Below are positions 1 through 64,000 of a stretch of DNA of 64,000 nt, one piece after another. Position 1 is the stretch's first letter, and every line of letters begins with the position of its first letter. The notes beneath the pieces were generated by a model that worked only from the letters and a program-made list of their open reading frames with translations, had not been told where the DNA came from and did not search any database. The position numbers and the translations under genes were made by a program. The stretch is taken from positions 17,360,001 to 17,424,000 of the forward strand of contig NC_083237.1 in assembly GCF_032191835.1 (NCBI RefSeq), in the 5' to 3' direction. Source of the DNA: Heteronotia binoei (taxonomy: Eukaryota).

Positions 1-110
1 AGAATAGCAGATTTATTCCCCGCCCTTCTCCCTGAATCAGAGACTCTAGATGGGGCCTGGAGATCTCTCAGGATTACAACTGAACTCCAGACCATGGAAG
101 AGTCAAGTTT

Positions 111-385
111 CAGCTTTCGTGTGCTAGAAGCTCACGTCATCAGACAATAGTATATAATGGCAAGCAGTCCTAATTACAGAGAAAGTGGGCAGTGAGTTCA
201 TATGCAGAGTCATGGGGATGTTATTTAGCAGATTTAAAGAATCACAAGTTGGGGTCTGGTGTTTATCAGTTAGTGTCTGATGAAGTGTGCTTAGAGCACA
301 TGAAAGCATACATTCTGAATAAAACTTTGTGGGTCTTAAAGGTGCAAAATTGACTCTTGCTTTGTTCTACTGCTTCAGACCAACC
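111..385. mobile_element. Penelope-like element terminal (pLTR) remnant with an inverted pair of minimal hammerhead-like motifs (minus 111-145; plus 273-311); copies at +40,566 and +62,699
   Basis: Plus strand CTGATGA-a-GTGTGC-ttaga-GCACAT-GAAA-gc-atac; minus strand CTGATGA-c-GTGAGC-ttcta-GCACAC-GAAA-gctg. The plus motif is followed by an aataaaactttgtgggtcttaaaggtgc tail. Confidence 0.65.
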
Positions 386-752
386 TGGATCTATCCAGAC
401 CATGGAGATCACTTCACCTGCAGAAAATGCCTGCTTTGGAGGGTTTATGTCTTTCCACAGTTTTATGGCATTATATACTGTCCCTCCACAGGCTCCACCC
501 ACAAATCTCCAGGCATTTCTCAGCCTGGAGTTGTCAAGCCTACCACCCCTGGACTGGGTTGTCTTTTTGGGTCTGAGACTTGTGTTTCAGTGGACGGATG
601 AAACCTGGAGGGGGCCAGCTCTGGCACACGCTCATTGGCTTCTTTTAAGATGTCTCTGCATGTCTGCTTGCAGGGTTGGCCTTGGAAATTCTAGACTCAC
701 ACAGTGAATTCTCAGCCGATGCAGGGTGTTAGTTTCAGAGTTGGTCCGGTCC

Positions 753-1271
753 TAAGAACATAAGAGAAGCCATGTTGGATCAGGCCAATGGCCCATCCAG
801 TCCAACACTCTGTATCACACAGTGGCCAAAAATTTAGACACATACATATACATACACACTGTGCCTGAAAGCCACTGATGGACATCTGCTCCATATTTTT
901 ATCTAAACCCCTCTTGAAGCTGGCTATGCTTGTAGCTGCCACCACCTCCTGTGGCAGTGCATTCCACATGTTAATCACCCTTTGGGTGAAGAAGTACCTC
1001 CTTTTATCTGTTCTAACCCGACTGCTCAGCAATTTCATTGAATGCCCACGAGTTCTTGTATTGTGAGAAAGGGAGAAAAGTACTTCTTTCTCTACCTTCT
1101 CCATCCCATGCATAATCTTGTAAACCTCTATCATGTCACCCCGCAGTTGACGTTTCTTCAAGCTAAAGAGCCTCAAGCGTTTTAACCTTTCTTCCTAGGG
1201 AAAGTGTTCCAAACCTGTAATCATTCTAGTTGCCCTTTTCTGCACTTTTTCCAGTGCTATAATATCCTTTT
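753..1271 (-). mobile_element. CR1 LINE 3' fragment; copies at 41319-41837 and 63452-63970
   Basis: Translation LFSLKKRQLRGDMIEVYKIMHG...RTRGHSMKL...FFTQRVINMWNALP is the CR1 ORF2 C-terminus, with a (TTCTTATG)-type 3' tail. Confidence 0.93.
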
Positions 1272-1688
1272 AATATATTATCCTATATATAATATATATT
1301 CTTTTAATATAATTTTAATATAATATCCTGGGTGAAGCTATGGGAAACAAACTACATGCTAATGGGTTGGTTGGCCAGGACTGAAGCTCTATGATGCCTT
1401 CCTGTGAAATATACATGATAACTTTTGTAGTGCCTTCCTTTGAAATCTACAAACTTACAAGATAGCCTTTGAAATGCCTTCTTCTGAAATCTACAAATCT
1501 TTATGGCCACTTTTGAAGGAATCATTGTGGGGAGGGGGACAACTGAAGAGTGGATTGATTTCCTCTTGAAAGAATTACAGATTGCATTGTGAACATCCAT
1601 TGGTGAGAGAGAAAGGACTTCTATTGTATGAGGATTGTGATCCCTGTTCACAAGGACTTGTACAGTTAGTGACTCGTGGTGATGTATG

Positions 1689-1885
1689 CAGGGCTTTTTT
1701 GGCAGAAAAAGTCTAGCAGGAACTCATTTGCATATTAGGCCACACCCCCTGATGTCACCATTGTTTCACATAAGGGTTTTTGTAGAAAAAGCCTAGCGGG
1801 AATTCATTTGCATATTAGACCACACACCCTGACACCAAGCCAGCCGGAACTGTGTTCCTCTGCGTTCCTGCTCAAAAAAGCCCTG
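1689..1885. mobile_element. hAT-family MITE; copy at 42255-42451
   Basis: TIRs CAGGGCTTTTTT / AAAAAAGCCCTG and a perfect 8-bp TSD, GATGTATG. Confidence 0.92.
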
Positions 1886-1910
1886 GATGTATGCATGATT
1901 TTGTAGTGAA

Positions 1911-2180
1911 TTGGATAAGCATATGGAGCAGAAGTCCATCAGGAGCTTCCATCAGGGGCTATTAGCCATAGCGTATTGTTGGAACTCTCTGTCTGGGGCA
2001 GTGATGATCTGTATTCTTGGTGCTAGGGCTTGGGGGGGCAACAGTGGGAGGACTTCTGGTGTCCTGGCCCCACTGATGGACCTCCTGATGGCACCTGGGG
2101 TTTTGGCCACTGTGTGACACAGACTTTTGGACTGAATGGGCCATTGGTCTGATTCAACATGGCTTTTCTTATGTTCTTAT
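1911..2180 (+). mobile_element. CR1 LINE 3' end; copy at about 42477-42746
   Basis: DKHMEQKSI ORF2 end plus a CR1 3' UTR ending ttcttatgttcttatg. Confidence 0.85.
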
Positions 2181-2292
2181 GAATTAATTGAATATATTAA
2201 TTAAGTGTATGGATTAAAGTTACATTAAGATAGTTTATAAATGCGAGTATTGTATACATTTTAATTAGTAATTGTGGTTGCAATAGTCTGAG

Positions 2293-2752
2293 TGTCAAGC
2301 ACGGTAAAATTCGATTGATAATTGATTGTTTTAGGGTCCTCCATAACACTGGTCTGTGAAATGTCTCGGAGGTCTGTTAACTCTGTTATTCTTTCCCCAA
2401 CCCCTTCTTGCTTTATTGCTTGCAAAGTAGAAGTAGAGAGAAACTAAACTAACTTGAGAAGAAGTAATCAGCACCTTCCCATACATTCCTGTTAGGGAGT
2501 GCGACACATCTGGAGAGAGCAAGGACAGAGTCCTGATAATGCCGTGAGAATGTAGACATTTATGATAGTTTATGTGTGAGAGCTATCCCTTGCCCCCACC
2601 TTTTGGAATCCTTTTGAAGTAAGCCTTAAAAATATTGTATCAATGTATCTGTAGCATCATTCTCAAGAATCTGTTACACTGAAAGTATCCTTATATCAAT
2701 AAATGTAGTTTTGTATCAAGCTCGACTCGTCATTGAAACCGCATGCTTGACA
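2293..2752 (+). mobile_element. Solo LTR (460 bp); copy at 42859-43318
   Basis: TG...CA termini with a 9-bp inverted repeat (TGTCAAGCA / TGCTTGACA), a 5-bp TSD CTGAG on both sides, and AATAAA at 2698-2703. Confidence 0.85.
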
Positions 2753-3206
2753 CTGAGGGCTTTGTTTCACTTTGCTCCATTTATCATTGCAATTCTCCCA
2801 GGATTTGGTAACCTCCAGGTGGGGCTTGAAGATCTCCTGGAATTACAACTGGCCTTCAAAAGACTCCCACATTGCATCGAAGGAAACACCATTTTCTAAT
2901 GCTGCACGCTGTACTTAGAAATGAAGTCTTGTGCCCTTAAGAACATAAAAAAAGCCATGTTGGATCAGGCCAATGGGCCATCTGAATGAACTAGATCTTT
3001 CAAACTTCTAGTATGTCTGAAGCCAATGAAAGGAGGCATACTGCTCCCAGGAATATCAAGCAAAAGATGCCAATGTTTATAAAGGTGAGAAAAAGGGGTG
3101 TAGTTGAAGGCACAAGAGATTTTATTAGTAGTCCTCTTACAAAAGATCTACAAAAGTAGATTTAAAATCTAAAAATTTACAAAAGTAGTCCTCTTACAAA
3201 AGTCCT

Positions 3207-3630
3207 CTACAAAAGATCTTTACGATCCACACTGTAAGCCCTACCCACTGCAGATTGCACAATTAATCTAGAGTAGCCACGTGTCAAAAATGCATTCTGC
3301 GACTTTTTACAGTCCCTCATATAATCACTGTGTTTAGTGGAGTTCCTTTCTACGTGTAAAAATTGGCTGTATGGCAAACTCTCACACATGCATAAGAAGT
3401 ACATAGATAAGCTCTTTGGGATCCTGAATAAATATGAATATAATGATGTTGATCCACACTGTACACAGCTCCATTACTTTTACGGGATCCGGCAATGCAG
3501 ATATGGTTTCTTTTTTAGGCTGGTGTATTTACCACACCTGTAATTATACTCTGGCCATGCACCTATTTAGGAACCGTACAGATCGGAGTTCCGTTTTATA
3601 TTTTCGATCCTTCCATCCACGACATTTGCT
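3207..3630. mobile_element. Penelope-like reverse transcriptase fragment, internally inverted (minus 3207-3385; plus 3390-3630); copy at about 43773-44196
   Basis: Plus strand KYIDKLFGIL (YIDD motif), then after a frameshift SITFT...VSFL...LFRNRTDRSSVLYFRSFHPRHL. The minus strand continues SLPYSQFLHVERNST...FLTRGYSRLIVQSAV. Confidence 0.8.
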
Positions 3631-3947
3631 GGCCCCGGGTCATCCAGTGACGTTCCATGCTGTGATTCAAAACTGGGTCTTCCAGATATTGTCCAATGCT
3701 TATACCACACTAGCTCTCAAGGCTTTGAGATACCTTGGGCTTTGATATCATGGAAGAGGAAGAAAAGTTCTCTCTAGCCCCTTCTCAGTGTTGCATGTTT
3801 TGTAAACCTTTATTTCTCACCTTGCAATCAGTTGGGATTACCATGTTCTTTGCCTTTTTGAGGTGGGAGCAAAGAGGACTGCATCCAGTAATACAACTGG
3901 AACAACATCAAAGTTTAACATAATGGCCTTAGGCAATGGGCCTCCAA

Positions 3948-4165
3948 TAGGGTTGCCAGGTCTCTGTTGGAAAATACCTGGAGACTTTGGGGGTGGATCC
4001 AGGAGTGGGTGGGCACTGGGGAGGGGCGGGGCCTCACTCAGCAGGAGACAATGCCCGAGTCCACCCTTCAAAGCAGCCACTCTCTCCAGGGGAGCTGATC
4101 TCTGCCAGCTGGAGGTCAGTTGTAAAAGCAGATCTCCAGGCCCCACCTGGAGGCTGGTAACCCTA
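3948..4165. mobile_element. hAT-family MITE (TAGGGTTGCC termini); copy at 44514-44731
   Basis: TAGGGTTGCCA...TGGTAACCCTA with a perfect 8-bp TSD, GCCTCCAA. Truncated relatives lie near 26-100, 390-560, 4320-4600, 5650-5880 and 24395-24700. Confidence 0.88.
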
Positions 4166-4659
4166 GCCTCCAATTACCTTTTTGCTTGCTTATCTTCAGA
4201 GGCTGAAGTTCTCTTGAGGCACCTTCTTGGCCCACTCTGCCCTTGAACCAAGATGGCTTTTCTCTCCCTTTTCTCCTCAGAACTCCCTCTGTCTTCCCTC
4301 ATGCCTCTCCTTTTCCCTTCAGGCCTGGAGATTTGAGAGCAGCACAGGGCCAGAGATTCCACCCTCCAAAAGCATCCGAATTCTCCAGGGCTACTGATCT
4401 CTGTAGTCTGGAGATGAGTTGTAATCCCAAGAGATCCCCAGACCCCACTTGGAGGGTGGCACCCCTAAATCCTGGGGACTCTTCTAGAGGGTGGAGTCTG
4501 TGACATTATGCCCCGCTGAGGTCCCTCGCCTCCCCAAACCCGGCCTCCTGCAGTCGCCACTCCCAAAACTCCAGTCATTTTCTCATCTGGACTTTATAGC
4601 CCTACAGACAGTGAAGTCCTCCAGAGACACCAAGGCCACAGACGTTTGTTGTGTTGAAA

Positions 4660-5045
4660 ACATTTTATTGCATTTAGAAAGGGAAAGGGGAAAGAGAAAT
4701 GGGAATAAAAAAAATTTCGCTGTTCCATTTCTGAATGATACAAAAATAGATAACACATGAAAAGCAAAGTATTTCTCTATATAAGTTAAGTTGCAACAAA
4801 TTACTGTCTTTTGATCTGTTGATATAATCTCATTTTAACAATCAAAATTCTACTAATTCATAGTTTCATACTACTAACATTGCCTGTAAAGGACAAAGTT
4901 ATACCAGAGTGTCTAACCAAGTATAGAAGGGTTTCCAAAGGATCTGTTTCTTGTACTGATCTCTCCTTTGGGGGAGAGGAAAGTTTGTCCAACTCAGCTG
5001 TTTCTAATACTTTTCCAATTGGATCTTGTTTCTAATGCTCTTGTG
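4660..5045 (-). mobile_element. L1-like LINE 3' fragment
   Basis: The minus strand reads KVLETAELDKLS, similar to the SEMDKLT segment of the L1 fragment at 8528, followed by an AT-rich 3' UTR. Confidence 0.5.
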
Positions 5046-5550
5046 AGAGGCAGCCCTGGATGCTCAGAGGAACTTGGGGATGTGAAAATGCTATCATATA
5101 TTTAAAATAGTTTCATAAATAGTCATATTTCTGGGCATGCAGGTGTTTGGGCTGGTCCACGGCATACAATTGGCCACTGGCTCTTTCAGTTGATGGGAAA
5201 TGCGGCTCCGTGGCCAACACAGCATGAGTGACACTGATGAAATGCCAGAAACACAAACAAGTTTTAACAGCAGTTTGCTTCCCTTCAGGCCTTGACGTCT
5301 GTTTTCTCTGTTTGGTGGGTTACCCCAGCAGTGCCAGGTGGGAAACGTTCTACCCTAGTGAAACAATCCAGAGCCCATTGTGATGGAAACTCGGAACCTA
5401 GACTGCCTTTTCCGTTGGGTGGATACAGGTTCAACTGTCAACTGACTCTTGGACTAGCATCCATCTGCTGGGAAAATTGAGAGCTCAGTTTATTCAATTC
5501 TCCAGAGCAGCAATCAGTCATTGCCTTATCTGGACTTTGTAGCCCTACAG

Positions 5551-7749
5551 ACAGGGAAATCCTTCTCTTCGATCCAGAGAAACCAGTGGTTGTAATGGTT
5601 GAGAAAATGGTAAGGAAGATTCTGACACTCTTTATCTGTGGGTTGAAAGGCTAAGGGAGAGGGTTGCCAGCCTCCAGTCTGGGCCTGGAGATCTCCTGCT
5701 TTTACAACTGATCTCCAGCAGGCAGAGATCAGCTCCCCTGGAGAAAATGGCTACTTTGAAGGTTGGACTCTTGGGCATTGTGCGATGCTGAAGCCCCTCC
5801 CCTCCCCAAACCCCACCTTCTCCTGGACCCAAAGTCTTCAGGTGTTTTCCAACACAGATCTGGTGAAGTGACTCAACTGTGGAGGAGGGAGGCATGCCCA
5901 GAAATTGCACTGGCATAGGTGAAAGGCCAGAGAGATTTGGCAGCCCAAAGGGACCAAATCCAAAATAGCTCAGCCTTGGGTGGTAAAAAATTCTTATAAA
6001 CCAGTTACAAAATTAAATCTTATCTTATAAACCAATTACATAATTGGAGAGAAGCTATGTTCTACTGATCTGCTGTCTTACTGTGGATCATATTAGATAT
6101 ATCACAACAAATAAATTGTACAGTAAAAGTTAGTAATTTGGTGCCCTTTAAGTGTAATCAGTAGTCTGATTTTATAAAGAATGTTTTTTTAAAAGAAAAA
6201 GGCCACAAATGGCTCTGTCTTTATCTCCATACTTCCAACAGTTCACAAAAGGGCCTTTCTCTTCAAAAAGAGAACCATTTCCCTGAATTTGCATTGATGA
6301 TTCTGATGATCTCTTCCAAGAAACATCATCTTCTGGGGAGGCATGAGGAGGACAGGGAGTTGTGAGGGGAGAAGTGCAGGGGGGGCTCCCTCTCCATTCT
6401 GCCTGGATCCAGCCCACCACCATGGGGCCTTTTGCCTAGCATTTCAATTGCTATTCCTACCAGACGTGGGGAAGAGAATGGGGAGGAATTGTTAGGAGAT
6501 GGTCTCCCAATAGAACCCCTAGTAGCTCCAAGCCAATCAAGGCATCTCACCTGCTGGTGATTCTTTCTACATGCCTGGTAAGCCAGTGGCTGTCTTAACA
6601 TCTGACCTTTCAAGGGTCCTCCTTGAAAAGAAAAGAGAAATGAATGAGCTAAAACAAACAAACGAAAGGAAATGTGCCTTCTTGTGATCAAGAAGCCAAC
6701 TGTGATGCTTCTGAGAAGGGTCTTAAACCCCGCCTTCTCTGGACCCTTTGGCCTTGCAGCTGCAGCATCAGGAGGTGCGAGAGGAAGAGGTGGCCCTTCA
6801 GGGGAGCCTTCAGGAGGTGCTAGAAGGTGCCACAGAAGAGTCTTTGGTTTGTGACACCCAGGAGGAGTTTTGTCCTGTGCCGAGCGAGAGCCCGGAAGGA
6901 AACCTGGAGTGCTCAGCAAATGAGGTGAGTCTGGAAAGGAAAGACAGAAGCTGGACAGTTAATCAGAGGCACAGGTGGGCTTAGGGGAAATGTGCCTTCT
7001 TGTGATCAAGAAGCCAACTGTGATGCTTCTGAGAAGGGTCTTAAACCCAGTCTTCTCTGGACCCTTTGGTCTTGCAGCTGCAGCATCAGGAGGTGCGAGA
7101 GGAAGAGGTGGCCCTTCAGGGGAGCCTTCAGGATGTACTAGAAGGTGCCACAGAAGAGTCTTTGGTTTGTGACACCCAGGAGGAGCTTTGTCCTCTGCCG
7201 AGCGAGAGCCCGGAAGGAAACCTGGAGTGCTCAGCAAATGAGGTGAGTCTGGAAAGGAAAGACAGAAGCTGGACAGTTAATCAGAGGCATAGGTTGGCTA
7301 TGGGGCTGGAATAATGAGAGAAGGCGCAGTTAGAGGTCAATGTCCAGAGAGGGAATGTGAGGGCCACCCAGCTGCCAAGAGATTTCCCTGGGAAGCTGGA
7401 TCATGAGTGTCTGTTCCCGTTGTCACCTTGTCTCCTCTGAATGGGAGGAGCTCCCCAGCCCGTGGGCAGAGAAAGCTACTCCCCCTGAGGCCAGAGTGAC
7501 AACTCCTGCCACAGAACCTGGGGCCCGGGGTCACCACTTGGGGGTAAATGGACTAGATGAAAAATAAAGGAGGTGAAATACGCATTCTTGCTTCTTCGTG
7601 GAGAAGCCAGCTGTGATGAGGGTCTTAAATTAAATCAAGAACCAAAAAAGGTAAGAAATAAACGTAGCAGAGGGCCAATAGTTAAAACCTCATATATACT
7701 TGTTATAATAAAAATACACATATTAATTAAAATTATATTAATTAATTAA

Positions 7750-7818
<69 letters not shown>

Positions 7819-10800
7819 CCCATTGAAAGCCTTGTAACAAAATACGAATGACATATACACAATGATGATGATGATAATGATGATATTGGTTTTATATTCC
7901 ACCCTCCACTCCGAATCTCAGAGTCTTAGAGCTGCTCACAATCTTCTTTCCCTTCCTCCCCCACAACAGACACCCTGTGAGGTGGGTGGGGCTGAGAGGG
8001 CTCTCACAGCAGCTGCCCTTTCAAGGACAGAGTCTCAGAGCGTCTCACAATCTCCTTTCCCTTCCTCCCCCACAACAGACACCCTGTGAGGTGGGTGGGG
8101 CTGAGCGGGCTTTCACAACAGCTGCCCTTTCAAGGACAGAGTCTCACAGTGGCCCACAATCTCCTTTCCCTTCGTCCCCCACAACAGACACCCTGTGAGG
8201 TGGGTGGGGCTGAGAGGGCTCTAAAAGCAGCTGCCCTTTCAAGGACAGAGTCTCACAGTGGCTTACAATCTCCTTTCCCTTCCTCCCCCACACAGACACC
8301 CTGTGAGGTGGGTGGGGCTGAGCGGGCTTTCACAGCAGCTGCCCTTTCGAGGACAGAGTCTCACAGTGGCCCACAATCTCCTTTCCCTTCCTCCCCCCCA
8401 ACAGACACCCTGTGAGGTGGGTGGGGCTGAGAGGGCTCTAAAAGCAGCTGCCCTTTCAAGGACAGAGTCTCAGAGCAGCTCACAATCTTTTTTCCCTCAC
8501 AATCTTTTTTTCTCACAATCTTTTTTTGGGATACGAGTTTAATAAAGTTGCAGAGATTTTTCTGTTAGGATTACAAATGGAAAAATTTCCAAAAGAAGAC
8601 AGAACTTTAATCTGGTACTTGCTCTCAGCTGCTAGGACATTGTATGCGCAGTTGTGGAAGCAAGAAAAAATACCAGAGAAATGGGATTGGATTATAAATG
8701 TTATGTCATGGAGTGAAATGGACAAATTAACAAGAATATTAAAAGACTATGACTTAGAAGTTTTTAAGATGGAGTGGAAGAATTTCAGAAGATATGTAGA
8801 AAAAGTGTGGAAAATAAAAGGACATTGGACAATCTTTGATAATGATTAAGTTTTTAAAACAAGAATATAACTTTTGGTTTTTTAATAGTTAAGGGTACCT
8901 TTAATATTTGTGTTTTTTTAAGTAAATAACACTGGTGGGGGTCAAGTAACGGGGGGAGGGGTGGGGGAAAAGTAAGATATGGGGTAGATAAATTTTTCTT
9001 TTTTTAAGTTGTAAGATAAAGATATAGATCTGCTACCATACGTTACCAATAAAAATTGTTTATGCAAAAAAAACCCCACCAAGTTTGAGGTACAAATAGG
9101 CACATATTACAAAGAACTGTTACAAAGAACTAGCAAAGAATATAACAACATGTTGTCAAACGATTTCATAGCCAGAGTCCATTGGTTGTTGTAGAATTTC
9201 TGGGCGGTGTGGCCGTGGTTTTGGAATTTTGAGACATGATGTTTTGCCCGTGACTGTGACTGGCATCCTCAAAGGTGTAACCCAGAAAAAGAAAGCTCCC
9301 ACAAGATAATGACTCAGCCCTACCCTACCTTCCTGAGTAGATACAAATTACCTGCCTACCAACTTCTTCTCAATTTGACGCAGAGAGAACTCCAGTTTTC
9401 GGGGTTACACCTCTGAGGATGCAAAACGTCGGGTCTCATAATGGCAAGACCATGGCCACACAGCCCGGGAAATCTACAACAACCATTATAACAATACTGG
9501 ACCAAAAAAAGGAATTTTCCAAAGAGAGATCAGTAGGCACAAGACAGGAATGTTCAAGAGACCTCTCAGGAATAAATCATGCATCCAGTGCATATGCACG
9601 GGTGGTAAAAGATGTTACTGTTGTCTGTCTTCCAGTTCTGGTCCAGAAAGTAATGCTATATTCCATTATTCAGAGCCAAGACATCGACAGAAGGCAGCAA
9701 GAGGAACAGGAAGAAGAGGAAGCCTCTCAGGATAGTCGAAATGTTGTGGAGGAAGGGGCAGTAGACGACCCTTTGCTTTCTAGTTCCCCAGAGGAGTCTT
9801 CGCCTTCGCCAGATGAACAACACAAAGTACCCTTGGAGGTCATAGTAAATGTGGTAAGTCTTAAGAACATAAGAGAAGCCATATTGGATCAGGCCAAAAG
9901 TCCATCATTCCAACACTCTGTGTCACACAATGGCCAAAAAATCTAGGTGTCATCAGGAGGTCCATCAGTGGGGCCAGGACACCAGAAGCCCTCCCACTGC
10001 TGCATCCCCCCAAGCACCAAGAATACATAGCATCAATGCCCCAGACAGAGAGTTCCAACAAAACGCTGTGGCTAATAGCCACTGATGGACCTCTGCTGTT
10101 TATCCAACCACCTCTTGAAGCTGTCTACGCTTGCAGCTGCCACCACCTCCTGTAGCAGTGAATTCCATGTGTTCATCACCCTTTGGGTGAAATAGGACTT
10201 ATCTTCAAAGGAGAGAGAGAAGCTGGACAGATAAACAGAAAAGCTAGTTTAATAAGGGGTCGGGAGGGGAGTGGGGTGAGAGAAGAATTCAGGCAATAAT
10301 CCTCTCAGTCCTGGAGATCAATAAATGAGAAACTAGAACAAGCAGATGTCTTCTCTGCTCAGACTTGTTGGAGCTCTCCCAGATTATTCCTCAGAACGTG
10401 GGGTCTCTATGGCACCAGAGTTAAATCTTGTGTGTGCAAATCATGGTGCCCTACCACTGAGCTATGGGACCTTCCAGAAACATCTGGAGCTGCTTTATGC
10501 AGAGTCAGTCTCTAGGCCTGCCCAGCTTTAGTATTGCCAACTCTAACTGGCAGCGGCTCTGCAGACCTTCACAATGTCTGCTGTTGCCTGAAATTCTTTA
10601 AATAACCTGAGACCTGCTGCATGGAAGTCTTGGCCTCTGACCATGGAGAAATGGGCCCTGCTTCCTATCAAATGGTTGCTGGGAAACCAGGTCAGCTTAT
10701 GGAGTTGCCTCATCTGGCTCAGCATTTTCCATTGGCTCTCCACCTGCAGGGCCAGCCCTCTCCATTAGGCATCCCTAGGCCACTACCTAGGGTGCCATCC

Positions 10801-13430
10801 AGGGGGGGGGTACTCGGCTGGGTCCTCCCCCCGCCCTCAGCGAGGGAAATGGGTGAGCACGGCACCTGCACCTCAGAGTGCATGTGCTGCCTGGCTACCG
10901 TCACTCAGCCCAGCCACCATCCCTTGTGAAAGCTTCCAGAAGCGATGGCGGACAGGCGGAACGATGGCGGCTGGGAGGCATATGTGCTTTGAAGCGCAGG
11001 CGCTAGGCCACACCGTTGCTGTGGTGCTCACCCTCACTGGGGGCGAGGGAGGAGGGGTGCAGGCTGTGGGGTGAGGGGTGGCAGGGTAGGACCTCGCCTT
11101 GGGTGCCAGACCCCCTGGAGATGGCCCTGATCCCCTCACAAAAAACATTCCTCTGTCACCTGAAGTGTTTTTTTTTGGTTTCAAATGGTGTTTCCCTTCC
11201 AGGTGACCTCTGTCTACAGCCAGGACAGTGATGGGCAGGTGACAGAGAGCCCCCAGACCCCCAGGCCAGAGTCTCCTGACGGTGACTACTTAGCACAAGA
11301 GAGCTGCTACCTCACAGACCGCGAAGACCTCCACCAGGACTCTGGTGCTTCCACGGGCTACTTCCCTTGCTACCTCACCTACAGCAATCTCCCCCCCTAC
11401 CAGTCTGAGAGTGACGATGAACTTCCAGACCCCCCGGCCAGTCCTGAGGCCAGCCTCCAAGTTGAGGGCACTTTGCAGGACAAAGCCAGCGAGAAGGAAG
11501 GAGGAGTGGAAGGCAGCCCCAGAGGGGAAGAGGCCAAGGTGAAGAAGCCCCACTCTGGCAAAGGGTCCCGGCTGCCCAGCCCGCAAGGGGCTTTGGGAAT
11601 GCACAGCGAGGGAGGTGCTAGAGGCAAACTCTAGAAAGTCTGAGGAATGGGGCCTGCTGGGAATACAGGGCCAGTGCAGAGAAGAATGCAAGATGCCTCC
11701 TGGTCACATCACACGGAAGGGTTCCAGTGCCAGACCTCTCAGGGAAGTTCTGGAGCAGGGCACAAAAATGTCGGCCCTCTTTTGTTGCTTGTGCCCAGTT
11801 CCAGAGATAGATTGCTCCTGTATGCAGGAGTTCTAAATAGTTCACTATTCCATGAATTTGTTGAATTCAGGAGGCCAGTTTTTCTGTTGGTACAGCCTCC
11901 CAGCAGAAAGGACCCACGTTGGGTTGCAAATTTAGTGCCTGGCAAAAAACACCTCAGAAAAGACCCAGTTTATGTCAAATGGGGCCAGCCTTTGTTTTTA
12001 TTCCAAGGGATGCTCATTTTGTGTGGGATAGACGAAGTCTGGAAGATGTCAGCTATCATGTAAAAGAGATTCTAGTCCTCATTGTGCAGAAATTTACTTA
12101 TTTATAGGGTTGCCAAGTCCAATTCAAGAAATATATGGGGACTTTGGGGGTGGAGCCAGGAGACCTTGGGGTGGAGCCAGGAGGCATTGGGGGCAGAGCC
12201 AGGAGCAAGGGTGTGACAAGCATAATTGAACTCCAAGGGAGTTCTGGTCATCACATGTAAAGGGACAGCACACCTTTTTAAATGCTTTCCTTCCATAGGA
12301 AATAATGAAAGCTAGGGGCACCTTATTTTGGGGCTCATAGAATTGGACCTCCTGGTCCAATCTTTTTGAAACTTGGGGGGGTATTTTGAGGAGAGGCACT
12401 AGATGCTATTCTGAAAATGTGGTGCCTCTAACACAAAAAACAGCCCCCCCAGAGCCCCCGATATATCCAGATCAATTCTCCATTATACCCTATGAGAATC
12501 GATCTCCACATAGGGAATAATGAAGTGCCTAGCAGACATTTCCCTCCCCCTCCCTGTTTCTGGGGACTCCGAAGTGAGGGACTGGCCTCTTTACTCACGA
12601 GTTGCTGCCAACTTCTTCAAAGTAACACAGACACCCCATCCCAAGAGGAAGCCTTTCTGAGCGGAGACTGAAGCCTCTGGAGGGGGAAAGGCACATGGGG
12701 GCTGTGGGGCTGGGGCTTCCCCCCCCTGCTGGCCAGCTGAGTGGGGGGGGGGAAGGAGCCTAGGAAAGCGGGAGAACCTCCCCCCCGCTGGGACCTGGGG
12801 ATTGGCAAGCCTACTTATTTATTATATTAGGCTTTTATACTAACCTCCCCGCAAGCTTGTTAGAAAACATCCTTAAAGTGGCATAGCTGGTCAGTGTGGA
12901 AGTACAAGGCCACATCTTTTTAGCCTGGGTGAAGGAATATTGTAGAGCTGCAAATTAATGCCTTTACGTAAATGCTGCCTTTGCAGTCCCAGAGTCCATA
13001 GAGTATGAGCATCAAAGTGTGACCTGTAAGGGACAAAGCAATGGGCAAAACCAAAACCGGCCACTGCTGCAGTCAGCACAGCCCCCCCCCCCCTTCAAGC
13101 AGCTGCTTGCTAGAACTCCAGTTCCAAGAATCCCTCCGTTCAGAGCCCTGGCTGTGAGAATGACTTCTCTTCTTCCTGCAGAGTCCGGCAGTGGCCAAGA
13201 CAGGAGAGCCAACCCCGTCGGCTCCCAGCTGCCCGTCCGCCGCACCCACGTCCCGCCGGAGCGTCACCAACTTTTTTCAGTGGGTCCGCAACGTCTTTAG
13301 CCGGTCTTCCCTAAGGAGTCAACAGCGCAGCCCAGCTGCAAGAGGCGAAAGGCAGCGCAAAAATATCGGCACGCGGCTGCGAGGCTGGATCAGGAAGCAC
13401 CGGGGGCGAGTGCACCCCGACAACTGCTGA
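5551..13430 (+). CDS. Candidate multi-exon gene in block X (copy 1) encoding an acidic low-complexity protein with a basic C-terminal tail; product not recognised
   Basis: Stop-free, phase-compatible AG/GT-bounded segments: 5551-5609 (phase 1 to 0, donor gtaagg), 6464-6577 (0 to 0, gtaagc), 6760-6924 and 7078-7242 (0 to 0, gtgagt), 9674-9853 (0 to 0, gtaagt), 11203-11538? (donor weak; frame stays open to TAG at 11634), and 13182-13430 (phase 0 to TGA, ...RGRVHPDNC*). Most acceptors are pyrimidine-rich. The first exon and start codon were not established. Confidence 0.55.
7755..7816. repeat. (TA)31 microsatellite; the paralogue at 48313-48386 is (TA)37
   Basis: Direct reading. Confidence 0.97.
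7920..8490 (-). repeat. Tandem array of a 109-bp SINE-internal segment (5 units plus a partial); copy at 48490-49060
   Basis: Unit starts 7920, 8029, 8138, 8247, 8355 and 8464. The sequence is the reverse complement of the body of the SINE at 15853-16135. Confidence 0.9.
8528..9073 (+). mobile_element. L1-like LINE 3' fragment (ORF2 C-terminus, 3' UTR, poly-A); copy at 49098-49642
   Basis: LLSAARTLYAQLWKQEKIP..WDWI..V..WSEMDKLT...F..EWK.F is typical of squamate L1/Tx1 ORF2 ends; AATAAA and an A-tail follow. Confidence 0.8.
9181..9490. mobile_element. Penelope-like terminal sequence as an inverted pair (minus 9181-9290; plus 9396-9490) with degenerate hammerhead cores
   Basis: ggttgttgtagaatttctgggcggtgtggcc...gcatcctcaaaggtgtaaccc pairs with ggggttacacctctgaggatgc...ggccacacagcccgggaaatctacaacaacc. 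Confidence 0.6.
9861..10195 (-). mobile_element. CR1 LINE 3' fragment; copy at about 50430-50765
   Basis: Same 3' UTR and tail as the element at 753. Confidence 0.85.
12105..12813. mobile_element. hAT-family non-autonomous element (709 bp); copy at 52697-53403
   Basis: TAGGGTTGCCAA...TTGGCAAGCCTA with a perfect 8-bp TSD, CTTATTTA. Confidence 0.9.
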
Positions 13431-13528
13431 GGCGCAGACAGGTCACGAGCGCTCAAACTTTGTGAACAAGGACTTCCTGCTGCTTTTAAACTGTTTACTC
13501 ATCATGGTTACTGCTAGTATTAGATATA

Positions 13529-15723
13529 ATAAGGCTTGCTGAAGCATTAGTTATAGTAAGGCTTGCTGAAGCATTAGTTATAGTAAGGCTTGCTGAAGCA
13601 TTAGTTATAGTAAGGCTTGCTGAAGCATTAGTTATGGTAAGGCTTGCTGAAGCATTAGTTATAGTAAGGCTTGCTGAAGCATTAGTTATAGTAAGGCTTG
13701 CTGAAGCATTAGTTATGGTAAGGCTTCCTGAAGCATTAGTTATAGTAAGGCTTGCTGAAGCATTAGTTATGGTAAGGCTTGCTGAAGCATTAGTTATAGT
13801 AAGGCTTGCTGAAGCATTAGTTATGGTAAGGCTTGCTGAAGCATTAGTTATGGTAAGGCTTGCTGAAGCATTAGTTATAGTAAGGCTTGCTGAAGCATTA
13901 GTTATGGTAAGGCTTCCTGAAGCATTAGTTATAGTAAGGCTTGCTGAAGCATTAGTTATAGTAAGGCTTGCTGAAGCATTAGTTATGGTAAGGCTTGCTG
14001 AAGCATTAGTTATAGTAAGGCTTGCTGAAGCATTAGTTATGGTAAGGCTTCCTGAAGCATTAGTTATAGTAAGGCTTGCTGAAGCATTAGTTATAGTAAG
14101 GCTTGCTGAAGCATTAGTTATGGTAAGGCTTGCTGAAGCATTAGTTATAGTAAGGCTTGCTGAAGCATTAGTTATGGTAAGGCTTGCTGAAGCATTAGTT
14201 ATGGTAAGGCTTGCTGAAGCATTAGTTATAGTAAGGCTTGCTGAAGCATTAGTTATGGTAAGGCTTGCTGAAGCATTAGTTATAGTAAGGCTTGCTGAAG
14301 CATTAGTTATAGTAAGGCTTGCTGAAGCATTAGTTATAGTAAGGCTTGCTGAAGCATTAGTTATGGTAAGGCTTGCTGAAGCATTAGTTATAGTAAGGCT
14401 TGCTGAAGCATTAGTTATGGTAAGGCTTGCTGAAGCATTAGTTATAGTAAGGCTTGCTGAAGCATTAGATATAATAAGGCTTGCTGAAGCATTAGTTATG
14501 GTAAGGCTTGCTGAAGCATTAGTTATGGTAAGGCTTGCTGAAGCATTAGTTATGGTAAGGCTTGCTGAAGCATTAGTTATGGTAAGGCTTGCTGAAGCAT
14601 TAGTTATAGTAAGGCTTGCTGAAGCATTAGTTATGGTAAGGCTTGCTGAAGCATTAGTTATGGTAAGGCTTGCTGAAGCATTAGTTATGGTAAGGCTTGC
14701 TGAAGCATTAGTTATGGTAAGGCTTGCTGAAGCATTAGTTATGGTAAGGCTTGCTGAAGCATTAGTTATGGTAAGGCTTGCTGAAGCATTAGTTATAGTA
14801 AGGCTTGCTGAAGCATTAGTTATGGTAAGGCTTGCTGAAGCATTAGTTATAGTAAGGCTTGCTGAAGCATTAGTTATAGTAAGGCTTGCTGAAGCATTAG
14901 TTATGGTAAGGCTTTCTGAAGTATTAGTTATGGTAAGGCTTGCTGAAGCATTAGTTATAGTAAGGCTTGCTGAAGCATTAGTTATGGTAAGGCTTGCTGA
15001 AGCATTAGTTATAGTAAGGCTTGCTGAAGCATTAGTTATGGTAAGGCTTTCTGAAGTATTAGTTATGGTAAGGCTTGCTGAAGCATTCGATATAATAAGG
15101 CTTGCTGAAGCATTAGTTATAGTAAGGCTTGGTGAAGTATTAGTTATGGAAAGGCTTGCTGAAGCATTAGTTATGGTAAGGCTTGCTGGAGCATTAATTA
15201 TAGTAAGGCTTGCTGAAGTAATAGTTATGGTAAGGCTTGCTGAAGCATTAGTTATGGTAAGGCTTGCTGGAGCATTAGTTATAGTAAGGCTTGCTGAAGT
15301 AATAGTTATGGTAAGGCTTGCTGAAGCATTAGTTATAGTAAGGCTTGCTGAAGCATTAGTTATGGTAAGGCTTGCTGAAGCATTAGTTATAGTAAGGCTT
15401 GCTGAAGCATTAGTTATGGTAAGGCTTGCTGAAGCATTAGTTATAGTAAGGCTTGCTGAAGTAATAGTTATGGAAAGGCTTGCTGAAGCATTAGTTATGG
15501 TAAGGCTTGCTGGAGCATTAGTTATAGTAAGGCTTGCTGAAGTAATAGTTATGGTAAGGCTTGCTGAAGCATTAGATATAATAAGGCTTGCTGAAGCATT
15601 AGATATAATAAGGCTTGCTGAAGCATTAGTTATAGTAAGGCTTGCTGAAGCATTAGTTATGGTAAGGCTTGCTGAAGCATTAGTTATAGTAAGGCTTGCT
15701 GAAGTATTAGTTATGGTAAGGCT
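13529..15723 (+). repeat. 27-bp minisatellite, 81 full units (consensus GTAAGGCTTGCTGAAGCATTAGTTATR)
   Basis: First unit start 13529, last (partial) unit start 15716; 2187/27 = 81. The frame is kept throughout, so net indels are absent. Confidence 0.97.
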
Positions 15724-15737
15724 GAATCCCACCACTG
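15721..15737 (-). mobile_element. Orphan hAT-type terminal repeat (CAGTGGTGGGATTCAGC on the minus strand); copy at 54672-54688
   Basis: Recalled as the CAGTGGTGGGATTC terminus of a common squamate non-autonomous DNA transposon. I saw no partner end in the window. Confidence 0.55.
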
Positions 15738-15852
15738 CACACACCCCTGTTGTAGCCAATTCTCCTGGAGCTTGCAGTAAGCCCTGTAAAAAGAGCCCTG
15801 TAAGAGCCCTGTAAGCTCTTGGAGATGTAGCATAATGTGCAAAGGAGTTCCA

Positions 15853-16135
15853 CTTTGGTGTAGCAGTTAAGTGTGTGGACTCTTATCTGGGAGAACCGGG
15901 TTTGATTCCCCACTCCTCCACTTGCAGCTGCTGGAATGGTCTTGGGTCAGCCATAGCTTTCGTAGGAGCTGTCCTTGAAAAGACAGTTTCTGTTAAAGCT
16001 CTCTCAGTCCCACCCACCTCACAGGGTGTCTGTTGTTGGGGGGAAGGTAAAGGAGATTGTGACCACTCTGAGATGCAGAGTGGAGGGCAGGGTATAAATC
16101 CAATATCATAATCTTCTTCTTCTACTACTACTACA
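15853..16135 (+). mobile_element. tRNA-derived SINE with a (TCT)n tail (Squam3-like); copies at about 22595, 31030 and 54805
   Basis: A-box-like tggtgtagcagttaa and B-box-like ggtttgattcc. A second insertion of this family occurs in each module at about 19520, 27830, 36260 and 58380. Confidence 0.75.
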
Positions 16136-16420
16136 AAAGAAGCCCTACTGCCCAGCATGGATTCTTTTTTGTGGGGCAGGGGGAGAGGGTTGCCATCAAG
16201 TCACAGCTGAATCCCCCCCCCCCCAAAAAAATTCTGTTTTTATTTTAATTGTAGGTGACCTTGTCGGGATTTCAAGGCAAGAGAGGTGGTTTGTCATTTC
16301 TTGGCCTCTTCATCACAACCCTGGACTTCCTTGGGGGCCTCCCATCCTAATATTGACCCCCTGCTTAGCTTCTTCGATCTGACAAGACCAGGCCTGCCGG
16401 GGCATCCAGGTCAGGACAAC

Positions 16421-17233
16421 ATGGACGTTAGCCGATATCTATTACGGATCGGGTACCAGGGTCCCGCCCAGCCTTCTCTGGAGACCTTGCGCCGTCTCCA
16501 CCGTTGCCATCTCCTCTCCGTGCCCTTTGGGAGCCTGAGCATCCACTGTGGGGAGCCAATCTCCTTGGCGTTGCCCCTTCTCTACGACAAGATTGTCTGG
16601 TGCCACCGGGACGGTTTCTGTTACGAGCTGAACGGGCTTTTCTTGTGGCTGCTGCAGACACTGGGATTTGACACCAAAGCAGTGTCCGGTCATGTCCGGA
16701 ACCCTTTCACGGGGCACTATGGCCCCCCTATGCACCATATGGTGATTTTGGTCCAGTTGGATGGACGCTCCTTCCTCTGCGATGTCGGTTTTGGGGAAGC
16801 CTTTCTAGAGCCACTGGAGTTGAAGCCGGACTCAGAGCAAGTCCAAGATGGAGGCATCTTCTGGCTCGGCAATAAGGGGGGAGTTTGGGTCTTGGATCGC
16901 CGGTAAGTTCCTGGCAAGGAAGGGAGACCTTTGTATCAATTCACCCTTGAGGAGAAGAAGCTGGAGGATTTTGCTGACATGTGCCTTTATCACCAGACTT
17001 CGCCCAGTTCTATCTTCCCCTGCAAATCCTTCTGTTCCTTGCATCAGGAAGACGGTGGGCGCCTTACTTATATGGGATGGCGTCTCATCTCCACAATGGG
17101 GGAGAAACGTACGGAGACCCCACTGCAAAGCTCTGAGATCCCAGCCGTCCTGCGTGAGAAATTTGGGATTCAGTTGGAGAGGGACTTCGAGCCAAAGGAT
17201 GAAAAGATCATGCCACCTCCTGAAGAAGACTGA
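16421..17233 (+). pseudogene. NAT: Arylamine N-acetyltransferase copy a, disrupted by an in-frame nonsense codon (GAA->TAA at 16904-16906, E162*)
   Basis: ATG at 16421 in the same context as the other copies (caggacaacATG), and the same 813-nt span to TGA at 17231-17233. The stop at codon 162 splits it into ORF-track pieces 16286..16906 and 16931..17233, which lie in the same frame. It also carries R60W and E159D. The triad codons (C67, H106, D121) are present. Confidence 0.93.
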
Positions 17234-17842
17234 GAAAGTAGAAGGGAAACGGGTCTCCGATTTGGACAGCAGGCTAGAAACTGGATTATACATCATCTCT
17301 TTGCACACACGTTTCAGTCTCTGTCAGAACTGATGTCATATCACAGGATGTTCCAGAGCCTGGCATGAGGAGGCCGGGGTTTCAGTTCTGAATATTCCCT
17401 TGTCTTCGAGGCATCCGATGTGATATTTTGGAAAGATACCATTGCAGCAGTCTGTTTGAAAAAAAAAATGCTGGTCCTTTACAAAAGCAATTTGATCATT
17501 TTTCTAGTGCGGTTTACAGTTTTTTCGAGTTGCACTTAAAGGCCTCGATATAATCTTAAGGACCACAACATGTGAACTTGAATGCATATTGTTAATGAGC
17601 GTATGGAAAATTTATTGTGTAAAATTCATTGAATGATTATACAGGTGACTGCAAATAATATGTTTCTATTATTAGACACGTGGTGTAGTTTCTTTTTGTT
17701 TCTCCTTTGTTCATTATCATCCCATTCCCTATTTGTGGTGTGTTTAAAGAAAAGCCTGTGCAAGCAGAAAACCAGCAGACCAAGGGGACAGATCTGCTAA
17801 AGTCATGATTAAAAAGTGAGTGCAGCTGTGGGTAACAAGTCC

Positions 17843-18027
17843 CAGGGCTTTTTTTTTTGTAGCAGGAATTTCTTTGTATATTAAGCCACAGGCCCCTGAT
17901 GTAGCCAGTCCTCCAAGAGCTTTCAGTAGGTCCTGTACTAAGAGCCCTGTAAGCTCCTGGAGGATTGGCTACATCAGGGGTGTGTGGCCTAATATGCAAA
18001 GGAGCTCCTGCTAGAATTCCCCCCCTG
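17843..18027. mobile_element. Palindromic hAT MITE (CAGGGCTTTT family); present in every module
   Basis: Internal inverted repeats of the type gcaggaa..tttgtatatta / taatatgcaaaggagctcctgc. Confidence 0.8.
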
Positions 18028-19199
18028 CTAACAACAAACTTCTTTATTGAAAGAACCAAACTGGAAAGCAATCAGGCAAAACAAGCAATATACATAGTTG
18101 GGGAAGGACACACCTCTTTTAGTCGGCTGGAATCTGCCCGATTGGTCTCTCCAGGATCCTTCATTTACATGTACATTGATACACGCCTTGTGTCCCAATT
18201 GGCCAGTTCAGACAGAATGGCCAATCGGAATGTAGGCATTTGGATCCTGGAGGGTAGAACCATGCTTCAGTTACTAACACTATGAATAGTATATGAGCAA
18301 GAACACAGAACAGCACATAATAGTCTTGCTAGTTTTCTATCTGCAGGAAGTTTGGGCATGGGCAAGCATTCTAAAACACGATCTCCAATCTAATCACGCA
18401 GACCACTCTACCTGCATGTGTGAACGAGGCCTCCTCGTGCCTCTGCACTGGGTTTAATGAGCTCCTCTCCATGCAGAGATGCAGCAGCCTTATCTGTCCA
18501 CAGTGCAGGCAGGCTCACAGGAACTCATGCAGATCTGCAACAGGTAGACTCCAAGGGCAGATTGCTCTTATTTTTAAAACAAGCTTTAGGCAAGAGGTAA
18601 GAATGAAGCACGAATCCAATTTTAACTCAGAAGCAAGCCTGCATCAGCTACCAGCTGTTAGGGAAACAGCAGGTTCAAAGAACAACAGATGTGTACCAGT
18701 CACAGAGGAGCTGCAGGGAGAGCATTGATAGCCACCCTCTGCCACGTGAAGCAGGCAGATAAAGAAGTCCCTGTTCTCGAAAGAAGGGGCGGGGAGAGAG
18801 CAGAGCTCCTTCAGGCGCCCGGTAGGGATTCCTTTGCACGTTACAGGAGGCCTGGCTATAGGTGAGGGGTGTTCATACTGACTTTTAAAGGGTTGAGGGA
18901 GGAGCCAAAGGCGGGGCTCGTTGAAACAGGAGAAGCCCACACCATGGGTTGCAAACAAGCCTTTTTGACTTGCATGTAAAGCAGGGATTTCGGTGGTGTG
19001 CAACAACCAGGAGTAAGAGCTGGGAAGAGTGGGGCTGGGAGGGGGATCGGTGGGGGGGGGGATGAAAAAGCAGGGAGGACTTAAGGTGACCACATTTCTT
19101 TCTTTCGAAGGCTCCTGAACTTCTAAGTCCTGCAAGACAGGTAGGAATTCATGATTTTTTCATCCCTGCAGGGCAGACACACACCTCCTTATTTTTGTC

Positions 19200-19410
19200 T
19201 GTCTTGCAGCTATTACAGGTTCATGCGCTCTGCGGAGTTGTTCAGGGTGGTGAGAACCAGGGAGGACTGTGAGGCACTCCAGAGGGATCCGTCAAGGCTG
19301 GGCGAATGGGTGTCAACATGGCAAAGGAGGTTCAATGTGGGCAAGTGCAAAGTAATAAATACACAGTGGGGCCAAAAATCCTAACTATAAATATACATGG
19401 ATGGGGTCTG
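19200..19410 (+). mobile_element. CR1 RT internal fragment; present in every module
   Basis: LFRVVRTREDCEALQRD.SRLGEW.STWQ.RFNVGKCKV is a CR1 ORF2 motif. Confidence 0.85.
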
Positions 19411-19877
19411 AACTGGCAGTAACTGTAGATAACTCCCTTGGAAACGGTCCAATTTAGAAGCAGCTCTTGAAGCACCAGTCCGAGCTGCTTCTAATCTCGC
19501 GTCGCCCTGGTTCTTAGCCAGTTTGGTGTAGTGGTTAAGTGCGTGGACTCTTACCTGGGAGAACCGGGTTTGATTCCCCACTCCTCCACTTGCACCTGCT
19601 GGAATGGCCTTGCAGGAGTTGTCCTTGAATGCGCAGATTCTGTGAAAGCCCTCTCACCCCCACCCACCTCACAAGGTGTCTGTTGTGGGGGAAGAAAATA
19701 AAGGAGATTGTAAAACGCTCTGAGCCTCTGATTCAGAGAGTAGGGCAGCGTATTAATCCCACTTAAAGCTGTGATGAGCAATGTTGTAAGTGCCAGAAGC
19801 TGATCCAGCTGCTCTTCTTGTCACAGTGGTGGTAGGAAGTCCAGTTGAATCACATAGAGTAACCTCATAGGGTTTTC

Positions 19878-20066
19878 CAGGGCTTTTTTTTTTTTTTGCA
19901 GCAGGAGCTCCTTTGCATATTAGGCCACATACCCTTGATGTAGCCGATCCTCTAAGAGCTTACAGGACTCTTAGTACAGGGCCTGCTGTAAGCTCTTGGA
20001 GGATTGGCTACATCAGGGGTGTGTGGCCTAATAGGCAAAGAAGTTGCAGCTACAAAAAAAGCCCTG
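19878..20066. mobile_element. Palindromic hAT MITE; present in every module
   Basis: CAGGGCTTTTT...AAAAAAGCCCTG with near-perfect 8-bp TSD GGGTTTTC / CGGTTTTC. Confidence 0.88.
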
Positions 20067-20231
20067 CGGTTTTCAAGACAGGAGAAGTGGTTGGCCATTG
20101 CTGCATGTGTGCGGAAATCCTGGACATCCACCGGCCAGGATCGACAACTGCATAGATTCTGAGATTGGTGAAATCAGGACATCCCAATCAGGGCTTTTTG
20201 GATTACAACTAGAAAAATTCTAGAACAAAGT

Positions 20232-20312
20232 GTGAGTCCAGTAGCACTTTTCAGACCAACAAAGTTTTATTCGCGGTATGAGCTTTTGTGTGCAAGCACA
20301 TTTCTTCAAGTA
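20232..20312 (-). mobile_element. Penelope-like terminal fragment with a decayed hammerhead core; present in every module
   Basis: Minus strand gtac-TTGAAGA-aatgtgc-tt-gcacac-AAAA-gctc-atac; both conserved boxes are mutated. Confidence 0.55.
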
Positions 20313-20600
20313 CAAACAATGGAATAAAACCTCCTCAGGTCCTTCTTACAGGAGAAGGGGGGGGGGGGGAGCAGATATTAGGAAGCTCTACTCATAGCCA
20401 AGATGCATAAGTTGAGCTGAAATAGGATCAGGTGACGGATAAAATCAACAAATGGCAGCAAATCTGCACGTGTATGCGACAAAATAGTGCTTCGGCCCTG
20501 GTGTCATTTTGGGCTGGAAGCAGCCAGCAAAGCCTGAGATGATTTTAAAGAAGTGTCTCGATAAAATGACAGTTTGACAACCTCTTCAGCGCAGCTGCCT

Positions 20601-20862
20601 GAACATAAGAGAAGCCATGTTTTTTTATTCTTTCACATTTATATTTTTTATTATATTCACATCCAAATAATTCATAGAAAACACTGCATAACAATCCAAA
20701 TACCAATACCCCACACACACAAAACGATACATACAATACACAAAATACATGAGAAGCCATGTTGGATCAGGCCAATGGCCCATCCAGTCCAACACTCTGT
20801 GTCACACAGTGGCCAAAACAAGCAAGTGCCATCAGGAGGTCCACCAGTGGGGATAGAAGCCC
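20601..20862 (-). mobile_element. CR1 3' end interrupted by an AT/CA-rich tract; present in every module
   Basis: gaacataagagaagccatg occurs twice, either side of about 135 bp of low-complexity sequence. Confidence 0.75.
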
Positions 20863-20896
20863 TCTCACTGTATTTCTCTTCAAAGAGAACTGTATT

Positions 20897-21159
20897 ACCG
20901 TTTTCGCACACAGCTTACCTCGCAGTCACAATCCTGTTCCCTCCGCAGCGTCTGTCAGATTTCCCACCATCTGCGCCGGAGTTACAGGAAGTGCCGCAGC
21001 TTTTGCGTAGCAAACGTTAACTGGGTTTTAGCAGTTTACGTTTGCTACACAAAAGCTGCGACACTTCCTGTAACTTCGGCGCAGATGGTGGGAAATCCAA
21101 CCAGACACTGCGGAGGGAACAGGATTGTGATTGCGAGGTAAGCTGTGTGCGAAAACGGT
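20897..21159. mobile_element. 263-bp hairpin MITE (arms of about 120 bp); copies at 29329-29591, 37763-38024 and 59886-60147
   Basis: accgttttcgcacacagcttacctcgc...gctacg / cgtttgctac...gcgaggtaagctgtgtgcgaaaacggt. Superfamily not determined. Confidence 0.85.
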
Positions 21160-21979
21160 CCAATTCTTTTCAAAGCCAGGATTCCTCAAGGAAACATAGC
21201 CATACAGTTCTCACATTTTCTCTGCCTTATTCATGGGTAATTCATTTCATTCACTTATTGGACCATTAAATCAAACATTAGTGAAATCCCAGTTGTTACA
21301 TTTTAATTCATGGCAGGAGAACTGACTTGGGAAGGTTCCTTCTCAATTTTATATCCTATCTAAAACAGACCAACACAATCAGAGAGAATGACATATCCTC
21401 TCCAGCAGAGGGCAGCACACACAAACATATCCATTATACTTTATGCTCAGTAAAAGGTGTTACTGGACTCTACTATTTTACAGTGACAGACTAGCATGGC
21501 TAACTCCTTTGGATCCAGGGCCTTTTCTGAGCAGGAACGCAGTTTCGGCTGGCTTGGCATCAGGGGGTGTGGCCTAATGTGCAAATGAGTTCCTGCTGGG
21601 CTTTTTCTGCAAAAATGCCCTGTGTGAAACAATGTTGCTGTTGCAAACTCCTTCATTTCCAGCAGCAGTGCATAGGGCAGTCTCCATGCGGAAACACCCT
21701 ACAACAGCTACAGGAATTATCTATACATTTAAGCTAGTTTCATGGACAGCGCCTGTCCCAACACCGGATTCAATCCATTTTTTGTGAAGCTGCCAAGAGT
21801 TATTTAAACTTCCCCAGTCTTTCAGAAAAGAATAGGCCAAAGGTTAACTGGTTTGCTAACTGGCGTACACTCAGGACATGTATATCTGGCTGCTGCACAA
21901 TCAACACAACACTTTGAGAGAGACAGACAGACAGACAGACAGAGACAGAGAATTCAACATTTCATTGCTGTTTTGTGTG

Positions 21980-22100
21980 ATTGGTCCTATATCCTCTTTG
22001 ATTTGCTCAGCCAGAGACTCCTAGGGGTTAAGATGCCATCATAAAGTCAAAGGCAAAGCTATTGGATAGGCTCTTTGCAGTGCCCAGGGGTCACGTGACA
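21980..22100 (+). promoter_or_regulatory. Putative NAT promoter: two inverted CCAAT boxes (21980, 22061), a DR1/HNF4-like AGTCAAAGGCAAAG, and a perfect E-box palindrome GTCACGTGAC (22090-22099)
   Basis: The motif cluster lies about 1 kb upstream of the NAT-b ATG. The E-box is conserved in all modules (30526, 38948, 61080). No transcript evidence. Confidence 0.4.
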
Positions 22101-22422
22101 GGACTCATTTCCTCTTTTGCTCTCCCTTTCATTTCCTATAGTGAAACCGAGGACTTTGGTCTAACCCAACCAGCGTGAGGAACTCCAGAAATTCCAGCGG
22201 AGTCATTCTCTTTGAACTGAGCCAGCCAGGATGGCAGGAGGAGACGGGAGTCAAGATTCCTGGGTTCTTGGACTGGAAATACGGTTGGCTGAGCTGTCAA
22301 CTATGAATTAGAGATCCCTGAGCCAGAAGACTTGTTGGAGAAGAAAATCAGGTCTGATGAGCTGTCAGTGGAGGGAGCATAAAGTAGATTCCTGACTCCT
22401 GTCGCTTCTGCATCCTGCTCAG

Positions 22423-22592
22423 CAGAGCTTTTTTTTTTTTTTGTAGCAGGAACTCCTTTGCATATTTAGGCCACACACCCCTGTTGTAGCCAATTCTCCT
22501 GGAGCTTACAGTAAGCCCTGTAAGAAGAGCCCTGTAAGCTCTTGGAGGATTGGCTACATCAGGGAGATGTAGCGTAATATGCAAAGGAGTTC
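22423..22592. mobile_element. Palindromic hAT MITE spanning the a/b junction (intact copy also at b/c); split by block X at the c and d ends
   Basis: gaactcctttgcatatt...aatatgcaaaggagttc inverted arms. The left half alone ends at 39333 and 61467; the right half alone starts at 15738 and 54689. Confidence 0.9.
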
Positions 22593-23069
22593 GTCTTTGG
22601 TGTAGCAGTTAAGTGTGTGGACTCTTATCTGGGAGAACTGGGTTTAATTCCCCACACCTCCACTTGCAGCTGCTGGAATGGCCTTGGGTCAGCCATAGCT
22701 TTCGTAGGAGCTGTCCTTGAAAGGGCAGTTTGTGTTAAAGCTCTCTCAGCCCCACCCACCTCACAGGGTGTCTGTTGTTGGGGGGAAGGTAAAGGAGATT
22801 GTGACCACTCTGAGATGCAGAGGGGGGGGGGAGAGGGTTGCCATCAAGTCACAGCTGAATCCCCCCCCCAAAAAAAGTTTTTATTTTCATTGTAGGTGAC
22901 CTTGTCGGGATTTCAAGGCAAGAGAGGTGGTTTGTCATTTCTTGGCCTCTTCATCACAACCCTGGACTTCCTTTGGGGCCTCCCATCCTAATATTGACCC
23001 CATCTGACCCTGCTTAGCTTCTGCGATCTGACAAGACCAGGCCTGCCGGGGAACCCAGGTCAGGACAAC

Positions 23070-23882
23070 ATGGACGTTAGCCAATATCTATTACGGATCG
23101 GGTACAAGGGTCCCGCCCAGCCTTCTCTGGAGACCTTGCGCCGTCTCCACCATTGCCATCTCCTCTCCGTGCCCTTTGGGAGCCTGAGCATCCACTGTGG
23201 GGAGCCAATCTCCTTGACGTTGCCCCTTCTCTACGACAAGATTGTCCGGTGCCACCGGGACGGTTTCTGTTACGAGCTGAACGGGCTTTTCTTGTGGCTG
23301 CTGCAGACGCTGGGATTTGACACCAAAGCAGTGTCCGGTCGCGTTCGGAACCGTTTCACGGGACACTACGGCCCCCCTCTGGACCATATGGTGATTTTGG
23401 TCCAGTTGGATGGACGCTCGTTCCTCTGTGATGTCGGTTTTGGGGAAGCCTTTCTAGAGCCACTGGAGTTGAAGCCGGACTCGGAACAAGTCCAAGATGG
23501 GGGCATCTTCTGGCTCGGCAACAAGGGGGGAGTTTGGGTCTTGGAGCGCCGGGAAGTTCCTGGCAAGGACGGGAGACCTTTGTATCAATTCACCCTTGAG
23601 GAGAAGAAGTTGGAGGATTTTGCTGACATGTGCCTTTATCACCAGACTTCGCCCAGTTCTATCTTCCCCTGCAAATCCTTCTGTTCCTTGCATCAGGAAG
23701 ACGGTGGGCGCCTTACCTATATGGGATGGCGTCTCATCTCCACAATGGGGGAGAAACGTACGGAGACCCCACTGCAAAGCTCTGAGATCCCAGCCGTCCT
23801 ACGTGAGAAATTTGGGATTCAGTTGGAGAGGGACTTCGAGCCAAAGGACGAAAAGATCATGCCACCTCCTGAAGAAGGATGA
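23070..23882 (+). CDS. NAT: Arylamine N-acetyltransferase (NAT family), copy b, intact 270 aa, single coding exon
   Basis: N-terminal YLLRIGY, VPFxxLSIHCGE, FC67YELNGLF, H106M and CD121VGFG match the NAT fold and the Cys-His-Asp triad (human C68/H107/D122). The C-terminal part reads YQFTLE..EDF..MC.YHQTSPSSIF.CKSFCS. A candidate splice acceptor (ttttcattgtag|GTGACC) lies upstream in the 5' UTR. Confidence 0.96.
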   Translation: MDVSQYLLRIGYKGPAQPSLETLRRLHHCHLLSVPFGSLSIHCGEPISLTLPLLYDKIVRCHRDGFCYELNGLFLWLLQTLGFDTKAVSGRVRNRFTGHYGPPLDHMVILVQLDGRSFLCDVGFGEAFLEPLELKPDSEQVQDGGIFWLGNKGGVWVLERREVPGKDGRPLYQFTLEEKKLEDFADMCLYHQTSPSSIFPCKSFCSLHQEDGGRLTYMGWRLISTMGEKRTETPLQSSEIPAVLREKFGIQLERDFEPKDEKIMPPPEEG

Positions 23883-24718
23883 GAAGGTAGAAGGGAAACG
23901 GGTCTCCGATTTGGACAGCAGGCTAGAAACTGGATTATACATCATCTCTTTGCACACAGGTTTCAGTCTCTGTCAGAACTGATGTCATATCACAGGATGT
24001 TCCAGAACATTCTAACTTCAGAAAGGGGAGGGGCAGTCAATTCTGATGTTCCAGGCATAGAAAAAAAAATGATTCCCACATGGTGCTTTGTCTTCCTACA
24101 GCAAGGTGGAGCTGCCCCCAGGTTGTTTTAATCAAGAAGCAAGTAGGGAAAGATTTGAGGATGGAGTGTGTGGAAGGCAGGGTTTGGGGAGGGGAGTGGA
24201 GTATAACACCATACACTCCACCCTCCCAAGTACGGTTGCCATGTGACTGCTGCGGATGGGAGATCTCCTACCGCCCATTGGCTCTTGCCTTCTGTCACTC
24301 CAAGTGGCCAGCAGAAGAAAGAAAAAAAAATCACCACTGGCAATGGAGTGGCATCATGTCCAAGAAAACCTGAACATGATACCAGTCCCATCCAGGAATT
24401 GCTGGAAATTCTATAGTTTTGCCATAGAGATTCTGGAAATTCCTAGAGAGGTGGCACCATGCTGTCGCTGCAGGCCACCTCCCATTTCTCCACCTGGTTG
24501 TCCTACTACGCCTGGCCCCCTGACTTCCAAAGCAGCCAGTTTCTCTAGAAGAACTAATTTTTGTAGTCTGGAGATCCACTGTAATTCTGGGAAGTCTCCA
24601 GGCCCCATCAGGAAGCTGGCCATCCTGTCTGTGACAATCGAGGAATTTCCCCCAATCTCTATGGTATTTACGATAGAGATTGGGGAAATTCCTACAGGGT
24701 TGTGACATTACTTCCAAG

Positions 24719-25558
24719 TAGGCTTCCCAACCCCCAGGTCCCAGCGGGGGATCCCCCGTTTTGACAGGCTTCTCCCCGCCCCCAGCCAGCTGGCCGGCGG
24801 GGGAAGCCCCACCCCCACAGTCATCCTGTAGTTTTAGAGCTCCGGCAGGTTTAGAAACCTGCAAACAGTTTTTAAAATGTGTACCTTTAAGGCTGAGCAG
24901 GCAGCAGGAAACAGGAAACAGGAAGGGCTTCATGGGAAAGGATCAGTAAGTTTCCTCAGAGAACGGCCCCTCCCTTTCTTTTGCTTTCGTTTTCAGAGCA
25001 AGCAGGAATATTCTGCAGGAACAAGATCTAGTAAGTATCTGTGTGTGAGAGAGAGGGAGGTGGCAGGGGATTCCAAGGTTTGGAGGCCCTCCCCCCGCTT
25101 TAGAAAGCGTGGGGGGGGGAGGGAAATGTCTACTGGGCACTCTATTATTCCCTATGAAGAACGATTCCCATAGGGAATAATGGGGAATTGATCCGTGGGT
25201 ATTGGGGGCTCTGGGGGGGCTGTTTTTTGAGGTAGAGGAACCAATTTTTTAGTATAGCATCTAGTTCCTCTCCCCAAAATACTCCCCAAGTTTCAAAACG
25301 ATTGGACCAGGGGGTCTAATTCTATGAGCCCCAAAATATGGTGCCCCTATCCCTCATTATTTCCTATGGAAGAAAGGCATTTGAAAAGGTGTGCTGTCCC
25401 TTTAAATGTGATGGCCAGAACTCCCTTGGAGTTCAATTATACTTGTCACACCCTTGTCCCAGGCTCCACCCCCAATGTCTCCTGGCTCCACCCCCAAAGT
25501 CTCCTGGCTCCGCCCCCAAAGTCCTCAGATATTTCTTGAATTGGACTTGGCAACCCTA
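24719..25558. mobile_element. Same hAT family in the opposite orientation (840 bp), present in modules b and c (33154-33991) only
   Basis: TAGGCTTCCCAA...TTGGCAACCCTA with 8-bp TSD CTTCCAAG. Confidence 0.9.
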
Positions 25559-28500
25559 CTTCCAAGTGTTCATCTGCAAGCGATGTCACAGTGACCCAGG
25601 TGCTCCCGCCAAGCCCCACCCCTCCAAAGCTCCCAGGATTGGCAGCTGCGAGCCTGGCATGGCATGAGGAGGCCGGGGTTTCAGTTCTGAATATTCCCTG
25701 GTCTTCGAGGCATCCGATGTGACATTTTGGAAAGATACCATTGCAGCAGTCTGTTTGAAAAAAAAAATGCTGGTCCTTTACAAAAGCAATTTGATCATTT
25801 TTCTAGTGCGGTTTACAGTTTTTTCGAGTTGCACTTAAAGGCCTCGATATAATCTTAAGGACCACAACATGTGAACTTGAATGCATATTGTTAATGAGCG
25901 TATGGAAAATTTATTGTGTAAAATTCATTGAATGATTATACAGGTGACTGCAAATAATATGTTTCTATTATTAGACACGTGGTGTAGTTTCTTTTTGTTT
26001 CTCCTTTGTTCATTATCATCCCATTCCCTATTTGTGGTGTGTTTAAACAAAAGCCTGCGAAAGCAGAAAACCAGCAGCCCAAGGGGACAGATCTGCTAAA
26101 GTCATAATTAAAAAGTGAGTGCAGCTGTGGGTAACAAGTCCCAGGGCTTTTTTTTTTTGTAGCAGGAATTTCTTTGTATATTAAGCCACAGGCCCCTGAT
26201 GTAGCCAGTCCTCCAGTCCTCCAAGAGCTTTCAGTAGGTCCTGTACTAAGAGCCCTGTAAGCTCCTGGAGGATTGGCTACATTAGGGGTGTGTGGCCTAA
26301 TATGCAAAGGAGCTCCTGCTAGAATTCCAACCCTGCTAACAACAAACTTCTTTATTGAAAGAACCAAACTGGAAAGCAATCAGGCAAAACAGGCAATATA
26401 CATAGTTGGGGAAGGACACACCTCTTTTAGTCGGCTGGAATCTGCCCAATTGGTCTCTCCAGGATCCTTCATTTACATGTACATTGATACACGCCTTGTG
26501 TCCCGATTGGCCAGTTCAGACAGAATGGCCAATCGGAACGTAGGCATTTGGATCCTGGAGGGTAGAACCATGCTTCAGTTACTAACACTATGAACAGTAT
26601 ATGAGCAAGAACACAGAACAGCACATAATAGTCTTGCTAGTTTTCTATCTGCAGGAAGTTTGGGCATGGGCAAGCATTCTAAAACACGATCTCCAATCTA
26701 ATCACGCAGACCACTCTACCTGCATGTGTGAATGAGGCCTCCTCGTGCCTCTGCACTGGTTTTAATGAGCTCCTCTCCATGCAGAGATGCAGCAGCCTTA
26801 CCTGTCCACAGTGGAGGCAGGCTCACAGGAACTCATGCAGATCTGCAACAGGTAGACTCCAAGGGCAGATTGCTCTTATTCTTTAAAAAAAGCCTTGGGC
26901 AAGAGGTAAGAATGAAGCACGAATCCAATTTTAACTCAGAAGCAAGCCTGCATCAGCTACCAGCTGTTAGGGAAACAGCAGGTTCAAAGAACAACAGATG
27001 TGCAACAGTCACAGAGGAGCTGCATGGAGAGCATTGATAGCCACCCTCTGCCACGTGAAGCAGGCAGATAAAGCAGTCCCTGTTCTCGAAAGAAGGGGCG
27101 GGGAGAGAGCAGAGCTCCTTCAGGCGCCCGGTAGGGATTCCTTTGCACGTTACAGGAGGCCTGGCTATAGGTGAGGGGTGTTCATACTGACTTTTAAAGG
27201 GTTGAGGGAGGAGCCAAAGGCGGGGCTAGTTGAAACAGGAGAAGCCCACACCATGGGTTGTAAACAAGCCTTTTTGACTTGCATGTAAAGCAGGGATTTC
27301 GGTGGTGTGCAACAACCAGGAGTAAGAGCTGCGAAGAGTGGGCTGGGAGGGGGATCGGGGGGGGGGGGGGATGAAAAAGCAGGGAAGACCTAAGGTGACC
27401 ACATTTCTTTCTTTTGAAGGCTCCTGAACTTCTAAGTCCTGCAAGACAGGTAGGAATTCATGATTTTTTTCATCCCTGCAGGGCAGACACACACCTCCTT
27501 ATTTTTGTCTGTCTTGCAGCTATTACAGGTTCATGCGCTCTGCGAAGTTGTTCAGGGTGGTGAGAACCAGGGAGGACTGTGAGGCACTCCAGAGGGATCC
27601 GTCAAGGCTGGGTGAATGGGTGTCAACATGGCAAAGGAGGTTCAATGTGGGCAAGTGCAAAGTAATAAATACACAGTGGGGCCAAAAATCCTAACTATAA
27701 ATATACATGGATGGGGTCTGAACTGGCAGTAACTGTAGATAACTCCCTTGAAAACGGTCCGAATTAGAAGCAGCTCTTGACAGACCAGTCCGAGCTGCTT
27801 CTAATCTCGCGTCGCCCTGGTTCTTAGCCAGTTTGGTGTAGTGGTTAAGTGCATCGACTCTTACCTGGGAGAACCGGGTTTGATTCCCCACTCCTCCACT
27901 TGCACCTGCTGGAATGGCCTTGCATTAGTTGTCCTTGAATGGGCAGATTCTGTGAAAGCCCTCTCACCCCCACCACCTCACATGGTGTCTGTTGTGGGGG
28001 AAGAAAATAAAGGAGATTGTAAACCGCTCTGACCCTCTGATTCAGAGAGAAGGGCAGGGTATAAACCTGCGGTTTTCTTCTTCTTATGTTCAGAAATCCA
28101 GATATTGTGTAATGACACTCCTCAGCTTCTTTCCACCAACATCATGAAACTTAGAAAACAAATGAACATCTTAATCCCACTTAAAGCTGTGATGACCAAT
28201 GTTGTAAGTGCCAGAAGCTGATCCAGCTGCTCTTCTTGTCACAGTGGTGGTAGGAAGTCCAGTTGAATCACAGCTGACATAGAGTAACCTCATAGGGTTT
28301 TCCAGGGCTTTTTTTTTTTTTTTTTTTTTTTTTGCAGCAGGAGCTCCTCTGCATATTAGGCCACATACACTTGATGGAGCCGATCCTCTAAGAGCTTACA
28401 GGGCTCTTCATACAGGGCCTGCTGTAAGCTCTTGGAGGATTGGCTACATCAGGGGTGTGTGGCCTAATAGGCAAAGGAGTTGCAGCTACAAAAAAAGCCC

Positions 28501-31500
28501 TGCGGTTTTCAAGACAGGAGAAGTGGTTGGCCATTGCTGCATGTGTGCGGAAATCCTGGACATCCACCGGCCAGGATCGACAACTGCATAGATTCTGAGA
28601 TTGGTGAAATCAGGACATCCCAATCAGGGCTTTTTGGATTACAACTAGAAAAATTCTAGAACAAAGTGTGAGTCCGGTAGCACTTTTCAGACCAACAAAG
28701 TTTTATTCGCGGTATGAGCTTTTGTGTGCAAGCACATTTCTTCAAGTACAAACAATGGAATAAAACCTCCTCAGGTCCTTCTTACAGGAGAAGGGGGGGG
28801 GGAGCAGCTATTAGGAAGCTCTACTCATAGCCAAGATGCATAAGTTGAGCTGAAATAGGATCAGGTGAACGGTAAAATCAAGAAATGGCAGCAAATCTGC
28901 ACGTGTATGCGACAAAATAGTGCTTCGGCCCTGGTGTCATTTTGGGCTGGAAGCAGCCAGCAAAGCCTGAGATGATTTTAAAGAAGTGTCTCGATAAAAT
29001 GACAGTTTGACAACCTCTTCAGCGCAGCTGCCTGAACATAAGAGAAGCCATGTTTTTTTATTCTTTCACATTTATATTTTTTATTATATTCACATCCAAA
29101 TAATTCATAGAAAACACTGCATAACAATCCAAATACCAATACCCCCCCACACAAAACGATACATACAATACACAAAATACATGAGAAGCCATGTTGGATC
29201 AGGCCAATGGCCCATCCAGTCCAACACTCTGTGTCACACAGTGGCCAAAACAAGCAAGTGCCATCAGGAGGTCCACCAGTGGGGCTAGAAGCCCTCTCAC
29301 TGTATTTCTCTTCAAAGAGAACTGTATTACCGTTTTCGCACACAGCTTACCTCGCAGTAACAATCCTGTTCCCTCCGCAGCGTCTGTAGGATTTCCCACC
29401 ATCTGTGCCGGAGTTACAAGAAGTGCCGCGGCTTTTGCGTAGCAAACGTTAACTGGGTTTTAGCAGTTTACGTTTGCTACGCAAAAGCTGCGACACTTCC
29501 TGTAACTTCGGCGCAGATGGTGGGAAATCCAACCAGACACTGCGGAGGGAACAGGATTGTGACTGCGAGGTAAGCTGTGTGCAAAAATGGTCCAATTCTT
29601 TTCAAAGCCAGGATTCCTCTAGGAAACATAGACATACAGTTCTCACATTTTCTCTGCCTTATTCATGGGTAATTCATTTCATTCACTTATTGGACCATTA
29701 AATCCAACATTAGTGAAATCCCAGTTGTTACATTTTAATTCATGGCTGGAGAACTGACTTGGGAAGGTTCCTTCTCAATTTTATATCCTATCTAAAACAG
29801 ACCAACACAATCAGAGAGAATGACACATCCTCTCCAGCAGAGGGCAGCACACACAAACATATCTATTATACTTTATGCTCCGTGAAAGGTGTTACTATTT
29901 TACAGTGACAGACTAGCATGGCTAACTCCTTTGGATCCAGGGCCTTTTCTGAGCAGGAACGCAGTTCCGGCTGGCTTGGCATCAGGGGGTGTGGCCTAAT
30001 GTGCAAATGAGTTCCTGCTGGGCTTTTTCTGCAAAAATGCCCTGTGTGAAACAATGTTGCTGTTGCAAACTCCTTCATTTCCAGCAGCAGTGCATAGGGC
30101 AGCCTCCATGCGGAAACACCCTACAACAGCTACAGGAATTATCTATACATTTAAGCTAGTTTCATGGACAGCGCCTGTCCCAACACCGGATTCAATACAT
30201 TTTTTGTGAAGCTGCCAAGAGTTATCTAAACATCCCCAGTCTTTCAGAAAAGAATAGTCCAAAGGTTAACTGATTTGCTAACTGGCGTACACTCAGGACA
30301 TGTATATCTGGCTGCTGCACAATCAACACAACACTTTGAGAGAGAGAGAAAGAGACAGACAGACAGACAGACAGAGACAGACAGAGAATTCCACATTTCA
30401 TTGCTGTTTTGTGTGATTGGTCCAATATCCTCTTTGATTTGCTCAGCCAGAGACTCCTAGGGGTTAAGATGCCATCATAAAGTCAAAGGCAAAGCTATTG
30501 GATAGGCTCTTTGCAGTGCCCAGGGGTCACGTGACAGGACTCATTTCCTCTTTTGCTCTCCCTTTCATTTCCTATAGTGAAACCGAGGACTTTGCTCTAA
30601 GCCAACCAGCGTGAGGAACTCCAGAAATTCCAGCGGAGTCATTCTCTTTGAACTGAGCCAGCCAGGATGGCAGGAGGAGACGGGAGTCAAGATTCCTGGG
30701 TTCTTGGACTGGAAATACGGTTGGCTGAGCTGTCAACTATGAATTAGAGATCCCTGAGCCAGAAGACTTGTTGGAGGAGAAAATCAGGTCTGATGAGCTG
30801 TCAGTGGAGGGAGCATAAAGTAGATTCCTGACTCCTGTCGCTTCTGCATCCTGCTCAGCAGAGCTTTTTTTTTTTTTGTAGCAGGAACTCCTTTGCATAT
30901 TTAGGCCACACACCCCTGTTGTAGCCAATTCTCCTGGAGCTTACAGTAAGCCCTGTAAGAAGAGCCCTGTAAGCTCTTGGAGGATTGGCTACATCAGGGA
31001 GATGTAGCGTAATATGCAAAGGAGTTCGTCTTTGGTGTAGCAGTTAAGTGTGTGGACTCTTATCTGGGAGAACTGGGTTTAATTCCCCACACCTCCACTT
31101 GCAGCTGCTGGAATGGCCTTGGGTCAGCCATAGCTTTCGTAGGAGCTGTCCTTGAAAGGGCAGTTTGTGTTAAAGCTCTCTCAGCCCCACCCACCTCACA
31201 GGGTGTCTGTTGTTGGGGGGAAGGTAAAGGAGATTGTGACCACTCTGAGATGCAGAGGCGGGGGGAGAGGGTTGCCATCAAGTCACAGCTGAATCCCCCC
31301 CCCAAAAAAAAAGTTTTTATTTTCATTGTAGGTGACCTTGTCGGGATTTCAAGGCAAGAGAGGTGGTTTGTCATTTCTTGGCCTCTTCATCACAACCCTG
31401 GACTTCCTTGGGGGCCTCCCATCCTAATATTGACCCCATCTGACCCTGCTTAGCTTCTGCGATCTGACAAGACCAGGCCTGCCGGGGAATCCAGGTCAGG

Positions 31501-31505
31501 ACAAC

Positions 31506-32318
31506 ATGGACGTTAGCCAATATCTATTACGGATCGGGTACAAGGGTCCCGCCCAGCCTTCTCTGGAGACCTTGCGCCATCTCCACCGTTGCCATCTCCT
31601 CTCCGTGCCCTTTGGGAGCCTGAGCATCCACTGTGGGGAGCCAATCTCCTTGACGTTGCCCCTTCTCTACGACAAGATTGTCCGGTGCCACCGGGACGGT
31701 TTCTGTTACGAGCTGAACGGGCTTTTCTTGTGGCTGCTGCAGACGCTGGGATTTGACACCAAAGCAGTGTCCGGTCGCGTTCGGAACCGTTTCACGGGAC
31801 ACTACGGCCCCCCTCTGGACCATATGGTGATTTTGGTCCAGTTGGATGGACGCTCGTTCCTCTGTGATGTCGGTTTTGGGGAAGCCTTTCTAGAGCCACT
31901 GGAGTTGAAGCCGGACTCGGAACAAGTCCAAGATGGGGGCATCTTCTGGCTCGGCAACAAGGGGGGAGTTTGGGTCTTGGAGCGCCGGGAAGTTCCTGGC
32001 AAGGACGGGAGACCTTTGTATCAATTCACCCTTGAGGAGAAGAAGTTGGAGGATTTTGCTGACATGTGCCTTTATCACCAGACTTCGCCCAGTTCTATCT
32101 TCCCCTGCAAATCCTTCTGTTCCTTGCATCAGGAAGACGGTGGGCGCCTTACCTATATGGGATGGCGTCTCATCTCCACAATGGGGGAGAAACGTACGGA
32201 GACCCCACTGCAAAGCTCTGAGATCCCAGCCGTCCTACGTGAGAAATTTGGGATTCAGTTGGAGAGGGACTTCGAGCCAAAGGACGAAAAGATCATGCCA
32301 CCTCCTGAAGAAGGCTGA
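31506..32318 (+). CDS. NAT: Arylamine N-acetyltransferase (NAT family), copy c, intact 270 aa
   Basis: The protein differs from copy b only by R25H and H28R. Triad intact; 8,436 bp downstream of copy b. Confidence 0.96.
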   Translation: MDVSQYLLRIGYKGPAQPSLETLRHLHRCHLLSVPFGSLSIHCGEPISLTLPLLYDKIVRCHRDGFCYELNGLFLWLLQTLGFDTKAVSGRVRNRFTGHYGPPLDHMVILVQLDGRSFLCDVGFGEAFLEPLELKPDSEQVQDGGIFWLGNKGGVWVLERREVPGKDGRPLYQFTLEEKKLEDFADMCLYHQTSPSSIFPCKSFCSLHQEDGGRLTYMGWRLISTMGEKRTETPLQSSEIPAVLREKFGIQLERDFEPKDEKIMPPPEEG

Positions 32319-35300
32319 GAAGGTAGAAGGGAAACGGGTCTCCGATTTGGACAGCAGGCTAGAAACTGGATTATACATCATCTCTTTGCACACAGGTTTC
32401 AGTCTCTGTCAGAACTGATGTCATATCACAGGATGTTCCAGAACATTCTAACTTCAGAAACGGGAGGGGCAGTCAATTCTGATGTTCCAGGCATAGAAAA
32501 AAAATGATTCCCACATGGTGCTTTGTCTTCCTACAGCAAGGTCGAGCTGCCCCCAGGTTGTTTTAATCAAGAAGCAACTAGGGAAAGATTTGAGGATGGA
32601 GTGTGTGGAAGGCAGGGTTTGGGGAGGGGAGTGGAGTATAACAGCATACACTCCACCCTCCCAAGTACGGTTGCCATGTGACTGCTGCGGATGGGAGATC
32701 TCCTACCGCCCATTGGCTCTTGCCTTCTGTCACTCCAAGTGGCCAGCAGAAGAAAGAAAAAAAAATCACCACTGGCAATGGAGTGGCATCATGTCCAAGA
32801 AACCCTGAACATGATGCCAGTCCCATCCAGGAATTGCTGTAAATTCTATAGTTTTGCCATAGAGATTCTGGAAATTCCTAGAGAGGTGGCACCACGCTGT
32901 CGCTGCAGGCCACCTCCCATTTCTCCACCTGGTTGCCCTACTACGCCTGGCCCCCTGACTTCCAAAGCAGCCAGTTTCTCTAGAAGAACTAATTTTTGTA
33001 GTCTGGAGATCCACTGTAATTCTGGGAAGTCTCCAGGCCCCATCAGGAAGCTGGCCATCCTGTCTGTGACAATCGAGGAATTTCCCCCAATCTCTATGGT
33101 ATTTACTATAGAGATTGGGGAAATTCCTACAGTGTTGTGACATTACTTCCAAGTAGGCTTCCCAACCCCCAGGTCCCAGCGGGGGATCCCCCGTTTTGAC
33201 AGGCTTCTCCCCGCCCCCAGCCAGCTGGCCGGCGGGGGAAGCCCCACCCCCACAGTCCTCCTGTAGTTTTAGAGCTCCGGCAGGTTTAGAAACCTGCAAA
33301 CAGTTTTTAAAATGTGTACCTTTAAGGCTGAGCAGGCAGCAGGAAACAGGAAACAGGAAGGGCTTCATGGGAAAAGATCAGTAAGTTTCCTCAGAGAACG
33401 GCCCCTCTCTTTCTTTTGCTTTCGTTTTCAGAGCAAGCAGGAATATTCTGCAGGAACAAGATCTAGTAAGTATTTGTGTGTGAGAGAGAGGGAGGGGGCA
33501 GGGGATTCCAAGGTTTGGAGGCCCTCCCCCCGCTTTAGATAGTGTGGGGGGGAGGGAAATGTCTACTGGGCACTCTATTATTCCCTATGAAGAACGATTC
33601 CCATAGGGAATAATGGGGAATTGATCCGTGGGTATTGGGGGCTCTGGGGGGGCTGTTTTTTGAGGTAGAGGAACCAATTTTTTAGTATAGCATCTAGTTC
33701 CTCTCCCCAAAATACTCCCCAAGTTTCAAAACGATTGGACCAGGGGGTCTAATTCTATGAGCCCCAAAATATGGTGCCCCTATCCCTCATTATTTCCTAT
33801 GGAAGAAAGGCATTTGAAAAGGTGTGCTGTCCCTTTAAATGTGATGGCCAGAACTCCCTTGGAGTTCAATTATACTTGTCACACCCTTGTCCCAAGCTCC
33901 ACCCCCAATGTCTCCTGGCTCCACCCCCAAAGTCTCCTGGCTCCGCCCCCAAAGTCCTCAGATATTTCTTGAATTGGACTTGGCAACCCTACTTCCAGGT
34001 GTTCATCTGCAAGCGATGTCACAGTGACCCAGGTGCTCCCGCCAAGCCCCACCCCTCAAAAGCTCCCAGGATTGGCAGCTGCGAGCCTGGCATGGCATGA
34101 GGAGGCCGGGGTTTCAGTTCTGAATATTCCCTTGTCTTCGAGGCATCCGATGTGACATTTTGGAAAGATACCATTGCAGCAGTCTGTTTGAAAAAAAAAT
34201 GCTGGTCCTTTTCAAAAGCAATTTGATCATTTTTCTAGTGCGGTTCACAGTTTTTTCGAGTTGCACTTAAAGGCCTCGATATAATCTTAAGGACCACAAC
34301 AGAATATGTGAACTTGAATGCATGTTGTTAATGAGCGTATGGAAAATTTATTGTGAAAAATTCATTGAATGATTATACGGGTGACTGCAAATAATATCTG
34401 TTTCTATTATTAGATACGTGCTGTAGTTTCTTTTTGTTTCTCCTTTGTTCATTATCATCCCTTTCCCTTTTTGTGGTGTGCTTAAAGAAAAGCCTGTGCA
34501 AGCAGAAAACCAGCACATAAAGGGGACAGATCTGCTAAAGTCATGATTAAAAAGTGAGTGCAGCTGTGGGTAACAAGTCCCAGGGCTTTTTTTTTGTAGC
34601 AGGAATTTCTTTGTATATTAGGCCACAGGCCCCTGATGTAGCCAGTACTCCAAGAGCTTTCAGTAGGTCCTGTACTAAGAGCCCTATAAGTTCCTGGAGG
34701 ATTGGCTACATTAGGGGTGTGTGGCCTAATATGCAAAGGAGCTCCTGCTAGAATTCCACCCCTGCTAACAACAAACTTCTTTATTGAAAGAACCAAACTG
34801 GAGAGCAATCAGGCAAAACAGGCAATAAACATAGTTGGGGAAGGACACACCTCTTTTAGTCAGCGGGAATCTGCCCCATTGGTCTCTCCAGGATCCTTGA
34901 TTTGCATGTACATTGATACACGCCTTGTGTCCCGATTGGCCAGTTGAGACAGAATAGCCAATCAGAACGTAGGCATTTGGGTCCTGGAGGGTAGAACCAT
35001 GCTTCAGTTACTAACACTATGAACAGTATATGAGCAAGAACACAGAACAGCACATAATAGTCTTGCTAGTTTTCTATCTGCAGGAAGTTTGGGCATGGGC
35101 AAGCATTCTAAAACACCATCTCCAATCTAATCACGCAGACCACTCTACCTGCATGTGTGAACGAGGCCTCCTCGTGCCTCTGCACTGGGTTTAATGAGCT
35201 CCTCTCCATGCAGAGATGCAGCAGCCTTACCTGTCCACAGTGGAGGCAGGCTCACAGGAACTCATGCAGATCTGCAACAGGTGGACTCCAAGGGCAGATT

Positions 35301-38300
35301 GCTCTTATTCTTTAAAACAAGCCTTGGGCAAGAGGTAAGAATGAAGCACGAATCCAATTTTAACTCAGAAGCAAGCCTGCATCAGCTACCAGCTGTTAGG
35401 GAAACAGCAGGTTCAAAGAACAACAGATGTGTACCAGTCACAGAGGAGCTGCATGGAGAGCATTGATAGCCACCCTCTGCCACGTGAAGCAGGCAGATAA
35501 AGAAGTCCCTGTTCTCGAAAGAAGGGGCGGGGAGAGAGCAGAGCTCCTTCAGGCGCCCGGTAGGGATTCCTTTGCACGTTACAGGAGGCCTGGCTATAGG
35601 TGAAGGGTGTTCATACTGACTTTTAAAGAGTTGAGGGAGGAGCCAAAGGCGGAGCTAATTGAAACAGGAGAAGCCCACACCATGGGTTGTAAACAAGCCT
35701 TTTTGACTTGCATGTAAAGCAGGGATTTCGGTGGTGTGCAACAACCAGGGGTAAGAGCTGGGAAGAGTGGGGCTGGGAGGGGGATCGGTGTGGGGGGGGG
35801 GGATGAAAAAGCAGGGAAGACCTAAGGTGACCACATTTCTTTCTTTCGAAGGCTCCTGAACTTCTAAGTCCTGCAAGACAGGTAGGAATTCATGATTTTT
35901 TTCATCCCTGCAGGGCAGACACACACCTCCTTATTTTTGTCTGTCTTGCAGCTATTACAGGTTCATGCGCTCTGCGAAGTTGTTCAGGGTGGTGAGAACC
36001 AGGGAGGACTGTGAGGCACTCCAGAGGGATCCGTCAAGGCTGGGCGAATGGGTGTCAACATGGCAAAGGAGGTTCAATGTGGGCAAGTGCCAAGTAATAA
36101 ATACACAGTGGGGCCAAAAATCCTAACTATAAATATACATGGATGGGGTCTGAACTGGCAGTAACTGTAGATAACTCCCTTGGAAACGGTCCGATTTAGA
36201 AGCAGCTCTGGACACACCAGTCCGAGCTGTTCTAATCTCGCGTCGCCCTGGTTCTTAGCCAGTTTGGTGTAGTGGTTAAGTGCGTGGACTCTTACCTGGG
36301 AGAACCGGGTTTGATTCCCCACTCCTCCACTTGCACCTGCTAGCATGGCCTTGGGTCACCATAGCTCTCGCAGGAGTTGTCCTTGAATGGGCAGATTCTG
36401 TGAAAGCCCTCTCACCCCCACCCACCTCACATGGTGTCTGTTGTGGGGGAAGAAAATAAGGAGATTGTAAACTGCTCTGAGCCTCTGATTCAGAGAGAAG
36501 GGCAGGGTATAAATCTGCGGTTTTCTTCTTCTTATGTTCAGAAATCCAGATATTGTCTAATGACACTCCTCAGCTTCTTTCCACCAACATCATGAAACTT
36601 AGAAAACAAATGAACATCTTAATCCCACTTAAAGCTGTGATGACCAATATTGTAAGTGCCAGAAGCTGATCCAGCTGCTCTTCTTGTCACAGTGGTGGTA
36701 GGAAGTCCAGTTGAATCACAGCTGACATAGAGTAACCTCATAGGGTTTTCCAGGGCTTTTTTTTTTTTGCAGCACGAGCTCCTTTGCATATTAGGCCACA
36801 TACCCTTGATGTAGCCGATCCTCTAAGAGCTTACAGGACTCTTAGTACAGGGCCTGCTGTAAGCTCTTGGAGGATTGGCTACATAAGGGGTGTGTGGCCT
36901 AATAGGCAAAGGAGTTGCAGCTACAAAGAAAGCCCTGCGGTTTTCAAGACAGGAGAAGTGGTTGGCCATTGCTGCATGTGCGGAAATCCTGGACATCCAC
37001 CAGCCAGGATCAATGACTGCATAGATTCTGAGATTGGTGAAATCAGGACATCCCAATCAGGGCTTTTTGGATTACAACTAGAAAAATTCTAGAACAAAGT
37101 GTAAGTCCGGTAGCACTTTTCAGACCAACAAAGATTTATTCGCGGTATGAGCTTTTGTGTGCAAGCACATTTCTTCAAGTACAAACAATGGAATAAAACC
37201 TCCTCAGGTCCTTCTTACAGGAGAAGGGGGGGGGGGAGCAGCTATTAGGAAGCTCTACTCATAGCCAAGATGCATAAGTTGAGCTGAAATAAGATCAGGT
37301 GACCGGTAAAATCAAGAAATGGCAGCAAATCTGCACGTGTATGCGACAAAATAGTGCTTCGGCCCTGGTGTCATTTTGGGCTGGAAGCAGCCAGCAAAGC
37401 CTGAGATGATTTTAAAGAAGTGTCTCGATAAAATGACAGTTTGACAACCTCTTCAGCTCAGCTGCCTGAACATAAGAGAAGCCATGTTTTTTTTTTCTTT
37501 CACATTTATATTTTTTATTATATTAACATCGAAATAATACATAGAAAACACTGCATAACAATCCAAATACCAATACCCCCACACACATAACGATACATAC
37601 AATACACAAAATACATGAGAAGCCATGTTGGATCAGTCCAATGGCCCATCCAGTCCAACACTCTGTGTCACACAGTGGCCAAAACAAGCAAGTGCCATCA
37701 GGAGGTCCACCAGTGGGGATAGAAGCCCTCTCACTGTATTTCTCTTCAAAGAGAACTGTATTACCGTTTTCGCACACAGCTTACCTCGCAGTCACAATCC
37801 TGTTCCCTCCGCAGCGTCTGTCAGATTTCCCACCATCTGCGCCGGAGTTACAGGAAGTGCCGCAGCTTTTGCGTAGCAAACAAAAACTGGGTTTTACCCA
37901 TTTACATTTGCTACACAAAAGCTGCGGCACTTCCTGTAACTTTGGCGCAGATGGTGGGAAATCCGACAGACGCTGCGGAGGGAACAGGATTGTGACTGCG
38001 AGGTAAGCTGTGTGCGAAAACGGTCCAATTCTTTTCAAAGCCAGGATTCCTCTGGGAAACATAGCCATACAGTTCTCAAAATGTTTCTGCCTTATTCATG
38101 GGTAATTCATTTCATTCACTTATTGGACCATTAAATCCAACATTAGTGAAATCCCAGTTGTTACATTTTAATTCATGGCAGGAGAACTGACTTGGGAAGG
38201 TTCCTTCTCAATTTTATATCCTTTCTAAAACAGACCAACACAGTCAGAGAGAATGACACATCCTCTCCAGCAGAGGGCAGCACACACAAACATACCCATT

Positions 38301-39333
38301 ATACTTTATGCTCAGTGAAAGGTGTTACTATTTTACAGTGACAGACTAGCATGGCTAACTCCTTTGGATCCAGGGCCTTTTCTGAGCAGGAACGCAGTTC
38401 CGGCTGGCTTGGCATCAGGGGGTGTGGCCTAATGTGCAAATGAGTTCCTGCTGGGCTTTTTCTGCAAAAATGCCCTGTGTGAAACAATGTTGCTGTTGCA
38501 AACTACTTCATTTCCAGCAGCAGTGCATAGGGCAGCCTCCATGCGGAAACACCCTACAACAGCTACAGGAATTATCTATACAGTTAAGCTAGTTTCATGG
38601 ACAGCGCCTGTCCCAACACCGGATTCAATCCATTTTTTTGTGAAGCTGCCAAGAGTTATCTAAACACCCCCAGTCTTTCAGAAAAGAATAGGCCAAAGGT
38701 TAACTGATTTGCTAACTGGCGTACACTCAGGACATGTATATCTGGCTGCTGCACAATCAACACAACACTTTGAGAGAGAGAGAAAGAGACAGACAGACAG
38801 AGACAGAGAATTCAACATTTCATTGCTGTTTTGTGTGATTGGTCCTATATCCTCTTTGATTTGCTCAGCCAGAGACTCCTAGGGGTTAAGATGCCATCAT
38901 AAAGTCAAAGGCAAAGCTATTGGATAGGCTCTTTGCAGTGCCCAGGGGTCACGTGACAGGACTCATTTCCTCTTTTGCTCTCCCTTTCATTTCCCATAGT
39001 GAAACCGAGACTTTGCTCTAAGCCAACCAGCGTGAGGAACTCCAGAAATTCCAGCGGAGTCATTCTCTTGAGCTGAGCCAGCCAGGAAGGCAGGAGGAGA
39101 CGGGAGTGAAGATTCCTGGGCTCCTGGACTGGAAATACGGTTGGCTGAGCTGTCGACTATGAATTAGAGATTCCTGAGCCACAAGACTTGTTGGAGAAGA
39201 AAATCAGGTCTGATGAGCTGTCAGTGGACGGAGCATAAAGCAGATTCCTGACTCCTGTCGCTTCTGCATCCTGCTCAGCAGAACTTTTTTATTTTTTGTA
39301 GCAGGAACTCCTTTGCATATTTCGGCCACACAC

Positions 39334-39486
39334 GTAAGGCTTGCTGAAGCATTAGTTATAGTAAGGCTTGCTGAAGTATTAGTTATGGTAAGGCTTGCTG
39401 AAACATTAGATATAATAAGGCTTGCTGAAGCATTAGTTATGGTAAGGCTTGCTAAAGTATTAGTTATGGTAAGGCTTGCTGAAGTA
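39334..39486 (+). repeat. Short 27-bp minisatellite array (5 units plus a partial); second copy at 61468-61620
   Basis: Unit starts at 39334, 39361, 39388, 39415, 39442 and 39469, in the same orientation as the long arrays. Confidence 0.96.
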
Positions 39487-39614
39487 TAGATTAAGTACTA
39501 TTGTTTGGAGTATCTTGCTAGGACTGCCCGCCACACAGACGTTCTACTAACTATTAAGGTTTTATTTGTACTATTATATCTCCTCCTAATTGCTGGTGTT
39601 TCATTTGTATTGGT

Positions 39615-39660
39615 AATAAAACTTGTTTATTAAAAAGAACATAGACTTGGGTTTATTCTT
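39615..39660 (+). terminator. Putative polyadenylation site (AATAAA 39615-39620, CA about 20 nt downstream, then a T/GT-rich element); copy at 61749
   Basis: Canonical hexamer, spacing and downstream element. Assignment to the X gene is inference. Confidence 0.45.
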
Positions 39661-39786
39661 GAGGCGCTGAATCCATGGGTCTTCCAGAGAGCCCACCGCC
39701 CAAGAGAGACGCTGGGCAGATTTGCTCCTACCATCACTGAGTGCCCATCCGAGGAAGAGATGAAGGTCTCCATAGAGTAAGACTTA

Positions 39787-40080
39787 AAAAAAAAAAAAGG
39801 TAAAGGTGCAAGCAGCAGTCATTTCCAACTCTGGGGTGATGGCGCATCACGATGTTTTCTCGGCAGACTGTTTTACGGGGTGGTTTGCCACTGCCTTCCC
39901 CAGTCATCGACACTTCCCCCCAGAAAGTGGGGTACTCATTCGGCCGACCTCGGAAGGATGGAAGGCTGAGTCAACCTGGAGCCAGCTACCTGAACCCAGC
40001 TTTGCCGGGATGGAACTCAGGTCCTGAGCAGAGCTTGGACTGCAATACTGCAGCTTTACCACTCTGCGCCACGGGGCTCC
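39787..40080 (-). mobile_element. Sauria-type tRNA-derived SINE; copy at 61920-62213
   Basis: Minus-strand head gagccccgTGGCGCAGAGTGGtaaagc, a B-box-like GAGTTCCATCC, and an (ACCTTT)-type tail. Confidence 0.8.
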
Positions 40081-40103
40081 TTGAGGAGGACTAGATAGCA
40101 TCG

Positions 40104-40328
40104 TATTTTATTTCTTTTATTTACTTCATCTCTATCCCACCTCACACCCCAATAGGGACCTAAAGTGCAGGCCATCCTCCATTCTATCCTCACAACGACC
40201 TTGGTGAGGCTGAGAGTGGTGCCGGGCTCAAGGCCACCAGGAGGCTTCCATGGCAGGAGTCGGGATTCAAACCCCAGGTCTTCCCAGGTCCTAGTCCAAT
40301 ACTCTTAACCAGTGCATCATGCTGGCTC
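40104..40328 (-). mobile_element. Older tRNA-derived SINE with an L2-like tail; copy at about 62237-62461
   Basis: Minus-strand ggtttgaatccc B-box; plus strand cattctatcctcacaac..gtgagg is a typical L2/CORE-SINE 3' part. Confidence 0.55.
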
Positions 40329-43300
40329 ATATCTTACCCGCAGCCAGCCATGCCTGGAGCTCCTCTAAACACAGCCATATCCAAAGAGGATAAGTTGGGC
40401 ATTTGCCCAAAGGCCAAGGGTGCCCTCCCCAACAACCTCCCCGAGGGTGGGAAGGAGTCTAGCAAGCCCTGGCTCTTTCTGGTGTGGAGGAGCCCAGGGC
40501 CTTTGAAGGCAGACCGCAGCCCCCTGTGCTGTTCCTTGGTGGCAGTGGGACATCCCTGAAAGAAGAAGAATAGCAGATTTATTCCCCGCCCTTCTCCCTG
40601 AATCAGAGACTCTAGATGGGGCCTGGAGATCTCTCAGGATTACAACTGAACTCCAGACCATGGAAGAGTCAAGTTTCAGCTTTCGTGTGCTAGAAGCTCA
40701 CGTCATCAGACAATAGTATGGAATGGCAAGCAGTCCTAATTACAGAGAAAGTGGGCAGTGAGTTCATATGCAGAGTCATGGGGATGTTATTTAGCAGATT
40801 TAAAGAATCACAAGTTGGGGTCTGGTGTTTATCAGTTAGTGTCTGATGAAGTGTGCTTAGAGCACATGAAAGCATACATTCTGAATAAAACTTTGTGGGT
40901 CTTAAAGGTGCAAAATTGACTCTTGCTTTGTTCCACTGCTTCAGACCAACCTGGATCTATCCAGACCATGGAGATCACTTCACCTGCAGAAAATGCCTGC
41001 TTTGGAGGGTTTATGTCTTTCCACAGTTTTATGGCATTATATACTGTCCCTCCACAGGCTCCACCCACAAATCTCCAGGCATTTCTCAGCCTGGAGTTGT
41101 CAAGCCTACCACCCCTGGACTGGGTTGTCTTTTTGGGTCTGAGACTTGTGTTTCAGTGGACGGATGAAACCTGGAGGGGGCCAGCTCTGGCACACGCTCA
41201 TTGGCTTCTTTTAAGATGTCTCTGCATGTCTGCTTGCAGGGTTGGCCTTGGAAATTCTAGACTCACACAGTGAATTCTCAGCCGATGCAGGGTGTTAGTT
41301 TCAGAGTTGGTCCGGTCCTAAGAACATAAGAGAAGCCATGTTGGATCAGGCCAGTGGCCCATCCAGTCCAACACTCTGTATCACACAGTGGCCAAAAATT
41401 TAGACATATACATATATATACACACTGTGGCTAATAGCCACTGATGGACCTCTGCTCCATATTTTTATCTAAACCCCTCTTGAAGCTGGCTATGCTTGTA
41501 GCTGCCACCACCTCCTGTGGCAGTGAATTCCACATGTTAATCACCCTTTGGGTGAAGAAGTACCTCCTTTTATCTGTTCTAACCCGACTGCTCAGCAATT
41601 TCATTGAATGCCCACAAGTTCTTGTATTGTGAGAAAGGGAGAAAAGTACTTCTTTCTCTACCTTCTCCATCCCATGCATAATCTTGTAAACCTCTATCAT
41701 GTCACCCCGCAGTTGACGTTTCTTCAAGCTAAAGAGCCTCAAGCGTTTTAACCTTTCTTCCTAGGGAAAGTGTTCCAAACCTGTAATAATTCTAGTTGCC
41801 CTTTTCTGCACTTTTTCCAGTGCTATAATATCCTTTTAATATATTATCCTATATATAATATATATTCTTTTAATATAATTTTAATATAATATCCTGGGTG
41901 AAGCTATGGGAAACAAACTACATGCTAATGGGTTGGTTGGCCAGGAGTGAAGCTCTATGATGCCTTCCTGTGAAATATACATGATAACTTTTGTAGTGCC
42001 TTCCTTTGAAATCTACAAACTTACAAGATAGCCTTTGAAATGCCTTCTTCTGAAATCTACAAATCTTTATGGCCACTTTTGAAGGAATCATTGTGGGGAG
42101 GGGGACAACTGAAGAGTGGATTGATTTCCTCTTGAAAGAATTACAGATTGCATTGTGAACATCCATTGGTGAGAGAGAAAGGACTTCTATTGTATGAGGA
42201 TTGTGATCCCTGTTCACAAGGACTTGTACAGTTAGTGACTAGTGGTGATGTATGCAGGGCTTTTTTGGCAGAAAAAGTCTAGCAGGAACTCATTTGCATA
42301 TTAGGCCACACCCCCTGATGTCACCATTGTTTCACATAAGGGTTTTTGTAGAAAAAGCCTAGCGGGAATACATTTGCATATTAGACCACACACCCTGACA
42401 CCAAGCCAGCCGGAACTGTGTTCCTCTGCGTTCCTGCTCAAAAAAGCCCTGGGTGTATGCATGATTTTGTAGCGAATTGGATAAGCATATGGAGCAGAAG
42501 TCCATCAGGAGCTTCCATCAGGGGCTATTAGCCATAGCGTATTGTTGGAACTCTCTGTCTGGGGCAGTGATGATCTGTATTCTTGGTGCTTGGGCTTGGG
42601 GGGGCAACAGTGGGAGGACTTCTGGTGTCCTGGCCCCACTGATGGACCTCCTGATGGCACCTGGGGTTTTGGCCACTGTGTGACACAGACTTTTGGACTG
42701 AATGGGCCATTGGTCTGATTCAACATGGCTCTTCTTATGTTCTTATGAATTAATTGAATATATTAATTAAGTGTATGGATTAAAGTTACATTAAGATAGT
42801 TTATAAATGCGAGTATTGTATACATTTTAATTAGTAATTGTGGTTGCAATAGTCTGAGTGTCAAGCACAGTAAAATTCGATTGATAATTGATTGTTTTAG
42901 GGTCCTCCATAACACTGGTCTGTGAAATGTCTCGGAGGTCTGTTAACTCTGTTATTCTTTCCCCAACCCCTTCTTGCTTTATTGCTTGCAAAGTAGAAGT
43001 AGAGAGAAACTAAACTAACTTGAGAAGAAGTAATCAGCACCTTCCCATACATTCCTGTTAGGGAGTGCGACACATCTGGAGAGAGCAAGGACAGAGTCCT
43101 GATAACGCCGTGAGAATGTAGACATTTATGATAGTTTATGTGTGAGAGCTATCCCTTGCCCCCACCTTTTGGAATCCTTTTGAAGTAAGCCTTAAAAATA
43201 TTGTATCAATGTATCTGTAGCATCATTCTCAAGAATCTGTTACACTGAAAGTATCCTTATATCAATAAATGTAGTTTTGTATCAAGCTCGACTCGTCATT

Positions 43301-46116
43301 GAAACCGCATGCTTGACACTGAGGGCTTTGTTTCACTTTGCTCCATTTATCATTGCAATTCTCCCAGGATTTGGTAACCTCCAGGTGGGGCTTGAAGATC
43401 TCCTGGAATTACAACTGGCCTTCAAAAGACTCCCACATTGCATCGAAGGAAACACCATTTTCTAATGCTGCACGCTGTACTTAGAAATGAAGTCTTGTGC
43501 CCTTAAGAACATAAAAAAAGCCATGTTGGATCAGGCCAATGGGCCATCTGAATGAACTAGATCTTTCAAACTTCTAGTATGTCTGAAGCCAATGAAAGGA
43601 GGCATACTGCTCCCAGGAATATCAAGCAAAAGATGCCAATGTTTATAAAGGTGAGAAAAAGGGGTGTGGTTGAAGGCACAAGAGATTTTATTAGTAGTCC
43701 TCTTACAAAAGATCTACAAAAGTAGATTTAAAATCTAAAAATTTACAAAAGTAGTCCTCTTACAAAAGTCCTCTACAAAAGATCTTTACGATCCACACTG
43801 TAAGCCCTACCCACTGCAGATTGCACAATTAATCTAGAGTAGCCACGTGTCAAAAATGCATTCTGCGACTTTTTACAGTCCCTCATATAATCACTGTGTT
43901 TAGTGGAGTTCCTTTCTACGTGTAAAAATTGGCTGTATGGCAAACTCTCACACATGCATAAGAAGTACATAGATAAGCTCTTTGGGATCCTGAATAAATA
44001 TGAATATAATGATGTTGATCCACACTGTACACAGCTCCATTACTTTTACGGGATCCGGCAATGCAGATATGGTTTCTTTTTTAGGCTGGTGTATTTACCA
44101 CACCTGTAATTATACTCTGGCCATGCACCTATTTAGGAACCCTACAGATCGGAGTTCCGTTTTATATTTTCGATCCTTCCATCCACGACATTTGCTGGCC
44201 CCGGGTCATCCAGTGACGTTCCATGCTGTGATTCAAAACTGGGTCTTCCAGATATTGTCCAATGCTTATACCACACTAGCTCTCAAGGCTTTGAGATACC
44301 TTGGGCTTTGATATCATGGAAGAGGAAGAAAAGTTCTCTCTAGCCCCTTCTCAGTGTTGCATGTTTTGTAAACCTTTATTTCTCACCTTGCAGTCAGTTG
44401 GGATTACCATGTTCTTTGCCTTTTTGAGGTGGGAGCAAAGAGGACTGCATCCAGTAATACAACTGGAACAACATCAAAGTTTAACATAATGGCCTTAGGC
44501 AATGGGCCTCCAATAGGGTTGCCAGGTCTCTGTTGGAAAATACCTGGAGACTTTGGGGGTGGATCCAGGAGTGGGTGGGCACTGGGGAGGGGAGGGGCCT
44601 CACTCAGCAGGAGACAATGCCCGAGTCCACCCTTCAAAGCAGCCACTCTCTCCAGGGGAGCTGATCTCTGCCAGCTGGAGGTCAGTTGTAAAAGCAGATC
44701 TCCAGGCCCCACCTGGAGGCTGGTAACCCTAGCCTCCAATTACCTTTTTGCTTGCTTATCTTCAGAGGCTGAAGTTCTCTTGAGGCACCTTCTTGGCCCA
44801 TTTTGCCCTTGAACCAAGATGGCTTTTCTCTCCCTTTTCTCCTCAGAACTCCCCCTGTCTTCCCTCATGCCTCTCCTTTTCCCTTCAGGCCTGGAGATTT
44901 GAGAGCAGCACAGGGCCAGAGATTCCACCCTCCAAAAGCATCCGAATTCTCCAGGGCTACTGATCTCTGTAGTCTGGAGATGAGTTGTAATCCCAAGAGA
45001 TCCCCAGACCCCACTTGGAGGATGGCACCCCTAAATCCTGGGGACTCTTCTAGAGGGTGGAGTCTGTGACATTATGCCCCGCTGAGGTCCCTCGCCTCCC
45101 CAAACCCGGCCTCCTGCAGTCACCACTCCCAAAACTCCAGCCATTTTCTCATCTGGACTTTATAGCCCTACAGACAGGGAAGTCCTCCAGAGACACCAAG
45201 GCCACAGACGTTTCTTGTGTTGAAAACATTTTATTGCATTTAGAAAGGGAAAGGGGAAAGAGAAATGGGAATAAAAAAATTTTCGCTGTTCCATTTCTGA
45301 ATGATACAAAAATAGATAACACATGAAAAGCAAAGTATTTCTCTATATAAGTTAAGTTGCAACAAATTACTGTCTTTTGATCTGTTGATATAATCTCATT
45401 TTAACAATCAAAATTCTACTAATTCATAGTTTCATACTACTAACATGGCCTGTAAAGGACAAAGTTATACCAGAGTGTCTAACCAAGTATAGAAGGGATT
45501 CCAAAGGATCTGTTTCTTGTACTGATCTCTCCTTCGGGGGAGAGGAAAGTTTGTCCAACTCAGCTGTTTCTAATACTTTTCCAATTGGATCTTGTTTCTA
45601 ATGCTCTTGTGAGAGGCAGCCCTGGATGCTCAGAGGAACTTGGGGATGTGAAAATGCTATCATATATTTAAAATAGTTCCATAAATAGTCATATTTCTGG
45701 GCATGCAGGTGTTTGGGCTGGTCCACGGCATACAATTGGCCACTGGCTCTTTCAGTTGATGGGAAATGCGGCTCCGTGGTCAACACAGCATGAGTGACAC
45801 TGATGAAATGCCAGAAACACAAACAAGTTTTAACAGCAGTTTGCTTCCCTTCAGGCCTTGACGTCTGTTTTCTCTGTTTGGTGGGTTACCCCAGCAGTGC
45901 CAGGTGGGAAACGTTCTACCCTAGTGAAACAATCCAGAGCCCATTGTGATGCAATCTCGGAACCTAGACTGCCTTTTCCGTTGGGTGGATACAGGTTCAA
46001 CTGTCAACTGACTCTTGGACTAGCATCCATCTGCTGGGAAAATTGAGAGCTCAGTTTATTCAATTCTCCAGAGCAGCAATCAGTCATTGCCTAATCTGGA
46101 CTTTGTAGCCCTACAG

Positions 46117-48307
46117 ACAGGGAAATCCTTCTCTTCGATCCAGAGAAACCAGTGGTTGTAATGGTTGAGAAAATGGTAAGGAAGATTCTGACACTCTTTA
46201 TCTGGGGGTTGAAAGGCTAAGGGAGAGGGTTGCCAGCCTCCAGTTTGGGCCTGGAGATCTCCTGCTTTTACAACTGATCTCCAGCAGGCAGAGATCAGCT
46301 CCCCTGGAGAAAATGGCTACTTTGAAGGTTGGACTGTTGGGCATTGTGCGATGCTGAAGCCCCTCCCCTCCCCAAACCCCACCTTCTCCTGGACCCAAAG
46401 TCTTCAGGTGCTTTCCAACACAGATCTGGTGAAGTGACTCAACTGTGGAGGAGGGAGGCATGCCCAGAAATTGCACTGGCATAGGTGAAAGGCCAGAGAG
46501 ATTTGGCAGCCCAAAGGGACCAAATCCAAAATAGCTCAGCCTTGGGTGGTAAAAAATTCTTATAAACCAGTTACAAAATTAAATCTTATCTTATAAGCCA
46601 ATTACATAATTGGAGAGAAGCTATGTTCTACTGATCTGCTGTCTTACTGTGGATCATATTAGATATATCACAACAAATAAATTGTACAGTAAAAGTTAGT
46701 AATTTGGTGCCCTTTAAGTGTAATCAGTAGTCTGATTTTATAAAGAATGTTTTTTTAAAAGAAAAAGGCCACAAATGGCTCTGTCTTTATCTCCATACTT
46801 CCAACAGTTCACAAAAGGGCCTTTCTCTTCAAAAAGAGAACCATTTCCCTGAATTTGCATTGATGATTCTGATGATCTCTTCCAAGAAACATCATCTTCT
46901 GGGGAGGCATGAGGAGGACAGGGAGTTGTGAGGGGAGAAGTGCAGGGGGGGCTCCCTCTCCATTCTGCCTGGATCCAGCCCACCACCATGGGGCCTTTTG
47001 CCTAGCATTTCAATTGCTATTCCTACCAGACGTGGGGAAGAGAATGGGGAGGAATTGTTAGGAGATGGTCTCCCAATAGAACCCCTAGTAGCTCCAAGCC
47101 AATCAAGGCATCTCACCTGCTGGTGATTCTTTCTACATGCCTGGTAAGCCAGTGGCTGTCTTAACATCTGACCTTTCAAGGGTCCTCCTTGAAAAGAAAA
47201 GAGAAATGAATGAGCTAAAACAAACAAACGAAAGGAAATGTGCCTTCTTGTGATCAAGAAGCCAACTGTGATGCTTCTGAGAAGGGTCTTAAACCCCGCC
47301 TTCTCTGGACCCTTTGGCCTTGCAGCTGCAGCATCAGGAGGTGCAAGAGGAAGAGATGGCCCTTCAGGGGAGCCTTCAGGAGGTGCTAGAAGGTGCCACA
47401 GAAGAGTCTTTGGTTTGTGACACCCAGGAGGAGTTTTGTCCTGTGCCGAGCGAGAGCCCGGAAGGAAACCTGGAGTGCTCAGCAAATGAGGTGAGTCTGG
47501 AAAGGAAAGACAGAAGCTGGACAGTTAATCAGAGGCACAGGTGGGCTTAGGGGAAATGTGCCTTCTTGTGATCAAGAAGCCAACTGTGATGCTTCTGAGA
47601 AGGGTCTTAAACCCAGTCTTCTCTGGACCCTTTGGTCTTGCAGCTGCAGCATCAGGAGGTGCGAGAGGAAGAGGTGGCCCTTCAGGGGAGCCTTCAGGAT
47701 GTACTAGAAGGTGCCACAGAAGAGTCTTTGGTTTGTGACACCCAGGAGGAGCTTTGTCCTCTGCCGAGCGAGAGCCCGGAAGGAAACCTGGAGTGCTCAG
47801 CAAATGAGGTGAGTCTGGAAAGGAAAGACAGAAGCTGGACAGTTAATCAGAGGCACAGGTTGGCTATGGGGCTGGAGTAATGAGAGAAGGCGCAGTTAGA
47901 GGTCAATGTCCAGAGAGGGAATGTGAGGGCCACCCAGCTGCCAAGAGATTTCCCTGGGAAGCTGGATCATGAGTGTCTGTTCCCGTTGTCACCTTGTCTC
48001 CTCTGAATGGGAGGAGCTCCCCAGCCCGTGGGCAGAGAAAGCTACTCCCCCTGAGGCCAGAGTGACAACTCCTGCCACAGAACCTGGGGCCCGGGGTCAC
48101 CACTTGGGGGTAAATGGACTAGATGAAAAATAAAGGAGGTGAAATACGCATTCTTGCTTCTTCGTGGAGAAGCCAGCTGTGATGAGGGTCTTAAATTAAA
48201 TCAAGAACCAAAAAAGGTAAGAAATAAACGTAGCAGAGGGCCAATTGTTAAAACCTCATATATACTTGTTATAATAAAAATACACATATTAATTAAAATT
48301 ATATTAA

Positions 48308-48388
<81 letters not shown>

Positions 48389-51300
48389 CCCATTGAAAGC
48401 CTTGTAACAAAATACGAATGACATATACACAATGATGATGATGATAATGATGATATTGGATTTATATTCCACCCTCCACTCCGAATCTCAGAGTCTTAGA
48501 GCTGCTCACAATCTCCTTTCCCTTCCTCCCCCACAACAGACACCCTGTGAGGTGGGTGGGGCTGAGAGGGCTCTCACAGCAGCTGCCCTTTCAAGGACAG
48601 AGTCTCAGAGCGTCTCACAATCTCCTTTCCCTTCCTCCCCCACAACAGACACCCTGTGAAGTGGGTGGGGCTGAGAGGGCTCTAAAAGCAGCTGCCCTTT
48701 CAAGAACAGAGTCTCACAGAGGCCCACAATCTCCTTTCCCTTCGTCCCCCACAACAGACACCCTGTGAGGTGGGTGGGGCTGAGAGGGCTCTAAAAGCAG
48801 CTGCCCTTTCAAGGACAGAGTCTCACAGTGGCTTACAATCTCCTTTCCCTTCCTCCCCCACACAGACACCCTGTGAGGTGGGTGGGGCTGAGCGGGCTTT
48901 CACAGCAGCTGCCCTTTCAAGGACAGAGTCTCACAGTGGCCCACAATCTCCTTTCCCTTCCTCCCCCCCAACAGACACCCTGTGAGGTGGGTGGGGCTGA
49001 GAGGGCTCTAAAAGCAGCTGCCCTTTCAAGGACAGAGTCTCAGAGCAGCTCACAATCTTTTTTCCCTCACAATCTTTTTTTCTCACAATCTTTTTTTGGG
49101 ATACGAGTTTAATAAAGTTGCAGAGATTTTTCTGTTAGGATTACAAATGGAAAAATTTCCAAAAGAAGACAGAACTTTAATCTGGTACTTGCTCTCAGCT
49201 GCTAGGACATTGTATGCGCAGTTGTGGAAGCAAGAAAAAATACCAGAGAAATGGGATTGGATTATAAATGTTATGTCATGGAGTGAAATGGACAAATTAA
49301 CAAGAATATTAAAAGACTATGACTTAGAAGTTTTTAAGATGGAGTGGAAGAATTTCAGAAGATATGTAGAAAAAGTGTGGAAAATAAAAGGACATTGGAC
49401 AATCTTTGATAATGATTAAGTTTTTAAAACAAGAATATAACTTTTGGTTTTTTAATAGTTAAGGGTACCTTTAATATTTGTGTTTTTTTAAGTAAATAAC
49501 ACTGGTGGGGGTCAAGTAACGGGGGGAGGGGTGGGGGAAAAGTAAGATATGGGGTAGATAAATTTTTCTTTTTTTAAGTTGTAAGATAAAGATATAGATT
49601 TGCTACCATATGTTACCAATAAAAATTGTTTATGCAAAAAAACCCCCACCAAGTTTGAGGTACAAATAGGCACATATTACAAAGAACTCTTACAAAGAAT
49701 TAGCAAAGAATATAACAACATGTTGTCAAAGGATTTCATAGCCAGAGTCCATTGGTTGTGGTAGAATTTCTGGGCGGTGTGGCCGTGGTTTTGGAATTTT
49801 GAGACATGATGTTTTGCCCGTGACTGTGACTGGCATCCTCAAAGGTGTAACGCAGAAAAAGAAAGCTCCCACAAGATAATGACTCAGCCCTACCCTACCT
49901 TCCTGAGTAGATACAAATTACCTGCCTACCAACTTCTTCTCAATTTGACGCAGAGAGAACTCCAGTTTTCGGGGTTACACCTCTGAGGATGCAAAACGTC
50001 GGGTCTCATCATGGCAAGACCATGGCCACACAGCCCGGGAAATCTACAACAACCATTATAACAATACTGGACCAAAAAAGGAATTTTCCAAAGAGAGATC
50101 AGTAGGCACAAGACAGGAATGTTCAAGAGACCTCTCAGGAATAAATCATGCATCCAGTGCATATGCACGGGTGGTAAAAGATGTTACTGTTGTCTGTCTT
50201 CCAGTTCTGGTCCAGAAAGTAATGCTATATTCCATTATTCAGAGCCAAGACATCGACAGAAGGCAGCAAGAGGAACAGGAAGAAGAGGAAGCCTCTCAGG
50301 ATAGTCGAAATGTTGCGGAGGAAGGGGCTGTAGACGAACCTTTGCTTTCTAGTTCCCCAGAGGAGTCTTCGCCTTCGCCAGATGAACAACACAAAGTACC
50401 CTTGGAGGTCATAGTAAATGTGGTAAGTCTTAAGAACATAAGAGAAGCCATATTGGATCAGGCCAAAAGTCCATCATTCCAACACTCTGTGTCACACAAT
50501 GGCCAAAAAATCTAGGTGTCATCAGGAGGTCCATTAGTGGGGCCAGGACACCAGAAGCCCTCCCACTGCTGCATCCCCCCAAGCACCAAGAATACATAGC
50601 ATCAATGCCCCAGACAGAAAGTTCCAACAAAACGCTGTGGCTAATAGCCACTGATGGACCTCTGCTGTTTATCCAACCAACTCTTGAAGCTGTCTACGCT
50701 TGCAGCTGCCACCACCTCCTGTAGCAGTGAATTCCATGTGTTCATCACCCTTTGGGTGAAATAGGACTTATCTTCAAAGGAGAGAGAGAAGCTGGACAGA
50801 TAAAGAGAAAAGCTAGTTGAATAAGGGGTCGGGGGGGGGAGTGGGGTGAGAGAAGAATTCAGGCAATAATCCTCTCAGTCCTGGAGATCAATAAATGAGA
50901 AACTAGAACAAGCAGATGTCTTCTCTGCTCAGACTTGTTGGAGCTCTCCCAGATTATTCCTCAGAACGTGGGGTCTCTATGGCACCAGAGTTAAATCTTG
51001 TGTGTGCAAAACATGGTGCCCTACCACTGAGCTATGGGACCTTCCAGAAACATCTGGAGCTGCTTTATGCAGAGTCAGTCTCTAGGCCTGCCCAGCTTTA
51101 GTATTGCCAACTCTAACTGGCAGCGGCTCTGCAGACCTTCACAATGTCTGCTGTTGCCTGAAATTCTTTAAATAACCTGAGACCTGCTGCATGGAAGTCT
51201 TGGCCTCTGACCATGGAGAAATGGGCCCTGCTTCCTATCAAATGGTTGCTGGGAAACCAGGTCAGCTTATGGAGTTGCCTCATGCCGACTCAGAGAGTTG

Positions 51301-54028
51301 GTCCATCTGGCTCAGCATTTTCCATTGGCTCTCCACCTGCAGGGCCAGCCCTCTCCATTAGGCATCCCTAGGCCACTACCTAGGGTGCCATCCAGGGGGG
51401 GGTACTGGGCTGGGTCCTCCCCCCGCCCTCAGCGAGGGAAATGGGTGAGCACGGCACCTGCACCTCAGAGTGCATGTGCTGCCTGGCTACCGTCACTCAG
51501 CCCAGCCACCATCCCTTGTGAAAGCTTCCAGAAGCGATGGCGGACAGGCTGAACGATGGCGGCTGGGAGGCATATGTGCTTTGAAGCGCAGGCGCTAGGC
51601 CACACCGTTGCTGTGGTGCTCACCCTCACTGGGGGCGAGGGAGGAGGGGTGCAGGCTGTGGGGTGAGGGGTGGCAGGGTAGGACCTCGCCTTGGGTGCCA
51701 GACCCCCTGGAGATGGCCCTGATCCCCTCACAAAAAACATTCCTCTGTCACCTGAAGTGTTTTTTTTTTGTTTCAAATGGTGTTTCCCTTCCAGGTGACC
51801 TCTGTCTACAGCCAGGACAGTGATGGGCAGGTGACAGAGAGCCCCCAGACCCCCAGGCCAGAGTCTCCTGACGGTGACTACTTAGCACAAGAGAGCTGCT
51901 ACCTCACAGACCGCGAAGACCTCCACCAGGACTCTGGTGCTTCCACGGGCTACTTCCCTTGCTACCTCACCTACAGCAATCTCCCCCCCTACCAGTCTGA
52001 GAGTGACGATGAACTTCCAGACCCCCCGGCCAGTCCTGAGGCCAGCCTCCAAGTTGAGGGCACTTTGCAGGACAAAGCCAGCGAGAAGGAAGGAGGAGTG
52101 GAAGGCAGCCCCAGAGGGGAAGAAGCCAAGGTGAAGAAGCCCCACCCTGGCAAATGGTCCTGGCTGCCCAGCCCGCAAGGGGCTTTGGGAATGCACAGCG
52201 AGGGAGGTGCTAGAGGCAAACTCTAGAAAGTCTGAGGAATGGGGCCTGCTGGCAATACAGGGCCAGTGCAGAGAAGAATGCAAGATGCCTCCTGGTCACA
52301 TCACACGGAAGGGTTCCAGTGCCAGACCTCTCAGGGAAGTTCTGGAGCAGGGCACAAAAATGTCGGCCCTCTTTTGTTGCTTGTGCCCAGTTCCAGAGAT
52401 AGATTGCTCCTGTATGCAGGAGTTCTAAATAGTTCACTATTCCATGAATTTGTTGAATTCAGGAGGCCAGTTTTTCTGTTGGTACAGCCTCCCAGCAGAA
52501 AGGACCCACGTTGGGTTGCAAATTTAGTGCCTGGCAAAAAACACCTCAGAAAAGACCCAGTTTATGTCAAATGGGGCCAGCCTTTGTTTTTATTCCAAGG
52601 GATGCTCATTTTGTGTGGGATAGACGAAGTCTGGAAGATGTCAGCTATCATGTAAAAGAGATTCTAGTCCTCATTGTGCAGAAATTTACTTATTTATAGG
52701 GTTGCCAAGTCCAATTCAAGAAATATATGGGGACTTTGGGGGTGGAGCCAGGAGACCTTGGGGTGGAGCCAGGAGGCATTGGGGGCAGAGCCAGGAGCAA
52801 GGGTGTGACAAGCATAATTGAACTCCAAGGGCGTTCTGGTCATCACATGTAAAGGGACAGCACACCTTTTTAAATGCTTTCCTTCCATAGGAAATAATGA
52901 AAGCTAGGGGCACCTTATTTTGGGGCTCATAGAATTGGACCTCCTGGTCCAATCGTTTTGAAACTTGGGGGGTATTTTGAGGAGAGGCACTAGATGCTAT
53001 TCTGAAAATGTGGTGCCTCTAACACAAAAAACAGCCCCCCCAGAGCCCCCGATATATCCAGATCAATTCTCCATTATACCCTATGAGAATCGATCTCCAC
53101 ATAGGGAATAATGAAGTGCCTAGCAGACATTTCCCTCCCCCTCCCTGTTTCTGGGGACTCTGAAGTGAGGGACTGGCCTCTTTACTCACGAGTTGCTGCC
53201 AACTTCTTCAAAGTAACACAGACACCCCATCCCAAGAGGAAGCCTTTCTGAGCGGAGACTGAAGCCTCTGGAGGGGGAAAGGCACATGGGGGCTGTGGGG
53301 GTGGGCTTCCCTTCCCCTGCTGGCCAGCTGAGTGGGGGGGGGAAGGAGCCTGGGAAAGCGGGAGAACCTCCCCCCCGCTGGGACCTGGGGATTGGCAAGC
53401 CTACTTATTTATTATATTAGGCTTTTATACTAACCTCCCCGCAAGCTTGTTAGAAAACATCCTTAAAGTGGCATAGCTGGTCAGTGTGGAAGTACAAGGC
53501 CACATCTTTTTAGCCTGGGTGAAGGAATATTGTAGAGCTGCAAATTAATGCCTTTACGTAAATGCTGCCTTTGCAGTCCCAGAGTCCATAGAGTATGAGC
53601 ATCAAAGTGTGACCTGTAAGGGACAAAGCAATGGGCAAAACCAAAACCAAAGCAGGCCACTGCTGCAGTCAGCACAGCCCCCCCCCCCCCCTTCAAGCAG
53701 CTGCTTGCTAGAACTCCAGTTCCAAGAATCCCTCCGTTCAGAGCCCTGGCTGTGAGAATGACTTCTCTTCTTCCTGCAGAGTCCGGCAGTGGCCAAGAGA
53801 GTAGAGCCAACCCCGTCGGCTCCCAGCTGCCCGTCCGACGCCCCCACGTCCCGCCGGAGCATCACCAACTTTTTTCAGTGGGTCCGCAATGTCTTTAGCC
53901 GGTCATCCCTAAGGAGTCAACAGCGCAGCCCAGCTGCAAGAGGCGAAAGGGAGCGCAAAAATATCGGCAAGCGGCTGCGAGGCTGGATCAGGAAGCACCG
54001 GGGGCGAGTGCACCCCGACAACTGCTGA
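46117..54028 (+). CDS. Candidate multi-exon gene in block X (copy 2)
   Basis: The same exons at 46117-46175, 47030-47143, 47326-47490, 47644-47808, 50243-50422, 51795-52130? and 53780-54028. All splice dinucleotides and frames are retained despite point substitutions. Confidence 0.55.
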
Positions 54029-54126
54029 GGCGCAGACAGGTCACGAGCGCTCAAACTTTGTGAACGAGGACTTCCTGCTGCTTTTAAACTGTTTACTCAT
54101 CATGGTTACTGCTAGTATTAGATATA

Positions 54127-54674
54127 ATAAGGCTTGCTGAAGCATTAGTTATGGTAAGGCTTGCTGAAGCATTAGTTATGGAAAGGCTTGCTGAAGCATT
54201 AGATATAATAAGGCTTGCTGAAGCATTAGTTATGGTAAGGCTTGCTGAAGCATTAGTTATAGTAAGGCTTGCTGAAGCATTAGTTATGGTAAGGCTTGCT
54301 GAAGCATTAGATATAATAAGGCTTGCTGAAGCATTAGTTATAGTAAGGCTTGCTGAAGCATTAGTTATAGTAAGGCTTGCTGAAGCATTAAATATAATAA
54401 GGCTTGCTGAAGCATTAGTTATGGTAAGGCTTGCTGAAGCATTAGTTATGGTAAGGCTTGCTGGAGCATTAGTTATAGTAAGGCTTGCTGAAGCATTAAA
54501 TATAATAAGGCTTGCTGAAGCATTAGATATAATAAGGCTTGCTGGAGCATTAGTTATAGTAAGGCTTGCTGAAGGAATAGTTATGGTAAGGCTTGCTGAA
54601 GCATTAGTTATGGTAAGGCTTGCTGGAGCATTAGTTATAGTAAGGCTTGCTGAAGTATTAGTTATGGTAAGGCT
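54127..54674 (+). repeat. Same 27-bp minisatellite, 20 full units
   Basis: Identical flanks to the 13529 array; unit starts 54127 to 54667 (540/27 = 20). Confidence 0.97.
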
Positions 54675-54688
54675 GAATCCCACCACTG

Positions 54689-57600
54689 CACACACCCCTG
54701 TTGTAGCCAATTCTCCTGGAGCTTGCAGTAAGCCCTGTAAAAAGAGCCCTGTAAGAGCCCTGTAAGCTCTTGGAGATGTAGCATAATGTGCAAAGGAGTT
54801 CCACTTTGGTGTAGCAGTTAAGTGTGTGGACTCTTATCTGGGAGAACCGGGTTTGATTCCCCACTCCTCCACTTGCAGCTGCTGGAATGGTCTTGGGTCA
54901 GCCATAGCTTTCGTAGGAGCTGTCCTTGAAAAGGCAGTTTCTGTTAAAGCTCTCTCAGTCCCACCCACCTCACAGGGTGTCTGTTGTTGGGGGGAAGGTA
55001 AAGGAGATTGTGACCACTCTGAGATGCAGAGTGTAGGGCAGGGTATAAATCCAATATCATCATCTTCTTCTTCTTCTACTACTACTACTACAAAAGAAGC
55101 CCTACTGCCCAGCATGGATTCTTTTTTGCGGGGCAGGGGGAGAGGGTTGCCATCAAGTCACAGCTGAATCCCTCCCCCCAAAAAATTCTGTTTTTATTTT
55201 AATTGTAGGTGACCTTGTCGGGATATCAAGGCAAGAGAGGTGGTTTGTCATTTCTTGGCCTCTTCATCACAACCCTGGACTTCCTTGGGGGCCTCCCATC
55301 CTCATATTGACCCCCTGCTTAGCTTCTTCGATCTGACAAGACCAGGCCTGCCGGGGCATCCAGGTCAGGACAACATGGACGTTAGCCAATATCTATTTCG
55401 GATCGGGTACCAGGGTCCCGCCCAGCCTTCTCTGGAGACCTTGCGCCCTCTCCACCGTTGCCATCTCCTCTCCGTGCCCTTTGGGCGCCTGAGCATCCAC
55501 TGTGGGGAGCCAATCTCCTTGCCGTTGCCCCTTCTCTACGACAAGATTGTCCGGTGCCACCGGGACGGTTTCTGTTACGAGCTGAACGGGCTTTTCTTGT
55601 GGCTGCTGCAGACACTGGGATTTGACACCAAAGCAGTGTCCGGTCATGTCCGGAACCCTTTCACGGGGCACTATGGCCCCCCTATGCACCATATGGTGAT
55701 TTTGGTCCAGTTGGATGGACGCTCCTTCCTCTGCGATGTCGGTTTTGGGGAAGCCTTTCTAGAGCCACTGGAGTTGAAGCCGGACTCAGAACAAGTCCAA
55801 GATGGAGGCATCTTCTGGCTCGGCAATAAGGGGGGAGTTTGGGTCTTGGAGCGCCGGGAAGTTCCTGGCAAGGAAGGGAGACCTTTGTATCAATTCACCC
55901 TTGAGGAGAAGAAGCTGGAGGATTTTGCTGACATGTGCCTTTATCACCAGACTTCGCCCAGTTCTATCTTCCCCTGCAAATCCTTCTGTTCCTTGCATCA
56001 GGAAGACGGTGGGCGCCTTACCTATATGGGATGGCGTCTCATCTCCACAATGGGGGAGAAACGTACGGAGACCCCACTGCAAAGCTCTGAGATCCCAGCC
56101 GTCCTGCGTGAGAAATTTGGGATTCAGTTGGAGAGGGACTTCGAGCCAAAGGATGAAAAGATCATGCCACCTCCTGAAGAAGACTGAGAAGGTAGAAGGG
56201 AAACGGGTCTCCGATTTGGACAGCAGGCTAGAAACTGGATTATACATCATCTCTTTGCACACAGGTTTCAGTCTCTGTCAGAACTGATGTCATATCACAG
56301 GACCATTGCAGCAGTCTGTTTGAAAAAAAAAATGCTGGTCCTTTACAAAAGCAATTTGATCATTTTTCTAGTGCGGTTTACAGTTTTTTCGAGTTGCACT
56401 TAAAGGCCTCGATATAATCTTAAGGACCACAACATGTGAACTTGAATGCATATTGTTAATGAGCGTATGGAAAATTTATTGTGTAAAATTCATTGAATGA
56501 TTATACAGGTGACTGCAAATAATATATTTCTATTATTAGACACGTGGTGTAGTTTCTTTTTGTTTCTCCTTTGTTCATTATCATCCCATTCCCTATTTGT
56601 GGTGTGTTTAAAGAAAAGCCTGTGCAAGCAGAAAACCAGCAGACCAAGGGGACAGATCTGCTAAAGTCATAATTAAAAAGTGAGTGCAGCTGTGGGTAAC
56701 AAGTCCCAGGGCTTTTTTTTTTTGTAGCAGGAATTTCTTTGTATACTAGGCCACAGGCCCCTGATGTAGCCAGTCCTCCAAGAGCTTTCAGTAGGTCCTG
56801 TACTAAGAGCCCGGTAAGCTCCTGGAGGATTGGCTACATCAGGGGTGTGTGGCCTAATATGCAAAGGAGCTCCTGCTAGAATTCCACCCCTGCTAACAAC
56901 AAACTTCTTTATTGAAAGAACCAAACTGGAGAGCAATCAGGCAAAACAGGCAATAAACATAGTTGGGGAAGGACACAACTCTTTTAGTCAGCGGGAATCT
57001 GCCCCATTGGTCTCTCCATTCATTTGCATGTACATTGATACACGCCTTGTGTCCCGATTGGCCAGTTGAGACAGAATAGCCAATCAGAACGTAGGCATTT
57101 GGGTCCTGAAGGGTAGAACCATGCTTCAGTTACTAACACTATGAACAGTATATGAGCAAGAACACAGAACAGCACATACTAGTCTTGCTAGTTTTCTATC
57201 TGCAGGAAGTTTGGGCATGGGCAAGCATTCTAAAACACCATCTCCAATCTAATCACGCAGACCACTCTACCTGCATGTGTGAACGAGGCCTCCTCGTGCC
57301 TCTGCACTGGGTTTAATGAGCTCCTCTCCATGCAGAGATGCAGCAGCCTTACCTGTCCACAGTGGAGGCAGGCTCACAGGAACTCATGCAGATCTGCAAC
57401 AGGTAGACTCCAAGGGCAGATTGCTCTTATTCTTTAAAAAAAGCCTTGGGCAAGAGGTAAGAATGAAGCACGAATCCAATTTTAACTCAGAAGCAAGCCT
57501 GCATCAGCTACCAGCTGTTAGGGAAACAGCAGGTTCAAAGAACAACAGATGTGTACCAGTCACAGAGGAGCTGCATGGAGAGCATTGATAGCCACCCTCT

Positions 57601-60600
57601 GCCACGTGAAGCAGGCAGATAAAGCAGTCCCTGTTCTCGAAAGAAGGGGCGGGGAGAGAGCAGAGCTCCTTCAGGCGCCCGGTAGGGATTCCTTTGCACG
57701 TTACAGGAGGCCTGGCTATAGGTGAGGGGTGTTCATACTGACTTTTAAAGGGTTGAGGGAGGAGCCAAAGGCGGGGCTAGTTGAAACAGGAGAAGCCCAC
57801 ACCATGGGTTGTAAACAAGCCTTTTTGACTTGCATGTAAAGCAGGGATTTCGGTGGTGTGCAACAACCAGGAGTAAGAGCTGGGAAGAGTGGGCTGGGAG
57901 GGGGATCGGTGGAGGGGGGGGGGATGAAAAAGCAGGGAGGACCTAAGGTGACCACATTTCTTTCTTTCGAAGGCTCCTGAACTTCTAAGTCCTGCAAGAC
58001 AGGTAGGAATTCATGATTTTTTCATCCCTGCAGGGCAGAGACACACCTCCTTATTTTTGTCTGTCTTGCAGCTATTACAGGTTCATGCGCTCTGCGGAGT
58101 TGTTCAGGGTGGTGAGAACCAGGGAGGACTGTGAGGCACTCCAGAGGGATCCGTCAAGGCTGGGCGAATGGGTGTCAACATGGCAAAGGAGGTTCAATGT
58201 GGGCAAGTGCCAAGTAATAAATACACAGTGGGGCCAAAAATCCTAACTATAAATATACATGGATGCGGTCTGAACTGGCAGTAACTGTAGATAACTCCCG
58301 TGAAAACGGTCCGATTTAGAAGCAGCTCTGGACACACCAGTCCGAGCTGTTCTAATCTCGCGTCGCCCTGGTTCTTAGCCAGTTTGGTGTAGTGGTTAAG
58401 TGCGTGGACTCTTACCTGGGAGAACCGGGTTTGATTCCCCACTCCTCCACTTGCACCTGCTGGAATGGCCTTGGGTCACCACAGCTCTCGCAGGAGTTGT
58501 CCTTGAATGGGCAGATTCTGTGAAAGCCCTCTCACCCCCACCCACCTCACAAGGTGTCTGTTGTGGCGGAAGAAAATAAAGGAGATTGTAAAACGCTCTG
58601 AGCCTCTGATTCAGAAAGAAGGGCAGGGTATAAATCTGCAGTTTTCTTCTTCTTATGTTCAGAAATCCAGATATTGTCTAATGACACTCCTCAGCTTCTT
58701 TCCACCAACATCATGAAACTAGAAAACAAATGAACATCTTAATCCCACTTAAAGCTGTGATGACCAATGTTGTAAGTGCCAGAAGCTGATCCAGCTGCTC
58801 TTCTTGTCACAGTGGTGGTAGGAAGTCCAGTTGAATCACAGCTGACATAGAGTAACCTTATAGGGTTTTCCAGGGCTTTTTTTTTCTTTTTGCAGCAGGA
58901 GCTCCTTTGCATATTAGGCCACATACCCTTGATGTAGCCGATCCTCTAAGAGCTTACAGGACTCTTAGTACAGGGCCTGCTGTGAGCTCTTGGAGGATTG
59001 GCTACATCAGGGGTGTGTGGCCTAATAGGCAAAGGAGTTGCAGCTACAAAGAAAGCCCTGAGGTTTTCAAGACAGGAGAAGTGGTTGGCCATTGCTGCAT
59101 GTGCGGAATTCCTAGACATCCACCGGCCAGGATCAACGACTGCATAGATTCTGAGATTGGTGAAATCAGGACATCCCAATCAGGGCTTTATGGATTACAA
59201 CTAGAAAAATTCTAGAACAAAGTGTGAGTCCGGTAGCACTTTTCAGACCAACAAAGTTTTATTCGCGGTATGAGCTTTTGTGTGCAAGCACATTTCTTCA
59301 AGTACAAACAATGGAATAAAACCTCCTCAGGTCCTTCTTACAGGAGAAGAGGGGGGGGGAGCAGCTATTAGGAAGCGCTACTCATAGCCAAGATGCATAA
59401 GTTGAGCTGAAATAGGATCAGGTGACCGGTAAAATCAACAAATGGCAGCAAATCTGCACGTGTATGCGACAAAATAGTGCTTCGGCCCTGGTGTCATTTT
59501 GGGCTGGAAGCAGCCAGCAAAGCCTGAGATGATTTTAAAGAAGTGTCTCGATAAAATGACAGTTTGACAACCTCTTCAGCTCAGCTGCCTGAACATAAGA
59601 GAAGCCATGTTTTTTTTTTCTTTCACATTTATATTTTTTATTATATTCACATCCAAATAATACATAGAAAACACTGCATAACAATCCAAATACCAATACC
59701 CCCCCACACATAACGATACATACAATACACAAAATACATGAGAAGCCATGTTGGATCAGGCCAATGGCCCATCCCGTCCAACACTCTGTGTCACACAGTG
59801 GCCAAAACAAGCAAGTGCCATCAGGAGGTCCACCAGTGGGGCTAGAAGCCCTCTCACTGTATTTCTCTTCAAAGAGAACTCTATTACCGTTTTTGCACAC
59901 AGCTTACCTCGCAGTCACAATCCTGGTCCCTCCGCAGCGTCTGTCGGATTTCCCACCATCTGCACCGGAGTTACAGGAAGTGCCGCAGCTTTTGCGTAGC
60001 AAACATAAACTGGGTTTTAACGGTTTACGTTTGCTACACAAAAGCTGCGGCACTTCCTGTAACTTTGGCGCAGATGGTGGGAAATCCGACAGACGCTGCG
60101 GAGGGAACAGGATTGTGACTGCGAGGTAAGCTGTGTGCGAAAACGGTCCAATTCTTTTCAAAGCCAGAATTCCTCTGGGAAACATAGCCATACAGTTCTC
60201 ACAATTTCTCTGCCTTATTCATGGGTAATTCATTTCATTCACTTATTGGACCATTAAATCCAACATTAGTGAAATCCCAGTTGTTACATTTTAATTCATG
60301 GCTGGAGAACGGACTTGGGAAGGTTCCTTCTCAATTTTATATCCTATCTAAAACAGACCAACACAATCAGAGAGAATGACACATCCTCTCCAGCAGAGGG
60401 CAGCACACACAAACATATCCATTATACTTTATGCTCAGTGAAAGGTGTTACTGGACTCTACTATTTTACAGTGACAGACTAGCATGGCTAACTCCTTTGG
60501 ATCCAGGGCCTTTTCTGAGCAGGAACGCAGTTCCGGCTGGCTTGGCATCAGGGGGTGTGGCCTAATGTGCAAATGAGTTCCTGCTGGGCTTTTTCTGCAA

Positions 60601-61467
60601 AAATGCCCTGTGTGAAACAATGTTGCTGTTGCAAACTACTTCATTTCCAGCAGCAGTGCATAGGGCAGCCTCCATGCGGAAACACCCTACAACAGCTACA
60701 GGAATTATCTATACATTTAAGCTAGTTTCATGGACAGCGCCTGTCCCAACACCGGATTCAATCCATTTTTTGTGAAGCTGCCAAGAGTTATTTAAACTTC
60801 CCCAGTCTTTCAGAAAAGAATAGTCCAAAGGTTAACTGGTTTGCTAACTGCCGTACACTCAGGACGTGTATATCTGGCTGCTGCACAATCAACACAACAC
60901 TTTGAGAGAGAGAGAAAGAGACAGACAGACAGAGACAGAGAATTCAACATTTCATTGCTGTTTTGTGTGATTGGTCCTATATCCTCTTTGATTTGCTCAG
61001 CCAGAGACTCCTAGGGGTTAAGATGCCATCATAAAGTCAAAGGCAAAGCTATTGGATAGGCTCTTTGCAGTGCCCAGGGGTCACGTGACAGGACTCATTT
61101 CCTCTTTTGCTCTCCCTTTCATTTCCCATAGTGAAACCGAGGACTTTGCTCTAAGCCAACCAGCGTGAGGAACTCCAGAAATTCCAGCGGAGTCATTCTC
61201 TTGAGCTGAGCCAGCCAGGAAAGCAGGAGGAGACGGGAGTCAAGATTCCTGGGTTCTTGGACTGGAAATACGGTTGGCTGAGCTGTCAACTATGAATTAG
61301 AGATTCCTGAGCCACAAGACTTGTTGGAGAAGAAAATCAGGTCTGATGAGCTGTCAGTGGAGGGAGCATAAAGCAGATTCCTGACTCCTGTCGCTTCTGC
61401 ATCCTGCTCAGCAGAACTTTTTTTATTTTTTGTAGCAGGATCTCCTTTGCATATTTAGGCCACACAC
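54689..61467 (+). repeat. Single NAT module d
   Basis: Collinear with modules a-c; bounded by CACACAC at 54689 and at 61461-61467. Confidence 0.95.
55375..56187 (+). CDS. NAT: Arylamine N-acetyltransferase (NAT family), copy d, open 270 aa, possibly degenerating
   Basis: The true ATG is at 55375, inside ORF-track 55240..56187. Triad intact. It shares a-type residues (Q13, H91, P95, M104, H105, E167, D270) and has private L8F, R25P, S38R and T50P. Confidence 0.92.
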   Translation: MDVSQYLFRIGYQGPAQPSLETLRPLHRCHLLSVPFGRLSIHCGEPISLPLPLLYDKIVRCHRDGFCYELNGLFLWLLQTLGFDTKAVSGHVRNPFTGHYGPPMHHMVILVQLDGRSFLCDVGFGEAFLEPLELKPDSEQVQDGGIFWLGNKGGVWVLERREVPGKEGRPLYQFTLEEKKLEDFADMCLYHQTSPSSIFPCKSFCSLHQEDGGRLTYMGWRLISTMGEKRTETPLQSSEIPAVLREKFGIQLERDFEPKDEKIMPPPEED

Positions 61468-64000
61468 GTAAGGCTTGCTGAAGCATTAGTTATAGTAAGG
61501 CTTGCTGAAGTATTAGTTATGGTAAGGCTTGCTGAAACATTAGATATAATAAGGCTTGCTGAAGCATTAGTTATGGTAAGGCTTGCTAAAGTATTAGTTA
61601 TGGTAAGGCTTGCTGAAGTATAGATTAAGTACTATTGTTTGGAGTATCTTGCTAGGACTGCTCGCCACACAGAGGTTCTACTAACTATTAAGGTTTTATT
61701 TGTACTATTATATCTCCTCCTAATTGCTGGTGTTTCATTTGTATTGGTAATAAAACTTGTTTATTAAAAAGAACATAGACTTGGGTTTATTCTTGAGGCG
61801 CTGAATCCATGGGTCTTCCAGAGAGCCCACCGCGCAAGAGAGACGCTGGGCAGATTTGCTCCTACCATCACTGAGTGCCCATCCGAGGAAGAGATGAAGG
61901 TCTCCATAGAGTAAGACTTAAAAAAAAAAAGGTAAAGGTGCAAGCAGCAGTCATTTCCAACTCTGGGGTGATGGCGCATCACGATGTTTTCACGGCAGAC
62001 TGTTTTACGGGGTGGTTTGCCACTGCCTTCCCGAGTCATCGGCACTTCCCCCCCAGAAAGTGGGGTACTCATTCAGCCGACCTCGGAAGGATGGAAGGCT
62101 GAGTCAACCTGGAGCCAGCTACCTGAACCCAGCTTTGCCGGGATCGAACTCAGGTCCTGAGCAGAGCCTGGACTGCAATACTGCAGCTTTACCACTCTGC
62201 GCCACGGGGCTCCTTGAGGATGACTAGATAGCATCGTATTTTATTTCTTTTATTTACTTCATCTCTATCCCACCTCACACCCCAATAGGGAGCCAAAGTG
62301 CAGGCCATCCTCCATTCTATCCTCACAACAACCTTGGTGAGGCTGAGAGTGGTGCCGGGCTTAAGGCCACCAGGAGGCTTCCATGGCAGGAATGGGGATT
62401 CAAACCCCAGGTCTTCCCAGGTCCTAGTCCAATACTCTTAACTAGTGCATCATGCTGGCTCATATCTAACTCGCAGCCAGCCATGCCTGGAGCTCCTCTA
62501 AACACAGCCATATCCAAAGAGGATAAGTTGGGCATTTGCCCAAAGGCCAAGGGTGCCCTCCCCAACAACCTCCCCGAGGGTGGGAAGGAGTCTAGCAAGC
62601 CCTGGCTCTTTCTGGTGTAGAGGAGCCCAGGGCCTTTGAAGGCAGACCGCAGCCCCCTGTGCTGTTCCTTGGTGGCAGTGGGACATCCCTGAAAGAAGAA
62701 GAATAGCAGATTTATTCCCCGCCCTTCTCCCTGAATCAGAGACTCTAGATGGGGCCTGGAGATCTCTCAGGATTACAACTGAACTCCAGACCATGGAAGA
62801 GTCAAGTTTCAGCTTTCGTGTGCTAGAAGCTCACGTCATCAGACAATAGTATATAATGGCAAGCAGTCCTAATTACAGAGAAAGTGGGCAGTGAGTTCAT
62901 ATGCAGAGTCATGGGGATGTTATTTAGCAGATTTAAAGAATCACAAGTTGGGGTCTGGTGTTTATCAGTTAGTGTCTGATGAAGTGTGCTTAGAGCACAT
63001 GAAAGCATACATTCTGAATAAAACTTTGTGGGTCTTAAAGGTGCAAAATTGACTCTTGCTTTGTTCTACTGCTTCAGACCAACCTGGATCTATCCAGACC
63101 ATGGAGATCACTTCACCTGCAGAAAATGCCTGCTTTGGAGGGTTTATGTCTTTCCACAGTTTTATGGCATTATATACTGTCCCTCCACAGGCTCCACCCA
63201 CAAATCTCCAGGCATTTCTCAGCCTGGAGTTGTCAAGCCTACCACCCCTGGACTGGGTTGTCTTTTTGGGTCTGAGACTTGTGTTTCAGTGGACGGATGA
63301 AACCTGGAGGGGGCCAGCTCTGGCACACGCTCATTGGCTTCTTTTAAGATGTCTCTGCATGTCTGCTTGCAGGGTTGGCCTTGGAAATTCTAGACTCACA
63401 CAGTGAATTCTCAGCCGATGCAGGGTGTTAGTCTCAGAGTTGGTCCGGTCCTAAGAACATAAGAGAAGCCATGTTGGATCAGGCCAATGGCCCATCCAGT
63501 CCAACACTCTGTATCACACAGTGGCCAAAAATTTAGACACATACATATACATACACACTGTGCCTGAAAGCCACTGATGGACATCTGCTCCATATTTTTA
63601 TCTAAACCCCTCTTGAAGCTGGCTATGCTTGTAGCTGCCACCACCTCCTGTGGCAGTGCATTCCACATGTTAATCACCCTTTGGGTGAAGAAGTACCTCC
63701 TTTTATCTGTTCTAACCCGACTGCTCAGCAATTTCATTGAATGCCCACGAGTTCTTGTATTGTGAGAAAGGGAGAAAAGTACTTCTTTCTCTACCTTCTC
63801 CATCCCATGCATAATCTTGTAAACCTCTATCATGTCACCCCGCAGTTGACGTTTCTTCAAGCTAAAGAGCCTCAAGCGTTTTAACCTTTCTTCCTAGGGA
63901 AAGTGTTCCAAACCTGTAATCATTCTAGTTGCCCTTTTCTGCACTTTTTCCAGTGCTATAATATCCTTTTAATATATTATCCTATATATAATATATATTC
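61468..64000. repeat. Segmental duplication block X, copy 3 (truncated by window end)
   Basis: Same left junction as 39334; aligns with 39334-41866 and with 1-1301. Confidence 0.96.

What the first reader, a model, noticed from the sequence alone, without database searches (positions are those of the whole stretch)
5551..13430. Hidden multi-exon gene for an acidic, probably disordered protein, co-amplified with NAT
Seen: seven AG/GT-bounded, stop-free segments chain in compatible phases (1-0, then all 0-0) and would give about 420 aa rich in E/D/S/P, ending in a basic, Trp-containing tail. All splice sites and frames survive in copy 2 (46117-54028). The ORF track shows only fragments because the introns contain stops. 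I do not recognise the product, so it may be a lineage-specific gene family amplified with, and nested in, the NAT array. The end of the 11203 exon and the start codon are uncertain.
Basis: partly seen in the sequence, partly recalled or inferred. Interest (0 to 1): 0.7.

Follow-up and report, generated by a model that had tools for sequence, protein, structure and literature searches.

The report
Annotated reptile disordered-protein gene, gecko-amplified
The "hidden" multi-exon gene is real, but it is already annotated in the gecko Heteronotia binoei as uncharacterized LOC132583222; it belongs to an unnamed, fast-evolving family of acidic disordered proteins found in turtles and squamates and multiplied in geckos.

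Summary
Six window exons (3013-3084, 6760-6924, 7078-7242, 9674-9853, 11203-11538, 13182-13430) encode RefSeq XP_060110873.1 letter for letter (388 aa, "uncharacterized protein LOC132583222", Heteronotia binoei).

- **Start exon.** It does match the conserved 5-codon start exon of the homologues.
- **Family.** Homologues occur in other geckos (at least 15 models on one Gekko kuhli contig), other squamates and turtles. In the three non-gecko species checked, the gene lies next to ARMC6. No Pfam family, solved structure or paper was found.
- **Exon structure.** Phase-0 introns and AG/GT sites are shared with Paroedura and Gekko. Exons B, C and D are copies of one ancestral acidic exon.
- **Protein.** It is acidic (pI 4.4) and mostly disordered, with a basic tail of two amphipathic helices containing Trp.

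Caveats:
- Copy 2 proves nothing, because the whole 14-kb block is 98.7% identical.
- The two copies show no sign of constraint (10 N : 5 S).
- Both copies have lost the ancestral exon-E donor (GT to GG).
- Contigs from three RNA libraries cross the splice sites unspliced.

Function is unknown. The earlier scan notes s1-322593 and s1-321144 already described the rearrangement of the block that carries this gene.

The parts
3013..3084 (+). First coding exon of the RefSeq model (24 codons, MSEANERR...MPMFIK), donor GT at 3085
   Evidence: Equals P0001 residues 1-24. No DNA match in the stretch upstream of the Paroedura and Gekko genes, and no homologue starts this way.
5595..5609 (+).
   Evidence: It matches the 5-codon start exons MAEEM (Paroedura), MAEKM (Gekko) and MAGKL/MAGKM (Hemicordylus, turtles), with the same phase-0 intron. 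DNA match 5594-5625 to L004 at 87.5%. It is not part of the RefSeq protein.
6760..6924 (+). Acidic exon B (55 codons, phase 0-0)
   Evidence: Equals P0001 residues 25-79. 46% identical to the ancestral acidic exon of Hemicordylus.
7078..7242 (+). Acidic exon C, tandem duplicate of B (55 codons)
   Evidence: Equals P0001 residues 80-134. 95% identical to B.
9674..9853 (+). Acidic exon D (60 codons); an alternative in-frame acceptor lies at 9647
   Evidence: Equals P0001 residues 135-194. Its end, PLEVIVNV, is shared with Paroedura and Gekko (PLEVIVKV).
11203..11538 (+). Exon E (112 codons) with the family's central motif STGYFPCY; RefSeq donor AAG|GTGAAG
   Evidence: Equals P0001 residues 195-306. 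phmmer found 27 relatives. Motif columns G, P, C and T are invariant in alignment A1.
11539..11612 (+). Ancestral extension of exon E (to ...MHSE) and the lost ancestral donor: GG at 11611-11612 where Paroedura and Gekko have GT
   Evidence: donor dinucleotides. Both window copies read GG. An RNA-library contig has T at 11612 (table 3).
13182..13430 (+). Last exon F (82 codons plus stop): basic tail with two amphipathic helices containing Trp
   Evidence: Equals P0001 residues 307-388. Helices 332-346 and 368-379 in the AlphaFold model. Tail pI 12.0 and hydrophobic moments 0.69 and 0.55. The tail is conserved through to turtles.
43579..43650 (+). Copy 2: counterpart of the RefSeq first exon
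46161..46175 (+). Copy 2: start exon MVEKM
47326..47490 (+). Copy 2: exon B (2 replacement differences)
47644..47808 (+). Copy 2: exon C (identical)
50243..50422 (+). Copy 2: exon D (2 replacement differences, 1 silent)
51795..52130 (+). Copy 2: exon E (1 silent difference); the ancestral donor is also GG
53780..54028 (+). Copy 2: exon F (6 replacement differences, 3 silent)

Best explanation
Window 3013-13430 (+) is the protein-coding gene LOC132583222 of the gecko Heteronotia binoei. A second intact copy lies at 43579-54028.

Shown:
- The gene belongs to an unnamed gene family of turtles and squamates. In the three non-gecko species checked, the gene lies tail-to-tail with ARMC6.
- The gecko genes examined (Heteronotia, Paroedura, Gekko) have a shortened form: a 5-codon start exon, one to three copies of an acidic phase-0 exon, an exon carrying the motif S-T-G-Y-F-P-C-Y, and a basic tail exon.
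- This form has multiplied in Gekko kuhli and, in Heteronotia, together with NAT genes.
- The product is acidic and mostly disordered, and has no hydrophobic stretch long enough for a signal peptide or membrane span.

Inferred:
- It works as a soluble intracellular adaptor. The central aromatic/proline motif would bind a partner.
- The two C-terminal basic amphipathic helices with Trp would dock it to an acidic surface such as a membrane, nucleic acid or a calmodulin-like protein.
- The acidic exons would act as a spacer or intramolecular mask whose length changes by exon duplication.
For: - **Identity.** phmmer of exon E found P0001, which is XP_060110873.1. Its gene range matches window 3013-13430. 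All six exon translations are identical to it.
- **Family.** 27 relatives were found with E up to 1e-3, all unnamed, from geckos, Phrynosoma, Hemicordylus, Thamnophis, Rhineura, Lacerta, Phrynocephalus and turtles.
- **Conserved islands.** The central motif and the tail ending in RVHP are conserved.
- **Synteny.** The gene is flanked by SUGP2 and ARMC6 in Rhineura, lies beside ARMC6 in Mauremys, and lies between a mitochondrial-carrier gene and ARMC6 in Hemicordylus.
- **Exon structure.** Paroedura and Gekko have the same exon order, with AG/GT sites and phase 0 throughout. The boundary between the acidic exon and the exon-E counterpart falls at the homologous protein position in Mauremys.
- **Exon duplication.** B, C and D align to one ancestral acidic exon.
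- **Long-term constraint.** dN/dS between gecko genera is 0.36-0.46.
- **Disorder and helices.** AlphaFold gives mean pLDDT 57.7 and pTM 0.27, with helices at residues 332-346 and 368-379. The Atlas model of the Rhineura orthologue has pLDDT 0.40.
- **Charge and hydrophobicity.** pI is 4.42, charge is -56 in the body and +14 in the tail, and the highest 19-residue hydropathy is 0.53.
- **Start exon.** The start exon at 5595 matches homologues.
Against: - No spliced contig was seen. Contigs from the RNA libraries run unspliced across 9647, 9853, 11203, 11538 and 13182, and exons are no deeper than introns. These could be DNA or pre-mRNA. The only hints of splicing are a contig whose fit starts at 11202 after 14 unmatched letters, and a contig that ends exactly at 11538.
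- The young copies show no constraint: 10 N: 5 S between the two copies and 12 N: 4 S among contig variants. Neither departs from the neutral expectation of 0.775.
- Both copies have lost the ancestral exon-E donor. The RefSeq donor at 11538 removes 24 ancestral residues, including the counterpart of the conserved S-L-P-P-S-P stretch.
- Only one Heteronotia protein is on record in its 90% cluster.
- dS is close to saturation and the codon alignments were guided by protein alignment, so the dN/dS values are rough.
- The mechanism rests on sequence features alone.
Confidence: 0.8

Rival explanations
1. The two copies in the window are young, redundant duplicates that are no longer maintained. 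They look intact only because the duplication is recent, and any working member of the family lies elsewhere in the genome.
For: - The whole block is 98.7% identical, and exons are no better kept than introns.
- N:S ratios are neutral.
- The ancestral exon-E donor is GG in both copies, while a contig from another copy or allele keeps GT.
- Only unspliced contigs were seen.
- Copy 2 has no near-identical protein on record.
Against: - All exons are open and every other splice site is intact in both copies.
- An in-frame donor with a good consensus at 11538 rescues the tail.
- RefSeq calls copy 1 protein-coding.
- With 15 differences, the test has very little power.
Confidence: 0.35
2. The true transcript of the window copies starts at the conserved exon at 5595 (MVEKM, product about 369 aa). 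The RefSeq first exon at 3013-3084 would then be an alternative or spurious upstream exon.
For: - Homologues from turtles to geckos start with a 5-codon exon M-[AV]-[EG]-[EK]-[ML], followed by a phase-0 intron.
- DNA of the exon at 5595 is conserved in Gekko.
- Nothing matches 3013-3084 in the sequence upstream of the Paroedura and Gekko genes.
Against: RefSeq chose 3013-3084, possibly from reads I could not see. No RNA data were laid on 2500-8529. Both starts may be in use.
Confidence: 0.55
3. There is no gene. The chain is a chance series of stop-free segments between AG and GT in repeat-rich DNA.
For: One AG/GT-bounded open segment (7573-7650) is indeed unsupported. Parts of the region are repeats.
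Against: The same exons, phases and motifs recur in species that diverged long ago, with E-values down to 1e-27 for exon E alone.
Confidence: 0.02

Closest known systems
RefSeq XP_060110873.1, uncharacterized protein LOC132583222 (Heteronotia binoei)
   Same: It is identical to the six window exons, and its gene range equals window 3013-13430.
   Different: It uses an upstream first exon in place of the conserved exon at 5595. It has no name, domain or function attached.
Uncharacterized ARMC6-neighbour genes of other reptiles (e.g. LOC128344390 Hemicordylus, LOC133372791 Rhineura, LOC120391816 Mauremys, LOC106544799 Thamnophis)
   Same: They share the start exon, an acidic exon, the central STGYFPCYRTY motif and a basic tail ending in RVHP.
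   Different: They are 400-530 aa. They carry an extra N-terminal exon (FPExxIGDSED) and a middle region about 150 aa longer. The three located so far lie beside ARMC6. The gecko genes examined lack those parts and are multiplied. The one gecko gene whose neighbours were seen (Paroedura P0005) lies away from ARMC6.
Secretory calcium-binding phosphoprotein (SCPP) genes
   Same: By analogy only: acidic, disordered, fast-evolving proteins with runs of phase-0 exons that duplicate easily, encoded in tandem arrays (established knowledge).
   Different: The N-terminal stretch is not hydrophobic enough for a signal peptide. The ancestral locus differs, and Pfam gives no match. This gene is not a member.
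GAGE/PAGE-type amplified acidic protein genes of primates
   Same: By analogy only: small acidic disordered proteins encoded by recently amplified tandem units (established knowledge).
   Different: There is no sequence match to any Pfam family, including theirs. The taxa and gene structure differ, and this protein has a basic helical tail.

Membership tests
Unnamed reptile family of ARMC6-neighbour disordered proteins | Central motif S-T-G-Y-[FY]-P-C-[YF]-x-T | tested here: met
   The window has STGYFPCYLT in exon E. G, P, C and T are invariant in alignment A1.
Unnamed reptile family of ARMC6-neighbour disordered proteins | Basic C-terminal tail: a W-containing helix (xxWVxxxFRR), then R-L-x-x-W-I and a final R-V-H-P | tested here: met
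   Exon F reads FFQWVRNVFSR...RLRGWIRKHRGRVHPDNC. W, F, R and P are invariant in A1.
Unnamed reptile family of ARMC6-neighbour disordered proteins | 5-codon start exon followed by a phase-0 intron, and phase-0 introns flanking the acidic exon | tested here: met
   Start exons are MVEKM at 5595-5609 against MAEEM, MAEKM and MAGKL in relatives. Exon maps of Paroedura and Gekko, with partial maps of Mauremys, Hemicordylus and Rhineura, agree. The RefSeq model itself skips this exon.
Unnamed reptile family of ARMC6-neighbour disordered proteins | Position next to ARMC6 | tested here: not met
   The window copies lie among NAT genes. This marks them as a relocated gecko subfamily, as does the Paroedura gene, which lies between an Ig gene and a GPCR gene.
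SCPP genes | N-terminal signal peptide | tested here: not met
   The highest 19-residue hydropathy in P0001 is 0.53, and neither candidate N-terminus is hydrophobic.
Any Pfam-A family | Score above the curated gathering threshold | tested here: not met
   Four exon translations and eight full-length family members were scanned, and nothing reached threshold.
Expressed, spliced gene (window copies) | RNA reads joined at the predicted junctions | tested here: inconclusive
   Contigs from three RNA libraries are unspliced across five sites. There are two indirect hints, at 11202 and at 11538. Only 8530-13480 could be laid.

The most novel reading that the evidence does not exclude
This undescribed protein family, so far found only in turtles and squamates, has a function of its own, carried by the STGYFPCY motif and the basic Trp-helix tail. 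Its shortened form was multiplied in geckos under selection, with at least 15 models in Gekko kuhli and repeated copies tied to NAT in Heteronotia. The fast-changing tail exon (9 differences in 249 bases between the two copies, P = 0.006) would then be a target of diversifying selection, not of decay.
Probability: 0.12. Interest if true: 0.55.

Novelty: already known. Interest (0 to 1): 0.3.

Why it matters
It also recovered a conserved start exon that the RefSeq model omits.

Biologically, the finding gives an anatomy and a history to a family that databases list only as "uncharacterized":
- it originated beside ARMC6 in reptiles;
- the gecko genes examined lack two regions present in the other reptiles;
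- it grew by phase-0 exon duplication;
- it was amplified in tandem and then carried along with a NAT array.

None of this is a new kind of system, and the function remains open.

Tried and rejected
- **Pfam.** Scans of the exon translations and of eight family members gave nothing above threshold.
- **Word-index protein searches.** The search with exon E alone gave nothing, which is an effect of the tool's length limit. A profile search and a search restricted to the motif region found only turtles and squamates. No bird, crocodilian, mammal or amphibian appeared. This is absence from the protein collection, not from genomes.
- **Solved structures.** The only match was AUGMIN subunit 2 at E = 0.04, treated as chance.
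- **ESM Atlas.** Scores were 0.83 or lower, which is chance level, and the hits were other disordered vertebrate proteins.
- **Literature.** A search for six LOC identifiers returned no paper.
- **Copy 2 as evidence of constraint.** Rejected, because the whole block is 98.7% identical.
- **Segment 7573-7650 as an exon.** Rejected. It lies in a third, partial copy of the B/C repeat unit and has no counterpart in any relative.
- **SCPP membership.** Rejected, because the N-terminus lacks the hydrophobic stretch of a signal peptide.
- **Joined model.** I did not build or search a joined spliced peptide from the window. Exons were searched one by one by reference. Whole-protein analyses used the database protein P0001 that a search returned.
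Full report
**What is in the window.** The window is vertebrate DNA with four arylamine N-acetyltransferase (NAT) reading frames. It holds a 14.1-kb direct duplication: 1-14076 matches 40567-54674 at 98.7% identity. Earlier notes of this scan name the organism as the gecko Heteronotia binoei. My own searches agree.

**Checking the observation.** Reading 5400-13600 and translating the candidate segments confirmed stop-free segments bounded by AG and GT, in phase 0:

| Segment | Coordinates | Note |
|---|---|---|
| B | 6760-6924 | |
| C | 7078-7242 | near-identical tandem copy of B |
| D | ends at 9853 | in-frame acceptors at 9647 and 9674 |
| E | starts at 11203 | |
| F | 13182-13430 | |

A short exon ends at 5609 and carries an ATG at 5595 (MVEKM). 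Pfam found nothing in the exon translations.

**Identity.** An exhaustive phmmer search with exon E alone, given by reference, found 27 proteins with E up to 1e-3.
- The best hit, P0001 (388 aa), is RefSeq XP_060110873.1, "uncharacterized protein LOC132583222 [Heteronotia binoei]".
- Its gene spans 10,418 bases on CM063339.1, with NAT genes on both sides.
- Its residues equal, exon by exon, the translations of 3013-3084, 6760-6924, 7078-7242, 9674-9853, 11203-11538 and 13182-13427.

The gene is hidden only from a bacterial-style ORF list.

**The family.** The other hits are all unnamed proteins:
- at least 15 models on one 163-Mb contig of Gekko kuhli;
- several models in Paroedura picta and one in Sphaerodactylus;
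- models in Phrynosoma, Phrynocephalus, Lacerta, Hemicordylus, Thamnophis and Rhineura;
- models in the turtles Pelodiscus, Carettochelys, Mauremys, Chelydra, Lepidochelys and Eretmochelys.

An alignment shows three conserved islands:
- an acidic region;
- a central motif, SASTGYFPCYRTYxEFPRYQPP;
- a basic tail, SRLSxxSxVSWVxKIFRR...SRLRxWIxxxRxRVHP.

A profile search and a search confined to the motif region found no bird, crocodilian, mammal or amphibian protein. Pfam, solved structures, the ESM Atlas and a literature search gave no name.

**Ancestral locus.**
- In Rhineura the gene lies between SUGP2 and ARMC6.
- In Mauremys it lies 2 kb from ARMC6, tail to tail.
- In Hemicordylus it lies between a mitochondrial-carrier gene and ARMC6.
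- The Paroedura gene P0005 lies between an Ig-domain gene and a GPCR gene.
- The Gekko gene P0006 has an upstream neighbour whose DNA matches this gene's exons.
- The Heteronotia copies lie among NAT genes.

This fits the earlier notes that a unit of a gecko gene array was pasted into the NAT cluster and copied with it. I tested that claim only in part.

**Conservation of exon structure.** Mapping P0005 and P0006 onto their loci gave the same plan: a 5-codon start exon (MAEEM, MAEKM), acidic exon(s) ending ...LEVIVKV, an E-type exon and a tail exon. All have AG/GT sites and phase 0. In Mauremys, Hemicordylus and Rhineura the acidic exon and the following boundary fall at the homologous protein positions.

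Two further points follow.
- **Start exon.** The RefSeq first exon at 3013-3084 matches nothing in relatives.
- **Exon duplication.** Exons B, C and D all align to the single acidic exon of non-gecko species. The protein therefore grew by duplication of a phase-0 exon: D against B is old, and B against C is recent (95% identical).

**The uncertain end of exon E.** Paroedura and Gekko splice after the counterpart of ...MHSE, with a GT donor. Both window copies read GG there, at 11611-11612. RefSeq uses an upstream in-frame donor at 11538, which drops 24 ancestral residues. One contig from an RNA library carries T at 11612, so another copy or allele keeps the old donor.

**Constraint.** Between gecko genera, dN/dS is 0.36-0.46 with dS near 1. 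This is rough, but it indicates a fast-evolving gene that is still constrained.

Between the two window copies there are 15 exon differences, 10 replacement and 5 silent. Exons are 1.23% divergent, against 1.37% for the rest of the region. Variants in the RNA-library contigs give 12 replacement to 4 silent. Neither ratio departs from the neutral expectation of 0.775. The young copies therefore show no detectable constraint, and the test has little power. Exon F alone has 9 differences where 3.2 are expected (P = 0.006).

**RNA.** Only three RNA runs from one study hold the stretch, and they are kept as contigs. I laid them on 8530-13480, which is under the 6,000-letter limit and starts after a tandem repeat.
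- Low-depth contigs cover exons and introns alike.
- They run unspliced across 9647, 9853, 11203, 11538 and 13182.
- No predicted junction is among the joints listed.

Two hints of splicing exist. One contig fits from 11202 onward after 14 unmatched letters. Another ends exactly at 11538. This neither shows nor excludes splicing, and DNA carry-over or pre-mRNA would look the same.

**The protein.** P0001 has pI 4.42 and is 40% E+D+S+P. Net charge is -56 over residues 1-306 and +14 in the 82-residue tail. There is no hydrophobic stretch.

AlphaFold2, run with 18 family sequences, gives mean pLDDT 57.7 and pTM 0.27. It predicts helices in the acidic exons and two tail helices, at residues 332-346 and 368-379, with block-mean pLDDT of about 67-82. 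These tail helices are amphipathic. "Acidic, probably disordered, basic Trp tail" is correct.

**How it may work (inference).** I take it to be a soluble intracellular adaptor.
- The conserved aromatic/proline motif would act as a short binding site.
- The basic amphipathic Trp helices would act as a docking element for an acidic surface, such as a membrane, nucleic acid or a calmodulin-like partner.
- The acidic exons would act as a spacer or mask of variable length.

I rate the mechanism at about 0.2. I rate the reality of the gene and its family history at about 0.9, and the present function of the two window copies at about 0.5-0.6.

Exons were searched one by one by reference, and whole-protein work used the database protein that a search returned.
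- The window has no N stretch.

**Verdict.** The gene is already annotated but uncharacterized, and the family is undescribed but of an ordinary kind.

Noticed in passing
window 13182-13430 vs 53780-54028: The tail exon differs at 9 of 249 sites between the two copies (6 replacement, 3 silent), where 3.2 are expected from the block average (Poisson P = 0.006). Most changes are transversions. This could be gene conversion from other copies or diversifying selection.
   Followed up: partly
window 11611-11612 (and 52203-52204): The donor that Paroedura and Gekko use for the E-type exon reads GG in both window copies. An RNA-library contig shows T at 11612, so another copy or allele keeps GT.
   Followed up: partly
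window 13490-15760 and 54090-54710: A 27-bp minisatellite starts about 60 bases after the stop codon. It is 2.27 kb long in copy 1 and 0.62 kb in copy 2. It gives long spurious ORFs on both strands.
   Followed up: no
window 16286-17333: This NAT copy is split over two reading frames, so it is probably a pseudogene. The copies at 23070-23882, 31506-32318 and 55240-56187 are open.
   Followed up: no
window 7740-8520: Intron 3 holds an (AT)n run and about five tandem units of roughly 109 bases. The units also match DNA near the Paroedura and Gekko genes.
   Followed up: no
window 8526-8849, 9858-10189, 12016-12680: Intronic pieces of repeats carry RNA-contig depths of thousands to 100,000: a retrotransposon-like ORF fragment and SINE/MITE-like elements. 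This depth comes from copies elsewhere and says nothing about this gene.
   Followed up: no
window 43579-54028: Copy 2 has all exons open, but no near-identical protein is on record. The 90% cluster of P0001 has a single member.
   Followed up: partly
L004 (Gekko kuhli CM122939.1): Several Gekko kuhli models of 485-823 aa match exon E in 5-7 separate stretches. They look like gene models fused across neighbouring array units. All of them carry the label UNVERIFIED_CONTAM in the source record.
   Followed up: no

What the first reader, a model, noticed from the sequence alone, without database searches (positions are those of the whole stretch)
39320..54700. Two loci interlocked as circular permutations: block X splits a MITE in the NAT upstream region, and the NAT modules split a minisatellite in X
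Seen: at the a/b and b/c junctions the palindromic MITE reads ...ggcCACACACccctgttg... uninterrupted. At 39327-39333 and 61461-61467 it breaks after CACACAC and enters the 27-bp array in mid-phase. At 15738 and 54689 it resumes at CACACAC, directly after a 17-bp hAT-like terminus. So X is a 15.4-kb insert with a 7-bp target-like duplication. X also begins and ends in the same-orientation 27-bp array, with the candidate gene's stop codon at its right end and the likely poly(A) signal at its left end. X is therefore itself opened inside what looks like one 3' UTR. Inference: this reciprocal permutation fits integration of a circular intermediate (eccDNA), or a one-ended/aberrant hAT transposition that joined two unrelated loci, after which the composite was amplified.
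Basis: partly seen in the sequence, partly recalled or inferred. Interest (0 to 1): 0.78.

Follow-up and report, generated by a model that had tools for sequence, protein, structure and literature searches.

The report
Tandem-gene unit inserted into NAT cluster
In the gecko Heteronotia binoei, one 15.4-kb repeat unit of a tandem gene array that sits on another chromosome in a second gecko was pasted into a small transposon just upstream of a drug-metabolising NAT gene. The pair was then copied at least seven times, which makes this a clean example of a known kind of genome rearrangement, not a new mechanism.

Summary
Block X (39334-54688) interrupts a hAT-type MITE that is intact at the NAT|NAT junctions. 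X is flanked by a duplicated CACACAC and carries a 14-nt hAT-like terminus at its right edge. It begins and ends in the same 27-bp minisatellite.

An outgroup settles the history. In Gekko kuhli the sequences at X's right end (stop-codon exon) and left end (AATAAA region) are contiguous, about 135 bp apart, with a single proto-unit where Heteronotia has the array. The gene family carried by X (LOC132583222) stands there in tandem arrays on a different chromosome from NAT. The G. kuhli NAT upstream region has neither the MITE nor X.

So the "circular permutation" needs no circle. X is one period of a tandem gene array read in another phase, and the NAT modules are likewise a tandem array. Synteny of both cluster flanks shows that NAT is native and X is the immigrant. 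All seven X copies seen share the same two junctions, so there was one insertion followed by co-amplification.

RNA shows the last X exon spliced over the junction into the NAT coding exon. The mechanism is inferred: a hAT-linked break was repaired by copying or capturing one array period. A similar hAT repair scar was noted elsewhere in this genome (s1-323869).

The parts
39334..54688 (+). Block X, copy X2 (15,355 bp): one period of the tandem gene array of LOC132583222, inserted into the MITE. Other copies in the window are X1 1-15737 (cut by the window start) and X3 61468-64000.
   Evidence: Self-BLAST, X1 vs X2 98.7%. Colinear with G. kuhli tandem copies.
39276..39333 (+). Left half of the interrupted hAT-type MITE, ending in the left CACACAC copy (39327-39333). 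The same structure is at 61461-61467.
39334..39484 (+). Left 27-bp array (5.6 units). Its first 62 nt are identical to the last 62 nt of the X1 right array.
   Evidence: TRF; unit listing.
39485..39672 (+). Native downstream flank of the array (D'), with AATAAA at 39615-39620. Orthologous to the sequence that directly follows the stop exon in G. kuhli.
   Evidence: blastn: 39541-39606 = L001 14231-14296 at 86%; 39541-39669 = L006 14916-15044 at 83%. Alignment A1.
43579..54028 (+). Gene G (LOC132583222 type), X2 copy. Exons lie at about 43579-43674, 47311-47493, 47629-47811, 50231-50428, 51780-52130 and 53777-54028, with stop TGA at 54026-54028. The annotated copy is in X1 (3013-13430, 388 aa, P0122).
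   Evidence: tblastn of P0122; called gene in L002/L003.
54040..55208 (+). Intron of a spliced X-NAT transcript (GT..AG). It contains the right array, the hAT end, the duplicated CACACAC, the right MITE half and a SINE.
   Evidence: read laying joint 54037->55207 (cut +2) in one RNA contig of run X1 (depth 15.9) and one raw read of run X12. Donor conserved in all X copies and acceptor in all NAT copies.
54117..54674 (+). Right 27-bp array (20.7 units here, 81.7 units at 13519-15723 in X1). It grew from a single-copy sequence still seen in G. kuhli.
   Evidence: TRF; A1; unit counts of 11-81 among copies.
54675..54688 (-). 14-nt hAT-type terminus (CAGTGGTGGGATTC on the minus strand; 17 nt if the shared GCT is counted), abutting the target. 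The same terminus is at 15724-15737.
   Evidence: Two mismatches from the verified MITE TIR CAGGGGTGGAATTC. Chance 3.2e-6 per site.
54689..54802 (+). Right half of the interrupted MITE, beginning with the right CACACAC(C) copy (54689-54696).
22420..22592 (+). Intact MITE at the Ma|Mb junction (the 'empty site'). A second intact copy is at 30855-31027 (Mb|Mc).
55375..56187 (+). NAT coding sequence of module Md (270 aa). Others: Mb 23070-23882, Mc 31506-32318, and Ma from 16421 with an in-frame stop at 16904-16906.
   Evidence: Pfam PF00797, E=1e-66 to 1e-67; translations.

Best explanation
What is there (shown). The native locus is a NAT gene whose upstream region acquired a hAT-type MITE and which had begun to duplicate in tandem. 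One period (15.4 kb) of a tandem array of an unrelated, fast-evolving gene (LOC132583222, 'G') was inserted once into that MITE, about 0.9 kb upstream of a NAT coding exon. In G. kuhli this array lies on another chromosome. The excerpt starts and ends in the minisatellite of the G 3' region, so it looks circularly permuted. Unequal exchange then amplified X+NAT and NAT-only modules into a cluster with at least seven X copies and ten NAT copies. The last X exon now splices across the junction into the NAT coding exon.

How the insertion happened (inferred). A hAT element end was joined to the target at CACACACC, either by a resident element that later broke or by an aborted integration. The free 3' end, trimmed to 14-17 nt of the terminus, paired through the 3-nt microhomology GCT with the minisatellite of the G array. 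It then primed copying of one full period (SDSA/BIR-type synthesis with template switching). Synthesis fell off in the next minisatellite, and the end was ligated without homology to the other side of the break. That side keeps 7 of the 8 target bases.
For: Insertion into an intact element:
- Searches show X interrupting a real MITE.

Single event:
- Junctions are identical in the X0, X1, X2, X3, X4, L009 and L010 copies, apart from private point changes.

X ends were once contiguous:
- L001 13899-14096 = X 53876-54073, followed by L001 14231-14296 = X 39541-39606.
- The same holds twice in L006 and L007.
- Alignment A1 shows both X ends overlapping on one single-copy segment.

G is tandem in the outgroup:
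- Period about 6.4 kb, in the order stop exon, D', next upstream region.
- X 44515-47336 is colinear with the start of the next copy (L006 26130-28420).

The loci are unlinked in the outgroup:
- G copies lie on CM122939.1 at 8.6-14.2 Mb; NAT lies on CM122952.1 at 40.28 Mb.

NAT is native:
- The upstream flank L011 350-1189 = L012 4-851.
- The downstream flank with the 323-aa gene, L009 13660-19646 = L012 13674-20246.
- In G. kuhli the NAT upstream region is contiguous, without MITE or X.

hAT link:
- The 14-mer lies within 2 mismatches of a verified TIR and is oriented as a transposon end-target joint.
- The flanking duplication is 7 of 8 bp in a family that makes 8-bp duplications.

Splice:
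-.
Against: - No donor array was located in Heteronotia. Only one G protein is annotated, and it lies inside the cluster. Copy-paste versus cut-paste is therefore open.
- The exact 14-mer was not seen anywhere else in about 200 kb examined, so the element subfamily is unverified.
- The duplicated CACACAC is low-complexity and only 7 of 8 bp long.
- The left end of X has no transposon sequence and no microhomology.
- The overlap of the ends is ambiguous (+8, +62 or -19) because of the 81-bp higher-order period.
- Only one outgroup species was used, and its records are flagged UNVERIFIED_CONTAM by the source.
- The splice rests on one RNA contig and one read.
Confidence: 0.6

Rival explanations
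1. eccDNA route. Intrachromatid recombination in the tandem G array released a unit-length circle. The circle broke in its fragile minisatellite and was ligated by end joining into a break at the MITE.
For: X is exactly one period of a tandem array. Tandem gene arrays are known sources of unit-length circles that can reintegrate (PMC6890164, PMC4352087, PMC9527254). The left junction has no microhomology.
Against: A circle is not needed once the donor is known to be tandem. It does not by itself explain the hAT terminus or the duplicated target bases. If the ends truly overlap by 8 or 62 nt, a cut circle cannot give that without a staggered cut.
Confidence: 0.2
2. Direct transposase-mediated move. 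This would be a composite or one-ended hAT transposition, in which a hAT end sitting in the donor minisatellite carried its flanking 15 kb to the new site, as in maize alternative transposition.
For: Size (14-23 kb), host-DNA content and 8-bp duplications of maize Ac/Ds composite insertions resemble X (PMC4270019). The hAT end is joined to the target as in a strand-transfer product.
Against: Composite insertions carry transposon termini, with the element bodies, at both outer ends. X has 14-17 nt at one end and nothing at the other. No X copy or G. kuhli G copy has such an element in the minisatellite. The donor is on another chromosome in the outgroup.
Confidence: 0.12
3. Reverse direction: the NAT modules were inserted into the 3' minisatellite of a resident G array.
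For: The junction geometry is formally symmetric. The NAT block is flanked by GTAAGGCT on both sides, 8 bp.
Against: Both outer flanks of the cluster are syntenic with the G. kuhli NAT locus. The first and last units of the cluster are NAT modules with native flanks.
Confidence: 0.03
4. Assembly artefact: chimeric joins in a collapsed repeat.
For: The region is a nested repeat with copies up to 99.9% alike.
Against: The same junctions occur in up to seven diverged copies with private substitutions. An RNA splice crosses the X|NAT junction region.
Confidence: 0.02

Closest known systems
Composite insertions made by alternative (reversed-ends) Ac/Ds transposition in maize (Zhang et al. 2014, PMC4270019)
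   Same: A hAT-superfamily end is joined to a target. The insert is 14-23 kb of ordinary host DNA, flanked by a target duplication of hAT length. Replication plus end joining is involved.
   Different: Maize composite insertions have complete transposon copies at both outer ends and come from nearby on the same chromosome. X has a 14-17-nt remnant at one end only. Its source is a tandem array that is on another chromosome in the outgroup.
Ds-like hAT elements filled with 'filler DNA' or gene fragments (Du et al. 2011, PMC3260210); abortive gap repair (own knowledge: Rubin and Levy 1997)
   Same: A hAT break is repaired by copying unrelated host DNA from another chromosome, with introns included.
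   Different: Filler is usually under a few kb and lies between two retained termini. Here it is 15.4 kb, holds a whole multi-exon gene, and one terminus is gone.
Unit-length eccDNA from tandem gene arrays and its reintegration (CUP1: PMC6890164; reviews PMC9527254, PMC8414719)
   Same: The moved piece is exactly one period of a tandem array and is opened at a repeat.
   Different: No circle junction can be shown. The transposon end and the target duplication are not features of circle reintegration.
Birth-and-death evolution of vertebrate NAT genes by tandem duplication (Sabbagh et al. 2013, PMC3601968)
   Same: A lineage-specific tandem NAT expansion on one chromosome.
   Different: Here the repeat unit has picked up a foreign gene that is co-amplified and spliced to NAT. 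At least ten NAT copies were seen. I did not check the copy numbers given in that paper.
Replicative template-switch rearrangements (FoSTeS/MMBIR; own knowledge, Hastings et al. 2009)
   Same: There is a 3-nt microhomology at one junction and none at the other. Breakpoints lie in a palindromic MITE and a minisatellite.
   Different: These models do not predict a transposon terminus or a target-site-like duplication.

Membership tests
hAT-type MITE (the interrupted element) | Terminal inverted repeats starting CAG and a palindromic body | tested here: met
   Copies at 19883-20066, 34579-34765 and L010 15944-16114 have both termini.
hAT-type MITE (the interrupted element) | 8-bp target-site duplication | tested here: met
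   GATGTATG flanks the related copy at 1689-1886. GGTTTTC (7 of 8) flanks the copy at 19883-20066.
hAT-type MITE (the interrupted element) | Many dispersed copies | tested here: met
   21 half-sites in the window against 0 expected. Reads from many loci end exactly at the terminus 56892 (table 7).
X as a DNA transposon (hAT or other) | Inverted termini at both ends | tested here: not met
   The right end has a 14-17-nt hAT terminus. The left end is minisatellite with no terminus.
X as a DNA transposon (hAT or other) | Independent insertions with different flanks | tested here: not met
   All seven copies share the same two junctions. The G. kuhli homologs are ordinary tandem gene copies.
X as a DNA transposon (hAT or other) | Transposase gene | tested here: not met
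   Pfam scans of 14 of the longer X ORFs found no transposase domain. Not every ORF was scanned.
Composite insertion by alternative hAT transposition | Transposon copies at both outer ends of the insert | tested here: not met
   compared with PMC4270019.
Composite insertion by alternative hAT transposition | 8-bp target duplication | tested here: inconclusive
   The right copy is CACACACC. The left copy keeps 7 of the 8 bases.
eccDNA reintegration | The insert equals a circularised segment, i.e. a circle junction inside or a unit of a tandem array | tested here: inconclusive
   X is one array period, which a circle or a linear template explains equally well.
eccDNA reintegration | Matching deletion or circle at the donor | not testable with these tools
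   The donor locus in Heteronotia could not be searched.
Tandem segmental amplification | Repeated units with identical junctions and graded divergence | tested here: met
Arylamine N-acetyltransferase (NAT) | Acetyltransf_2 domain over the full length | tested here: met
   PF00797, 224-228 bits against a cut-off of 22.8. 84-87% identity to the NATs of four other gecko species.

The most novel reading that the evidence does not exclude
A hAT transposon end acted as the primer for replicative capture of a complete 15-kb host gene unit from another chromosome. The insertion created a new two-gene transcription unit, in which the G open reading frame ends 11 nt before a splice into the NAT exon. 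Co-amplification to seven or more copies was then driven by selection on NAT expression. This would be a vertebrate counterpart of maize composite insertions, with a functional consequence.
Probability: 0.2. Interest if true: 0.65.

Novelty: new member of a known kind. Interest (0 to 1): 0.45.

Why it matters
This is an unusually legible natural record of how a gene from one chromosome gets relocated and then co-amplified with a xenobiotic-metabolising gene. Both breakpoints are preserved at base resolution. The empty target site survives in sister copies, and the unbroken donor arrangement survives in an outgroup.

The case also shows that a 'circularly permuted' insert need not mean a circular intermediate when the donor is a tandem array. 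It adds a candidate vertebrate case of hAT-associated capture of long host DNA. Finally, it offers a testable chimeric G-NAT transcript that may change NAT regulation in this gecko.

Tried and rejected
- **Hidden X-NAT homology.** A sensitive blastn of X against a NAT module found only shared transposon pieces. X and the NAT modules are not old paralogs, and there is no copy of the last X exon in NAT-only modules.
- **Gene G family.** Pfam found no family for the gene G exons.
- **Other copies in this genome.** The search of earlier findings by sequence found no other window with G. The operators note that such a blank means nothing.
- **Two MITE copies.** I considered that the two MITE halves were two different MITE copies recombined by unequal crossing-over. 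This is rejected because the halves are exactly complementary around one CACACAC and rebuild one element.
- **Filler from the nearby MITE.** I considered that the 14 nt were copied from the nearby MITE end at 34751-34764. This is unlikely: 2 of 14 differences is far more than the 3-5% between modules.
- **Random filler.** Rejected at 3.2e-6.
- **RNA limits.** RNA and DNA contigs did not give pieces that bridge 54688/54689 directly (table 8). Only the splice crosses it.
- **Spliced model.** One exon was searched by reference, and after that database proteins were used.
- It did not turn away any stretch.
Full report
**Layout and identity of the window**

The window is Heteronotia binoei GCA_032191835.1, CM063339.1:17,360,001-17,424,000. 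Locus L002 17354-20813 equals window 1-3460 at 100%, and the coordinates of L003 and L004 agree.

Self-BLAST and a four-way alignment of the modules give this order: X1 (1-15737, cut by the window start), NAT modules Ma, Mb and Mc (15738-39333), X2 (39334-54688), Md (54689-61467), X3 (61468-end).

- X1 and X2 are 98.7% alike. X1 and X3 are 99.9% alike over the 1.3 kb visible.
- Each module has a full arylamine NAT open reading frame (Pfam PF00797), except Ma, which has an in-frame stop.
- The 5' parts of the modules fall into two types. Those that follow X (Ma, Md) are 99% alike, and those that follow another module (Mb, Mc) are 99.5% alike. The two types are 92.6-97% alike.

At the Ma|Mb and Mb|Mc junctions the sequence reads GGC-CACACAC-CCCTG without a break. 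At 39327-39333 and 61461-61467 it stops after CACACAC and runs straight into 27-bp units. At 15738 and 54689 it resumes at CACACAC, directly after GAATCCCACCACTG.

The interrupted element is a bona fide MITE family.
- The window has 21 half-sites against none expected.
- Other copies carry 8-bp target duplications.
- A copy with both CAGGGGTGGAATTC termini lies at L010 15944-16114.
- In the RNA and DNA runs, reads from many loci end exactly at such a terminus, 56892.

Splicing the two halves together and dropping one CACACAC rebuilds the element. There are 4 mismatches in the first 117 aligned columns, which span the junction.

The arrays at the two ends of X have the same unit and orientation. 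The first 62 nt of X are identical to the last 62 nt of the X1 right array, and that 62-mer occurs nowhere else in the 81-unit array. Because the left array has an 81-bp higher-order period, the ends can be read as overlapping by 8 or 62 nt or as missing 19 nt.

**An outgroup resolves the 'circular permutation'**

One exon of the gene in X (51768-52226) found a Gekko kuhli protein, P0001. I fetched its locus L001.

L001 is colinear with X2 from 45621 to 54073. About 135 bp later it matches X2 39541-39606 at 86%. So in G. kuhli the stop-codon exon at the right end of X and the AATAAA-bearing sequence at the left end of X are neighbours.

Alignment A1 shows the two Heteronotia ends overlapping on one single-copy G. 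kuhli segment. That segment is recognisably the ancestor of the 27-bp unit. The minisatellite therefore arose in place, in the 3' region of this gene, and X is cut inside it.

**The donor is a tandem array, so no circle is required**

P0001 has four paralogs in G. kuhli, all on CM122939.1 between 8.6 and 14.2 Mb.

In L006 and L007 the copies are head to tail with a period of about 6.4 kb. The order is stop exon, then the D' segment (X 39541-39669), then 2.5 kb further the upstream region of the next copy (X 45711-46043), and so on.

- X 44515-47336 is colinear with the start of a following copy (L006 26130-28420).
- X 39594-40437 is colinear with the downstream region in L005.

X thus has exactly the content and order of one period of such an array, read from minisatellite to minisatellite. 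The 4 kb in between with no match (40437-44515) holds a CR1 tail and MITEs.

**NAT is the resident, X the immigrant**

The G. kuhli NAT (P0008) is on a different record, CM122952.1. Its locus L012 matches the Heteronotia cluster at both outer edges.

- L012 4-851 matches L011 350-1189, upstream of the first NAT copy.
- L012 13674-20246 matches L009 13660-19646, downstream of the last main-cluster copy. This stretch includes a 323-aa single-exon gene at 87%.

In G. kuhli the last 650 bp of what I call R (window 30208-30854) run directly into the NAT exon region (L012 9095-9763, then 9816 onward). Neither the MITE nor X is present. The MITE is therefore part of the native NAT upstream region. 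The NAT|NAT 'junction' at the MITE is just that region repeated in a tandem array. The true duplication joint lies elsewhere in R (27.7-30.1 kb).

**One event, then amplification**

Using the eight distinct Heteronotia NAT proteins I mapped the cluster. The order is:

1. Native upstream flank.
2. NAT (P0133), with an intact, older-looking MITE.
3. X0, then NAT (P0002).
4. X1, then Ma, Mb and Mc.
5. X2, then Md.
6. X3, then NAT, then NAT (P0127).
7. X4, then NAT (P0128).
8. Native downstream flank.

A further partial X+NAT copy lies 236 kb downstream (L010). Every M|X and X|M junction is the same joint, with private point changes in L008, L009 and L010. X copies are 97.9-99.6% alike over the 4.9-kb stretch compared. 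Right arrays range from 11 to 81 units. This excludes a chimeric assembly and also excludes independent transposition of X.

**A transcript now links the two genes**

I laid RNA runs of the same species on 51001-57000. This showed a canonical GT..AG joint from 54039 to 55209, in one RNA contig (run X1, depth 15.9) and one raw read (run X12).

- The donor lies 11 nt after the stop codon of gene G.
- The acceptor is the native acceptor of the NAT coding exon, 166 nt before the ATG. It is conserved in G. kuhli and in all NAT copies. The donor is kept in all X copies.
- The right-hand array, the hAT end and the MITE half are therefore intronic in this transcript.

The evidence is thin. It does not show where the transcript starts.

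**Mechanism (inferred)**

The 14 nt between the array and the target are within two mismatches of a verified TIR of this genome. They are oriented so that the terminal CAG abuts the duplicated target. The chance of this is 3.2e-6 per site.

The right target copy is CACACACC and the left keeps 7 of these 8 bases. The family makes 8-bp duplications. The array-to-terminus joint shares 3 nt (GCT), and the left joint shares none.

The simplest reading is a hAT-linked break. A 3' end carrying the last 14-17 nt of the element switched into the minisatellite of the G array and copied one period. It fell off in the next minisatellite and was end-joined. The polarity fits either abortive gap repair after excision of a resident element or an aborted single-end integration.

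Maize offers the nearest documented parallels: Ds-like elements with filler DNA copied from other chromosomes (PMC3260210), and 14-23-kb composite insertions with 8-bp duplications (PMC4270019). X fails the defining feature of the latter, since it has no element at the left end and only a stub at the right.

A unit-length circle from the array, opened in the minisatellite and captured at the same break, remains a fair rival (PMC6890164, PMC9527254).

**Limits**

- I could not search the rest of the Heteronotia genome, so the donor, and hence copy versus cut, is unknown.
- The only annotated G protein of this species lies inside the cluster.
- There is a single outgroup species, and its records carry an UNVERIFIED_CONTAM flag from the source. 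The long colinear matches nonetheless show that they are gecko DNA.
The exon was searched by reference and database proteins were used afterwards.

**Verdict**

The 'interlocked permutation' is the expected look of one tandem array invaded by one period of another. The event belongs to known classes: duplicative insertion at a transposon-linked break, followed by tandem amplification of a NAT cluster (PMC3601968). What sets it apart is that it is exceptionally well preserved and has produced a chimeric transcript.

Noticed in passing
window 54040-55208 (also 13442-16254 in X1): The last exon of the co-amplified gene G has a splice donor 11 nt after its stop codon. RNA joins it to the NAT coding exon, so X-adjacent NAT copies may be transcribed as G-NAT chimeras or use this exon as a new 5' exon.
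   Followed up: partly
window 6668-7299 and 47234-47865: A 318-bp tandem duplication doubles one G exon. The annotated 388-aa protein P0122 contains the segment twice.
   Followed up: partly
window 16904-16906: The NAT copy of module Ma has an in-frame stop codon and is absent from the annotated protein set. It is a likely pseudogene inside the young cluster.
   Followed up: partly
window 7919-8497 and 48489-49067: A 109-bp tandem array (5.3 units) inside X matches SINE-like pieces that occur singly in the NAT modules (e.g. 22711-22815). This is another retroposon-derived minisatellite.
   Followed up: no
L010 (CM063339.1:17,708,244-17,729,056): A partial X + NAT (P0132) + native downstream flank copy lies 236 kb beyond the main cluster, next to an Epimerase/DUF1731 (SDR39U1-like) gene. 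It has the same X|NAT junction with one point change in the hAT end.
   Followed up: partly
between L008 and L009 (CM063339.1:17,454,863-17,462,322): Copy X4 is about 6 kb longer than the other X copies. The extra stretch was not fetched and could hold an insertion or an unbroken X-X joint.
   Followed up: no
L001 18108-22223 (G. kuhli CM122939.1 about 8.59 Mb): Kilobases of telomere-like CCCTAA and CTAACCCTAACG repeats lie 4 kb downstream of a G copy, far from the chromosome end. The G family sits in a duplication-rich, interstitial-telomere region, with copies in both orientations over 6 Mb.
   Followed up: no
window 27725-30070 (module Mb): The real head-to-tail joint of the NAT tandem duplication lies here, between native downstream and native upstream sequence and close to another MITE copy (28329-28505). 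It is not at the MITE that X interrupts.
   Followed up: partly
window 24007-25656 and 32443-34089: A 1.65-kb piece is present in Mb and Mc and absent from Ma and Md. It is partly present in the last cluster copies (L009, L010) and in G. kuhli (L012 up to 11709), so Ma and Md carry a deletion rather than Mb and Mc an insertion.
   Followed up: partly
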